Assembly: GCF_021869535.1 (NCBI RefSeq)
Contig: NW_026262690.1
Span: forward strand, 103,602,001 to 103,666,000
Length of the DNA stretch: 64,000 bases
Reading direction: 5' to 3'
Source of the DNA: Mytilus californianus
Lineage: Eukaryota
In this document: one piece after another, positions 1 through 64,000 of the stretch
Numbering within the stretch: the first letter of the stretch is position 1
How the letters are laid out: every line of letters begins with the position of its first letter
The notes under the pieces: model-generated
Databases searched by the model: none
The model's input: the letters and a program-made list of their open reading frames with translations, nothing else
Told to the model about the DNA's origin: nothing
Made by a program: the position numbers and the translations under genes

Positions 1-289
1 TACGTGTCTAAGACACTTATTTTTATGAGAGGTCAAATTCCTGGAAATGACGTATTTTCACTTATTTTCTCTTTTAACCTACTTTTTACATAACAAGTTA
101 TCTAAACGAAACCTATTTGCAAAAACCCGAATACCAAGCTTTTTCGTATTGACGTTTTTTTTAAATAGTTTATGCTTTCTCATCTGTATTAAGTGGTTCC
201 GTAAAGCCTGATTATCTATTCATTCTTTCAATGAAAAAATTACACACTAAACATACGTACATTGTCGATAAATATATAATTTAGTAAGT

Positions 290-625
290 TTTACGAACGA
301 CAACATGATTTGGTTGACCGTTATTGGATTTTAATTATGTGTGTCACAGATGACCATGGATATGTTCCAATTGTCCCAAACATCACCGAATGAGATTTAT
401 CATAGGATTGTACATTTCACGAACAACACGACGGGTGCCACATGTAGAACACAACTGCTTAACCTTACAGAGCGCCTGATATCACCTCCGTTTTTTTTAT
501 CGGGTTCGAGTTGCTCAGATTGTTGTTGGTCTTTTCGTCGTTTTTCGTTTTTTGCCATGGTATTGTCGTTTTCTCTTTGACTTACGAATTGTGTTTGACC
601 CTTTGGTGTTTGCTCCCCCTTTTTA
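290..625 (+). mobile_element. 3' end fragment of the same Penelope-like family
   Basis: ttggttgaccgttat...aacacgacgggtgccacatgt...ctcccccttttt matches 39780-40150. Confidence 0.75.
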
Positions 626-1622
626 TTTGATTGAACTTTTCATCTGTTTCATCGTAGTGAGTACACATTCATTTCATTTTTTTTACCTTGGAACTTAAGT
701 CTTTTATTTTTATCCTGCAATTTAACATTAAAGCATTAACATAACTAATTGTTGTCTTTAATTTTTTCATGAACAGGTTATTGCTTGAATGCAGACCTTA
801 ATGACCACTGGCCTGTGACGTTTACAGTAATTCTAATATGACCGCCCTAACTAAAGCAGGATATTAGGAAATGAAATTTGTGTTCACTGTAAAAATAAAG
901 CAATAATTTTGTGTAGGTCTAAATTATTTGGCTAATTGCAGGATAAAATGGTTTACAACAACATATCAACCACATGCACAAACGAAAAAACAATGAAGTC
1001 CTCTTTAAAAACCATAAAAAATAATGAAAGTTACTACATTTTCATAACAGAGCGTTCAGATAGCCTGAATTTAAGTACCCTTTGCATGATTTTGTATTTT
1101 CTTTGAATTTACAAAATGGTATGCAATACATAATTTTTAAAGTTTAATGCAAATCCAGTTGTTATTTTAAAAGGATAGAAGTCCATTACTAGGAAAGTAC
1201 TGAGCCTTTTATAAAGTGACGGGGATCATAGTATATTCATAGTTGCAACTGTGTTGAGTAAAGTTTCTCCGGAAACATTATTTTTCTTTTGCACATTTCT
1301 CTAGGTAATTGACTTCTAGAAATATGAAAATATAGAGATATTAAGTGTACATAAACTAAATATAAAAATCAATTTCATGTGCATTTGGTAATTATCTTGT
1401 CATTATGAATGAAATGAGAAGCGGACAAGGCATGCACAATGTTTAAATTCAAATGTTTTACGAAGGATTATAGTTTTGAATTCTGATCATGTATAAAATA
1501 TATTTGAGTAAAATTGGTTTGAAGAAATGTCAGCTTATCTTTTCGAAAAGCTTTATCATGAAACTGTAGATTAAATATAAATCAAAAGGAAATGAAAACA
1601 TCATGCCATAATTTGATTCTAC

Positions 1623-1787
1623 CTCCTAAGCCGTGACCAGCTAGAAAGACTTTATCGCCTTCAAAGCCAGCATCCAGCAACTGCTTACGAGCACCGTTGA
1701 ATGCAATAGGGAAGAGAAGTGAACTTGGTATGCTCTCTAAAACCACAACCCATAACCTCAAAGTGCTCCTGCTCTGCAATACTTTTG
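1623..1787 (-). CDS. Alpha/beta-hydrolase paralog 1, exon 2b (tandem duplicate of 2a)
   Basis: ctttcag|CA acceptor; AKVLQSRSTLRLWVVVLESIPSSLLFPIAFNGARKQLLDAGFEGDKVFLAGHGLGG; G|GTAGAA donor; 165 nt, phase 1-1. Later exons were not found in 1-1600 and presumably lie outside the window. Confidence 0.85.
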
Positions 1788-1845
1788 CTGAAAGAGAACA
1801 TTATGAGAAATATTAAAAGTGAAAGGGCATAAAAATGTGTTCTAC

Positions 1846-2010
1846 CTCCATCACCATGGCCTGCTAGAAATACTTTATCTCCGTGGAAACCTTTATCCAG
1901 TAACTCGTTACATGCATAGTTGAATTCGAAAGGGAATGCTAATGTACCTGGAATCGTCTCTAAAATTGCAACCCATAATCTCAGAGCGCTTCGGTTCTGT
2001 ATTGCGTTAG
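1846..2010 (-). CDS. Alpha/beta-hydrolase paralog 1, exon 2a
   Basis: tttcag|CT acceptor; ANAIQNRSALRLWVAILETIPGTLAFPFEFNYACNELLDKGFHGDKVFLAGHGDGG; G|GTAGAA donor; 165 nt, phase 1-1; homologous to paralog 2 exon 2. Confidence 0.85.
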
Positions 2011-2599
2011 CTGAAACATCATTCATATGAATTGTATTGTAAGTTAAGTTAAATTACCAAGACCCAATAAATGGAAGAATGCACCAATAACAAGTCTTGT
2101 CAACGTCACATTCTAATTCTTACTTAACATTTTTTTTTCAATAACGAAGTTTCAGATAATATAGAGGTGGAAGATAAATTCCATTTTGTAATAATGTGTC
2201 CATAACCAAATAACTCTTAAATCAAAATGTTTAATGAAAATTCTGATATTGTTCCTTGATTTAATTCAATGCGTAATGAAAATTAATTAATTTTCTGTTT
2301 CTTTTGATAAATATGACATTTTTATGATTATTGTTAATGGCATAAGTCAGATATATATAGTGATAAAAGCAACATTAACAATTCATGAACTGTGTGTTTT
2401 ACATGTGTGTTTTTTTATGTTTATCAATAATGGGACTCTTTTTTCTCTTTCGAATAACCTATAGTTATAGCAATAGTATAAACAACAAGTGACTATTCTA
2501 CCCTTTACACAAGTTTATCCTTTTCCAAACTTAAAGACAAATTAAAAGAATTGTTCTTACTTTTGTTTCATTAAAAAAATGGTCAACATATATACAGAT

Positions 2600-3620
2600 A
2601 TCTTGTTTTAGGGATGGACAAATCATACTGTGTAAACAAAACACTCTGATTCAAAGAAAAAATAGACATTATCAAGATGCTTGGTGTATTAATGACAACG
2701 TATTTATAACGTGTTGAGGACGTGTTTTTCAACAAACAATCGGCATTCCCATCGGAACCAACTGTGTTCATCTTCTAACTGACTTGTTCCTTTACTAATA
2801 TAAGGCATACTTAATACATGCAATTTTCAGGAAGAATGACAAGAAGCTATTTCCTTCTCCCTTAACTTCACATTCCGCTAAAAAGATGATGTTCCATCAC
2901 TAAACAATTCAAAATTTGTTGACTATGTTGAACGCATCTATCCCATCGAACTTGAAATAAAGGATACAACAGATACAGTTAAGACTGCCTCATATCTTGA
3001 CTTCCATCTAGAAATTAACAATGAGGATCGGTCGAGAACAAACTATTACGACAACAGGGATGATATCCGCTTCCCAATTGTGAACTTTCCATTTCTATGT
3101 AATAACATTCAAGCAGTGCCTGCATATGAAGAACTGTACATATCTCCCAGCTGCTACGATATTACAGAGCTTGCATTTCCTATTATGATTTTCTTGATGA
3201 ACTGCTTTTAATGAAGTTATTAAACAAAGGTTTCCATGTGGTGAAGTTGAAGTCGTGCCATCGAAAATTTTACGTGCGCCATAACAAGTTGGTTGACTGT
3301 TATGGAATGTCTGTTTTACAAATGACAACGAATCCCGCCCTCTTTTCCTCGAATGTGACATCACAGAATTAGACTTATCGCCGAGTTTGTACTTATATAA
3401 ACAACACGACGACTGCCACATGTGAAACAGGATTTCCTTATCCTTCCGGAGCACCTGTGATCACACCAGATTTTTTTGTGGGGTTCTTGTTGCTCAGTCT
3501 TAAATTTCCTATGTAATGTTTTTATATGTTTTTTTTTTGCCTTTTGGTCGTTTTTCGTTTTTTGCCATGGCGTTGTCAGTTTGTAATCGACTTTGGTATC
3601 TTCCGCCTCCCTTTTTTAGT
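2600..3620 (+). mobile_element. Decayed Penelope-like RT fragment plus 3' UTR in intron 1 of hydrolase paralog 1
   Basis: Nucleotide similarity to 39110-40150 (caaacaatcggcattcc, catctatcccatcgaact, cacgacgactgccacatgtg). Confidence 0.85.
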
Positions 3621-5157
3621 ATATAGATAAATATATTATATAAGTAGGCAGTATTTCCTTTTTGTCACTGTTCTTAATATAATAATTTAAATGCAAATAT
3701 GAGGAGAGGCATGTGTCACGCATTTAAAAAAAAATGGATGTTTTATCCATGTTACAGGTTTATATTGTTCATTGTTTATTTGTGATATTTAGTATCAATC
3801 ATAGCAATTGTTTTGATTACATAGTAATAAGATATCATATCTTATCTTTTAAAAAGATAACAAGTATCCCATTAACTATAATATGTTCCAATAACTATGC
3901 TTGTATATATTCAAGCAAACTTAGCTTGTATTCTCTTCTATGCTATACAAAACATTGAATTAGATCACAACATTGAATCACATAATATATATATTATAAT
4001 TCAATCAGACATGCATAATTTATTATCTTTATTGATTTGTATAAATTTTGTTGGAACTTACAGTTTAAACAGTGACATACTTTGATAATGACTATAACTT
4101 CATCTGATTTCATATTCAATACACCGGTAGGGCAAATTTCCGCTACAAAAATTCACACCCGGGTCATTTTCATATTTTTAATCATTACGAAAAATTCAGA
4201 GTACTTTGAAGTTCTGACAATATTCTGACTTATTAAGAATCATTCGACAAAATTATAAATGTATAAAGATATCTCAAACCTGTATTTTTTTTACTAAAAC
4301 CAAATGGTTCACAAAAAGGATAACAGGAATCATAAATATTTTGTACCAAATTGAAGAGTACATTAGACCACACAAACCACCGTAAACGATAACGATCAAC
4401 ACGTGTTCTAGATAGCATGACTTGTACAGGTAGGATATAAGGTGGGGTAAAACCGGATTTTCGTGCACACGCTCCTCCCCTTTTGCCAATGTCCTCTTTG
4501 GAATGAAGAAATACGGGTTGTCAGATACAAGTTAGTTCATTTTGTTTAGATGAACTTCGATGTAAAATTTTACAAAAAAACATGTGAAAATTATAATTTT
4601 GTATAAAAATCCATTCGAAGTTAACGTGGTAAAATTTTTGAAAAATATTTAAGTATATTATGTAGGTCTTAATATTAACATTCAAGTAGGTTTTGATAAT
4701 TCTTTTATGTTTACCCTGTAAGTGAAACAGAAACAGAAGCAACTGACCATAACTGTTAAGTCCATGGTTTTACTTCATCAGTTATTATATGTGCACAATG
4801 TGTTTACGAATTCATTGTTTATTAAAATTTATTCCTTTCACTAGGGTCATTTATTTTCTTTGCTTCGGTCAAACGTATTCACGAGATTCGCGTTTCAAAT
4901 GTGATTGGTTCGTTCGATAAAGTTCATTTCAATTTGTCAATTGCCTAGGAAATATTTTTGAAATAAGTGATTTTTATCGAATATTAGTAAGCAAAGGCAT
5001 TGACTCAATACGTACAATAATGCAGTTTTTGGTAAATCTCACTTATAGTACACAATGTTTTATTCAAAATTCTGTTGATTAGTATATAATCATATTGTCA
5101 TAAACTGGTTTTAAATGTTAATGAGCTTTATCTTTTTAAATAGTGAAGTCCTCTTAC

Positions 5158-5314
5158 CTAGAGGCTTGTACGCCGCTCCCGGTATAGACGTATCAGGGAC
5201 GATCACTATTGCAGCTTCCGATCCAGTTTTGTTTGGAGCCATAATTGTCACTTTTATACTCAAACATGATTGAATGCACAGAGAAAACAAAGCTATTTTG
5301 TATATTGTATCCAT
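5158..5314 (-). CDS. Secreted alpha/beta-hydrolase paralog 1, coding exon 1 (signal peptide plus first strand)
   Basis: MDTIYKIALFSLCIQSCLSIKVTIMAPNKTGSEAAIVIVPDTSIPGAAYKPL then G|GTAAGA donor (phase 1). Same length (157 nt) as, and clearly homologous to, exon 1 of the paralog at 22157-22313. Confidence 0.88.
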
Positions 5315-5751
5315 TTTGTTCAAAGAAGTAAATACAAATACGTGTATCTTTGTTTATCAGGTGTTTATCTTTATAAAATGATATATCACATCATATCTAT
5401 GTATATGATATCATATCGTCCTCATGTGATGACTTGTCCACTATACCGGGGAGCGACATTGATATTATCAGCAGATTGGACTATAGACTTGGCCTTGGAA
5501 TTTCTATCTTAAACCGTTTTCATCTGTTTGGATTAGAAACAGTATCTGGAAAAAAAACCAGAACGACCTAAGATATTTTTATTCGAGCGTCAATAGCGAG
5601 TCAAACGCGCGTCTTGCGTACTAAATTATATAAGACTGGTATATTTCATTAATTTTTAGTGATTTTCTAATGTTTGTGATTCGTATGTGTACATATCGAT
5701 ATATGTATGCGATGTCTGACAATTTAAAGTCTAATATAATACCAATGTACA

Positions 5752-5795
5752 GCACCAGATGCGTATTTCTACAATTAATGTCTCTTCAGTGATGC
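5752..5795 (-). ncRNA. Hammerhead motif (family C), stem II closing pair mutated
   Basis: - strand: GCATCA CTGAAGA GAC attaatt GTA GAAA TACGCA TC / TGGTGC. Confidence 0.75.
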
Positions 5796-6470
5796 TAGAG
5801 GTCAGAATTTCTGAAAATTCAAAACCAAGGCATTGCAATCTCGGATTGTTTTAGATCAGAATAAGAATAACAAAATAATACTATAAAACATTATTTATTC
5901 TTATGAAATAGTTATCAAAGTTACCAGGCTTATAATTTAATGCGAAAACTTAAGACAGACAACCGTATGGTATAAAAGTACGATAGTGTGATGCATTCCC
6001 AGAAACAATTACCCTCTTGACGTGCGTGATATCCTTTGCTTTGACTCATTACTGATTACATGTATTTGTCAATCCATAAAAACTACGACGGAAAAGCACT
6101 AGCTTTAGCATTTGATAAACAATTTATGTAGAGGCTCCATTCAATTAAATGTTGAATGATGAATCACGCTTTTAGGCAAAAGGACAACATCACCGGTTCC
6201 TTTTATTTGCAAGAATCTTGTCATTTTTGTCCTGCATTCAACTTAACATTCGATGTTTTTAAAGCAACTATAATTCATATCAATACGATTTATATCTACA
6301 AACTCCTTCAACAGTATCTTTGTCTTGCAATACAGGACAAATCTCAAACTAAAAGAGACCTTTATTATCTCGTCCAAAAAAAGAAAACAACATTTAAAAA
6401 ATAATTTCATGCGCCCGAAGCGCTTTTCTTGATTAACCTTCATCTGGAACGCTCAAATCCGAATATTTTA

Positions 6471-8885
6471 ACATCAACATCAGCTCCTATTGTATCATAC
6501 AGTTACGCCAAAACCATTGCACCTAAAGTATTTAACTATAAGCAAGCATTGCAAGACCTTGATTTAGAAGAATACCTAAAAAAAACCTTATGAACTGTGA
6601 CTGTTCCCACTCGCCCTACATTTACAGCCCCTCTGGAAATGTTATTATTGGGGATCTAAACATAATTCAACATGAATATCTCCGAAAAGTGATATCTCAT
6701 GGTCCTAAGTTCAGAGAAGCCCAACACATCAATTGGAACCATAAATTCAAAATAATTATGGATTCAATTTAGGACTACGCCAGAACATGGGCTAAACGAG
6801 AAGAATTGAACTGGACACTTTGTCAGAATGGGTCAAAACAATCAGGCCTTGCGGCCTACTCCGAGTACTGAGTAAAGTTTTATGACCGAGGGCCCAGGTC
6901 TCTCATAAAACGTCGAATTCATAAGTTGTAGTGTGAATGATCGACCAAAGTCCGTTTTCAGAGACAAAGAAGCTGTGAAATGTCTATCATCTCTTCACGA
7001 TAAATATGTTGTTGTTACTGCGGACAAAGCTTTAAATAATATTGTCTTTGTATGTAAATCGTACTATTACGAGTGTCTTGAAAAAGAATTAGGAATAAAT
7101 GAGCACTCAGATAATCCTACAATCAAAAACATATCTGACAAGGATGAAATTTTGACAAATCATAAGTCCTTCATGGCTTCAATGAACATTACTTTGAACA
7201 GCAAATCTGAGGACTTACCTTATTTGTATTGGATACCTAAGCTTCACAAAATTCCGTACAAACAACGGTACACTGCCGGCTCATCTGCATGTTCTACAAA
7301 AGAATTGTCCATTAGATTGACAAAAATTCTGTCCACAGTGAAAGAGTGTCTTCAGAAATAATGTGAAATTTTTACTCGCGTAGTGGTATTAACCATATGT
7401 GGATTCTAAAAATTTCTAAAGAACTTCTGGATAATTTTAAATCACGATCTTTCTCTGAAATCAATTCTATTAAAACTTTTGATTTTTCAACCCTGTATAC
7501 CACCATTCCCCATGTTAAATTTAAAAATCGTCTAAAAGAAATAATCCACAATGCTTTTCAATATAAAAATGGTAGCATACGTTATAAATTTATTACTTTG
7601 GGATACCATACGGCATATTTTGTAAATAGTGAACAAAAAGGTAAAACATGCTATACAGAGGAACAACTGATCAGTATGCTGGAGTTTCTTATTGACAACA
7701 TATTTGTTGAATTTGGAGGTAGAGTTTTGTAACAAATTGTTGGCACTCCTATGGGAACGAGCTGTGCGCCTCTCCTTGTCGACCTCTTCTTATTTTCACA
7801 CGAGTCGGAGTTCCTTCAGACACTTTTCAAAAACAAAAAGATAAAAAAAGCCAGGTCATTTATAAATTTCACATTCAGATATATTGATAATGTTCTTTCC
7901 ATTAACAATCCAAACTTTTCTGATTGGGTTCCATTAATATATCCTCAAGAACAAAAAATAAAGAAACATCAGACACGGCTTCCTCTGCCTCATTTTTAGA
8001 CTTATAACTCGAATTTGACATAAGCGGTCATCCAGTACCAGAATCTATGATATATGAGACGATTTTAATTTTGAAATTATCAATCCCCCCTTATTAGCAA
8101 TATACCAACTTCACCTGCATATGGGTATTCGGTATTCAAGAGCTTGCAGCTGCTACTCAGACTTTGTAAACGTCACCTGTGTCTGAGCAGAAAGTTGAAC
8201 CAGGGTTATGTCAAAGAACGTCTCGTCCGTTTTCTGTATAAGTTCATCGGAAGATACCAAGACCTTGTTGATAGATATTCTGTATCAGTTTCACAAATAA
8301 TACATGATGGTCTTGAAGTATAGATTCTACGTTTTTTATCATCTTAATTACGTGTTATTATGTTCTTTGTAAATTATTAACCTTTTTTTAGTCCATTTTT
8401 GGTTATATCCTTTTGGCGTGGCTTGGTACTTATACACCCCACCATTGTATTATTGTGATATGGTCATTTTTTGTATTCTTGTCGTTCATTTTTGCTTATG
8501 TGCTTTGTCTGTATGCCATATTGTTTTTTTTTTGGGGTTTTTTTTTGACATATTTGTTTGTTTTTATAGTGATCAAGATTATAACACAATGCTGACTGTT
8601 GTACCACTATTTTTGACATTTTTTCGTATTATGTCTGTTTGTTTTGTTCACACATTGTTGTCAGTATAATGGAATTATAAGCGACTGTCATACAAGTGGG
8701 AAGTTTAGCTAGCATAAAACCAGGTTTAATCCACCATTTTCTAAATAAATGCCTGTACCAAGTCAAGAATATGACAGTTGTTTTCCATTCGTTTGATGTG
8801 TTTGAGCTATTGATTTTGCCATTTGATAAGGGACTTTCCGTTTTGAATTTTCCTTGGAGTTCGGTATTTTTGTATTTTACTTTTT
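6471..8885 (+). mobile_element. 5'-truncated, decayed Naiad-type Penelope-like retroelement (family 1): linker, RT and 3' UTR
   Basis: CDC motif 6596-6604 followed by GNVIIGDL; LYWIPKLHK, KTFDFSTLY, PMGTSCAP, FRYIDN; stops and frameshifts; no GIY-YIG after the RT; ends in a T-run at 8885. Confidence 0.85.
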
Positions 8886-9744
8886 AAAGCCAAGGATGTA
8901 TAAAAACCGAAACAGTTGAAGAGCTTTATGACAAAAAATGCCTATATAAATTGCTAAATCCATCTAAGTTCAACTTTGCCTGAGGGAGTTGAAACCTTAG
9001 TTTCTTTATAATTTCAAAATTATAAGCAGACACTTTTAGAAAGGTTTGTTATAAATCATGTAAGTACCGAAGTACTGACTACTGAGCTGATGATACCCTT
9101 TGGGACTGATTATCCAGCAGCAGAGGCATCGACCCAGTGCTGTAAAAAATAAAAACAACACGTTAAATAATTTCATGCGTCCGAACTAGGGATACTTAGC
9201 CAATGATATAAACCGTAATTATTGTTTGATTATCTTAGCTGTATTTGGAAAAACCTTTCGGAATTTTAGGTCTCCAATGCTCTTTAACTTCTTACTTTAT
9301 TTGGCCTTTTATCTTTTTTTTGATGCGGTCGTCACTGGTGAGTCTTTTGTAGTAGAAACGCGTGTCTGGTTTACACAAATATAAGCCTGGTATCTTTGAA
9401 AAGTGGTTTTGCATTGGGGATACCCTTATTTGCGAAATTGCAAGATCGATATTATTAGTACCCCGAGTTCAGTTTGATTAGGCTTTCCCTGTTACCATGA
9501 AATTCTGAAGATATTTGATCATAAACGATGAAATCCAATTTAAAATGTTTGCGATTGGAAATGATTTCTTTATTCAGAAAGTTAATGTTTTCGTCTAAAT
9601 TTGAAGTTAATCATTCAGCACTTGTTTTTTTTTTTTATTTCTCCATTAATGATGCAGAGATTACTATATAAAAAGTTTTATTTCATTAACATTTCCTGTT
9701 TGTAGAGACTTTTATAGTTGATATTTACAGACTAAAATCTTAAA

Positions 9745-10065
9745 TTATGTAGAATTAGATTTTATTTGTGACGTTGTATATTTTAGAGAGTCGATATAAA
9801 TCCATTCCATTGCCCTGAACGGCGATATCAAAGTACAATCATTTTGTCCAGAATAGCTTTTCGTTGGCTCACTCATACCAGTCTGGAATCTGGCAGCTGT
9901 TACATAGAGACCTGTTTGATTATAGTTGAGGTCTAATTGCGACCTGACCCATTGAAATTCTGATGAAACACTGACGTCATCATTGAATATAATTCGTCTT
10001 CCTCTTGATGTGTACCTTTCCTTTGCCATTGGTGATGATTTCGCAAAGGCTAGTTCATAAGCATT
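9745..10065 (-). CDS. Alpha/beta-hydrolase paralog 2, exon 7 (last)
   Basis: tttcag|AAT acceptor; NAYELAFAK...RYTSRGRRIIFNDD...CTLISPFRAMEWIYIDSL...NST*; AATAAA at 9677-9682 (-). The seven exons total 1467 nt = 488 aa plus stop with no frame break. Confidence 0.88.
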   Translation of the reverse strand, partial: NAYELAFAKSSPMAKERYTSRGRRIIFNDDVSVSSEFQWVRSQLDLNYNQTGLYVTAARFQTGMSEPTKSYSGQNDCTLISPFRAMEWIYIDSLKYTTSQIKSNST

Positions 10066-10787
10066 CTGAAAAACATGATTTATAATAAAGTTTACGTCCA
10101 AATCTTTTCAATATTCTAGTATGTCCTAGTAATCCACTATTTGATATTCTTAAAGCTACGGTTTTTTACGAATGAACAATCGGAAATGAACAACCTCCTA
10201 GTATTTTTGTGTGCAAAACACTCACAGCTAAAATCTGAATTTAAACAATGGTGAACTCTTACCTAAAGATGAAAAATTTCCTGTTATCATACATGTTACT
10301 GAATTTGAATAAGGGACAATACAAATGGTGACTAAAGAGAGAAAGAATACTCTGTCAACTCCATGATACCTTTTTTATGGGTTTGGTATTACAGATGCTT
10401 TAGTTTTCAATCATGTATGATCTTTATTTTGAGTTTTTTCTCATTTATTTTCGTTGCATGAACTTGGTGTTCAGTTGTAGTTTAATCATACATGCAGTTT
10501 TCAAACATTTATTTCACCAAATTCATTGGTTGCAGTTTGTCCATTCATTTCCATTATCAAACATTGTTTTAGAAAACTAATTTGGAGATAAACCAATTTA
10601 GAATTCTGTAACAGATATATTCTCTGATTTTTTTTAATTCAATCTATATCATAAAATATGCATATTTTATGAAACAAAAATGATTTGCATCGTTAATAAA
10701 CATATCACACTTTTTTGTTATGTTCATATTTGATGATCAAATGTTTACTTTGAGAACAAAATAGATCTGACAATAAATACTTAGTAC

Positions 10788-11033
10788 CTGATTGACTTCT
10801 TTACAGGATGCCGGTATACCAAATTGACTGGAGGGTAAAATCTTTTTGACAGCCTCTTGACTTTTCATCGTTGCTTTTAGTTGTAAAGGACTCAGAGGTG
10901 ATGTAGTTGAATCTAGAGGGTTTGGTTGCATCCATAAAGTTGTCAGACTTTCAATTTTTATATTATCTGACGGAATTAAGACACGTGATTGTTTTGGTAA
11001 AATATCCAGTGATTCGTCTTCGTAATTGATAAA
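10788..11033 (-). CDS. Alpha/beta-hydrolase paralog 2, exon 6
   Basis: ttattag|TTT acceptor; FINYEDESLDILPKQSRVLIPSDNIKIESLTTLWMQPNPLDSTTSPLSPLQLKATMKSQEAVKKILPSSQFGIPASCKEVNQ; CAG|GTACTA donor; 246 nt. Confidence 0.8.
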
Positions 11034-11229
11034 CTAATAAAAGATAAATTCAATTTGAACGAAAATGCTTTTCATGTTTGCAGGTCTTTAGATAAAATCT
11101 TATTGTTATATAAAATATAAATAATTGTAAAAAATAGCATCTTTTAAAGTTTTCTGCTTTATAAGCATATTAAGAAATCCAAGGTTGTTCTGTTCATAAT
11201 TTCATTATCAAAAACTACTCATTTAATAA

Positions 11230-12125
11230 CTCATTTATTCACATGATGGTCTTGATTTACAGATTCTATGTGCTGACGTTATTAACTTTACAGTGTTCAC
11301 TTTATTTGTCTTTATACTATTATGTTCCTTCTGGTCGTATGACTTTTGAAGTGACATGGAATTTGTTCATTCAGTTATCGGGTTTTTGGCTTTGGGCGTT
11401 CTTGAAGCGGGTGGGTCCAGAGGTATGATTCGGACGCACGAGGTTTTTATAGTGTTGTTTTAATTTTATATCCCTTGGTTACATATTTTACTTAATTTGT
11501 ACTTTATCGAAAAAGTGTATATGAAATTATGTTTTACTATACTGTGTTAACCGCAGAAACGTTTTTGTTGGCGTCTTTGTCAGATTTATTTGCATGTTTG
11601 TTTGATTTTGTATGTCATTTATGTTTGTATGTTTGTGATGTTTATTTTCACAGTTTTGGCTGCTGAATCCTAATTATCAGAGAGGTGTGTATACGAAATT
11701 ATGTTTTACAATACTGTGTGTATTATCAACTACAAAAATCCTTTTTTTATTGGCGTCTATGTCAGATTTATTTGTATGTTTTAATTTTTAAATCAGTTTT
11801 GGTTTCTATGATTGTGATATGTTTACACAGGTTTGGCTGCTGGGTCCCAATTATTGTCACGTTTACCAATAATGTCTGTTTGGGTTGCTCACCCAACTTT
11901 GTCAATATAACTTAACTATAAACAATTGTCATACAAGTGAGATATAAAACCAGGTTAATCCCCCATTTTCTATCGAAAATGCATGTACCAAGTCAGGAAT
12001 ATGACAGTTGATTTCCATTCATTACGTTGGTTGATATAATCGAGCGTTTGGTTTTGTCAGGTTTTATCGACTTCCCCCATTGTTGAATTACATTGGAGTT
12101 CGGTATTTTTGTCAATACTTGTTCA
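11230..12125 (+). mobile_element. 3' UTR fragment of Penelope-like family 1 with internal tandem duplication
   Basis: Begins atgatggtcttga (end of RT, compare about 8300), similar to 45013-45215 (-), ends with the about 250-bp terminal module. Confidence 0.7.
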
Positions 12126-12258
12126 CGTAGACATCAAATACTTTTGAGAGAGATAATCTAGCTAGATCATACAAATGGCTCATCTACAGTTAATGATGAT
12201 ATTATTAATTTTTACTTTAACAGTTGTACTGAAAAACATTCAGAGAGAATAATATTAC

Positions 12259-12366
12259 CTCAACACCTGTTATATTTTTCAGACTGACAACGAGTTCTTG
12301 AGCAGTGTTAGTCCAGTGTGAGGTAAATTCTGGGTTTTGATCAAGAGCTTTCACTTTCGAGAGAGG
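12259..12366 (-). CDS. Alpha/beta-hydrolase paralog 2, exon 5
   Basis: ttttag|CCT acceptor; PLSKVKALDQNPEFTSHWTNTAQELVVSLKNITGVE; GAG|GTAATA donor; 108 nt, phase 0-0. Confidence 0.8.
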
Positions 12367-12497
12367 CTAAAATGGTATAAAACATAATTCATTTGCGCTT
12401 ATGTTCAAAATACAATTATAAACAAATGCACTTGATTTTAATTTTTACAGAATTATATGATTGGTGTTAACCATTTCATTTTATTATTGTTGTGATT

Positions 12498-14040
12498 AAT
12501 AAAATTGAGAATGGAAATGGAGAATATTTCAAAGAGACAATAACCCGACCAAAGAGCAGACAACAGCCGAAGGCCACCAATGGGTCTTCAACGCAGCGAG
12601 AAAATCCCGCACCCGGTGGATGTCCTCAGCTGGCCCCTAAATAAAATTTGTACTAGTTCAGTGAAAATGGACGTCACACTAAACTCCAAAACATATAAAT
12701 GAACTAAAATTAAAAAACATACAAGACTAACAAAGGCCAGAGGCTCCTGACTTTGGACAGGCGCAAAAATGCGGCGGGGTTAAACGTATTTGTGAGATCT
12801 CAACCCTCCCCCTATACCTCTAGCCAATGTAGAATAAAGAAACACATAGCAATACGCACAGTAAAACTCAGTTTAAAAGAAGTCCGAGTCTGGTGTCAGA
12901 ATAGGTAACAAAAGAAACTTAGCAAAATGACAATGATACATAAATGAACAAAGGACTACTAGCAGTTAATGACATGCCAGCTCAAGACCTCAATTAAACT
13001 GATTGAAAGATTATGTCTTCATCATATAAAATCAAGTACAATCCCTCCCGTTAGGATTTTAGTATCATACCATCATAAAATATATGAGAAGAACATAACC
13101 CGTATCATGCCAACAACTGGTTTTAGAATAAATGTGTTTATTTCCGATGCAAAGACCCTATGAGTGAATCAATATTAATACCAAAATATGCAATCCTTAA
13201 TGACTTGACAACAGTATCGTAAGTATATCCTTTCCGAATAAGTCCGATTAAAGGTTTGGTTAGCTTTTGAGGTGAATGCCGACATTTTTGTGCTTTGTAA
13301 ACAATATTACCATAAAATATTGGATGTGAAATACCTGAACGTATATGATGTCTGCATGTTGATTTATATTTACGAATGATGTCCTTGTACCGATGATAAA
13401 ATTTAGTAAATGTTTTGAATAGTTTGTGATATCGAAAACCCTAGTGTAATAATTTTTCAATAATACAGAGATTTCTTTCGTTGAAATCAAATACGTTGTT
13501 ACATACACAAGCGAATCGAACAAGCTGAGATATATAAACACCATAAGATGGCGACAAGGGAACGTCACCATCTAAAAATGGATAATTAACAATAGGAAAT
13601 GAGAAATCATCTCTTTTATCATAAAGTTTGGTATTAAGCTTCCCGTTAAGGATAAAGATATCAAGATCCAGGAAAGGGCAGTGTTCATTGTTAGTATTAG
13701 CTTTATTTAAAGTCAGTTCGGCAGGATAAATCTCTTTAGTGTACATACTGAAGTCGTCATTTTTGAAAGCCAATATATCATCTAAATATCTAAAAGTGTT
13801 ATTAAATTTTTGAATCAGATGTTGTTTCGATGGGATTTTGCTGATTTTAGTCATAAATTGTAACTCATAACAATACAGAAACCGGTCCGCAATAAGTGGT
13901 CCACAGTTAGTCCCCTTGGGAAATCCGATAACCTGACGATATACGGAATCTCCATAGTGAACAAAAATGAACCTTTTTGTAAGACGTTTCGGTCACTTTC
14001 CAATTTCTTTCTTATCCCTCTTAACCACATAGTAGACATT
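12498..14040 (-). mobile_element. Penelope-like RT C-terminus plus about 700-nt 3' UTR (family 2)
   Basis: FRYLDDIL, LYDKRDDFSFPIVNYPFL, SYGVYISQLVRF. 3' UTR nearly identical to 41898-42551. Confidence 0.85.
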
Positions 14041-15256
14041 TCACTTGGGAAATATACTGTCTATAAAAATCTAAGTCAAAAAAGAGCATAAAAACACCAT
14101 TCCCTTAGTAAAAAGATAACAAGATCAACAACAGTTCAGATAAATACCACACAGAAAAAGATTGAACAAAGGAACACACAAATAAATCGAAGATGAACTA
14201 AGACCTCCAAAAAGGTAACAGTTTCTGCTGAACTTGTTATACCCTCCTTGTTCCTGATGACATATACACCCAATGATAAGTCGCATTGGTTAATAGTCAT
14301 TCGCCCAAACACCCTTCCCCAAATCCTGCTTAACCCCTCATTACAATTTGTTGTTTTCAGAATCTTTACAATAAAACGTCATTGTGCATCTATTTTGTTT
14401 TTATCCTAATTATTTTGGGTGTTCTATAAGCTAAATTATAAACTTGCACATTGCTTTATGTAAGACCGGTTGGTATCTTTTTGTGAGTACCTCTAGTAGT
14501 AAACTAGGTCAGGAGATATAAGGATTGAGTCAGAGGGTTTATTCCTTGAATGCCTACACCTTTTGATCTGCTGACAAAATACAGGTAAAAAAATGTAGGC
14601 ATTCAAGGAATAGTGTCTTATCAAAATTAAGTGTAATCAAAATAAACAGTAATCATAATCTGTGCAGGCAAGATGAGTTTCCTAATTAAAATTTCAGGCA
14701 ATATTTTTATTTTCCTGTTTGTTTGCAATAAATTAATATTTTGTATTTTTTTCTGTATGTTTGAAATGATTTTTTTTAAAGGAATGATAAAAACACTCTT
14801 CTTTGACAGCTCAGTAAATGTTAACGAAAGATAACTAGAATAAGGAATATATATTTATTCGTGTTCAATTGATAAAGAATATAGGTAATGTGGTATGGGT
14901 TTTATTCATTGTTGAAGGCCGTACGGTGACCTATAGTTGTTAATTTCTGTGTCATTTGGTCTCTTGTGGAGAGTTGTCTCATTCGCAATCATACCACATT
15001 TTCTTATTTTTATATTTAAACAGTCGTTCTTTCATTTATTTGTTTCAATTTTAATTTCTTACTTTGAATTTTAATGCTATTTTTCTTATTATTAATTTTT
15101 AACTTAAAAATTAAATATTATTATTGCATTTCATTTAAATTAAATGTTTATATAAAAAAAAAGATATTTTTATGGTGAAAAATAATTTTTACCTTTAAAC
15201 TACTTTTTTCCTAACTATTAAATTTTGTTCTAAAACAACACCAATTCATTAAAACA

Positions 15257-15518
15257 TTGATTGATTGATTGTTGGTGTTTTAACGCCATTTTTAAGCGCC
15301 ACATTTGGGCTATTTCGTGGCGGCCAGTTTTTATTGGTGGAGGAAGCCGGAGTGCCCAGAGAAAACCACCGACCTTCGATAGGAAAACTGACAATCCTAG
15401 TCAATTAAGATTGGAGTCGAGTGCACCGGCACCAGCGGGGTTCGAACTCGCAACCTCAGTGTTGACTGTCTAGTGATTACAGTAGTAACTACTTAGACCA
15501 CTCGGCCACCGAGGCCCC
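15257..15518 (-). mobile_element. Full-length tRNA-derived SINE with V-domain-like core
   Basis: A box GTGGCCGAGTGG, B box GTTCGAACC, central GGTTTTCTCTGGGCACTCCGGCTTCCTCC, (CAAT)n tail, 12-bp TSD TTCATTAAAACA (15245-15256, 15519-15530). Partial copy at about 19560-19690. Confidence 0.9.
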
Positions 15519-15996
15519 TTCATTAAAACAACATCTATTCTTTTTTTTTTGGTAGGCATTCGAGGAATAGATTTTCTATAAAATGTAGGCATTCCAGGAA
15601 GAGTCCAGGAAGACACCAGTCAGAGAACAGAAGAAAATTTAATGTGAGTAGTTGTCATTCTGACAATACGGTTTTAAATGTTTTAACGCTACTACAATTT
15701 TGACTTTCATGGACACTGTTGATTGTTAACTCTAGATTTCTAAAAATGAAACTTGCTAATTAGTAGATCGAGTATAAATTTAGTGGAAACGTAGATCCCA
15801 CATTGCAGTGTTTGATATTCCAATGATCAGAATAAAAAAACTTTACTACGTAAGTTTGTTGCTGAGTTTTCCTATATTTGATATATAAATACTAGATAAC
15901 TTTACTTAAAGACTACTAAGATCAAACAAAAACTCTATCATTGTATTGACAGTTTCACCATATTTATTACTTTATCAATAGCCTTATTATATTCAC

Positions 15997-16279
15997 CTGC
16001 ATCATTGTAGTGGTTTTAGTATAACCGTCTTCCAAGATATTTTCGGCTTGCGTTACATTGGTATCTGTATCATTTCTGACAACTACCATGAATGCGTTCG
16101 AGTAATTAGCTATGGTATTATATGCTACAGATTGAGATACTTCTGGATTTAGATCATGATCAGTTACAGTTTTTGGTAATTGACCCGACGCGAACTGTCC
16201 GTGATTTATGCTCTCCATTACTATTACAGGTGTCCTGTATATTTGCTCTGGATCGCTTTTCACGTCTTCTTGGAGTTCC
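15997..16279 (-). CDS. Alpha/beta-hydrolase paralog 2, exon 4 (catalytic His, NHGQF)
   Basis: tttcag|G acceptor; ELQEDVKSDPEQIYRTPVIVMESINHGQFASG...TKTTTMMQ; CAG|GTGAAT donor; 283 nt. Confidence 0.9.
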
Positions 16280-16359
16280 CTGAAATAAAAACCAATATTG
16301 TCATTTTTTAAACCTTGCTGTATTGGAAAAAATAGTAAAACGGACATGACAAATACGAT

Positions 16360-16620
16360 AAATGGAAGATCTCAATTCTTTTTTTTTGTACGGCAATGTT
16401 CCATATGGCGCATTTTATGCCGTGTTTATTTCACAACTGGTACGGTTTGCTAGAACGTGTTCTAATGTAGCTTACTATAATCGTAACATTGCATTAACAC
16501 AGAAATGACTTTTACTGAAACCACAGACTCCTGAAGACTTTCTACAAATCTAACAGTCGGTATCAGCATCTTATTACATGTATTAAACATAATGTTTCTC
16601 GTAAAAATGAATACTATTAG
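16360..16620 (+). mobile_element. Decayed Penelope-like RT thumb fragment
   Basis: GNVPYGAFYAVFISQLVRFARTCSN readable across frameshifts. Confidence 0.65.
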
Positions 16621-17833
16621 ACGGCGTTTCTCGTCGTACCTTAAGGATGTACTTAGGTCAGGTTTATGAATTTTTGTCAGATATTCGGACTACTTGGGTT
16701 TTTTCCTACGATACAGGGTAAAATATTTTGCCCCATATCACCCACTTGTCTTTTCATAGAAGACTTCAATGGCTCATAAAAAATATTAAAATTTAAGCAG
16801 ATTTTAGATTTTTGTCTTGCGATTTGAGACCAATGCCAATGCTATACATAAGGTGAAAGTCCAAGTCAGCCTTTTTCCGCCATTTTTTAAAACTCAAATA
16901 TCGCATAAGTTCCATAACCTATCAATATTTTTAGCTTATTTTGTTCCTTTACTAATGCTCTTCTGAATTATAGTATCAATTTTAAATTCTAGATTTTTTT
17001 AAATTTCACCTAAATATATCCTTAAATAAAGTCGTTCATAGAACTAATACACTGCAAATGATATAAACTCGCGAAATTTCTTAAAAAAATAAAACATCAA
17101 AGGTTACATGCGTCATAGACTCCCTTATTCAGTACAAAAAAAACTTTCTTCCGATGGTATGACCTTCCTCATTTTTGAACTGTTTTCAAAATAATGTGCC
17201 GTTTTAAATTTCATTTGTTTAAACTTCAAATTAGTGGTCGTCCTGTAAGCTGCTCTGTGCGTTTTAGTTTTACGACAAATGTATGGTCTAGATATAAGCA
17301 AAGGTGCAGGTTTGTTTGCACGTTAAACTGATTAAAATCACCACATGTTGTGCATGTGCAAAGTCTTTCTGATCCATGTGTTGTTCATAGTTTTCTGAGC
17401 TTGTTTGTATGTTTGGGGTTTTTTTTCGGAGTAGTCTGGTGGTTGATGGTCTTCTGTTTTTGGCGAATTTTTTTTATCCTTTTTATGTTTCATTCTTATA
17501 TTATAGTTATGAAAGTGTAATTTTGTCTGTATTTTCCCCGATTAGAAAACTGAACAATTACCAATTTATGTCTTGTTAACGTTATACATGCTTCCATACA
17601 GGATTCTTATCAAGTCCTTTTACATAAAATGTAGCAAGCTTTTCAAATGTATTAAACGATTTGATCTTTATTTAGTTTTTAAATGTTTAACTTCTTATCC
17701 TTTATATGGTTGCTACTGTTTCATGGCTAATATTTGCTGTTACCTTTAACTTACACATTAATTGTCGCCAAGGCAACAGTTACTAGTATATGAAAATAAA
17801 AACAAACAAATAGTGTTTAAAAATTAATCTCAC

Positions 17834-18008
17834 TCGAACGTATCTACGATTCTGGTTATTCTAGTTAATCCATCTAGGTCACCGCTAATGGTCAGAACCG
17901 GAAATGGATACTCTTTAAGTTTGTTGTTCTTTGTAATGTATGATGCAAACAACAACACTCCATCTAAAATATGGTTCGCTTTTTGTCCATAAAGGGCTGC
18001 AACTTCAC
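17834..18008 (-). CDS. Alpha/beta-hydrolase paralog 2, exon 3 (catalytic Asp, GDLDG)
   Basis: ttctag|GT acceptor; EVAALYGQKANHILDGVLLFASYITKNNKLKEYPFPVLTISGDLDGLTRITRIVDTF; GA|GTGAGA donor; phases match both neighbours. Confidence 0.9.
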
Positions 18009-18489
18009 CTAGAATTAAACTTAGCATATAGTTGGTGTTACTGCAAATTAAAATAGAGGATATAGCTATTTTTAGTCGGGTTTGCTAAATTTTTATGACA
18101 AAGAATTGGCTAAAACTTACTTACGAACATTTTCAGCTACTGTTAATTGTCATTGAGCAAATTAAGCTTGAGTTAATTCCCGCTCTTGAGCTATGTACTA
18201 CGATGCTGCTTTCGTTGCTAGTCAGTTAATGTCCTACAAATATCCCTTATATTCCTTATAATTACTACTATATTAAAATCTTTCATCAGATTTTCATACA
18301 AAACATCGTTCAACCTTATTTCTTTTCAAATTATATGCACACCTTTTCCTCACGCGCGTGAATTGTTTCGGTGCGGAAAATTGGGAGGTAGTTATGGAAC
18401 GAAAAATGTCATGGAAAAAGACCGTATGAATTGGAAGTAGACTTTATAAGTTTGCTTAATTTGTGTAGCTTGACTACACAAATAAAAAA

Positions 18490-19388
18490 TAACTGGAAAT
18501 TTATATACGATCCGGGTAAACTTATCAATCCTTTGAATAAACTTATTCTAAAAGGTTACCAATTCAACACTGTAATTAGAACTTTGAATATTGTTTTCAT
18601 TGGTAAAATATTGATTTTGTTATCAGTAAATCAAAATCATACTAAATAGTTTTGTTATACACATATGCACTTTAACGGTACTACAATCTGTCGATACCTT
18701 TATTTTAGTTTTGCACAAGGTCATGTTTTTCTCTGACTGTTAATGACGTCTTTACACTAAATTCATTGGATGTTGGATGTGTACTGATTGATATTTTAGT
18801 CTTAGATACATGATTTTTCTATTAGTTGTTATTGGCTTTGAACTAGCTGTCATTAACTGCGTGTACTCTCAGATCTGTACTTAGTGTCCTTTTGTGTTGT
18901 TCGGGTAGAGGGATGGATAAATACCCTGCCACGTCCGGTCTGTGTTTATGTTGATGTGTTTCTGCTTTGTATCGATCTGATGAGTTAAGCCTTTTTCAAC
19001 TGGTTTTTATAGTTTGTTCTTATGTTGTGCTGTTACACCACTGCAGTCGTTTAAGGGGAGGATTGACCGCTAAAATACATGTCTAACCCCGCCACATTCT
19101 TTATGTGCCTATCCCAAGTCAAGAGCCTGTAGTTCAGTGGTTGTCGTTGGTTCATGTCTGTCATATTTGTTTTTCGTTAATTATTTTGTTATAAATTAGG
19201 CCTTTAGTTTTCTTAATTGAATTGTTTCATATTTTTCATATCGGGGCCTTTTATAGCCGACTATACAGTATGGATTTTTCTCAATGTTGAATGCCGTACG
19301 GTTGTCTAAATTGCATACATCCACTTTATTTGAACTTTGGTGGATATTTGTCTCATTGGCAATCATACCTCATCTCCTTATTTTTATA
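18490..19388 (+). mobile_element. Penelope-like C-terminus plus 3' UTR (family 3)
   Basis: KLINPLNKLILKGYQFNTVIRTLNIVFIG resembles the family-2 C-terminus. Its terminal segment recurs at 14890-15013, 23210-23462, 29455-29620 (-) and about 44300-44360. Confidence 0.7.
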
Positions 19389-19782
19389 TAGGAGGATTTT
19401 TCTTGGGTGTTTTCTTTTTCATAACATATGGTCATTACAGGCAAAGGAGTAGGTTTGTACGCACGTAAAATTGATTTATCCCAAACACCGCGGTTTCTTG
19501 CCTTCCAAGTAAGGATATCTGGACCATAATTATGTTGTTTGTTGTTATTAATCTTTTTAGGCCAGTTTTAATTGATGGAGGAAGCCGGTGTGCCCGGAGA
19601 GAACCACCACCTTTCGGCAGAAAAACTGACAATCCTAGACAATAAAGATTGGAGTCGAAGGCACCTGCTTCGTGCCTGGTTCGAAATGATCTTAAATTAA
19701 CATTGCATAAAAAGTATATCAATAATTAAATATCTATAACATGGCGTGGTTATATTTACAGTGTAATAATATCAGATTATTA

Positions 19783-19904
19783 CATGGCATTTTTCATATC
19801 AGATGTATTATCAGCCCAAGGTTTAATATCAGCCCAAGAGCCGAAGGCTCGAGGGCTGATATTGACCGAAGGCTGATAATACATCTGATATGAAAAATGA
19901 CATG
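19783..19904. repeat. Inverted repeat (about 34-bp arms) inside a larger repeat in hydrolase intron 2
   Basis: CATGGCATTTTTCATATCAGATGTATTATCAGCC / GGCTGATAATACATCTGATATGAAAAATGACATG with an inner GAGCC-GAA-GGCTC hairpin. Confidence 0.75.
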
Positions 19905-20396
19905 TTATGATCTTTTTATCATATGCTTCAACAATGGAGAAAAATAACAATTTTATTTTTATTGACGATAAAAAAAAATCAACAAAACATGATGAACATT
20001 GTTTCGAAAGGTCAACATTTGTAAAGTAACTTTTTAAATTATGCTGGAAACTTTGAAAAACGCATTTATTGTATCATTTGGTTTTTTTTTTGCATTTTAC
20101 ATTATATATTTTCCTGTTCCATAATAATTGTTTTGTACCCTACTTTGTTATGTTTTTCACTGAAAACATACCATTGAGGTGTATTTTCCGGAATTTACCG
20201 AGTAACGCCGGAATGCCATGCGATAACGTTACGGAGAGGTATGTGATAATAGACGGAAGCATGTGATAAATTTTTCATATCAGCCCGCTAAACACCATTT
20301 CGGAAAATATGGAATTTACGTACATTTCATGCTATTATCATACAGTAAAAAATATAAGTTATTTACTCTAAGTATATGATAATATAATATGCATAC

Positions 20397-20573
20397 CTCC
20401 AAGACTATGTCCAGCCAAGAACACTTTCTTCCCTTTATAACCTGCCTTTAGTAACTCATTAACAGCTTTTTTAAATACTATAGGAAGCTGGAGTGGGTTA
20501 GGAAGTTTATTAAAAAATCCGTCTAGCAAGGCAACCCATAACTTCAGATTACTATTCTTCTGAATAACTTGAG
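20397..20573 (-). CDS. Alpha/beta-hydrolase paralog 2, exon 2 (nucleophile elbow GHSLGG)
   Basis: ccacag|CT acceptor; AQVIQKNSNLKLWVALLDGFFNKLPNPLQLPIVFKKAVNELLKAGYKGKKVFLAGHSLGG; G|GTATGC donor; 177 nt; missed by the ORF track. Confidence 0.9.
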
Positions 20574-22156
20574 CTGTGGAAAAATAATGTTAGTTACAGC
20601 TTAGCAGTAAGTAATAATTTAAACATATATCATACGCAAACGGGAAAGTAAAATGTAAGGACTTAAGAGTTATTAAAAGAATTAGTAGTTTGTTCCAGTT
20701 TTTATCTGTAGCCTTTTTGCACTTCAAAATTGAAAATTAGAATTGTGGGAAAAATCAATTTTATGCGAAAATCTGCATGATTTTGCTGTAGAAACAGAAA
20801 AATATGCAATTATAGAATCGTTGTTTTTTTATAAGAATTTGACAACGTACTTATAATAACAGATGTACATTAATGAGAAAAACGTTTTATGTAACAACAG
20901 TGAATCAAGTTATAACATTTGATTTGGTAAACCCGCGTTTTTTAATGTATCGAAAACGGCATACGGCATCATTCAGGGCATCATCAATGATTCTTCCGCC
21001 TTAAAAAATCATAGCAATTCTTACTCACATAAATATATTAAGGCATCACTTTATCAGAACAACAATTTGACGTGATCCGAAAAGTAGTTCTGAAAAAGTA
21101 TTCTCCCACTCTCACCAGAAATATACTACACAAGTTAGGGGTTGTTAAGCGCCCGCCATCCGGCTAACATGTTTAACCCCGTCACTTTCTGGATGTGTCT
21201 GTTACAAATCAGGAGCAGGTTATTCAGTAATGTATATCATATTTGTTTTTCTTTTGCCGCTATGATCCATGAACAAACAAGTTTAAAGAAGATATCTAAG
21301 CAAAGACAGAATAATTGTTATGTTAAGTCTTCAGTGTCAGTCACCAAATTTATGTGCAGATCTCTGTGAGCCGCTGATTTTCATGTGTTCATAGGTGCGC
21401 TTAAAGCTATCATCAATAATACAAAAAAGTTGTCATCGTAATATTAAAACAAAAACGTTTTCCTCGTTATTTAGATTAAAGAAATGTGTAAACCTTTTTC
21501 CACATAATACTGACATAAAGCAATTTTGAGCGCATGGAAGTTAAAAAATTGAGCTCTAGAATCATGCAAAATCAGTCGTGCCGAGATGAATATCACCTGT
21601 TATCTACAAAAGCATTATTTTAACAAGATTGTAACACATTGTAACTCAAGAAATTAAGCTCATAGATTTTGGAAAATTCTTTAGAATGCACAGTTTCTTT
21701 TTTCCGCTAGTCTAGCAGTGTCCTTTAAATAATTTTCATTGTAATTGAAGAACTTATTGTCAAAGGATCCCGATGGCTTCATTGTTTGGTTTCTTTACCT
21801 TTTAGCATTTTCCAAATTTACATTGATAAAAGACTTATTTCACTTACATTTTAAATAAAAAGAGTTTTCTGTTGTGATAATAATAATTAAGTTCTCAAAG
21901 ATTTTAAATCAATAAGTTACTGTTATGTGTTACCTAGTCTGAAAGAATTCTGTAGTACCGTTTCCTTGATCAAGTCACATGACCTTAATCTAGTTCAATG
22001 TCAGAAATACATTTCCAAGATCAAAACTGTTTTTGTGGATTTAAAATCTATTTGTTTGTTCTATGACAACTCGTTGCAGTCTAAAATGCAGGGTTTTTTT
22101 TCTTTCTTTCAAATACAATGTAATGGCCCCTAAATTTTACTTATCAGTAGCCTTAC

Positions 22157-22313
22157 CTAAAGGTTTGTATGCTGCACCTGTAATATATGCTCCAGGGACG
22201 ATAACTAAGGCAGCTTCTGGTCCTGTGCTGTTTGGTTTTAAAATTTCTACAGACAGACTCGAACAGAAATGAAATTGCAAAACAGCAAACGATGCCAAAT
22301 AAAGAATTTTCAT
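22157..22313 (-). CDS. Secreted alpha/beta-hydrolase paralog 2, exon 1 of 7
   Basis: MKILYLASFAVLQFHFCSSLSVEILKPNSTGPEAALVIVPGAYITGAAYKPL, hydrophobic signal peptide, G|GTAAGG donor. Confidence 0.9.
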
Positions 22314-24363
22314 TTTGTCTGGACTGTCTGGCACAGATAACGTTTGTGATGTCTTATCGAATTAAACGTAGCGCTGACTAACATTACCATGTGTTGGTTT
22401 CCACTTACATGTATAGATACAGATTACAGGAAATTAGGTTTTTGAAATTTTGTTGTGGTAAATTTCAAACTCTAAGGCAAAGTATACGAAATTAGCCGGT
22501 ATTTGGGATATTTGAAGAAATTAGAACTCATTGAACCACATCTGACAATGAAAAAGAATACTATGTACAGTTTATACTCCCATAGGTACAATCACTTAAC
22601 AGTTTATCAAATAGACCTAAATATATATAGAATGTACGTTTAAAGCGGTAGGTAAAAGTGTTTTCTCTATAAGTTGTGATTAAGTTCTGTCCACAAAACA
22701 TTACTTAGTATTTCAAAATGGTATATTAATTGCTGTGATCATTGTTTAAAGATGGGGAAATATTAAGGGGTTTCCGGTTTCGTTTTTGCTTTTTTGATCA
22801 TTTGAGTATCAAAAATGTATGCAAAATTTACAATGATACACTACGATTTTGCAGCTGTGGTCGTCGTCACGACGTTTCATTTTGTGCTTTGACGTTTTTT
22901 TTATGTTTAAGTTCATTTAAGTCCCAACTCTTATATGAACCTGACCTAAGTCCTTCTCTTGTTTTAGGTACTTTAAATGGGTTCGTTTTTAGTTTTGTAG
23001 CTCCTTGTATATTTATACGCATTTTGGCATTTCGGTGCGCTCTTGGTAATCAAAATGCGCTCTAACACAGCTGATTCGATATGACGGAACAATTTTCCAG
23101 GATAGTAAATTACTATAATTTCTGCAAAAGAAAAAAATAATTTTTTTTATAGCACATTTGACAAAAGCTACATACACATGCAGTTGATTTTGAAAATAAC
23201 CACATTGTCATTGTTTCATGTCTGTCATATTTGTTTTTCGTAAATTGTTTTGTTATAAATTAGCCATTTAGTATTCTAAATTGAATCGTTTAATATTTCT
23301 CATTTCGGAGCCTTTTAAAGCCAACTATACGATATGGGTTTTTCTTTTTTTTTCTTTTTGTTGAAAGCCGTAAGGTTACTTATAATTGATTGCATCCACT
23401 TCATTTGAACTTCAGTGGATAGTTGACTCATTGGCAAACATACCACATCTCCTTGTTTTGATATAGGCTGTGTTATTCGAAAAGAAAGCACTGGACTGAA
23501 ACGAATTCGTGTATTCTATAATTTCTTAACAGTTACTGTAAGCAACCCGAAAGTCTATCTAACCATGCTTCAGTCGGAAGTATTAATTTGTTATTTTTGC
23601 CGTACCGAAAAATATCATAAACGACTACGTCATTAAAGTCATTTTTTTATAATATGGTAAACAAGGATTCACTACTTGAAAAAAATAAATCTGTTCAGTA
23701 AAATTTGATTATAATTATAATTATGGATTTCAAATCAAGTATTTAAATTTTGCAAAGCTTCACCTTTTCTTAGATCTTAGATAGTATATTCCTCGTACAA
23801 TCCGATAAGTAACAGTAAATCATTGTGACTTTAAGAAAAATTAGCATATAGAGAAATCCTTTTTCTTTTATATCATATTATATGTAATATACTGGAATGT
23901 TTGCTCAAAAACTTAATCCACTATATAACTACTTTTCGATATTGTAAAGAAATACGAAGCACAAACTTAATATCGAACTTTGAAAAAATGATTGAATTTG
24001 AGGTGAATAAAAACACTGCCGAATTTTATCACCTACCAATATTATATATGTTTGTCCAACTGAAATAATCTAAATATTGAAGTAGTTCATTCAAACTAGA
24101 GTACATACAAGGGGTTTTGTTTGCAGAAGTACGTCAGATGAATGCAAATCTTAATCCATATAGAAAAAAACTTGGCACGGGATTAGATCGAGTGTAGACT
24201 TGTACATAGTACCTGACATTTAATTACATATCTATATCATATCTCTATTTATAAGATCGGATATGTATACCCGAATATTGTGATATTTATTTTGAAATGT
24301 TTTGATTTGTTTATTTATTTATTCATGTGTTTATTTGTTTATGTTTGTGTTTAAAACTACAAT

Positions 24364-24575
24364 ATGGGTGCATTAAAATCGAAATTCAAAGGATCTAAAT
24401 CTAAATCTAACAAAAAGGCGAACACGAAGATTCATTTACCAGAATCAAGTTCAGCTAAGAAAACTGTTGATCCGAGGTTGCCATTCCAGACATACAGGCA
24501 GATATTCAGTCTGAGAAATGCATGGAAAGCGGTGACCCGTTCTATGGAGGAAACTGCGAAAGAAAACCTTATGAG
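24364..24575 (+). CDS. Globin exon 1 (MG/polybasic N-terminal extension, A and B helices)
   Basis: MGALKSKFKGSKSKSNKK...DPRLPFQTYRQIFSLRNAWKAVTRSMEETAKENLM; AG|GTAAC phase-2 donor at the canonical B12.2 position; A-helix Trp present. Confidence 0.88.
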
Positions 24576-25759
24576 GTAACGTTGCTACTACAGTTAAACT
24601 CATTAGAACTGAGGATAGGATGTACTTTATTAACTGTCTTGAATATAACTGCAAATGGCATGCTAGTACTTTAAGATCGACTTGTACGTTTACTATACTT
24701 TATAAATGAGTAAAAATACCAAATGCATGTAACTATCGTGATATAAATTACCATATTATTATAGGTGAGGGAGAGGCAGGTCTAATATTTCGGTTATTAT
24801 TTTGAAAAAAATATTTAAAAAAAATTATTGCATTATGATTGATCACTTGACAATTTGATATTTTGCTTCACAAAGATCTTTTATTGTTTTATTGGACAAT
24901 AAAATTGTATTTTTATGAACGAATCTTGAACCAACAACAAATATAAGTAGGCTTTGTGCAGTTACGCCTTACACGAATGATATACAATCTAGAACAATGA
25001 CTTGTATTCATCAAATTATATTGGAAGTGACTAGCATTACATGATACGGTATGTAACTTAGTGGAAACAAGCAATCTTAATTCGCAACCACTAGCTATTC
25101 GAAATAATTTCCATATATTCAAACTGATGATGTGACTTTGTATAGTGTATTTTACTACTGTGTAAGCAGAAAAAAAATCATATTCCTATTGCAAGTTATG
25201 CATAACATGTTACCCGTCATGTGTGTGTCTGCCATTCATGTATTGCCCTTAATTTGGATTTCTATTTGTGATTTTATTCGTCGATTTTTGTTTTGAAAAC
25301 TAGTCGAAACAATTTTTTATAGATGGATCAAAAGTTAATCAAATCATGTTCTTAAGAATTTGATTTGATAGAAAACTTAATGTTTGAATAAAATATATAC
25401 ATACATTAGATAAACCTTTTCAATCATTATGCTTGAATGCATATATATATATATATATATAAGCTGATCTTATTAATAGAGTTTACTTTTAATTAAATGT
25501 TTGGGATTTAGTTAGCAATTTAAATATTATGATTTTAAGGCAGAAATACAGGTGAAAACAAATCCTTGGAGCTCAACTACGGGTGAAAAAGTAAAGAATG
25601 AGGTGAAAACTTGCAGTTACAACATTAAATTGCTTTCCTTTGAACACAATAACTTAGTTAACTGGTCCAAAATCCACTACACTATCGAACAAGTGGACGA
25701 GTAACCAAGATGTTATGTCAATAAAATAGTTTGAACGTAGCATATTTCTTATTTTCTAG

Positions 25760-25979
25760 ATTTTTAAAGAAACATCAACAATATGCAGAATATTTTCCAT
25801 CTTACGATACTAATAAAAGTGAAGAAGACATTAAGGACAGTTTCGAATTTGAAAACGATGCAATGGAAATATTTGGACTATTTGACGATGTTGTAAATAA
25901 TTTAGAGGAAGTTGACAAAGCATTGGTAGAAATCAGTCATGTTTTCTCGACAAATGAGAAAATATCCGAACTACTGAAG
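25760..25979 (+). CDS. Globin exon 2 (C to G helices)
   Basis: ttctag|A acceptor; FLKKHQQYAEYFP (CD1 Phe)...FENDAMEIFGLFDDVVNNLE...EISH...ELLK; AAG|GTAAGG phase-0 donor at G7.0. Confidence 0.85.
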
Positions 25980-28520
25980 GTAAGGAGAGTTAAAATAGGA
26001 GATATTGCACCAACATCATATTCAGCTTTGAACCACCTCTGTGAAATAATATCTCTATTTTGATACTATGAGATATAGTTCACACAGATATTCTGAATAG
26101 CTCGTGTGTATATGGGTAGAGAAAGTGAACTAAAAGAAACATACAATGAACCTCTGTAGCTTGAAATCAGAAAGGGCCCAAACAAAATGACATCGGATCA
26201 AGTAATGTTAAATATAGTACTTCGTACTTTAATTTGGCCTTCTTAACTTTTTTATTCGAAGGTTACTAATGGGTCTTTTGTACACGAAACGCGCGTCTGG
26301 TGTACAACTTTTATTCCTGGTATTTATGATGAGTTTATATAGGTGTCAGATCACCAATTCATAATCCCTATTTATTCAACCAAATTTTTCAATTTTCACA
26401 GCTTTCTAAATATTTTACCCTAAATTTAACTTCATAGAAACCAGGTATATCCTGAATTGTACATGTATCACCTTTCTACATGCCAATTTGCAAGCAATGT
26501 TTAAAGTCTTGTAGTAAAATACCAACGTTCCGAAGGTAAGTACTATTACAAATAATCCCTAGTTTTCTGGAAATCTTAAATAAGAATAGTATGGAGAGCA
26601 TTTATCATCCATTTTTAATGCAAACTCATGGACAAGTAAATTTTTGCTCAAAATGGTCTAAATAAATTTCTCTTTCACCAAGTTTCATTTCTGCAAATTT
26701 GTTGGTTAGTTTAAGTAAACAATGACATCAAAAGCACTATTTTTTTATCAGGGAAAGGCTACTTTTACATACGTTCTAAATTCGAGTGGGTGAATTGGTG
26801 GTATGACAACTATAGTAGACCGATCTAGATCACTTTAACATAAATAATACGACCGTTTAGGATTGAAATTTATTATGATAAGCCATGTATTCCGCAAAAC
26901 CAAATACATGTTTAATCGTAATGCAAGTTTATAGTATCAGATTTAATCAAGACATCACTTGAATAAAATAAAATCTTCCTCTATTTGCATGAAAACAGTG
27001 CTTAACTTTAATAATATCACGTTTTCCTTACTTCAGCTTAGTAAATTAATAAAAAGTGACCTTGCATTTTAAGTAAAAATTGACACTTTCAAATCACGAA
27101 GAGCAAAATTTGGCGCTCACGTGAGCGTGTAGTGTTCATCTTATCCGCGATTCTACTAAACATGCATAGTTTTTTTTTATAGTTTTGATGTACTTTTCCA
27201 CATATGGTCCGGTATAAAATCATATCTTACTTCCGAACGTATTGGTTGTTTAATTGGTACCAATCAAAAGCATTCCTTGAGAGTCTTAAAATTTTAATTG
27301 GTGCATGGTTTCTTAAGAAAATTATTTGTTTTTGTATATTTTGCAGTGGGTAGGATAGTAACTCTAGTTCTTTTCGTACGGCCAAACTGATTCAGTGATT
27401 TACAAACCAGTCGCTTTTCGCTTTTTTAATGCTGTAAATCACCGGATGCTAGACAAATTAAGAATAAATCTAATAGAGACTCTAAAGGAACCACCAGCTA
27501 TTCCGACTAACTTTTGAGTACTCAACCCCCCCCCCTTTTTATCTCAATAAATTAAATAACAAAACAAACATAAAGAGTGAACCCACAAAAAAAAATCATA
27601 TGAGAAAAATCTCGTTTCTCTATAATACCGATAGACAAACAAGTTCAAGTAAAACAGTAATGAATAATACTATATAAAAGAATGATGGCATCAACAGAAA
27701 GCAAGCTCAAACTACTTAATCTGCTTATATAAACATCGGGATTTTCTCGCTGCGTTGAAGACCCATTGGTGGCCTTCGGCTGTTGTGTGCTCTTTGGTCG
27801 GGTTGTTGTCTCTTTGACATATTCCCCATTTCCATTCTTAATTTTATCATTACGTACGAGCTCAAGTATCATCAGTGTTGTACTTCACATTATATTAGAA
27901 AATGAAAGGATATGGAGTAAATGTACATGGGACAAAATCGCACACATTACATAGAAAACATAGAAAATTATCAATGAACAGGGCTTTTATTCTTGTTCTT
28001 AATCTTGACAGTTGATATAGGGTCTTCAACAATGAACGAATCATTCATACCCTACAACAAGGTCAAGACGGCCCCTAGCGTCGACTTAAGCTGTACTATT
28101 GCTAAAATAAACCACAGTTCACCTTCCTGCTCTCCACCCGCCTCGGAGTGCCAACTTGTGCGATGCTCTTTAGAAGTGCTCGACGACATGATTTTGTGCA
28201 ATACCTAAGATAACTTTGTACATCACTTCAATTTAGAAAAATCAATTAACAAAACGACTGAGTAAAGTTTGAGAGCTAATTTGTTTCTAAAAAGGCAGGA
28301 TGGTAGAACATTGGCAGGGAAATATTATCTATAAAACAAAATTAGCTAACAGTACTGAGCAGAAGAGTGATTTTGTTGTTGAAAAAATGGTATTGCATGC
28401 CAAAATGCTTCTTGTCTTACACGTTTTCGTGTCCCTCCAAACCAAGCTATGTTCTATGTAATGATTTAAATAAGAATCACTTCAGCAATATTCGTTCATT
28501 CTGCTTTCGTTCTTTTTCAG

Positions 28521-28658
28521 GATATGGATCCGACCTTTATGGGATTATTATCAGAGATTTTGGGAGATCGTTTTACAGAAACTACAGAAGAAAACTTCCG
28601 TTTACTTTATGACTTCGTTTTGACAGAAGGCGAAAAATGTATAGGCGGCAAAAGTTAA
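28521..28658 (+). CDS. Globin exon 3 (G and H helices)
   Basis: tttttcag|GAT acceptor; DMDPTFMGLLSEILGDRFTETTEENFRLLYDFVLTEGEKCIGGKS*; LGDRFT is typical of the GH corner; total 570 nt = 189 aa plus stop. Confidence 0.87.
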   Translation, partial: DMDPTFMGLLSEILGDRFTETTEENFRLLYDFVLTEGEKCIGGKS

Positions 28659-30012
28659 TGAACATCTGAAGAGTAATAAATCTACGTAAAACATTATAAA
28701 ACTCTGATAAACCGAACATACAGAATCGGACAACAGTCAAAGTTCCATCCCATATCTATAAGAAAATAGCCATTATTCGGTGTTACCATTATATACCTCT
28801 ACTGAGTGCATATTATGAAGAACTGTGTTCTATTTCTAATTATTTGTCTTAAACAGATATTCTGGAGCTTCTGGTAAAAATATTACTGGTTTTTATATCA
28901 CAGGCACTTGTCTCTGAAAAACATATCACATGCACGTGCCTCTGAAAAAAACCCATATATCTTAATATAACACATGATAGGTATAGTAAGGTATACATGT
29001 AATATAGGTAATTGTTTTCTGGGACAAGTGCCTGTGGTTTTTGTGTATTATGCTTGTCATATACAATGAAAACTAAACCGTTGAATAAAATAAAGATGCA
29101 TTTATGCAATTCGATATTTACACATAATTTATAAAACCGACAACACCTTAAAAATTATTTTAGAAATTTTAACAACCAAATGTCAATCAGTCAATTCGCA
29201 GTTGTCTCCCTTTTACTATATATCCCTCAGAAGACCAAAAACATTGCTATTGAATGTTGTCATTTCTATTACTTGCGTAAAATTTTAAGAGTTAATTCAA
29301 TTCGATTTAACAAATGACTACAACACTGAAAACAAGAAAGGTATGCAGTTATGGTCCTTAGCGTGTAATGTTCCTTGAGGGTGTATTATATATGTAACGG
29401 TAACAAAGAATGTTTATAGTTCAACCCAGATGACAATTCATATACTAATATGTAAATAAGCTGATATGGAAAGATTGCCAATAAGACAACTATCCACTAT
29501 AGTCCAAATGACGTGGATAGAAGCAACTATAAGGTCTCTGTATGGCCTTCATTAATTAGGGAACCCTTACCATATATTCTATAAAACGCCCGACATGACA
29601 AAATGTGCAACATTTCAGAAGAACAAAGCCTATATACCTATAAATATAAACGTATCATACTTCAGCTGGCAGTACACGTGTGGTTGGTATAAGCATCAGG
29701 TACGCTTGAAACCCAGAGACATGTTAAACGTTTGGAAGCATCAAAGCAAAATCGCCAAAGATTAACTTTGCCAGAATTAATCCCATCCTTAGACTTAGTA
29801 CAATTGCATTATTCATAAACTAATGAATTACAATAAAAATATCATTTTGATAATGCCATCACCGAAACACTTGGTACTGGACAGACGGGAGTCCTCGGGA
29901 ACTGTAAGCCACCAAATTGGCACCGACTCCTTGTCAGCTAGTTTATAAATGTCTAGTACAAATGTCAATGTGTACGACATATATTTTAGGAAACGCCTTC
30001 ATCATTTTATCG

Positions 30013-30071
30013 ATAATAATAATAATAATAATAATTATAATAATAATAATAATAATAATAAAAATAATAAT
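30013..30071. repeat. (ATA)n microsatellite
   Basis: Directly visible. Confidence 0.95.
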
Positions 30072-30499
30072 ATCTTTTTCTGAAGATAATCTAAAGCACT
30101 AAATTTCAATAAGGCTCTCTTGATACAATATTATAATAAGTACATGAATAAAACAATACAAATTAACCAAAAACAATCTGATTAGATTTCAGATCTACTT
30201 ATTGCAACTCGCATGCTCGCATTAGAAGGATATACAGAAATCAGAGTTCTATATTTTAATTAGATTGTTATCGAATACGCAATGCTTAACAAATATGCCT
30301 GCTAGAATATATGACAAAAACAATGGCATACACAGTGGTAAAAGAATACAATAAAACTCCGTTACAATATATAGAATATTTGAATGCAGATATAGTTTTT
30401 GAATTTTCAATTTCCCAATAGTCATTATTTATCAAGTTCATCATGCCCATGAACATTTAATCAAAATTGTTTTTCCCCAAGGTTGACTGAGGAATAGAA

Positions 30500-30852
30500 A
30501 TGTGGTCACTTTGGTCTTCTCCCCACCGACACTTAAACCCTTACCAAAGTAAGAGCGTCCGTTTGGCATTGCGGGATGTTTATGTATGCAGCCACGTCCG
30601 GTCAGAATTGAGAGTTACATCCGATGCCTCGTGTAGAGAAAATGCCACGTTTTCTGCACGTAAAGAACACTTGCAACAACTTGAAGGGTCCTTAGGTGTC
30701 CCACTCATTTTCCAGTAGCCGTCCAATTTTCACCGACCTTCATCCCGGACGGCCTCTATTACAGAACCAACGTATTGTATTTATTGTTAATTTGTTTTGG
30801 TCCTGAACATAAATGAAATATTTGCCACTGGGCGTTAAGGAAACATCAATTA
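30500..30852 (+). mobile_element. 5'-truncated SINE with Deu/Nin-like central domain
   Basis: GC-richer island containing GCACGTAAAGAAC and ending in an (AATC)n-like tail; domain assignment from recalled motif only. Confidence 0.45.
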
Positions 30853-31663
30853 ATCAATCATTGTTTCAAAATTGAGAGTGTACTAGCAGCTATTTTATTC
30901 TTCTTTTTTTACAATATTTTAATTCAAAATTAACTTCCAAGTGCAAATTTTCGTTAGCGATTTTTTGTTCTTCCCTCCGCGGGATTCGAACGCCTTCTTC
31001 TGTAACATACAGAAAGTATATAGAAAAGGCCAAATTTGTTTATTGACAAGACCACAGGCGTAAATACTTCGATAATGATGAATTTAATTAACCTTATTTT
31101 TGACAAACGAGAGGATGTCTTGATTACTTAAAAAGGGACAATGTTTAACTGTGGATGCTTACAAGAAGCACAATTCCTTTTGTTTTGAGAGCTAGAATAC
31201 GTTTACATGGTTACAATAAACACAACAATGTTAAATACAGAGTGAAACCACCGTTAACACGAATCATCGATGCGAACCGTATTCTCATTACATTGATAAA
31301 ATGTTGATTTGTTGTGGTGGTAATGAAAGCAATTCCTTCTGCAAAGCTTGAGACAAATCATCGAGATTCTGAACTAACAATATTGTAAATTTTAGTATCC
31401 AAGACTCTTGTTTAAAACAAAAATTGTACTTAATTAAATTCATTTTACGTATGCTTGTGATCTTGTCAATAACAGAATTGCTTAATTTATAAACTTTGAT
31501 AGCCATACATAATAATATATGTTATAATATTTTGGTTTGTGAGAAAACTCTTTTTATCTGTGTTGACATGAATTATCATCGATATGGTCATAATTATAAT
31601 TAACTGTTTACAAAACTTTACATTTTTGAAATATTTGGCCTTTTTAACTTTTTTTAAATTCGA

Positions 31664-31707
31664 GCGTCAATGATGAGTCTTTTGTAGACGAAACGCGCGT
31701 CTGGAGC
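31664..31707 (+). ncRNA. Hammerhead motif (family A) with core C to A change
   Basis: Identical to 32029-32072 except ATGATGA core and one stem I mismatch. More decayed family A copies at about 5585-5618, 9328-9370, 26260-26302 and 51916-51955. Confidence 0.75.
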
Positions 31708-32028
31708 AAATACAAAATTTCAATCCTGGTATCTATGATGAGTTTATTTACAACCACTGGGTCGATGCCACTGCTGGTGGAGTTTTTATTCCCCGAGGGT
31801 ATCACCAGCCCAGTAGTCAGCACTTCTGTGTTTTCATAAATTATCATTGATATGGTCATAATTATAGATTAACTGTTTACAAAACTTTACATTTTTGAAA
31901 TACTATGGCTTTTATACCTCAGGAATAGATTACCTTAGCTGTATTTGGCAAAACTTTTAGGAATTTTTGGTCCTCAATGCTCTTCAACTTCGTACTTTAT
32001 TTGGCCTTTTTAACTTTTTTTGATTCGA

Positions 32029-32072
32029 GCGTCACTGATGAGTCTTTTGTAGACGAAACGCGCGTCTGGCGC
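32029..32072 (+). ncRNA. Minimal type I hammerhead ribozyme, intact (family A)
   Basis: Stem I GCGTCA/TGGCGC; CTGATGA; stem II GTCT/AGAC; GAAA; palindromic stem III ACGCGCGT; GTC cleavage triplet. Confidence 0.9.
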
Positions 32073-32408
32073 AAATACAAATTTTCAATCCTGGTATCTA
32101 TGATGAGTTTATTCCTAGTTGTACGCCTATCCTGGTATCTATGATGAGTTTATTCATAGCTGTACGCCTATCCTATGTTCTGTATTTGCTGTCTTTACGT
32201 TGTTTTGTTTCCCTTAATTCCTTTGATTTAAGCTTTAACTGTTCTTTCGCTGTTATTAGTAATCGTATAACTCTTTACGTTTTTCTGGGAGGATATGACC
32301 TTGAGAAAGAACTTGTTCAGAACGGACAATTTATCTTTATTCTTCTATACACATGCAACTTGTAAGCTGTACTTTCAACTCAAACTACATGTAAAAAGTT
32401 TTTGTTTA

Positions 32409-32410
<2 letters not shown>

Positions 32411-32456
<46 letters not shown>
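32411..32456. repeat. (CT)n microsatellite
   Basis: Directly visible. Confidence 0.95.
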
Positions 32457-32461
<5 letters not shown>

Positions 32462-34519
32462 TCACAACTAGATAAAATCCGCATACAATTCAGAATGTTT
32501 GCTGATTTAAAGTAGTCTTCCCACAAAAAAAAATGCTAACTTACAGCACATTTGGTTTATTTTATGATGACGAAAATGTAAGTTTATTAATCACATCTTG
32601 ACATTGAATTAAATGTCATACATGTATAAACCACAGAATTAGATAATAACATTATGTAACTTTATCCGGTTAAAAGTTTTCAAACATTTATCACCTTTTA
32701 TTACGTTCTTTATGTGTCATATTACCTTTCGTTTAACACTGGTGTTTATCTTAATGTCTCATTAAACACCCTAAAATGTATCACAGTCAATATTGTATTA
32801 ATATTTATAGTCCATTTAAATTGACTGCTTGATAAAATATTTTTGCTTTGACACTATATTTCGAAATTCCGCATATATCATATAATTCCTATACCCAAGT
32901 AGAAAGTAGAAAGTGTGTCTTGTTTTCTCTTGACAATTTCCCAAATGATTACCGCCGATTTTTTTTAATTTAAAACCAAACATGTACGTATCTGCTAACA
33001 AATACGGATATAAATATATATATATATATAGGTCTTGCCAAGTGCAGTAGTGTTATTCGGGTTTGGAATCTTTAAAAAAAAAATGAAATATTTCAACGAC
33101 TATTAATTCTGTAGATGTGTTCATACGTTTGGTTTTCTTACATTCACATCCATATAATTCGTAGTGAATCGAAACGTCGTATAAACATTTTGACAACCAA
33201 TTTCATTTGGTTTTTTTTCGAAAAGAAGAGAGTGGAATTTTTTTTAGAAGACAAGAGAATCTCACTCTGTCAGAATCCACAGTTACTCATAGGAACATTT
33301 TTCATAATGCTTTTTAGAGTTTTTGATGGGTCATCACGTCTTCGTTAATTCGGAAGACAAATTTTCTGACAGCGATTGTCATTCCGATGTACACCAATTG
33401 TGCGCCGCTTTTTGTTGTTATTTTCTAAGTTCTCATGATGCAACATTCTTCCTGGGGTTTTAAGAAAAAGGTAACGAAAAGATGGAGTTATTAAGTACAG
33501 TAATTTAATCTAAATCTTTTTCCGAGAAAGTAGAAATTAAGTTAATTTACAACAAAAGACATTTGTTTTAGCTGAAAACTTTGAGGCACAAGTGATGATT
33601 AAACCTGTTCTTTTCTGGCACTATTCCTGAATAAACCATGAACGATGTATACAATGTTTTCAAAAATATACCCCTTTCTTTACATAAAATATGTGCAATA
33701 TCATCTTTTATTAAGGAACCCTTGTGTTTAAAAAAAAATTATGAAACATACAAAAATGCATGATAGTCAATATGATAACTTGTAAATTGGCTGCCTTTTA
33801 AAAGATGTGCGCATTTTCTAATTCTATTCAAACTTTAGATTTTTTTTTCCTAGTTTGATTTTGAAAGTGAATGCAGAACGAAAGTATCTCATTTCAGGAT
33901 GAGTTTGACAAAAGTATTAGTTTATTAGAACTAACATTTATTTAAACAAAAAAGTCTTAGGATATATTGTTACAATAATGTTTTGATGGACTATCACGTC
34001 TTTACTGATTCGTTGGACATATTTCCTAACAGCGATTGACATTCTATATGAACAGAACATTAAGCATTGCTTCTCATGGGCTAATTTCATCACTCGTATA
34101 AAGCAAAATACATTTTCATCTTTTCCAGTAAGCTACAAATCAAGTGGACGACTGCAACAATCTGGGTTGCTTCATACCTACACTTTTAGCATGAGGGGCC
34201 TGTACTCGTACATCATGGATGTTTACCAGGCATCCACATAATCGTTACCATGGGGTACATATTAAAAATTCACATCGTCCTGTTTAGAAACGTAAATTAG
34301 ATACAAGATCTCTACCACTGTGTCATATTGTTTATTTTGTTTGGTCAAAATAGAATTACGGAATTTCTATTTCAATTTTTGGAAGGGAAACGAGTGTGTC
34401 AGTAGAGATATGTTTGCATAATTCTGCAATTGGTGCATGAATGAAGATTTTACCAGTATTTGCACAAATAATTTTGAAATGTCGCCATTTGATGTCAAGA
34501 ACCCGCGAACGAAGAACCA

Positions 34520-35810
34520 AAAGCGGGGCGACGATACCAAATGGATATTCAAACTCATTAGTCGAAAACAAACTGACAATGCCATGTCAAATATTCGTAA
34601 ACGACGTAAAGACAAACAACAGTACACAACCGCAACATAGAAAACTAAAGACTGAGCAACACGAACCCCATCAAAAACCTGGGGTGGTCGCAGGTGCTCC
34701 GGGAGGGTATGCAGATCCTGCTCCACATGTGACACCCGTCGTGTCGCTCATGTAAGTACAATTCTGGTGATATATATATATATATCTAAGTCTAATTCGG
34801 AAGGTCGCATTCGAGGGATAGAGGACGGGATTGTGGTTACAACAATTGGAACATGTCCGTCGTCATCTGTGAAACAGGTATTCCATAAATATCAACCAAC
34901 TCGTGATAGCCGCCGTACATTTTTCGAAGGAAAAATTTCAACTTCACAACTTGGAACTCTTGTTTCAATAGCTTTCTTGCAAACAGCAATCGAGGAAATC
35001 ATGATAGGAAATGCAACCTCTGTAATATCGTATCAACTGGGAGATATATACTCCATATGAAGGTGCTGCTGGAATGTTGCAACAAAGAAAAGGAATGTTT
35101 TTAATTGGGAAGCTGAATCATCTCGTTTGTGGTAGGTTTTATCTCAACTGACCCTTATTGTCAAAGACTAGATGTAAGTCAAGATATAAGGCAGACTTTT
35201 CTGTATCTGTTGTATCTTTTATTCAAAGTTCGATGGGATAGATGGAAATTTTTTAGTGAGAAGACGTCATCTATATAGTGGAATATGAAGTTAATGGATA
35301 ATGCTAGCTTCTTTTGATTCTTCCTAAGAAGCTTCTGTATGAAGTCAGCCTCATATGAATAAAGGAATTGGTCGGCAAGAGGATTACAATTGTACCCCGA
35401 TTTTGACATTTTTACCTATTATATCGGTTTGTTTTGCTCACACATTGCTATCACTGTAATGGAATTCTATGCGACTGTCATACAAGTGAAAGGTTTAGCT
35501 AGCTTTAAAACTAGGTTTAATCCACCATTTTCTACATAAAGAAATGCCTTTACCAAGTCAGGAATATGACAGTTGTTTTCGTTTGGTGTGTTTGAGCTTT
35601 TGATTTTCCGTTTTGAATTTTCCTTGGAGCTATTTTACTTTTTTCCCATGGAAATGCCGATTGTTTGTTGAAACACACGTCACCAAATATAACGATGTTG
35701 TCAATCAAGAAATCAAGCCTCTTGATAATCTCAGTTTCAGAGAATTTTTTGTTTGAATCAGAGTTTTTTTTACAAAGTACGATGTATCCCTCCTTTAGAC
35801 AAGATACTAC
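34520..35810 (-). mobile_element. Decayed Penelope-like RT plus 3' UTR, interrupted by a + strand insertion at 35391-35645
   Basis: The reverse complement matches 39110-40150; the RT motif GIPMGTNC is split by the insertion. Confidence 0.85.
35391..35645 (+). mobile_element. Solo about 250-bp terminal module of family 1
   Basis: tgtacccc...aaccaggtttaatccaccattttc...ccaagtcaggaatatgacag...tattttacttttt. Copies at 8595-8885, 11840-12125, 37240-37400 (-) and 46187-46455. Confidence 0.8.
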
Positions 35811-35837
35811 GTTTGTCATTCTTTTTTTATGACTTTA

Positions 35838-36078
35838 GTCACCAGACTAAACAGATTTACACAATACAGTAATGTTTAAGTTTACCTCACCAGACTAGAC
35901 AGATTTACAAATTGCAGTATTATTTAAGTTTATCAACCAGACTAAACAGATTTACACAGTACAGTAATGTGTAAGTTTGTCTCACCAGTTTACACAGATT
36001 TACACATTACAGTATTGCTTAAGTTTATCTCACCAGACTTAACAGATTACACCTTACAGTATTGTGTAATTTTATCTC
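35838..36078. repeat. 48-bp tandem repeat, degenerate continuation to about 37940
   Basis: Unit TCACCAGACTAAACAGATTTACACAATACAGTAATGTTTAAGTTTACC, about 5 clear copies. Confidence 0.8.
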
Positions 36079-38163
36079 ATATGTAACACGACGGGTCACA
36101 CATGTGGAGCAGGATCTGCTTACAACTCTGGATTTTTAGCGGGGTTCGTGTTGCTCAGTTTTAAATTCTCGGTGTAGAATTATAACTTTTCGTCGTTATT
36201 CGTTTTTTTTTTTGTGTTTTTTTTTTTGCCATAGCGTTGTCAGTTTTTCCTTGACTTTTGAATTTTGAATGGCCCCTTGGTATATTCCATCTCTTATATA
36301 TATATAAACAACTCTTAATAGAAAACAACGTTCAAACCTTTGATTGCGTTGGATAAAAACCGCAATTATTATACGTGTACATGCAAAACAAATTTCTTGG
36401 TAGAGGGATCTAAATACAGCATAAACATCATTTTCCAAAAGACCAAAACTATTTATACAAGAATCTGTGCGATTGACCAAACAGAATTTCATAACATTAC
36501 AGTTTGACTTTTATCTCAAATATTGTTTAAGTAAGTTTCTTCTCAATCTAATTAAAATATAGTTCTCTGATTGCGTTATACTCAAATACCTATATACTAG
36601 TATACGAGCACGCGAGTTAATATTTATCAGAATTTTAATCAGATTGGTCTCATCTGTTGAAACCGATATATTATTGTTTGGATTTGTCTCATCAGTTTAA
36701 ACAGACTGGCATAGTATTATTTGAGTTAGTCTCATCGATTTAAACAAATATACTTGTATCATTGCTTGAAATTGTCTCATTAGATTGAAAATATTTGCAT
36801 TGTTTAGTTTGTATCTCCAATTCTGAAATATTAGCATAGTATTTTAATTTGTCTTTTACCTCGGTTTTTGTGTTTTTTACCTTGATATATCTTCCTACTG
36901 GATTTTAATACGTGATTTGAAAATCGGTTAACTACTGTCGCTTTCATTTACCAGCTCAAACAGATTTAAAAAGTACCGTTTTAGTAAACAGATTTATACA
37001 GCATTGTTCGAATTTTTGCATCAGATTAAACGGATTTACATAGTGTTGCACGAGTTTATTATCTCCATTAAACACAAATACAAGACATGGTTTGATTGTG
37101 TCTTACTATATATAACACAATACAGGTTAATCCAGAAACCAGTGTCGTCTGTACTGAAATTGGTGTTATGTTATTTTTTTGAGAATGTTACTATTTAAAT
37201 AGGGTATAGGTTAAAGCATTGTTTAAGTGGATCTTGTTAGTATGAACATATTTACATAGCAGCGACAGATTGTTTCTATCAAAACCTTGTAAAAAGTAAA
37301 ACAACAAAAATATCGAACTCCTTGGAAAATCCAAAACGGAAAGTCCGTAATCAAATGGCAAAACCAAAAGCTCAAACACATCAAACGAATGGATAATAAC
37401 TGTCAGAGTTGATAACTTTAGTTAAAACATATATACACATACATGTATGTCACATATTGTTTGAGATATTCTCATCGGCTTAAACTGATTTACACAGTAG
37501 TGCTCGAGCTTATAAGTCGTAGTTTGTCTTAATTAGCTAGTCTCGTCATCTTAAACTCATAGCTTGAGTTTGTGCACCAGTTTCGACCGATTTATTAAGT
37601 GCTATTATAATGTGTGTATCATTAGTACATATGATTTTATTTCAGAATGTGATCAGTTGTTTTTAAACAGATCGTTTTCGTTTGTCTTAATAGAAAGAAA
37701 AGATATGCACATCATTTGTTGTGTTTGTTTCGTCGGATAGAACAGATTTTCATGGTATTGTTATGTTTGCATCAACAGTTTGAACCTTTTCCATAGTATT
37801 GCTGTTTTATGTTGTCTCATTATCATCAGATTAAAAACGTTCTAAAATTTTATTTATTATATATTTTCGTCTTTTAGCCTGTTGTTTCAGAGTATTATTG
37901 TAAGTGTATTTCATCGGATTTAACAGATTTATGAGACGTTTGTTTGAGGTGAATAAATCAAATACACTGCAAGTCCTGCATCTAAAACACTTTACTGAGA
38001 ATTTGTTTTATCAAAATTATTTATCGAAATCTTTATAATTAGAGTTAGCAAATGGTGTACCTACAACCATTTATTCCCCTTTAAAAAAGGATTTATAGTA
38101 ATTTTTGCCTCTGTCTGAAAAACTGTCTACTTTTATGTAACAATAGTAAGCAAGATTGAAGCT

Positions 38164-40152
38164 TCCGGCTGGCCACGTTATTACCGGAGACCTCAACATT
38201 GTCAATAACACTTCCCTGCGAAATTTGTTATCCAAAGCTCCGAAATATCGTGAGCCTAAATCCATCAATTGGAAATACAACTTTAAAATACTGATGGATT
38301 CAGTCGAAGATTATGCCAGGCAATAGGCTAAACGCGAGAAAGAAGACGTAGATACTCTTTCCGAATGGATTAAGGCTGTGAGGTCGTTGATACAAATCCG
38401 AATTAAGAAACTAAATGGGTCTATCAATACCCACGCTACGTCAATTTTTAAAGACCCAAATGTTGCAAAACACTTGTTCTACCTCCATGACAAATGTGTT
38501 ATTGTCCCCGCAGATAAAGCCCCAAACAACATCGTTTTTGTGTGTAAATATCATTACATAAACTGTTTGATAAATCAATTAGGTATTGACAATTCATTTG
38601 GAAACTCAACATATACCCTCACGACACTTACCAAAGAGGAAATCCTGGATAATCATAGGTCTGTTCTATGTTCCTTTGGAATTTCAACCAAAGATGAAGA
38701 ACTGGATCTTCCATCACTATATTGGATACCTAAACTACATAAGTGTCCTTACAAACAACGGTATATAGCTGGGTCTTCCAAGTGATCCACGAAACCTCTT
38801 TCTAAATTATTAACATCTAGTTTATCAGCAATCAAAGCCGGGCTCCAAAGTTATTGTGAAACTGCCTATTCTAGAGGTGGCGTGAATCAGATGTGGATAC
38901 TAAAAAATTCCAAAGATCTTTTAGAGTACATACAATCTAAGACTCTCTCATCTTGCAATAGTATTAAAACATTTGACTTTTCTACGCTTTACATAAATAT
39001 TCCCCATTCCATACTAAAAGACAAATTGAAGGAGTTGGTATTACTTTGTTTCATTAAAAAGAATGGCGAACGTAGATACAAGTATTTTGTCTTGGGGAGG
39101 GATACATCCTACTTTGTAAAGAATCACTCTGATTCAAACAAAAAATTCTCTGAAACTGACATTATCAAGATGCTTGATTTCTTGATTGACAACATATTTG
39201 TGACGTTTGGAGGACGTGTTTTTTTTCAACAGACTGTCGGAATTCCAATGGGAACCAATTGTGTTCCTCTTCTTGCCGACTTGTTTCTTTATTATTATGA
39301 GGCTGACTTGAAACAGGAACTTCTTAGGAAGAAAGATAAGAAGTTAGCAATATCCTTTAACTTTACGTTCCGCTATATAGATGATGTTCTCTCACTAAAT
39401 AATACAAAATTTGGTGACTATGTTGAACGAATCTATCCCATCGAACTAGAGATAAAGGATATTACAGATACAGTTCAGTCTGTCTCATATCTTGACTTAC
39501 ATTTAGAAATTGACAATGAGGGTCGGTTGAAAACAAAACTTTACGACAAAAGAGATGATTTCAGCTTCTCAATTGTGAACTTTCCATTTCTATGTAGCAA
39601 CATTCCAGCAGCGCCTGCATACGGAGTATATATCTCCCAATTGATACGATATTCCCGGGCTTGTATTTCCTATCATGATTTCCTTGATAGAGGATTGCTG
39701 CTCACAAGGAATCTATTAAACCAAGAGTTCCAAAATGGTGAAGTCGAAATCATCCGTTCGTAAATTTTACGGACGCCATCACGAGTTGGTTGACCGTTAT
39801 GGAATAACCGTTTCACAGATGATATCGGATATGTTACTTATGTCGTAACTACAATATTCTTCCCTTTTCACGAATGTGACCTACCGAATTAGACTATTTA
39901 CCGGATTTGTAATAACATAAGCAACACGACGGGTGCCACATGTGGAGCAGGATCTGCTTACCCTTCCGGAGCACCTGAGATCACCCCAAGTTTTTGGTGG
40001 GGTTCGTGTTGCTTAGTCTTTAGTTTTCTATGTTGTGTCATCTGTACTATTATTTGTCTGTTTGTCTTTTTATTTTAGGCCATGGCGTTGTCAGTTGTTT
40101 GTTTTCGATCTGTGAGTTTGACTGTCCCTCTGGTATCTTTCGTCCCTCTTTT
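38164..40152 (+). mobile_element. 5'-truncated Naiad-type Penelope-like retroelement, RT nearly intact
   Basis: [54 protein letters not shown]. Only a TAG (38324-38326), a TGA (38783-38785) and a +1 frameshift near 39735 interrupt the frame. 3' end gtccctctttt. Confidence 0.9.
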
Positions 40153-41897
40153 AAAAGCAATATAAATCTTAAAAGGATTTTATAGTAATGTTTGCCTCTG
40201 TTGGAAAAACTGTCTGCTTTCATGTGCCAATAGTAAGCAAGACTGAAGCTGAAAAGCAATACAAGTCCGGTGCAGAGTTTTCACCCAGTTGTTAGTATAG
40301 GGTGCACATCACTGGATATTATATTGTCAACCACACAATAGTTTATACATAAGCTTCTAGAACTGTCCAATGGCGTTCGGGGACTTGTTTTGCTTTCGTT
40401 TTGTTAGCTAATGTTTTGGCTAAAAGAAAACTGGATATTATAGATAATTTCTCTTGAATTTGAATGCCCGTAGAAAATTAGTTCACTATAAACCAAAATA
40501 AAATATTAAGATAATAAGAAAAAATTTGACGACCATGTTAGTCTTGCTAAATTATAGATTAATCTATCAATTTATTACCATGCCTTTATTTTTGTTCGTT
40601 GATTCTTTTTTACTTATTTTGGTTATTTCAATCATCTATCACAAAGCTTTGAAACATGAAGGGTATCCTGGTTTAAAATATTTGAGACAGTAACCGGAGT
40701 TTGTTTCATTTAGGAACGTTTTATATGTTTGCAGTTTCACACCATTGTTGTCATGCAAGAATCACGTGTCATGTAAAACGATATCCTATATTCTACACGG
40801 ATTAGTAAGATTCGGTGTCTTTGTCATAAATCCTAAGCTAACACTATTTACAAATTATTCCAATGCACATCGAACTTTCAAAAATATATTATGGTACAAA
40901 AAGTGACGACTGGATAGATGGCTCACCTAGAGATAAGTTGGAATTGGCAAAAACGAATACATCGATTTGCTGCATACGACGTTTGAATGTAAGCTTAACT
41001 TCGCCATGTGATAAACATATCTATAACAGAAATCCGAAGACATGTAGAGGTCACACATAGTCTTCAAAAAAAGTTTCTATACACTATTTTATTCCATTGA
41101 AATATTCAAAATTTGTTTTAGAAACAAATTTTAGTTGTTGTGTTAACTCATTCTAATCTATTTCTTTCCTATCTTATTTTAAACAAAACAATTTGTTTTA
41201 TACGTCTTATCAATTTTCAGATATTAAGTATGTTTTAATGCAACCTTTGTCTTGGCAATTGACATTTATTCTTTATTCAAAAATAAAGGTAAGAACTTAA
41301 AATAATTTTTTATTAATTTGTAAATATATATGGATAAATATTTATTACCAATATTTGGCATCCATGTTTGTATACTATTATGACTTGCATCGTTGTTAGT
41401 ATGTATTTCATTTCATATATATCAACTGTTAGATCTGGAAACCATTTTCTATTTATCTTAAATCTGATTATGTGGACATGTAACTCTATCCAGCAAATTG
41501 TTTTAATGCAACAATCACAAGTGTGACCCAGTACTTTTATAAGGTGAATCTAAGGTGCAAACTTCGGAAATATTTCAAATGTGCTGAAATAAAGAACAGA
41601 TTGATAAGATTATTTAGAGTCAAAATTAAAGTCAAATAAAAATACATACGAAAATGTTCCATTATAATGCATTTCTTTTTTGTCATTAAACCAAAGTTGA
41701 CGAACAATTCCGATTTCACTTCGAACGACCATGACTGTTGGTTCTGAAAACAAATGTTAAACTTTGCCGTTTATAAGCTGCAAATGTTAAATTGAACTTT
41801 ATCATTTTAAACAGGTCAGTACCAGTCATTAGTGACTGTTTGTTATGTTCCCGCAGGTACTGACAGTCAATCAGTAGTGGAACTGACCTAACGTACG

Positions 41898-42551
41898 ATA
41901 AAATTGAGAATGAAAATGGGGAATGCGTCAAAGAGACAACAACCCGACCAAAGAGCAGAAAACAGCCGAAGACCACCAATGGGTCTTCAACACAGCGAGA
42001 AAATCCCGCACCCGGAGGCGGGCTTCAGCTGGCCCCTAAACAAAATTGTGTACTAGTTCAATGAAAATGGACGTCACACTAAACTTCAAAACATATAAAT
42101 GAAATAAAATTAAAAAACATACAAGACTAACTAAGGCCAGAGGCTCATGACTTGGTACAGGCGCAAAAATGCGGCCTGGTAAAACATGTTTTGTGAGATC
42201 TCAACCCTCCCCTATACCTCTAGCCGATGTAGAATAAACAAACACACAGCAATATGCACAGTAAAACTCAGTTTAAAAGAAGTCCGAGTCCGATGTCAGA
42301 ATAGGTAACAAAAGAAGCTAAGCAAAATGACAATGATACATAAATTAACAAAGGACTACTAGCAGTTAATGACATACCAGCTCCAGACCTTAATTAAACT
42401 GATTGAAAGATTATGTCTTCATCATATGAAAATCAAGCACAATCCCTCCCGTTAGGGGTTTAGTATCATACCATCAAAAAATATATGAGAAGAACATAAC
42501 CCGTATCATGCCAACAACTGGTTTTAGAATAAATGTGTTTATTTCCGATGC
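41898..42551 (-). mobile_element. Solo 3' UTR of Penelope-like family 2
   Basis: High nucleotide identity to 12498-13150; a smaller piece lies at 27737-27847 (+). Confidence 0.85.
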
Positions 42552-43917
42552 CCATTTCAGAAAAGCTGTGACGGTCAAAGAAAATAATAATAGAAAATAA
42601 ACTAGTATCACCCTGGTTGTATCCGAAGTTTCTTGTATGCATCTGAAGAAATGTTTTAATGTGAGCAATCGCCCTTGGCTAATCAGCAACATCAGTATTA
42701 TGCTGAGTTGGACTTCTACTATGTTTGCTTGTCGGGGCAAATATAATACAAACTAACACATTTTCACAACAGTAATTGCAACAGAATCACAAAACAGTGT
42801 GTTTGTGTTGTATATAAACATAGTTCGTTACTGCATCTGTTATCCAAATCACCCGTATTAACCCCTACTTTAAAATATACCGTTGGTCTAAAAAATATTT
42901 AACTTAAATACCAGACTGTTAATCCTCTTAGTACATGTACTCATACATACCCGATTACGTGATCTGTCATTTTTATACAAAACCACCGCGTTGTACCTGT
43001 GCACTTGTTAACCTGAGCTTTTTCATCCTAGAGAGGTTTTATGAAAAGAATTTCATTTGTTTCTTGTGCTTTTGGCAATTTCGTGAAATTTAGATACAAG
43101 TATGTGTGGCCAATTGTGTTCATTGGATATTACTTCCGTAGAAAAATTTTACAGTCAGTACAAACATATTAATTTCTGGTCTTGAAAATGTGACCCATTT
43201 GTCTTTTTATCTTTGGCGTTATGTGTCTTTGTTCGACTTATTATATTCATGTTTTATTTGTTTTCGTTTCATATTGATTTGAATGAATACATTCACATTA
43301 GCGTCCTTTGGTCTAGGGCGAATACTTCTCTTGACAAAATGATCAGCTAATGTATAGTATCGGGATCTTTCACCATCTTGGATATATAAAAGCAAATGAT
43401 CGGTCCAGAGTTTAATTACGTAATCCGATATTGATGCAAGGATGCAATTCATTTGTAAGATGTTTTATGTAAACGCAGAAAAGTATTTGATTTAATATTA
43501 TGATAACAACTGTTTTTATAAATACAGAATTACTTTATTCAATTTTCTAAACTTTGCTTTATAAGTGGAGACAATCCGATAATTTCATTTCATAAAGGAA
43601 TGTGCAATGAATTTTTCTATTTTGTTATATAGCAAGAAAAAGGGTACTGTGACGCCATTGTTTCTTTTCAGTTTCTAAAAGCATTTTATAAGAGCTATCT
43701 TCTCACATCTAATTTTAAAGATCTATCATTTAGTTTTCTTTCTATGCACATGAATATTATTTCCCTGTATGTTTATTACATATTGTGTCATTTTCAACTC
43801 CCTCAGGCAAAGTTGACCTTAGATGGATTTGGCTATTTGTTTTAGGTATTTTTGTCATATAGCTCTTCAACTGTTTCGGTACTTATACATCCTCGGATTT
43901 CAAATGTTTGGCTTTGA

Positions 43918-43959
43918 GCGTTCCTGATGAAGGTAAATCCAGAAAAGCGCTTCGGACGC
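43918..43959 (+). ncRNA. Hammerhead-like motif (family B) within a 43790-43995 retrozyme-like fragment
   Basis: GCGTTC CTGATGA aggtaaatcca GAAA AGCGCT TC / GGACGC; palindromic stem III AAGCGCTT; stem II weak (2 bp). A core-mutated copy lies at 6411-6453 (-). Confidence 0.65.
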
Positions 43960-44542
43960 ATGAAATTATTAAACGTGTTGTTTTCAATTTTTCACAACCT
44001 GTAGATTAAAAAACAAGCTGGTGACCTGATAGATCTATGATATTTTTTTTTATCAAAATAGCATTACACACACTACACTTTTGCAAAATATGTAAAACCT
44101 ATGTCAAGTTTTGTTTAACCCATTAAAAGTGTAGGTGTTCTTTAAAATCATAATTTAAGATATCGATAAAGGTCATAAAGTACAAACTAAGTTTCGATTA
44201 TAAACTCTATTAAAAAACCACCATAATGATATTCTATTTGTATTTATTCAAAGGTTTAAAGATATATTATGTTGTTTGTCAATTATGCTTAAATCTAAAT
44301 CACTTGGTCTCTGATGGATAGTTTTCTTATTGGCAATCATACCACATCTTATTGCTATATTGATATTTCCATGAAGCAAACGTCTATATATATATAAAAA
44401 AAAAACCGCACCAACAGTTTTCGTCATATTTATGAAAATTAAGGTATATTATATCGTCATTATGATATCACAGTGTTGTAAATTATGTCAAATTTACTTA
44501 GTTTCTTGTTCATATTTATATTTCTGTTATCTCATAAATGCT

Positions 44543-44833
44543 GTGCACGACTTTCAAGAACAAGTGCGCACGACTTTCAAACTTGTGCGCATGGTTTTCA
44601 AACTGGTGCAGATGACTTTCAAATTCGTGCTCGCGACTTTAAAAAATGGTGCGCAAGACTTTCAAAATGGTGCGCCCGAGTTTCAAATTGGTGCGCATGA
44701 CTTTCAAGAACTGGTGTGTACGACTTTGAAACTTGTACGCACTAGTTTGAAAGTCGTGCGTACCAGTTTGAAAGTCATGCGTACCAGTTTTTGAAAGTTG
44801 TGCGCGCTAGTTTTCAAATGTCATGCGCACCAG
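44543..44833. repeat. About 21-bp minisatellite that switches orientation mid-array
   Basis: GTGCGCACGACTTTCAAACTG units to about 44715, then reverse-complement units (GTACGCACTAGTTTGAAAGTC). Confidence 0.8.
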
Positions 44834-44899
44834 ATTAAATCTCCAGTAAACGAAAATATTTCTATTTACTTGGCACTTAAGGGACTCCGTAAGGGGCTC

Positions 44900-45700
44900 C
44901 TTACACAATGAAATATACACTTTCCTGTACAAAAAAAAAGTAAAATATAAATACAACGGTATACAAAATGAAACAAAAATATAAATACAACGGTATACAA
45001 AATGAAACAAAACTATAAAAATCTCATTTCTCCGAATAGGATCGCCAAACGCCATAAACGTGACAGCTGGATGCACATATACTGAACCACGTCAAGAGGC
45101 ATACGACCAAATGGAACATAATAGTACAAAGACAAATAAAAGTAAAACTTTAAAGTAAATAAAATGCTACACAGAGTCAGCACCCAGAATCTATAACTCA
45201 AGACCATCCTGCATTATTTGTTAAGTTGACAATGAATATTATTTTATTAAGTCTTGATACTTTCCAGTGAACTTTTTGCGACAAAGGACGAGATGTTCTT
45301 TCACAAAACCCTGGCTCATCAATTTTTTGCACACTCACTGATAAAGTTTTACAAACTCTGAGTAGCAAGCTCCTGAAAATCGTATGAGTTAAGAAGTAAT
45401 GTATACTCCATACCCAGATGAAGTTGGTAAATCGCTGCTAAGGTGAGGACAATTTATAATTTCAAAATTGAAATCATCTCGTTTGTCAGACTCTGGTAAT
45501 GAGATGACCACTATATCAAATTCGGGGTATATGTCTAAAAATGAGGCCGAGGAAGCTGTATATGTGGTGTCTATAATCTCTAGTTCATGACTATCAATGA
45601 GACCCAAGCAGAAAAGTTTGTATAGTTAATGGAAAGAACATCCTCAATACCCCTGTATGTAAAATTAAATAATATAGCTTCTTTAATCTAGCCCTTACGA
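44900..45700 (-). mobile_element. Decayed Penelope-like family 1 RT C-terminus plus 3' UTR
   Basis: ELEIIDTT..ASSASFLD..DKRDDFNFEIIN..PTSSGYGVYI; similar to 7870-8330. Confidence 0.8.
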
Positions 45701-46601
45701 GAAAAAAATGTATCCATTAAGATGTGTCCAGGGAAAGACCACCAGACATCCTCTCGCTTCACTCATTTGTGGATGCATTACCCATTATATATACAAAGAT
45801 ATTTACTTTTCGACCATTTAAGCTCCTGGAGGTCTTATTATCTTGGATGCCTAGTTACTTGTAGCATTGACTCTTAAAAGAAAACAGGTATAAAAATGGG
45901 TATATTTAAAAATAAAATTAAAGCATTGATTTACGTTCAAGGTAAGTAATTACACGCTTCAACCAATTACAAGTATATCAATGATGTTTTCTGATCAGAA
46001 AAGTCTGGTCACGCCTTGTCTTCACGATCAAATTAATGCGTTGAATGATCTTTCACGATCAATTTTGATTAAAAAGCAACAAAAATAATATGAACTTTTT
46101 CAAGTTATGACATACTTTTATTTTACTGGACTATCTGACACAATAAAGATTAAGTTTCAAATATATCATGCTATATTGGAATGTGACCTGTACCCCTTTT
46201 TTTGGCATTTTTACCTATTATGTCTGTTTGTTTGTTCACACATTGTTGTCAATATAATGGAATTTTATGCGACTAGCTTTAAAACCAGGTTTAATCCACC
46301 ATTTTCTAGATAAGAAAATGCGTGTACCAAGTCAGGAATATGACAGTTGTTTTCCATTCGTTTGATGTGTTTGAGCTTTTGATTTTGCCAATTGTTAAGA
46401 GACTTTCCGTTTTGAATTTTCCTTGGAGTCCTGTATTTTTGTTGTTTTACTTTTTATTTTTTTTATATATTCAAAACGTGTGTTTTTTTTGTTTTTTTTT
46501 TATAATAATTCTTTATTGTCATATAAGTACAATATCATACTTGTGACAAATACAAATAATAACAACAACAAAAAATAAACTGATTTAAATACATATATAT
46601 A

Positions 46602-48244
46602 TGTTACAGGCATTTTCTAAATTTAGTGATTTTGAAAAATGCCTAAAAACTTCAGGCATTTTCTAAAATGCCTGTAAGATTCAGGCATTTTATATATTGA
46701 CTAATTTTTCTAGGCATTTTACAAAATGCCTGAAATTATTTTATAGAATGAAATGTTAACATAAAAATGAACAATTGAAAGTTTTGAACAACAGAGCAGT
46801 TTTATCTATGATAATTACTGAATGTTAAAGCTTGCATTTTAAGAGTTTTAATAATCAAAAATAAAGTCTACTGAATTATTCCAAATTCACACAAGCACAG
46901 AACTCGACAATTATTTTTTTTTATTTCATAAAATGTTTGGATGGCAAAACTGTTACACAATATTTGTCCAGATTTTTTTCAAATACATTGTTTGGCGTAA
47001 AATCTGGTTTTAGCACTTCAACCACATTTGGATAAACCTGGATCATGACACATTTAGCTCTTTCAATACCTTTTCTGATAAAACACTTAACGTTCAACAA
47101 AATTGGGTTTCGCAATAAGCACACACGTCACACATGCATATCTCCTTTTTCATATGTTCCCAAAAGATTCAAAGTACATTGGCATGATTAGTTTGGCTTA
47201 TCATAGTTTTTAACGAACTGAAGCAGATCTGCCCATGACGGGTGATGCATCTATAACAGTAGACGCTTACCCTGTCAATGCACCATTATTTGTCTCTTTT
47301 TGGTCGCATTTCGAGATTTAAACCACAGTTACCTACTGCCTCATTAATTCATGAGATTGCAAAGACCCAAGAATTCCCTTGAGGCAGTGAAGTAGAAGAT
47401 ACTCACATCTTTGCATCAAAACCAAACACTGCCTTGTATGGCAACCCATGCTATAGAGGGGAATTTGTTTGGATGTGGATGTATAAATTCGCATTCTTTC
47501 TGAATGGGGACATTAAATATTTTGCCGCGCGTTAGTAAAGTGCAACACTCTCTGCACGTTAAGAACTCTTTGACCGTTCTGCAGATGAACGTTTCTGTCC
47601 CTATCCAAAATATCTTCATTTCAAGCGGCAGTCGAAATTCCTGTCCTTTATCAAGGTCAATCCATTGCAGAACTAACTTATTTGAATTATTACCAATTTG
47701 TTCTCGTCTTACAAATGCATGAAATATTTGCTACTGAATGCGAACAAACAGCAATCAGTCATTTAAAAACAATCTTCTTTTTCTCTGCTTTATATGTTTC
47801 ACTTCTGTTTTGAATCTAGATTTTCTTAAAATTCATTTGTAAATTTTGTTCTATTAAAAGAACAGTTTGTCCTTCTGTCATTTTGACAAAATGATCATAT
47901 TTAGATTACTATCTGAAATACAGAGTGAGTACATACTTAACTTGGTTTCACTAAAAAGAACATTTCATAGACATACAAACTTTCCAACCTGGTTTTTGAA
48001 GGATAAATTAATTTTACCAACTCATTAGTTATTTTCTTTGTAAGATGTTGTGTTTTTGTCATTTGAAACTCAATGATATCCCTTTTCTACAAATTACCTG
48101 AAACTGAACAGGCAATTTGTTGAATTTTGTTTCAAAATTTCAGTCATTTTACAAAATGACTAGATATTTTTAGTCATTTTATATAAATTGCCTAAAAATT
48201 CAGTCATTTTACAAAATGCCTAGATTTAGAAAACGTCTGTAACA
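46602..48244. mobile_element. TIR DNA transposon remnant with TGT termini inserted in (TA)n
   Basis: TIR TGTTACAGGCATTTTCTAAAT vs TGTTACAGACGTTTTCTAAAT (19/21); subterminal AGGCATTTT..AAAATGCCT repeats at both ends; degenerate internal ORF fragments. Confidence 0.75.
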
Positions 48245-48411
48245 TATATATATATGACATTAGTAGTCTCCCGTCATACTATTGTTAACGTCAATCAATT
48301 GTTTTATAAAACTTATGTATACAAGTCACATTACCTGAAGATCTGTGAAAGCAGTGAACGCGCTAGTAAAAGTGATGAATTGAAACCGTTATTATCTTTT
48401 ATTAATTTTCT

Positions 48412-48444
<33 letters not shown>

Positions 48445-48453
<9 letters not shown>

Positions 48454-48695
48454 GCCTAAAAAGTGTACACAACAACACCAATAACAAAAAAAGGAACTAT
48501 AAATGTAATTATTTATAAATATTTCGGATAACAGATATCCTTCATCAGTAAATATGATTGTGATGTATTCAACATCACAATCATATTTACTGATGAAGGA
48601 TATCTGTTATCCGAAATATTTATAAAAAAATACATTTATAGTTCCTTTTTTTTTGTTATTGGTGTTGTTGTGTACACTTTTTAGGCGTTTATATA
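48445..48695. repeat. Near-perfect about 250-bp palindrome in (TA)n with a hammerhead motif in each arm
   Basis: Arms are reverse complements around a 5-nt loop at 48567-48571; CTGATGAAGGATATCTGTTATCCGAAA at 48590 (+) and its mirror at 48510-48554 (-). Confidence 0.9.
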
Positions 48696-48814
48696 ATTTA
48701 TTTAGTATGTACATGTATTGTTACTCATAACGATCCAGCGCCCTCGTGGAAAAATCGTTGACTATTATTCAGACGTTTTATATATATATAGAGGATATAT
48801 ATTTATATATATAT

Positions 48815-49160
48815 ACAAGTCTAAATTGAAAACAACGTTCAAACCTATGATTGCGCTGGATAAAAATCGCAATTTTTATACGTGTGCATGCAAAACAAAT
48901 TTCTTAGTAAAGGGGTCTAAATACAGCACAAACAACATTTTCCAAAAGACCAAAAAAGTGACAAAGTCTATTTTAAGAAAACGCATTTGACTAGCAGGTC
49001 GAACAACGGATGTTCTTAAACCCTGCTGACTGCCATTGGCGATTGCCAAATGAAATGATCACCAGATGTAACAAAATGGATCTTAAATATTAATTTAATA
49101 TCAAACAGAAAACAATAAACTCGCGGAAAAGATGGTATACCGCAAACAAAAGGCGCAAAA
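48815..49160 (+). repeat. About 345-bp dispersed repeat adjoining (TA)n
   Basis: Near-identical copy at about 49810-50150 and a partial copy at about 36320-36475. Confidence 0.8.
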
Positions 49161-49166
49161 TTTAGT

Positions 49167-49210
49167 ACACCATATCCGGATTTCGACAATTAATGTCTCT
49201 TCAGTAATGT
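49167..49210 (-). ncRNA. Minimal type I hammerhead ribozyme, intact (family C)
   Basis: - strand: ACATTA CTGAAGA GAC attaatt GTC GAAA T CCGG A TA / TGGTGT; palindromic stem III ATCCGGAT. Confidence 0.85.
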
Positions 49211-49293
49211 TAGGAATCGAAACGGTATTTAGAAGGCCATATAATTTACCTCAAGTTAGGATAGACTCTTGAATTTTGAATTATGGCCTTCCA

Positions 49294-49428
49294 TAGCTGA
49301 TGCATCCAGAACCTTTCTCTCTGTTTTCCCCTTTGATTTGAAATATCACCTTTCAAATAATTTAGGTCAACCAAAATTTGGACTCCCAAAGGAGAAAACA
49401 GAGAGAAAGGTTCTGGATGCATCAGCTA
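49294..49428. mobile_element. MITE with about 42-bp TIRs
   Basis: TAGCTGATGCATCCAGAACCTTTCTCTCTGTTTTC...GAAAACAGAGAGAAAGGTTCTGGATGCATCAGCTA; TA at both ends. Confidence 0.8.
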
Positions 49429-49647
49429 CGTACTCTTGAACCTGATGGACTTAATGAGAGAGATGAAAAATAGTTCTACCCAAAACCAAAGGAATAAATC
49501 CTGAACTTCATTCTATTTAACTAAAACAACTATTTATTTTTATTTAAGAATTGCTATGTACAATAAGCGGCAAAAATATTTTTCTAGACATTTAACATTG
49601 AGCTGCAAAAATTTCTCTACAGCCTCTAACTTTTACCTGGTTGGCTG

Positions 49648-49690
49648 CACGCGCCTGATGAAGCTAATTTGTTTAGCGAAATATTGCGTG
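49648..49690 (+). ncRNA. Hammerhead-like motif with incomplete stem III/cleavage site
   Basis: CTGATGA A GCTAA tttgt TTAGC GAAA, with CACGC/GCGTG flanking pairing. Confidence 0.5.
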
Positions 49691-49765
49691 AATAATATAA
49701 AATATAACAACTAATTTTATAACACTCATTAGTGTGTTAAAGTTACATTCTTAGGCACTTATAAC

Positions 49766-49810
<45 letters not shown>

Positions 49811-50154
49811 ACGTCTAAATTGAAAACAACGTTCAAACCTATGATTGCGTTGGATAAAAACTGCAATTTTTATACGTGTACATGTCAAACAAATTTCTTG
49901 GTAGAGGGGTCTAAATACAGCACAAACAACATTTTCCAAAAGACCAAAATAGTGAAAAAGTATATTTTAACAAAACGCATTTGACTAACAGGTCGAACAA
50001 CGGATGTTCTTAAACCCTGCTGACTGCCATTAGCGATTGCCAAATAAATTGATCACCAGTACAAAATGGATCTTAATATTAATTTAATACCAAACAGAAA
50101 ACAATAAACTTGTGGAAAAGATGGTATACCACAAACACGAGGTGCAATATATAT

Positions 50155-50733
50155 ATATAACTCGTCTAAACATCAGCCCAACAATGTTAGATCTGTAAAT
50201 TTGCTTTCGCAAATTTTTTGTTCTTCCCTCGCCGGGATTCGAACTCATGCTACTGAGATATCGTGACACCAAATCGCCTGCACTGTATCCGACGCGCTAG
50301 ACCACACGACTACCTATGCTTCACAAAAATAAAGCTTTCGGTGGCCGGGTGTTACCTTTCCTCGTCAGTTTTAATCTAGCGTCGTAATACAGTACATGAT
50401 ATATAAGGCATGAAGATGGAATTGTTTCAGATCAGCTGAAATATCTATTGTAAAGGATCCTACAAGTTAATGCAAGATACAGTCACAGAAATAATTATAT
50501 TTATAAGTACGTCTGAACCAGTGACAACCTTACAACAGATTTATCCATCGGATCACCAGCAGTGATGGTGATACATGGCTGTGTACATTCTGTATATACA
50601 ACTCGTCTAAACATCAGCCCAACAATGTTAGATCTGTAAATTTGCTTTCGCAAATTTTTTGTTCTTCCCTTGCCGGGATTCGAACTCATGCTACTGAGAT
50701 ATCGTGACACCAAATCGCCTGCACTGTATCCGA
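50155..50733 (-). mobile_element. tRNA-headed repeat, 441-bp period, about 1.3 units, flanked by (TA)n
   Basis: A box-like TGGTCTAGCG (50295-50304), B box GTTCGAATC (50236-50244), hairpin AAATTTGC-GAAA-GCAAATTT; 50161-50290 repeated at 50602-50731; fragment at about 30945-30992. Confidence 0.75.
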
Positions 50734-50972
50734 TATATATATATATATATACTTGCAAGGAAAAATAACTAAGAGTCCCCTGTCCTCAGCTCTAAAGACT
50801 GTTTCATAAAGGAACCTGTTTTTTTCACTAGGTTTATATTTGAAGAATTTAGCAGGACTACCAGTTTTTCAATATCAGACAGATTTGAAAATAGAGGATT
50901 ATCTATTGCGACGTCATTAAAAAGTTTAAAACGTAATATTTTATTATTTTGATAGTAGAGGAGAAAGTGGTT

Positions 50973-51293
50973 TTAAACTACTATGGTTTTACAAGTTAGA
51001 CATGTTCTTTGGTTTTGATGTATATTCAGATATCGGCCCTTTTCTATAAGTAAATTATGGTCACTTATTTTAATTTTTGTAAATAAACGTCTAGTTTCAA
51101 AATTTGGATATTTAAGATAAAATTCTTGGTCTTGGTTTACTTTAATGCTTTTATAACGAAAAAGTTTGTTATTTTCGTTTAAACTATTTATTTTATTTTC
51201 CAGTAATTCTGAGTAAAAGTTGCTTGAAATATTCTTAATCCAAGTCTTAATGATTCTCATAGGATTGCGTGTCGCCTTTTGTGTTTTATTCAA
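50973..51293 (-). mobile_element. LINE ORF2 C-terminal fragment (L2/CR1-group-like zinc knuckle region)
   Basis: RRLFTKIKISDHNLLIEKGRY...QRTCLTCK, typical of the post-RT R-C-x2-C region of non-LTR elements. Confidence 0.7.
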
Positions 51294-52570
51294 AAGTACT
51301 GCGTTTTTTCTTTAACTTAGTGCACAGTATTATCAAGGAAGTTGAATAATTTTGACAGACATAATTTTTTTTCTGATTTGTTCCACCTTTTGAAAGTACA
51401 CCAGATTTTTCATAGATTTTGAAGTAGAATTACGCTTAATTGCATTCACGATCCAATACCAGATCTTTCACGATCCGATCGCACTGCTTGACCATTTCAC
51501 GATCATTTCTCTCATTTATCTTTGTTTGAGGCTCATACATAATTTCATTTTAATGCATACTCAAATTATGTTTCAGTTTTAGAATAACAAGTGTTACTAA
51601 TGAAACATATTTCGTTAAAAAATATCTGTTGTTTTGAATATTACTTTTGCTTTGGTTTTATCTGCTTTTTATTTTAATGGCATATCCAAATTGTATTGTG
51701 TAAAGTAATTACTGTAAACAGGCTACCATTTCTTTATGCTTTTATTCATTTCACAGCCCGTCTTTTTAATTCAAACATATTATTAACTTAAGATTTTAAC
51801 CAAGCTGTTTGCAACAAAAAGAAGTAATACTACTTCTTTGGGTTTCGGGTTTTGGGTTTTAATGATTTTTAACTTCGTTAATGATTTGGTCTTCCAACTA
51901 TTTTTATCATGGCAAGAGCTACTGATGAGTGTGTTATGTAGACGAACTACGCTTCATGACGTTTTTTCAATTTGTTTACTTTCAATAAGATAAAATTCTC
52001 ACGATCATTAACTTTCTCTACATTTTGTTAAATGTTGCGCGTTTCTGTTTTAAAAAGGTTTGACTGGTTGACGTCATTCAATTTATCTATGTTCGTGTTT
52101 CTTGATTTGTTAGCCTTCTTTGTGATATTTTTTTCTTAATTCTTATTTAATTCTAAAGTTAACTACATTTAACAACAGATGTATGGATGTATGATTCCAA
52201 CTGTAGGAATCTGACCAAAAAGTATTCTGTGCCCAGCATTTTACGTTTATATTCATAAGAAAGCAACAAGTTTAAGATTTGTTTTTTTTTTCTTTCTCTT
52301 TGGCGTAATAGAACCCATTGATAAACGATTGGTTTTTCAATCAGTTATTTTTTTTTTAGAAAATTACTATACTTTGTTAATTTATAGCTTGGACACAATC
52401 TCATTAAAATCAGTATAATGATATTGGTTTTGGACCAATACTAATATGTTTCTTTTGTTTTATTGCTTTGGAATTCTGCACAGTTTGCTCTTGGCATTGC
52501 ACAAGGTCGTGTCTTCTTGGGCTGTTTACGACGTCGCTGTATGAAATCTTCTATAAAGTACAATGTTTAA

Positions 52571-53159
52571 GGGCATACGTAACAGTTTTGATCCCACGGT
52601 GATTTTTTTACGAAAATTTGCATACAAGCTATTTTTCACCTAGTCAATGCAAATATGTAATAAAAAATATACCTTCATGTGCTACTTTAAGAGATAAATG
52701 GGGTCGAAATTTTAGACATTTACTCAAAATTTCGTTTTTTGGAACATTTCTATCCTTTGGATAGACATACCTAACTTTTTTGTAAAAACATTTGGAAATT
52801 CTCTTTTACATAAGTATGCTCTAAATTTATATAACAATTCTTTGGTAATAATTTATTTTTATCAAAGTTTCAGGATTTTAGGAAAAAAACGGAATTTTTT
52901 GCTGTATACTTATCTAATTTTAAAAAATCCCATCGGTGACTTTTTCATAAAAATTGGTACAAATAATCTTCATACGTAATCAATTCTAATGTCATTTTAA
53001 GAAAGAGGCGCCCATGAACTCGTTTTCAAGTTATATCAGTCTGAATGATAAAAATAAGTCGAAAAATGCATCTTTTCCCGATATGTCGGAGTTTGACGTC
53101 GCGAAAAAGTAACATTTTACATTGACAACGTCATTACCTCCCCTGTGTATCGTATGCCC
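52571..53159. mobile_element. Non-autonomous TIR element with TTAA TSD (Kolobok-like)
   Basis: TTAA|GGGCATACG ... CGTATGCCC|TTAA; purine-purine termini with TTAA fit Kolobok better than piggyBac (CC termini). Confidence 0.75.
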
Positions 53160-53163
53160 TTAA

Positions 53164-54030
53164 GTGTAGGACGGCATGATTTACAGTAATGGATATTAGA
53201 GTGTAGGACGGCATGATTTACAGTAATCGATATTAGAGGGTAGGAAGGTACGGTTTACAGTAATATCGATATTAGAGAGTAGGACGCATGGTTTACAGTA
53301 ATCGATATTAGAGAGTAGGACGTCATGGCTTACAGTAGTCGATATAAGAGTAATCGATATTAGAAAGTAGGACGGCATGGTTTACAGTAATCGATATCAA
53401 AGTATAGGAAGTCATGATTTACAGTAATCGCTATTAGAGAGAAGGACGGCATGGTTTACCTTGATTTATATTAGAGAGTAAGGCGGCATGGTTTACAGTA
53501 ATCGATATTAGAGAGTAGATCGGCATGGTTTACAGTTACAGACATTAGAGTGTAGGGCGACTTGATTTACATGTAGTAATCGATATAGGAGAGTAGGTAG
53601 GACGGCATGGTTTACAGTAATCGATATTAGAGAGTAGGACGGCATGGTTTACAGTAATCGATATAAGAGTGTAGGACGGCATGATATACAGTAATCATGG
53701 GCGGATTCAGGCGGTGGTGTGGCGGGCGTGCGCCCCTCCCCCTTAAAATTTGCAAGGCATGGGTTGTCTTCAGCTTAATAAAGAATATTTCGATATGTTT
53801 CCCTCAAAAACATTTTCGCCTCGATCCACTCGGCGAAAATTTAAGTTTGTGCCCCCCCCCCCCCCTTTTATCCTTATAACCTAACATCCTGGACCCGCCC
53901 CTGGTAATCGATATTAGAGAGTAGGGCGGCATAATCGATATTAGAGGGTAGGAAGGTATGATTTACAGTAATATCGATATAAGAGTGAAGGGCGGCAGGG
54001 TATGCAGTAATCGATATAAGAGAGTATGAC
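53164..54030. repeat. About 36-bp minisatellite
   Basis: Unit about TTACAGTAATCGATATTAGAGAGTAGGACGGCATGGT, more than 15 degenerate copies. Confidence 0.9.
53696..53903. mobile_element. MITE inserted in a minisatellite, 5-bp TSD GTAAT
   Basis: TIR CATGGGCGGATTCAGG / CCTGGACCCGCCCCTG; GTAAT at 53691-53695 and 53904-53908. Related termini at about 56704 and 59783. Confidence 0.8.
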
Positions 54031-57000
54031 AGCATGATTCATTTTCTCAGAAGGTTAAGTATTTTGATCTTGATTCCAATAACTGCAATCGAGAATTTCT
54101 GTATACGTTATAATATTATATGTTATATCGTTTGCTACTGACTGCCTACGGATCCATGGAGGGTGAGGCCAAATGATTGAAATGTTTATTCTGTTATTGG
54201 CAAAGTTCGAAATTACATCTGTTTTGTTTGGGTTTTTTTTTCTCTAAGAACAATGTTAACCAAGGACAGAACCTGATACTATTAGTTAGAAAGTATAATT
54301 TGAGGTCTTGAAATACAGCTCCAGTCCGGGAACACAGCCTATAAATGTATTTTTTTAAAAACTGTTTTCCAAGAAAAAACATGTGTGTGCTTGATGAAAC
54401 TGTAAGCAAAGAGTTAACCAATTATTGGCGAGACTTTAATAGACGTTAAAAGGGTAGAAGATACCAAGGGGTAATCAAAAATCATAAATCGAAGGAAAAA
54501 AGACAACACCATGGCTTTAAGAAAACTACAGAAGACTAACAATGGTAAAAAAAAAACCTGACAGACAACTTAAGATTGAGCAACACGAATATCAATCAGT
54601 GCATATCCAACGGATTTACTGTTAAGTCGTCGTAAACAGTCTGAGAAACATATGACCTTGTGCAATGCCAAAACATAAGTAAACAGTATCGACAGTAAGT
54701 AGGATCATGGGTTCTCATAACTTTAAACTGTATATTTAATTATGTTTTAATTTTTCAAAAACAAAATCAATGTCAGTACCGATAAAAAAAACAATATTTA
54801 AAGATTTTACTACTGTGTTAAATTGATTACCTTTAGAAATAGGTTAATTCAAAGGATCCATGAGTTTACGTGGATCATATCTAAAATTACGGGCTCTATA
54901 AACAACATCACCGTAAAAAAACAGGATAAGATGTCCCGTTTTTAGTAATAATTCTACAGTTCAGTCATACTTCCTAACCAAATCTTTGTATCTATAAAGG
55001 AAAATTGGTAACAGTTTTAATTATACCAGATTTATATCTTTCTTTTTATAACTGATTATATGCGTTTTCACGGTTAATGTTTCCCTCTTGTTATAATAAG
55101 TTCCGAATACAATATACTTTTGCTTGTTTTTTTTATTATAATAAGTTCCGTATATATACTTTTGCTTGTTTTTTTTTAATTTTTATTTATTGATGTGTAT
55201 GTGTTATTCTCTATCTCATAACTATTCGCTCTTCAACTTCAAAAACAGTTTTAATTTATGGCCACTAAATACTCAATGCATGAATGTCAATGTACTATCA
55301 AACATTACCGAAATATATTATCTCTTATATTAAATCAAAGCTTTTCAGATAATTTAAATTCTTGAAAGGTTTCGTATTTACATTCCATAAAACTTATTAA
55401 ATGTAATAATAAAAAAATTCGAGTTTTTGAGCAAGTGCCAAGCCTTAAATTGAACATTAAAAGGACATGTCGGTACATAATGCACAATAAATACATACTT
55501 ATGAAAAGAAATATTAAATATTGAACTGGAAAGGCATCTAGCCACATTCCTAAACTTATTCAAGTAGTGGTTGTATTGTTGTAAAATTGCCAAAGGACCT
55601 GATTTGATTTATAGTTTTAACCTTCAAAATAGTATGTGAATTCATCCATACTATCCTTTTATTGTATGTGAAAACAACCAAATTCCACAGACATTTTATT
55701 TAGTGTTACGACAAATAAGGGTTTTGACCAGGTAATAAAAACTTACTATTATTGATAAGGGGTAAGGTATAGCTTAATAGCTTTGTTGGATAGAAGAAAA
55801 ATTGTGTAATATCTTACAATGCTTTTGCGTGTTTAAAATATTTTATTTCAATGTCTTCATGGGCTTGAATAAATAAATATTGATACCATTTTCTTCAGAA
55901 TTTTCTTCAGAAGAAATTTATATGAAGAATAAACAAATAAAAGTCTGATTATCAGTGTTGATGTAGTTGTGTATTCATTATCATAGCGCAAGTCGTTGGA
56001 ATGCAAAATATGCTATGAGTTATTTATAACAATCATTCAGACTATACGTACAGAAAAAAAATCTCATATTTAATGAAAACTGCTCTTTGCGTAAGTGCTG
56101 AACGTAACTAAGGAATTTTAATACTGAATTTCGATATTATCTTTGAGGAGGTTACAAGTATATCATATACAGGAAGATGTCCATTTCATAATTAACTTTT
56201 AAAGGATATACTACTTAAAATTCTTGAGTATAGAAGTGTGTCGGGAAATAGAAAAGGAAAAGGGGATTGATTTAAGTATGATGGCATTTGAGAGACAAGA
56301 TAATACCCCGACGTATGTTAACTTTCAAATCCGTAAAGGTAGGGATTTCTAATTTATCTAATTACATTTTGTTTTTATTTTGAATAATTATGTGTATTGT
56401 ACATGTTGTAATTAATTACATTTGTTTATCTATGTTACTACTATTCTATTAATATCAATTCCGTTTTTTGTTTTGTTTTGATAATTATTTTTCTCATTAA
56501 TTGCATTCGATATTGTATAACTATTGATAAAGTTTATTCGATTTGCAATATTAAAAAAAAATACCCACAACATTAGAATACTCGAAAGAGTCAATTTCAG
56601 TTTTCATTTTGGACCTTTCTTTAGCTTCACCAAATAAGTTGCTTGATGGCACTACCATATCAAAGTCAGACTGCAGTAAACTGCATCATCTTTGTTAGAA
56701 TTTTAAGGGGTGGATTCAGGGAATGAAGCGGACGTACTGATCAAAACTCCCCTTATCCCTTTTCCTAATTGAAAAAAAGTGAAGAACATTTGATTTTCTT
56801 TTGATTTATAATTTGAAGTGACAAATTTTGCTTAACTAAACCAGGTGTGATTTTCCTTTATTTCTAGTAAAATACCTATAAATTTGAAACGACATTTTTT
56901 CTCATATATATACGCTTGCAGAACGGACATATTGAAATGGTACCCTTTGAAAAGAAATTGGAAAAATGTGTTTCAAAAATGTGCTTGAAGATATTTCTTT

Positions 57001-58189
57001 ATTCTGCTAAACAAAAAGACGAAACAGCTAGAAATTGATTCAGTAGATTTATTTTTATGAATAAAGGACTGTTTTTTTTTAATACAGAACTTGCTTATCG
57101 AAATTCGTTTCTTTAGGGGTACAGTTGCAAAGCTGTTAGAAAAGGCTTGGAGTAATACATTCTTAATACTTATCCATATTACAAAGTATGTTGTGATCGA
57201 TGAGGAGGTTAAGGGATCGACATAGAACGGGTTCCGTAGTTATTTTAACACAAATAATTGTTTAATTAAACAAAATGAAATGATGTGACCAGAAAAGGGA
57301 AACTATAAATTTGTAAAACCTTATAAATTTGTTATTAAATGTTTACTAATGACAAATCAAAATTAATGTTGCCTTATGCATGTTACAAGAAATATTGTGG
57401 TTTGTGTGACAACGTGTTTGTATAAAGTTTTCAAATATATTCAAACAAAGTCTGCATCTTATATTCCGAAATAATTTTAAAACCTTATTGTATTAGATAT
57501 ATAAAAATATTGTAAAATAATAGAATTTATCGACTCATTGGACAGGATAAATTGTTGTTAATATATATAAAAAAAAATCACGTGTTAAAAAGTCCAAGAC
57601 TGACGGGTTCCAGAAACGAAGGGTGTCTCCTTTTCGGTAAGAATAAAATTGGTAAAAAAATATGCACAATTAATAATAAATAAAAAAGGGACCCAAACGT
57701 TAGAAAATAATTCGTTCGGACTTTTAAACTGCCGGTTTTACAATGTTTGTGTCTATTAAAACTAAGATCATCTGATCAAAATCCAAACTAGAAATTTTTT
57801 GGTTTCGGATTGGACAAATTATTACATGCAACTTTGATTGATCATTCTAAATATAGCTATCAATCGTTTTATTTTTGTGTATTTATATATGTAATAGTTC
57901 AGTTCAGTTAATCAAAATGGACATTCTAATTAGTTTTAAAATTTTATTTGTCTCGTCTTTAGTGAGAAGAAAAATCACTTTACCAGAGCGGGAATTTTAC
58001 ACCGTGATCTGTACGGATTGGAATCTGCTCTTTCCAGAATTGTCTTACTTACTCAAACAAGTTTATAATTAATAATAAGTATTACATATTTTTTTATAAA
58101 TCTTTCATGGGCCAAGTGGATAAAGTGATTATTTTATAATTTTAATAATTTTATTAGATAACGGTTCTCAAATTGACAATCACGCATTT

Positions 58190-58645
58190 TGCCATTCCAA
58201 TGATTGACATTTGTCATTTACTTCCTAAGTTTACAATCAGGTCGTAACCTAATATGGAATAAAACAAAATTGTAGAAATATTTTGTCCTACTTCAATAAT
58301 TTTATCTCTAAGGCACGTTATCAGTGGAATGCAAGGCATCCCATATTGGAATAAATTAAATGCTTCAGTGACTTACACACATTTCCCATGATTCCGTGTT
58401 ACGTCTGACAAAAAGATGTCCGAAGGTATGTTTACGTTCTAGTACTTCTACATTCTTTACTATTTTGTACGATTTGCGTTTAAATTATCGGTTTAATTAT
58501 GAATTTATATCACAACTGTAAGTATTGAATTAGATATTGACTAAGATTGTCAGTGCAATTCTTTGTCAAATCTGAAAATGATCGTGAATTCCTGGGATGT
58601 CCCGATAGACTCGCGGGCACCTGCTATATAATTTAAGGAATGTAA
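58190..58645 (+). promoter_or_regulatory. CArG box plus three MCAT (TEAD-type) motifs at the angiomotin 5' end
   Basis: CCTAATATGG 58248-58257 (CC-W6-GG); CATTCCA 58193-58199; TGGAATG 58325-58331; AGGAATGT 58636-58643. Motif match only. Confidence 0.45.
58416..58425 (+). CDS. AMOT: Angiomotin, candidate first coding micro-exon (MSE)
   Basis: AAG ATG TCC GAA G|GTATGT strong donor; phase 1 matches the exon at 61019. Unverifiable without transcripts; an internal ATG in the next exon is an alternative start. Confidence 0.45.
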
Positions 58646-61018
58646 CGGTAAACGTGTTTTTGGATGTCGGATAGGTCACATGGGACAAGACAATGATTGT
58701 TCCAACACTTTAATTTCCTTTGATTTTATTTATTTATCGCAATCACACGAATGGTTTATTTTAATATTGTAGAAATGTGTACATACACGAAATTTTGTAG
58801 TTCCCTAAATTAGTGGCTTTCCCCAGAGATAATACAATTATATGTTTCTGCTATCCCTAAGTAAAATAAGGGAAAGTGTTCTTTTCTTTTTTTTTTTTTA
58901 TGTATACTTCATTATTGTTTTATGTTGTAGTTTAAATAATGTCATAGTGTAATATGCTCTTTGTGAGCCCATTTAATGGAAATAAAACATCTTCTGTTTA
59001 CTGTAATATAATTTTATCCATTGTGTATACATTTTTGTGTTGTTCATATGCCTTCAAACCCTTGGGGTATAAATGTGCATTTTTTCTTCAGTAAATAAAT
59101 GAATAAATAATTATCCAGTTCAAGTCTAGATGTGTGCCTACATGTATTAATTAAATCAAGAACGTTGGAATTTAAGCAAAATACTATGTACATGCATATT
59201 TATCAGGGTAAAGTCATGATGACTTCTTTTTAAATGCATTCAAGAAAGAGATATTGATCTCTTGAATATTTGTTTCATTGGTATGTTTGTCCTAGCTCAT
59301 CTTTTTTTTTTTTCGTACATACATTTGTACATCTCCAAAGGTTGATGGCATATATTATCTAGAAATTTTGAGGAAAACCCTGAAATAAGATGTGAATTAC
59401 ATATGTACATTGTACAGTAGATGCAAAATATAAACCTGTTTCAGCCACTTTCCTGTCAGAGTTATTCGTAATGAAGCAAATCTAAATTTACTATTTTAAA
59501 AGTCTATTAGACAATATGTTATACATGTATCTTACCATGAATTATTTTCTAGGGACAACATAATACAGAATGCACTTTCAGTCTTACAGAAATTTATTTT
59601 AAACAAGAAATTAAACTAAAATATCTACATGTATCTTTTTAAGTGTCAATCATGAACTTAATTAAAAAAATAAATCGCTGATCAAGTCAAATAATTTTTT
59701 ATAAATTTTGAATCATGCTGTCTCCTGTTAAAGGCAATTTCCAACGAATATATGTAGATTAAAATTTGAAATAATCATATGCAGGGGCAGATCCAGGATG
59801 TTTGAAAGGGGGGACATGATTCCATAGAAGTGACGAAATGATAAGTAACGACAGGTCATATAGTGATGGTGGAATGAACAGAATTTTTCAGTGTTATCAG
59901 TGTAAACTGCCATGTACTACAAAACATCTAAAACTTTGGCTAAAACCACCATATGATATATTGCAAGTTTTAAATCCAATAGTTACAAATGTATTTCTAC
60001 AGTGTAGATTCCTTGTAGCATTACAATTAAGAACTTGAGGCAGAATCAAACCAATTTACAATAGCAAAATTATTTGACAGAACAAATTGATGGTTATTCC
60101 TGGTCAGATTAAACTGTTTATATTCAATTTTTGATTGATAATTTGTTTATACTGTAAATGAACATGTACATTCATGATGTTTAAGGAGTATGGGTTATTT
60201 TCAGATCAAACAGCTAAAAATTTAAGTTCTTTATAAGTTATAATTCCACAGAGTCTGATAGAAGAAATTATTTTCAAAGAGAAATAATGGCTTTGAGTGA
60301 TTGACCTTGTTTCAATAATGACCAGGGGAAATAATTGTAAATTTTTGTTGAAACTTTGTAGCCTCTCTCTATGTTTGTGGAAGACATGACAGGAATACAT
60401 ATTACAAACATTTGAGAACTGTTAGGTTTAAACCCAGAAAACAGTTCTATGAATATAAATGTATAGTACATGTATGTACATGTATAAGATGTACAAATAA
60501 ATGTAGTTTTATAAGTAGTTAAGAAAATGTGTTTTCCTGTTTTTGCTGTAACTTTTGACATTTGATTTTTGTAATATTTCCTGTTCTTCATGAATTGAGA
60601 TAAAGTTATATTTTTAATGACAAAAAAAGTGCATTTGAAACTCATTAAATTAATAAATGGTTTTCATGAAGGCATCATGATCATTTTTCTTCATGAAACC
60701 AGAAATATGCTGAGATGGGTTGATGTTCATTAGGATAACAGACACAACAGACTTATATAATCTAAACATTCCAAGCAATAAATATTTTCTTGTATGATTC
60801 ATACATATTTATTAGAGATTGAAACACAGCCAAAAATTCAATCACTTATGAAATTCATTACAGATTTATGACCTAGCCAATTACTATGTTACTAATTATG
60901 ATAGAATTTCACACTTCAATTGACAAAATATAATCACAAAAAGATTTAAATTGTTATGTTTTGTTAATCACATGACATGGTTTTTAAATACACACATGTT
61001 CATACTGTTTGTTTGTAG

Positions 61019-61156
61019 AATTAGCCAAAGGAGATATGTTGAGAGGAGATTATATTTACACAGAACAAGAACCGAGAACCATGCAGCAACAGACACAATA
61101 CAGGGACCCTCCTCCTTACCCAGGACATTCTAAACAAATGTATAACCAACAAGCAG
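61019..61156 (+). CDS. AMOT: Angiomotin exon with PPPY motif
   Basis: ttgtag|AA acceptor; ELAKGDMLRGDYIYTEQEPRTMQQQTQYRDPPPYPGHSKQMYNQQA; G|GTGTG donor; phase 1-1. Confidence 0.8.
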
Positions 61157-61580
61157 GTGTGTAATTTTAATAAGATAAAAATTAATATAATTATGTGTAG
61201 ATGGAAGTTAGTAATTTTTTCGACTTGAATTTTAGATCTGCAGACATGTTACAGGCATGTGTGATTCACCTTGACACAAATATTAATCAGTATATTTAGT
61301 GCATATATGTAATCTTAAAATAGATCATTATGAATGTTAGTTAAATTACTGATGTATGAAATTTCTCAAATTTAGTAAGATGAGCGAAGTTTTTTAAGAT
61401 TATTATCTTTCTCTTTGTTTTTTGTTGTCTATCTTTCGAGGAATATATAACTACATGTTTTTAGCATTCTTAATTTAATTATGTAATTCATATAGAGGTG
61501 GTCTTACTATATCTTAACGCAAGTTTTAACGTTTTACTTAAGGAATATTATAACAGCAGTGCAAATATTGTGTATTTCAG

Positions 61581-62262
61581 GTTTGAGACAAAGTTTTTCA
61601 GGAAGTGAAACTAGTACAGATGTATCTGTGTCTTCTATGGAAAATTTATCAACAACACAGAGACAAGAACCACAAGGGGAGGAAACACAAACTCCTACAC
61701 AACAAACTTATCATCAGCCTGAATTTAGTGAGATGGGTTATAGTATATTAGAAAGACTTGGGATGCCAAAGACTGCAATGGACTTTATTCCGACTACAAA
61801 TCAGCCATATTATAATATGTCAGGACATCCACAACACTGTATTCCGTACCCAACAGATCCTAACGGATATCTAAACTGTCCGTCATGTTCGGTTTCACAA
61901 TGGCAAACAAATCCAAGTACATATAGTGGAATTTGTACAGGAATCAAACATTCGTCAGTTAGTAGTGAAAATGTGACGACTTTTTCGAATGCTCCTATTT
62001 ATTCTAGTCCTAGCTGGAATATAGAACATTCTCCTAATCAACTTCAGTCGAGTTACTTTGTAAATTTACCTCCTCCTCCGGAGTACCCTGGTACAAAAGC
62101 TAATGAACTCCGAAGGTCATATGAAACTGTAGAAAGAACAGATATGACAACATGTCGATCGCAGCCAGATCTGTCTCGATACATGGAAGCTCATAATAAA
62201 CAAAGTCACCATGGAAGTGGACATTTAAGTGTTGAACGTGGACACAACGACTTTGGATCAAG
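61581..62262 (+). CDS. AMOT: Angiomotin exon with RQEPQG and PPEY motifs
   Basis: tttcag|GT acceptor; contains RQEPQGEE, LPPPPEYP and RSQPDL; AG|GTACAA phase-2 donor. Confidence 0.88.
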
Positions 62263-62834
62263 GTACAATTTTGTTCATCCAATTCACTTTCGGAATATAT
62301 TTCGATTTTTCAATTAAATGAACGCTTAAAATTGTGCTTCATTAAAGAAACAGATTTTAGTTTTCTTTTAATATAAGAAAATTGTATGAATTATGTAAAA
62401 TATGACTTCTTATATTGGTAAACTACATCTGTGGCATATTGTACATTGAAGCTTCTAACATTTCAGTAAGGATTTTTTCATGTCAGTGTGGAGACTTCAA
62501 ATTTTTGACCATGCTGAGTTTAAACGTGATTATTGAACTGAACTGAACATCATTATGTCCTGTGTATTAAACAAAATATAAAACTATCTAATTTTGATAA
62601 TATGTTCAGCTTTACTAATGAAATGACGAGGATTTAAAAGCTAACAGATTAATAAAGCTAATGATTTTACACATCTAAATATACACAAAGCAAGTAATTC
62701 ATTAAATATAGCACTGTGTGCCTTTATAAAGAAAAGTTAATGCAGCAAGAGATCGGGATTACAATGTATCTGTCCAACTATATGTACAATTTTTGATAAC
62801 TAAAATCTTATATTTATTAAAAATGTAATTTCAG

Positions 62835-62988
62835 GCTACCAGTACAAAATGTCCTACTACCAGAAATGGAAGATTGTAGCGTCTTAACAGCAAGTACCAC
62901 AAAAATGTTAAATATGTTAACAGATGAAAATAAGAAACTTCGAGAGGACATTATCAGTTACCATAGAAAAGTTGCCATATTACAAAAG
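62835..62988 (+). CDS. AMOT: Angiomotin exon, start of coiled coil
   Basis: tttcag|G acceptor; ...MLNMLTDENKKLREDIISYHRKVAILQK|GTATGT; matches the Amot-family motif LSDEN..LR.EL..CYEKV.RLQK. Confidence 0.9.
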
Positions 62989-63589
62989 GTATGTATATTT
63001 TAAAAAAAATTGTCCTAGGACAATGTTATTATGAGTGACTTTTAAATTTATCAGTGTAACATACATCTATTTATAGTTTATATTTTATTTATGATAAACT
63101 TTTAAAATATGTATTTTAAAAAAAAAATCTGTGTTTTAGTTAAAGAAGTCATCAGTGCTTTGATCACCGCAGGCTATTTAATTGTGGTCCTCCAACCTTG
63201 AATATTAAGGATTTCCAGTACCTCTCTTGATTTTTTTTAGAATACACCTTCAATTTTGAGGTTATATGAAATGAATTTAACCAGTATAATTTGAAATAAA
63301 TGATAAAGATCAATTTTTTTGTCTTAAAATTACGATTTATTCATGTTTGTACACAAATATATGTATTTCAAAGTAATGCAAAAGAGTTCAAAATAATAAA
63401 AAAAATCAGTATGAAAGGGAAATAACTCTTACAGTGCAAGTCTTATTTGTAGGGTACTAATTTTCATTTATTTCATGGGAAGGTAAAGTAGATATAGCTA
63501 GGTAAAGTTAAACCACATGTTAAGTTTTCAACAATAAAAATTTGCTACATCCATTTAGATTTAAATTTTTTTTGTTCCTTTACTTGCAG

Positions 63590-63734
63590 TTTGAATTGGA
63601 AATTAAGAAAGTTCATGAAGATTATGAATCCTTAGTCCAATCATCAAGAAAAAGGGAAAAATTAGAAAATATGAGGAAGAAACGATATGAAGAAGAAATT
63701 AAGAAATTGTACGCATCCAATAAGCAGTTACAAG
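63590..63734 (+). CDS. AMOT: Angiomotin coiled-coil exon
   Basis: ttgcag|TTT; FELEIKKVHEDYESLVQSSRKREKLENMRKKRYEEEIKKLYASNKQLQ; G|GTATGT; matches Amot E.EIQRVSEAYENLVKSS.KRE.LE; gene continues beyond the window. Confidence 0.9.
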
Positions 63735-64000
63735 GTATGTATATGAAATGTACATGTTCTTTAATTTATGTACAAGCTATAAAAACACTTACATTGAGAT
63801 AATTTGCCATAAAAAAATTCAACTTTCTATCAAAAATAAAGTTGTTTATATTTTTAATTCTTTAGGCAAATTATAGAGAAAGGTAAAGACAAAAATTAGT
63901 TCTAAAAAGATCTGTCAGATTGAAATGGACATAAATCAAAAGAAAGCTGAAGAAAATCAAACGGAACAATATATTTTATGATGGAAATTTGAGAAACAAA

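What the first reader, a model, noticed from the sequence alone, without database searches (positions are those of the whole stretch)
1623..2010. Candidate mutually exclusive exon pair covering the nucleophile-elbow segment of a hydrolase
Two homologous exons, each exactly 165 nt and phase 1-1, each with an AG acceptor and the same weak G|GTAGAA donor, lie only 58 nt apart. They are about 64% identical in protein (36/56 by hand) and both remain open, which suggests long-term selection on each. The neighbouring paralog has a single copy of this exon. Including both would duplicate a beta-alpha-beta piece of the fold. Candidate branch points (TTTAAT, CTCAT) sit only about 33-42 nt from the upstream donor, the classic steric-hindrance arrangement for mutual exclusion. 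The variable residues lie in the loop/helix between the oxyanion strand and the elbow, so the isoforms could differ in ligand specificity.
Basis: partly seen in the sequence, partly recalled or inferred. Interest (0 to 1): 0.8.

Follow-up and report, generated by a model that had tools for sequence, protein, structure and literature searches.

The report
Either-or exon pair in mussel pseudo-hydrolase
A California mussel gene for a secreted, catalytically dead hydrolase-like protein carries two old tandem copies of one 165-base exon, and mussel RNA uses one copy or the other; it is an ordinary case of mutually exclusive splicing that databases already list for sister species.

Summary
On the minus strand, exons 2010-1846 (2a) and 1787-1623 (2b) are each 165 nt and phase 1-1. 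Each has an AG acceptor and a G|GTAGAA donor, and they lie 58 nt apart. They share 35/55 residues and 115/165 bases.

The window is Mytilus californianus, gene LOC127738940. RefSeq lists only the 2b form for this species.

Mutually exclusive use is supported:
- RNA contigs of M. coruscus join exon 1 to 2a and exon 1 to 2b.
- Both exons run on into the exact start of exon 3.
- No listed contig joins 2a to 2b.
- M. trossulus, M. galloprovincialis and M. edulis each have annotated pairs of 477-aa isoforms that differ only in this segment.

All five Mytilus genomes keep both exons open. Their splice sites are identical and the intervening intron is 55-58 nt and highly conserved. Steric hindrance is the likely enforcer, but this is inferred.

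Both copies read GHG(D/L)GG where the family has GHSLGG, and the catalytic His is Tyr, so the protein is a pseudo-enzyme.

The two paralogs checked (one in this window, one in M. trossulus) each have a single copy of the exon. I found no paper on this gene. The scan has already noted other such exon pairs in this genome (OSBP, VCP, beta-galactosidase), but not this one.

The parts
5158..5314 (-). Exon 1 of gene A (M. californianus LOC127738940). It runs from the ATG through the signal-peptide-like helix and the first core strand, and ends in phase 1 before GTAAG.
   Evidence: It is identical to residues 1-52 of XP_052106401.1 (P0046). It is the donor of both joints seen in RNA contigs.
2011..5157 (-). 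Intron 1 (3147 nt to exon 2a). It contains very high-copy repeats at about 2880-3600.
   Evidence: Joint 2010>5158 with CT..AC ends on the + strand; repeat depth up to 1e6 in DNA contigs.
1846..2010 (-). Exon 2a, 165 nt, phase 1-1. It encodes the end of helix A, strand 4, a loop, helix B, strand 5 and the elbow GHGDG. Net charge is -2.
   Evidence: It is spliced to exon 1 and to exon 3 in M. coruscus RNA contigs. It is used in isoform X2 of M. trossulus and of M. galloprovincialis, and in the corresponding M. edulis model.
1788..1845 (-). 58-nt intron between the twin exons. It is probably too short to be spliced out.
   Evidence: It is 55-58 nt in five species and 83% invariant, against 9-59% for flanking intron stretches beyond the ~40 nt at the splice sites. 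The other introns of the gene are 0.7-3.1 kb.
1812..1818 (-). TTTTAAT, a candidate branch site for the exon 2b acceptor. The branch A at 1813 is 33 nt into the intron.
   Evidence: It is invariant in five species, whereas CTCAT varies and is partly deleted in M. edulis. Its function is inferred, not shown.
1623..1787 (-). Exon 2b, 165 nt, phase 1-1. It encodes the same structural elements as 2a, with the elbow GHGLG. Net charge is +2.
   Evidence: It is spliced to exon 1, skipping 2a, and to exon 3 in M. coruscus RNA contigs. It is the form in the M. californianus RefSeq model.
1..1622 (-). Start of the intron between exon 2b and exon 3. Exon 3 lies about 137 nt beyond the window edge.
   Evidence: No exon-3 homology within 1-1622. 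Exon 3 is at L005 8452-8633, where window coordinate = 8315 minus L005 coordinate.
20398..20574 (-). Comparator: the single exon 2 of the neighbouring, catalytically intact paralog B (LOC127738939). It carries GHSLG.

Best explanation
The two exons are a mutually exclusive pair made by an old 223-nt tandem duplication (exon plus about 58 nt of intron) inside one Mytilus gene. The gene encodes a 477-aa, probably secreted protein with an alpha/beta-hydrolase fold. It has lost its catalytic Ser (now Gly) and His (now Tyr). Each mRNA takes exon 2a or exon 2b. The two isoforms have the same length. They differ at 20 of 55 residues in M. californianus, 17 of them fixed between the 2a and 2b classes in five species. 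Half of the differences lie in helix B and the loop before it, and one is Leu versus Asp right after the lost nucleophile. Net charge shifts by 4. Shown here: both exons are intact and conserved, both splice paths exist in RNA, and isoform pairs are annotated. Inferred: inclusion of both exons is blocked because the 58-nt intron places any branch point at most about 45 nt from the upstream donor (steric hindrance). Neither double inclusion nor double skipping would break the frame, so mRNA surveillance cannot be the enforcer. Also inferred: the switch changes a binding surface rather than a catalytic activity.
For: Geometry and homology. RNA contigs of X4 show joints 5158>2010 (depth 111) and 5158>1787 (depth 294), both with GT..AG ends. 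Both donors run into the same 24 letters, which equal the start of M. coruscus exon 3 after an AG acceptor. Depths of 2a plus 2b roughly equal the depth of exon 1. Isoform pairs of 477 aa that differ only in residues 53-107 exist in M. trossulus, M. galloprovincialis (two annotations) and M. edulis (two annotations). Five genomes keep both exons open with the same splice sites and a 55-58 nt intron. Comparing 2a with 2b gives dN 0.26 and dS 1.08. Each exon has pN/pS mostly 0.2-0.5 between the two species groups. There are 17 fixed class differences. The intron is 83% invariant and free of the large indels seen in the flanks. The other introns are 0.7 kb or longer. Published criteria for steric interference are a donor-to-branch distance under 50 bp in human (PMC5740500) and too-short introns between 3n-length exons in C. 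elegans (PMC4165533). Dead triad. Fold.
Against: Direct splice evidence comes from one run of contigs in a sister species. Contigs drop rare forms, so low-level 2a+2b or exon1>exon3 transcripts cannot be excluded, and only 15 of 300 joints were listed. Two raw RNA runs (X21, X34) gave no reads on either exon in the roughly 6% of each run that was read. The smallest intron that Mytilus can splice is not known to me, and 58 nt is spliceable in some animals. For M. californianus itself, use of 2a rests only on word shares of run X20. Nothing here shows what chooses between the exons, or that the isoforms differ in function.
Confidence: 0.8

Rival explanations
1. The exons are mutually exclusive, but exclusion is enforced by something other than intron shortness, such as competing RNA structures (docking and selector sites) or exon-specific repressors.
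For: The 58-nt intron and the 40 nt before exon 2a are far more conserved than neighbouring intron sequence, which could reflect regulatory elements. The minimal intron size in Mytilus is unknown.
Against: RNAduplex between the upstream intron, the 58-nt intron and the downstream intron gives energies no better than dinucleotide shuffles (z -0.9, +0.3, +0.6). Both donors are the same GT-AG type, so U2/U12 incompatibility does not apply. Exon length is 3n, so mRNA surveillance cannot enforce exclusion.
Confidence: 0.12
2. One exon (2b) is effectively constitutive and 2a is a leaky, functionally irrelevant duplicate that is included now and then.
For: RefSeq lists only 2b for M. californianus. 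2b is about three times as deep as 2a in X4.
Against: 2a makes up about a quarter of transcripts in X4, and its words are held by 19 runs from 9 studies, most of them only guessed to be RNA. It is open, with intact splice sites, in five species. Its protein sequence is identical between M. californianus and M. coruscus. Its pN/pS is below 1 in most comparisons.
Confidence: 0.05
3. The two mRNA forms come from two gene copies or haplotypes that each carry one exon (presence/absence variation), not from splicing of one gene.
For: Mussel genomes are rich in presence/absence variation (general knowledge). X4 shows two allelic contigs within 2b.
Against: All five assemblies and a DNA run (X17, contig spanning 548-2186) carry both exons in tandem on one molecule. 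Both RNA branches share the same exon 1 and exon 3 flanks.
Confidence: 0.03

Closest known systems
Steric-hindrance mutually exclusive exons: alpha-tropomyosin exons 2/3 (Smith and Nadal-Ginard 1989, as cited in PMC4165533), and the C. elegans clusters with too-short introns (egl-15 5A/5B, let-2 9/10; PMC4165533)
   Same: They are adjacent alternative exons separated by a very short intron or a branch point close to the donor (most such pairs are homologous duplicates). As in the C. elegans set, the exon lengths are multiples of three, so only the splicing geometry can prevent double inclusion.
   Different: The mechanism is not tested here. 58 nt is longer than the C. elegans cases (14-30 nt). 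The minimal spliceable intron in mussels is not known to me.
RefSeq/ENA isoform pairs of the orthologous gene: M. trossulus LOC134710278 X1/X2, M. galloprovincialis LOC143069371 X1/X2 and VDI66352/VDI66353, M. edulis XP_071161906/XP_071161907 and CAG2243468/CAG2243469
   Same: It is the same gene and the same two cassettes, with equal-length 477-aa products that differ only in residues 53-107.
   Different: These are automatic annotations without a description. M. californianus LOC127738940 lists only the 2b form. I found no paper naming these genes.
Non-catalytic alpha/beta-hydrolase-fold proteins, such as neuroligins and other esterase-like binding proteins (from general knowledge)
   Same: The alpha/beta-hydrolase fold is kept under selection after loss of the nucleophile, and a binding role is presumed.
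   Different: They belong to a different subfamily. Here it is an Abhydrolase_5-type domain plus a roughly 250-aa C-terminal domain, whose nearest solved relative is AroC 9eh6. No ligand or partner is known.
Other tandem mutually exclusive exon pairs noted by this scan in the same genome (OSBP, VCP, beta-galactosidase)
   Same: They too are tandem duplicated exons covering a functional core segment. At least for VCP and beta-galactosidase, the notes say databases list both forms but no paper was found.
   Different: They are different genes, and in those the catalytic or binding residues are intact. I did not test them.

Membership tests
Mutually exclusive exon pair from tandem exon duplication | Adjacent homologous exons of the same length and phase | tested here: met
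   165 nt each, phase 1-1, 64% aa identity, E about 1e-21.
Mutually exclusive exon pair from tandem exon duplication | Each exon is spliced to the common upstream and downstream exons in RNA | tested here: met
   Joints 5158>2010 and 5158>1787. Both donors continue into the start of exon 3. This was seen in M. coruscus RNA contigs, not in M. californianus.
Mutually exclusive exon pair from tandem exon duplication | No, or very few, transcripts contain both exons or neither | tested here: inconclusive
   No 1846>1787 joint among the listed joints, and no 532-aa isoform in the protein cluster. However, contigs drop rare forms, most joints were not listed, and the raw RNA runs had no reads on these exons.
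Mutually exclusive exon pair from tandem exon duplication | Both copies are kept by selection in related species | tested here: met
   Five Mytilus species keep both exons open with the same splice sites. pN/pS is mostly 0.2-0.5, and there are 17 fixed class differences.
Steric-hindrance type of mutual exclusion | The donor-to-branch-point distance in the intervening intron is below the spliceosome's minimum | tested here: inconclusive
   The intron is 58 nt (55 in M. edulis). The conserved TTTTAAT puts the branch A at 33 nt. This is under the 50-bp criterion used for human (PMC5740500), but the branch point is not mapped and the mussel minimum is unknown.
Steric-hindrance type of mutual exclusion | Lengthening the intron allows double inclusion | not testable with these tools
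   This needs a minigene experiment.
Docking/selector (competing RNA structure) type of mutual exclusion | Conserved complementary intronic elements | tested here: not met
   Duplex energies are no better than shuffles. The sequences are too alike for a covariation test.
Alpha/beta-hydrolase fold (Pfam PF12695 Abhydrolase_5) | The fold and a profile match | tested here: met
   Relatives match PF12695 at E 1e-10 to 1e-15, and the M. trossulus ortholog of the gene at 6e-6, just under the cut-off. The AF2 model has pLDDT 89. Foldseek gives 9eh6, cutinases and carboxylesterases at probability 1.0.
Active serine hydrolase | A Ser-Asp-His catalytic triad | tested here: not met
   The family consensus is GHSLGG / GDLDG / NHGQF. 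This gene has GHG(D/L)GG and NYGQF in both isoforms and in all species aligned.

The most novel reading that the evidence does not exclude
The either-or exons act as a splicing-controlled switch of the vestigial active-site pocket of a secreted pseudo-hydrolase. One form places Asp and the other Leu next to the lost nucleophile, and helix B changes from basic to acidic (net charge +2 versus -2). The two forms would then bind different ligands or partners. In the extreme version, the Asp form would regain some chemistry that the Leu form lacks.
Probability: 0.15. Interest if true: 0.5.

Novelty: new member of a known kind. Interest (0 to 1): 0.3.

Why it matters
This is a clean, conserved example of mutually exclusive splicing in a bivalve, with a very short intervening intron and 3n-length exons. 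It would make a convenient natural test of the steric-hindrance rule outside vertebrates, flies and worms. It also shows selection maintaining two alternative versions of the core of an enzyme fold that no longer has a catalytic triad, which argues that this Mytilus-specific pseudo-hydrolase has a real, probably binding, function. In practical terms, the M. californianus annotation lacks the 2a isoform. Beyond that, the finding is ordinary: the phenomenon is well known and sister-species annotations already carry both forms.

Tried and rejected
- Pfam on the single exons gave nothing useful.
- Exon 3 was sought in window 1-1622 and is not there.
- The two raw-read RNA runs X21 and X34 gave no reads on exons 2a or 2b in the roughly 6% of each run that was read.
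- Word shares of runs hint that run X20, of the same organism label as the window, holds 2a without the intron or 2b. SNPs break many words, so I treat this as weak.
- A docking/selector RNA structure was tested by duplex energies against shuffles, with no signal.
- U2/U12 incompatibility and NMD enforcement are rejected from the sequence: both introns are GT-AG and both exon lengths are 3n.
- A 55-aa tree of the exon segment is poorly resolved. It shows only that 2a groups with 2a and 2b with 2b across species, so there has been no recent conversion between them.
- Exact look-ups of isoforms P0160, P0163 and P0167 found no gene on record; the other isoform of each gene did.
- Paper searches by accession numbers, locus names, family name plus Mytilus, and mutually exclusive exons plus Mytilus found nothing on this gene.
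- A search for the minimal intron size in bivalves found nothing usable.

Full report
**What is in the sequence**

The gene lies on the minus strand. Exon 1 runs from the ATG at 5314 to 5158 and ends one base into a codon, before GTAAG.

Two exons follow, at 2010-1846 (2a) and 1787-1623 (2b). Each is exactly 165 nt, is preceded by a pyrimidine tract ending TTTCAG, and is followed by GTAGAA. The intron between them is 58 nt.

In the frame handed on by exon 1 both are open. They share 35 of 55 residues and 115 of 165 bases. A translated search of the window with either exon finds the other at E about 1e-21. Only about 6% of local 165-nt stretches are open in a given frame.

Differences between the two copies are concentrated at third codon positions: 16, 9 and 25 by codon position. 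Nei-Gojobori values are dN 0.26 and dS 1.08. This is an old duplication with purifying selection on both copies. The first 20 nt after each donor are also similar, so the duplicated unit was the exon plus about 58 nt, or 223 nt in all.

**Which gene and which genome**

A profile of the exon segment found a 477-aa protein in the representative library. A word search with that protein, and a look at its cluster, identified the gene.

- Exon 1 and exon 2b of the window are identical to residues 1-107 of XP_052106401.1, Mytilus californianus LOC127738940.
- The locus fetched for that protein (L005, GCA_021869535.1) is 100% identical to the window over the exons tested.
- The window is therefore M. 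californianus.
- Exon 3 lies at L005 8452-8633, about 137 nt beyond the window's first base. This is why it could not be found in the window.
- The other introns of the gene are 0.7 to 3.1 kb.
- The neighbouring paralog in the window (LOC127738939, exons from 22313 down to 9748 on the minus strand) has one copy of this exon, at 20574-20398.
- A third paralog, fetched from M. trossulus, also has one copy.

The duplication is thus specific to this gene.

**Is the pair spliced one-or-the-other?**

Word searches of public runs showed 19 runs from 9 studies, most only guessed to be RNA, holding exon 2a words. No RNA-like run held more than about one exon's worth of the 388-nt stretch.

Four runs were laid on window 1-5400.

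- *Run X17* is DNA. Its depth is even, and one contig spans 548-2186, so both exons sit on one molecule.
- *Run X4* behaves as RNA. Its depth is in the hundreds on the exons and near zero over most of the introns, apart from the high-copy repeats in intron 1.
- In X4, one contig joins 5158 to 2010 (depth 111) and another joins 5158 to 1787, skipping 2a (depth 294). Both skipped stretches have GT..AG ends on the gene's strand.
- In X4, the contigs leaving 2a and leaving 2b continue into the same 24 letters.
- Those 24 letters occur exactly once in the M. coruscus locus L001, right after an AG acceptor, at the start of exon 3. They differ by 2-3 bases in the other four species.
- X4 is therefore M. 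coruscus RNA, and it contains exon1-2a-exon3 and exon1-2b-exon3.
- No joint from 1846 to 1787 is among the listed joints.
- The depths of 2a (about 111) and 2b (about 294) add up to roughly the depth of exon 1 (about 320). This fits transcripts that carry one or the other.

The limits of this evidence are as follows:

- It comes from one run of contigs in a sister species.
- Contigs drop rare forms.
- Only 15 of 300 joints were printed.
- The two raw-read RNA runs had no reads on these exons in the roughly 6% of each run that was read.

**Independent support from annotation**

The 90% identity cluster of the protein holds pairs of 477-aa products:

- M. trossulus: LOC134710278 X1/X2.
- M. galloprovincialis: LOC143069371 X1/X2, and VDI66352/VDI66353.
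- M. edulis: XP_071161906/XP_071161907, and CAG2243468/CAG2243469.

Aligned, the members of each pair differ only in residues 53-107, one carrying the 2a cassette and the other the 2b cassette. No product of the length expected for double inclusion (532 aa) was in the cluster or among the hits. M. californianus RefSeq lists only the 2b form, and the M. coruscus model carries 2a.

**Conservation**

Loci from M. coruscus, M. trossulus, M. galloprovincialis, M. edulis and M. californianus all carry both exons. In every species each exon is 165 nt and open, with the same acceptor and GTAGA donor.

- The intron between the exons is 58 nt in four species and 55 nt in M. edulis.
- Between the californianus/coruscus group and the edulis group, pN/pS is mostly 0.2-0.5 for each exon. 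The counts are small.
- Seventeen of the 55 positions are fixed differences between the 2a class and the 2b class.
- In a tree of the segment, 2b copies from all five species form one group and 2a copies are never mixed with them, though the 2a copies are not resolved as a single clade. I see no recent conversion between the copies.
- The 58-nt intron is 83% invariant over the five species. That is close to the exons (87-91%) and well above the flanking intron stretches beyond the ~40 nt at the splice sites (9-59%). Those flanks also carry large insertions and deletions.
- Within the intron, TTTTAAT (1818-1812) is invariant.

**How exclusion most likely works**

Both exon lengths are multiples of three, so including both or neither keeps the frame, and mRNA surveillance cannot police the choice. 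All the splice sites are of the same GT-AG type, so spliceosome incompatibility does not apply. Duplex energies between the upstream intron, the 58-nt intron and the downstream intron are no better than shuffles, so I see no docking/selector arrangement.

What remains is geometry. Any branch point for the 2b acceptor lies at most about 45 nt from the 2a donor, and the conserved TTTTAAT puts it at 33 nt. Published criteria for steric interference are a distance under 50 bp in human (PMC5740500) and introns too short to excise in C. elegans, where all such clusters also have 3n-length exons (PMC4165533). The absence of any insertion in this intron, while its neighbours gained and lost over 100 nt, fits selection against lengthening.

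This step is inferred. I do not know the minimal spliceable intron in mussels, and the branch point is not mapped. What selects 2a over 2b is unknown.

**What the protein is**

The family averages about 480-540 aa. It has an N-terminal alpha/beta-hydrolase domain (Pfam PF12695) and a conserved C-terminal domain of about 250 aa. It is found in molluscs, echinoderms, brachiopods, hemichordates and many protists.

An AlphaFold2 model of the M. californianus protein is confident (pLDDT 89.4, pTM 0.87). Its N-domain matches AroC (9eh6), cutinases/PETases and carboxylesterases.

In an alignment of 43 members, the catalytic motifs are GHSLGG, GDLDG and NHGQF. This gene, in both isoforms and all species aligned, has GHG(D/L)GG and NYGQF. 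So does the third Mytilus paralog.

In the model, the exon encodes the end of helix A, strand 4, a loop, helix B, strand 5 and the elbow.

- The 20 differences avoid strand 5.
- Ten of them fall in helix B and the loop before it.
- One is Leu versus Asp directly after the lost nucleophile.
- Net charge is -2 for 2a and +2 for 2b.

That the switch changes a binding surface is a reasonable guess, not a result.

**Novelty and verdict**

It is a new, undescribed member of a well-known kind: a tandem-duplicated mutually exclusive exon pair, probably of the steric type. Automatic annotation of three sister species already carries both forms, but the annotation of this species does not. I found no paper on the gene.

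Earlier notes of this scan report other such pairs in the same genome. Another first-reader note on this window calls this gene a dead secreted pseudo-hydrolase, which my alignment confirms. Interest is modest.

Noticed in passing
window 2880-3600 and 340-600: Very high-copy repeat inside intron 1, and again downstream of exon 2b. Summed contig depth reaches 1e6 in a DNA run, and the repeat is also read in both raw RNA runs, with many joints between the two copies.
   Followed up: no
window 1685-2026 (minus strand): A 113-aa ORF reads exon 2a through the 58-nt intron into exon 2b out of frame. A near-identical 106-aa 'protein' (P0001) sits in the public protein library and is a spurious ORF call on unspliced sequence.
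   Followed up: partly
window 9748-22313 (minus strand): Paralog B (M. californianus LOC127738939, 488 aa) has the full GHSLGG / GDLDG / NHGQF motifs and a single exon 2. It is presumably the active enzyme from which the dead copies derive.
   Followed up: partly
L006 (M. trossulus CM071704.1, about 97 kb from the ortholog of this gene): A second dead paralog (LOC134710515: AAHGDGG, NYGQF) shares the 4-residue deletion of this exon with gene A but has only one copy of it.
   Followed up: partly
L001 3001-30981 (M. coruscus): The gene model CAC5381906 (525 aa over 28 kb) lacks the first 24 residues and is about 72 residues too long compared with the 477-aa orthologs. It is probably a mis-joined model.
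   Followed up: no
protein P0076 (chiton Liolophura sinensis): It has GHGHGG at the elbow with His kept, which is a separate loss of the catalytic Ser in the same family.
   Followed up: no
window 6933-7999 (plus strand): A run of ORFs there looks like broken reverse-transcriptase pieces of a retroelement, judged by eye from the translations.
   Followed up: no
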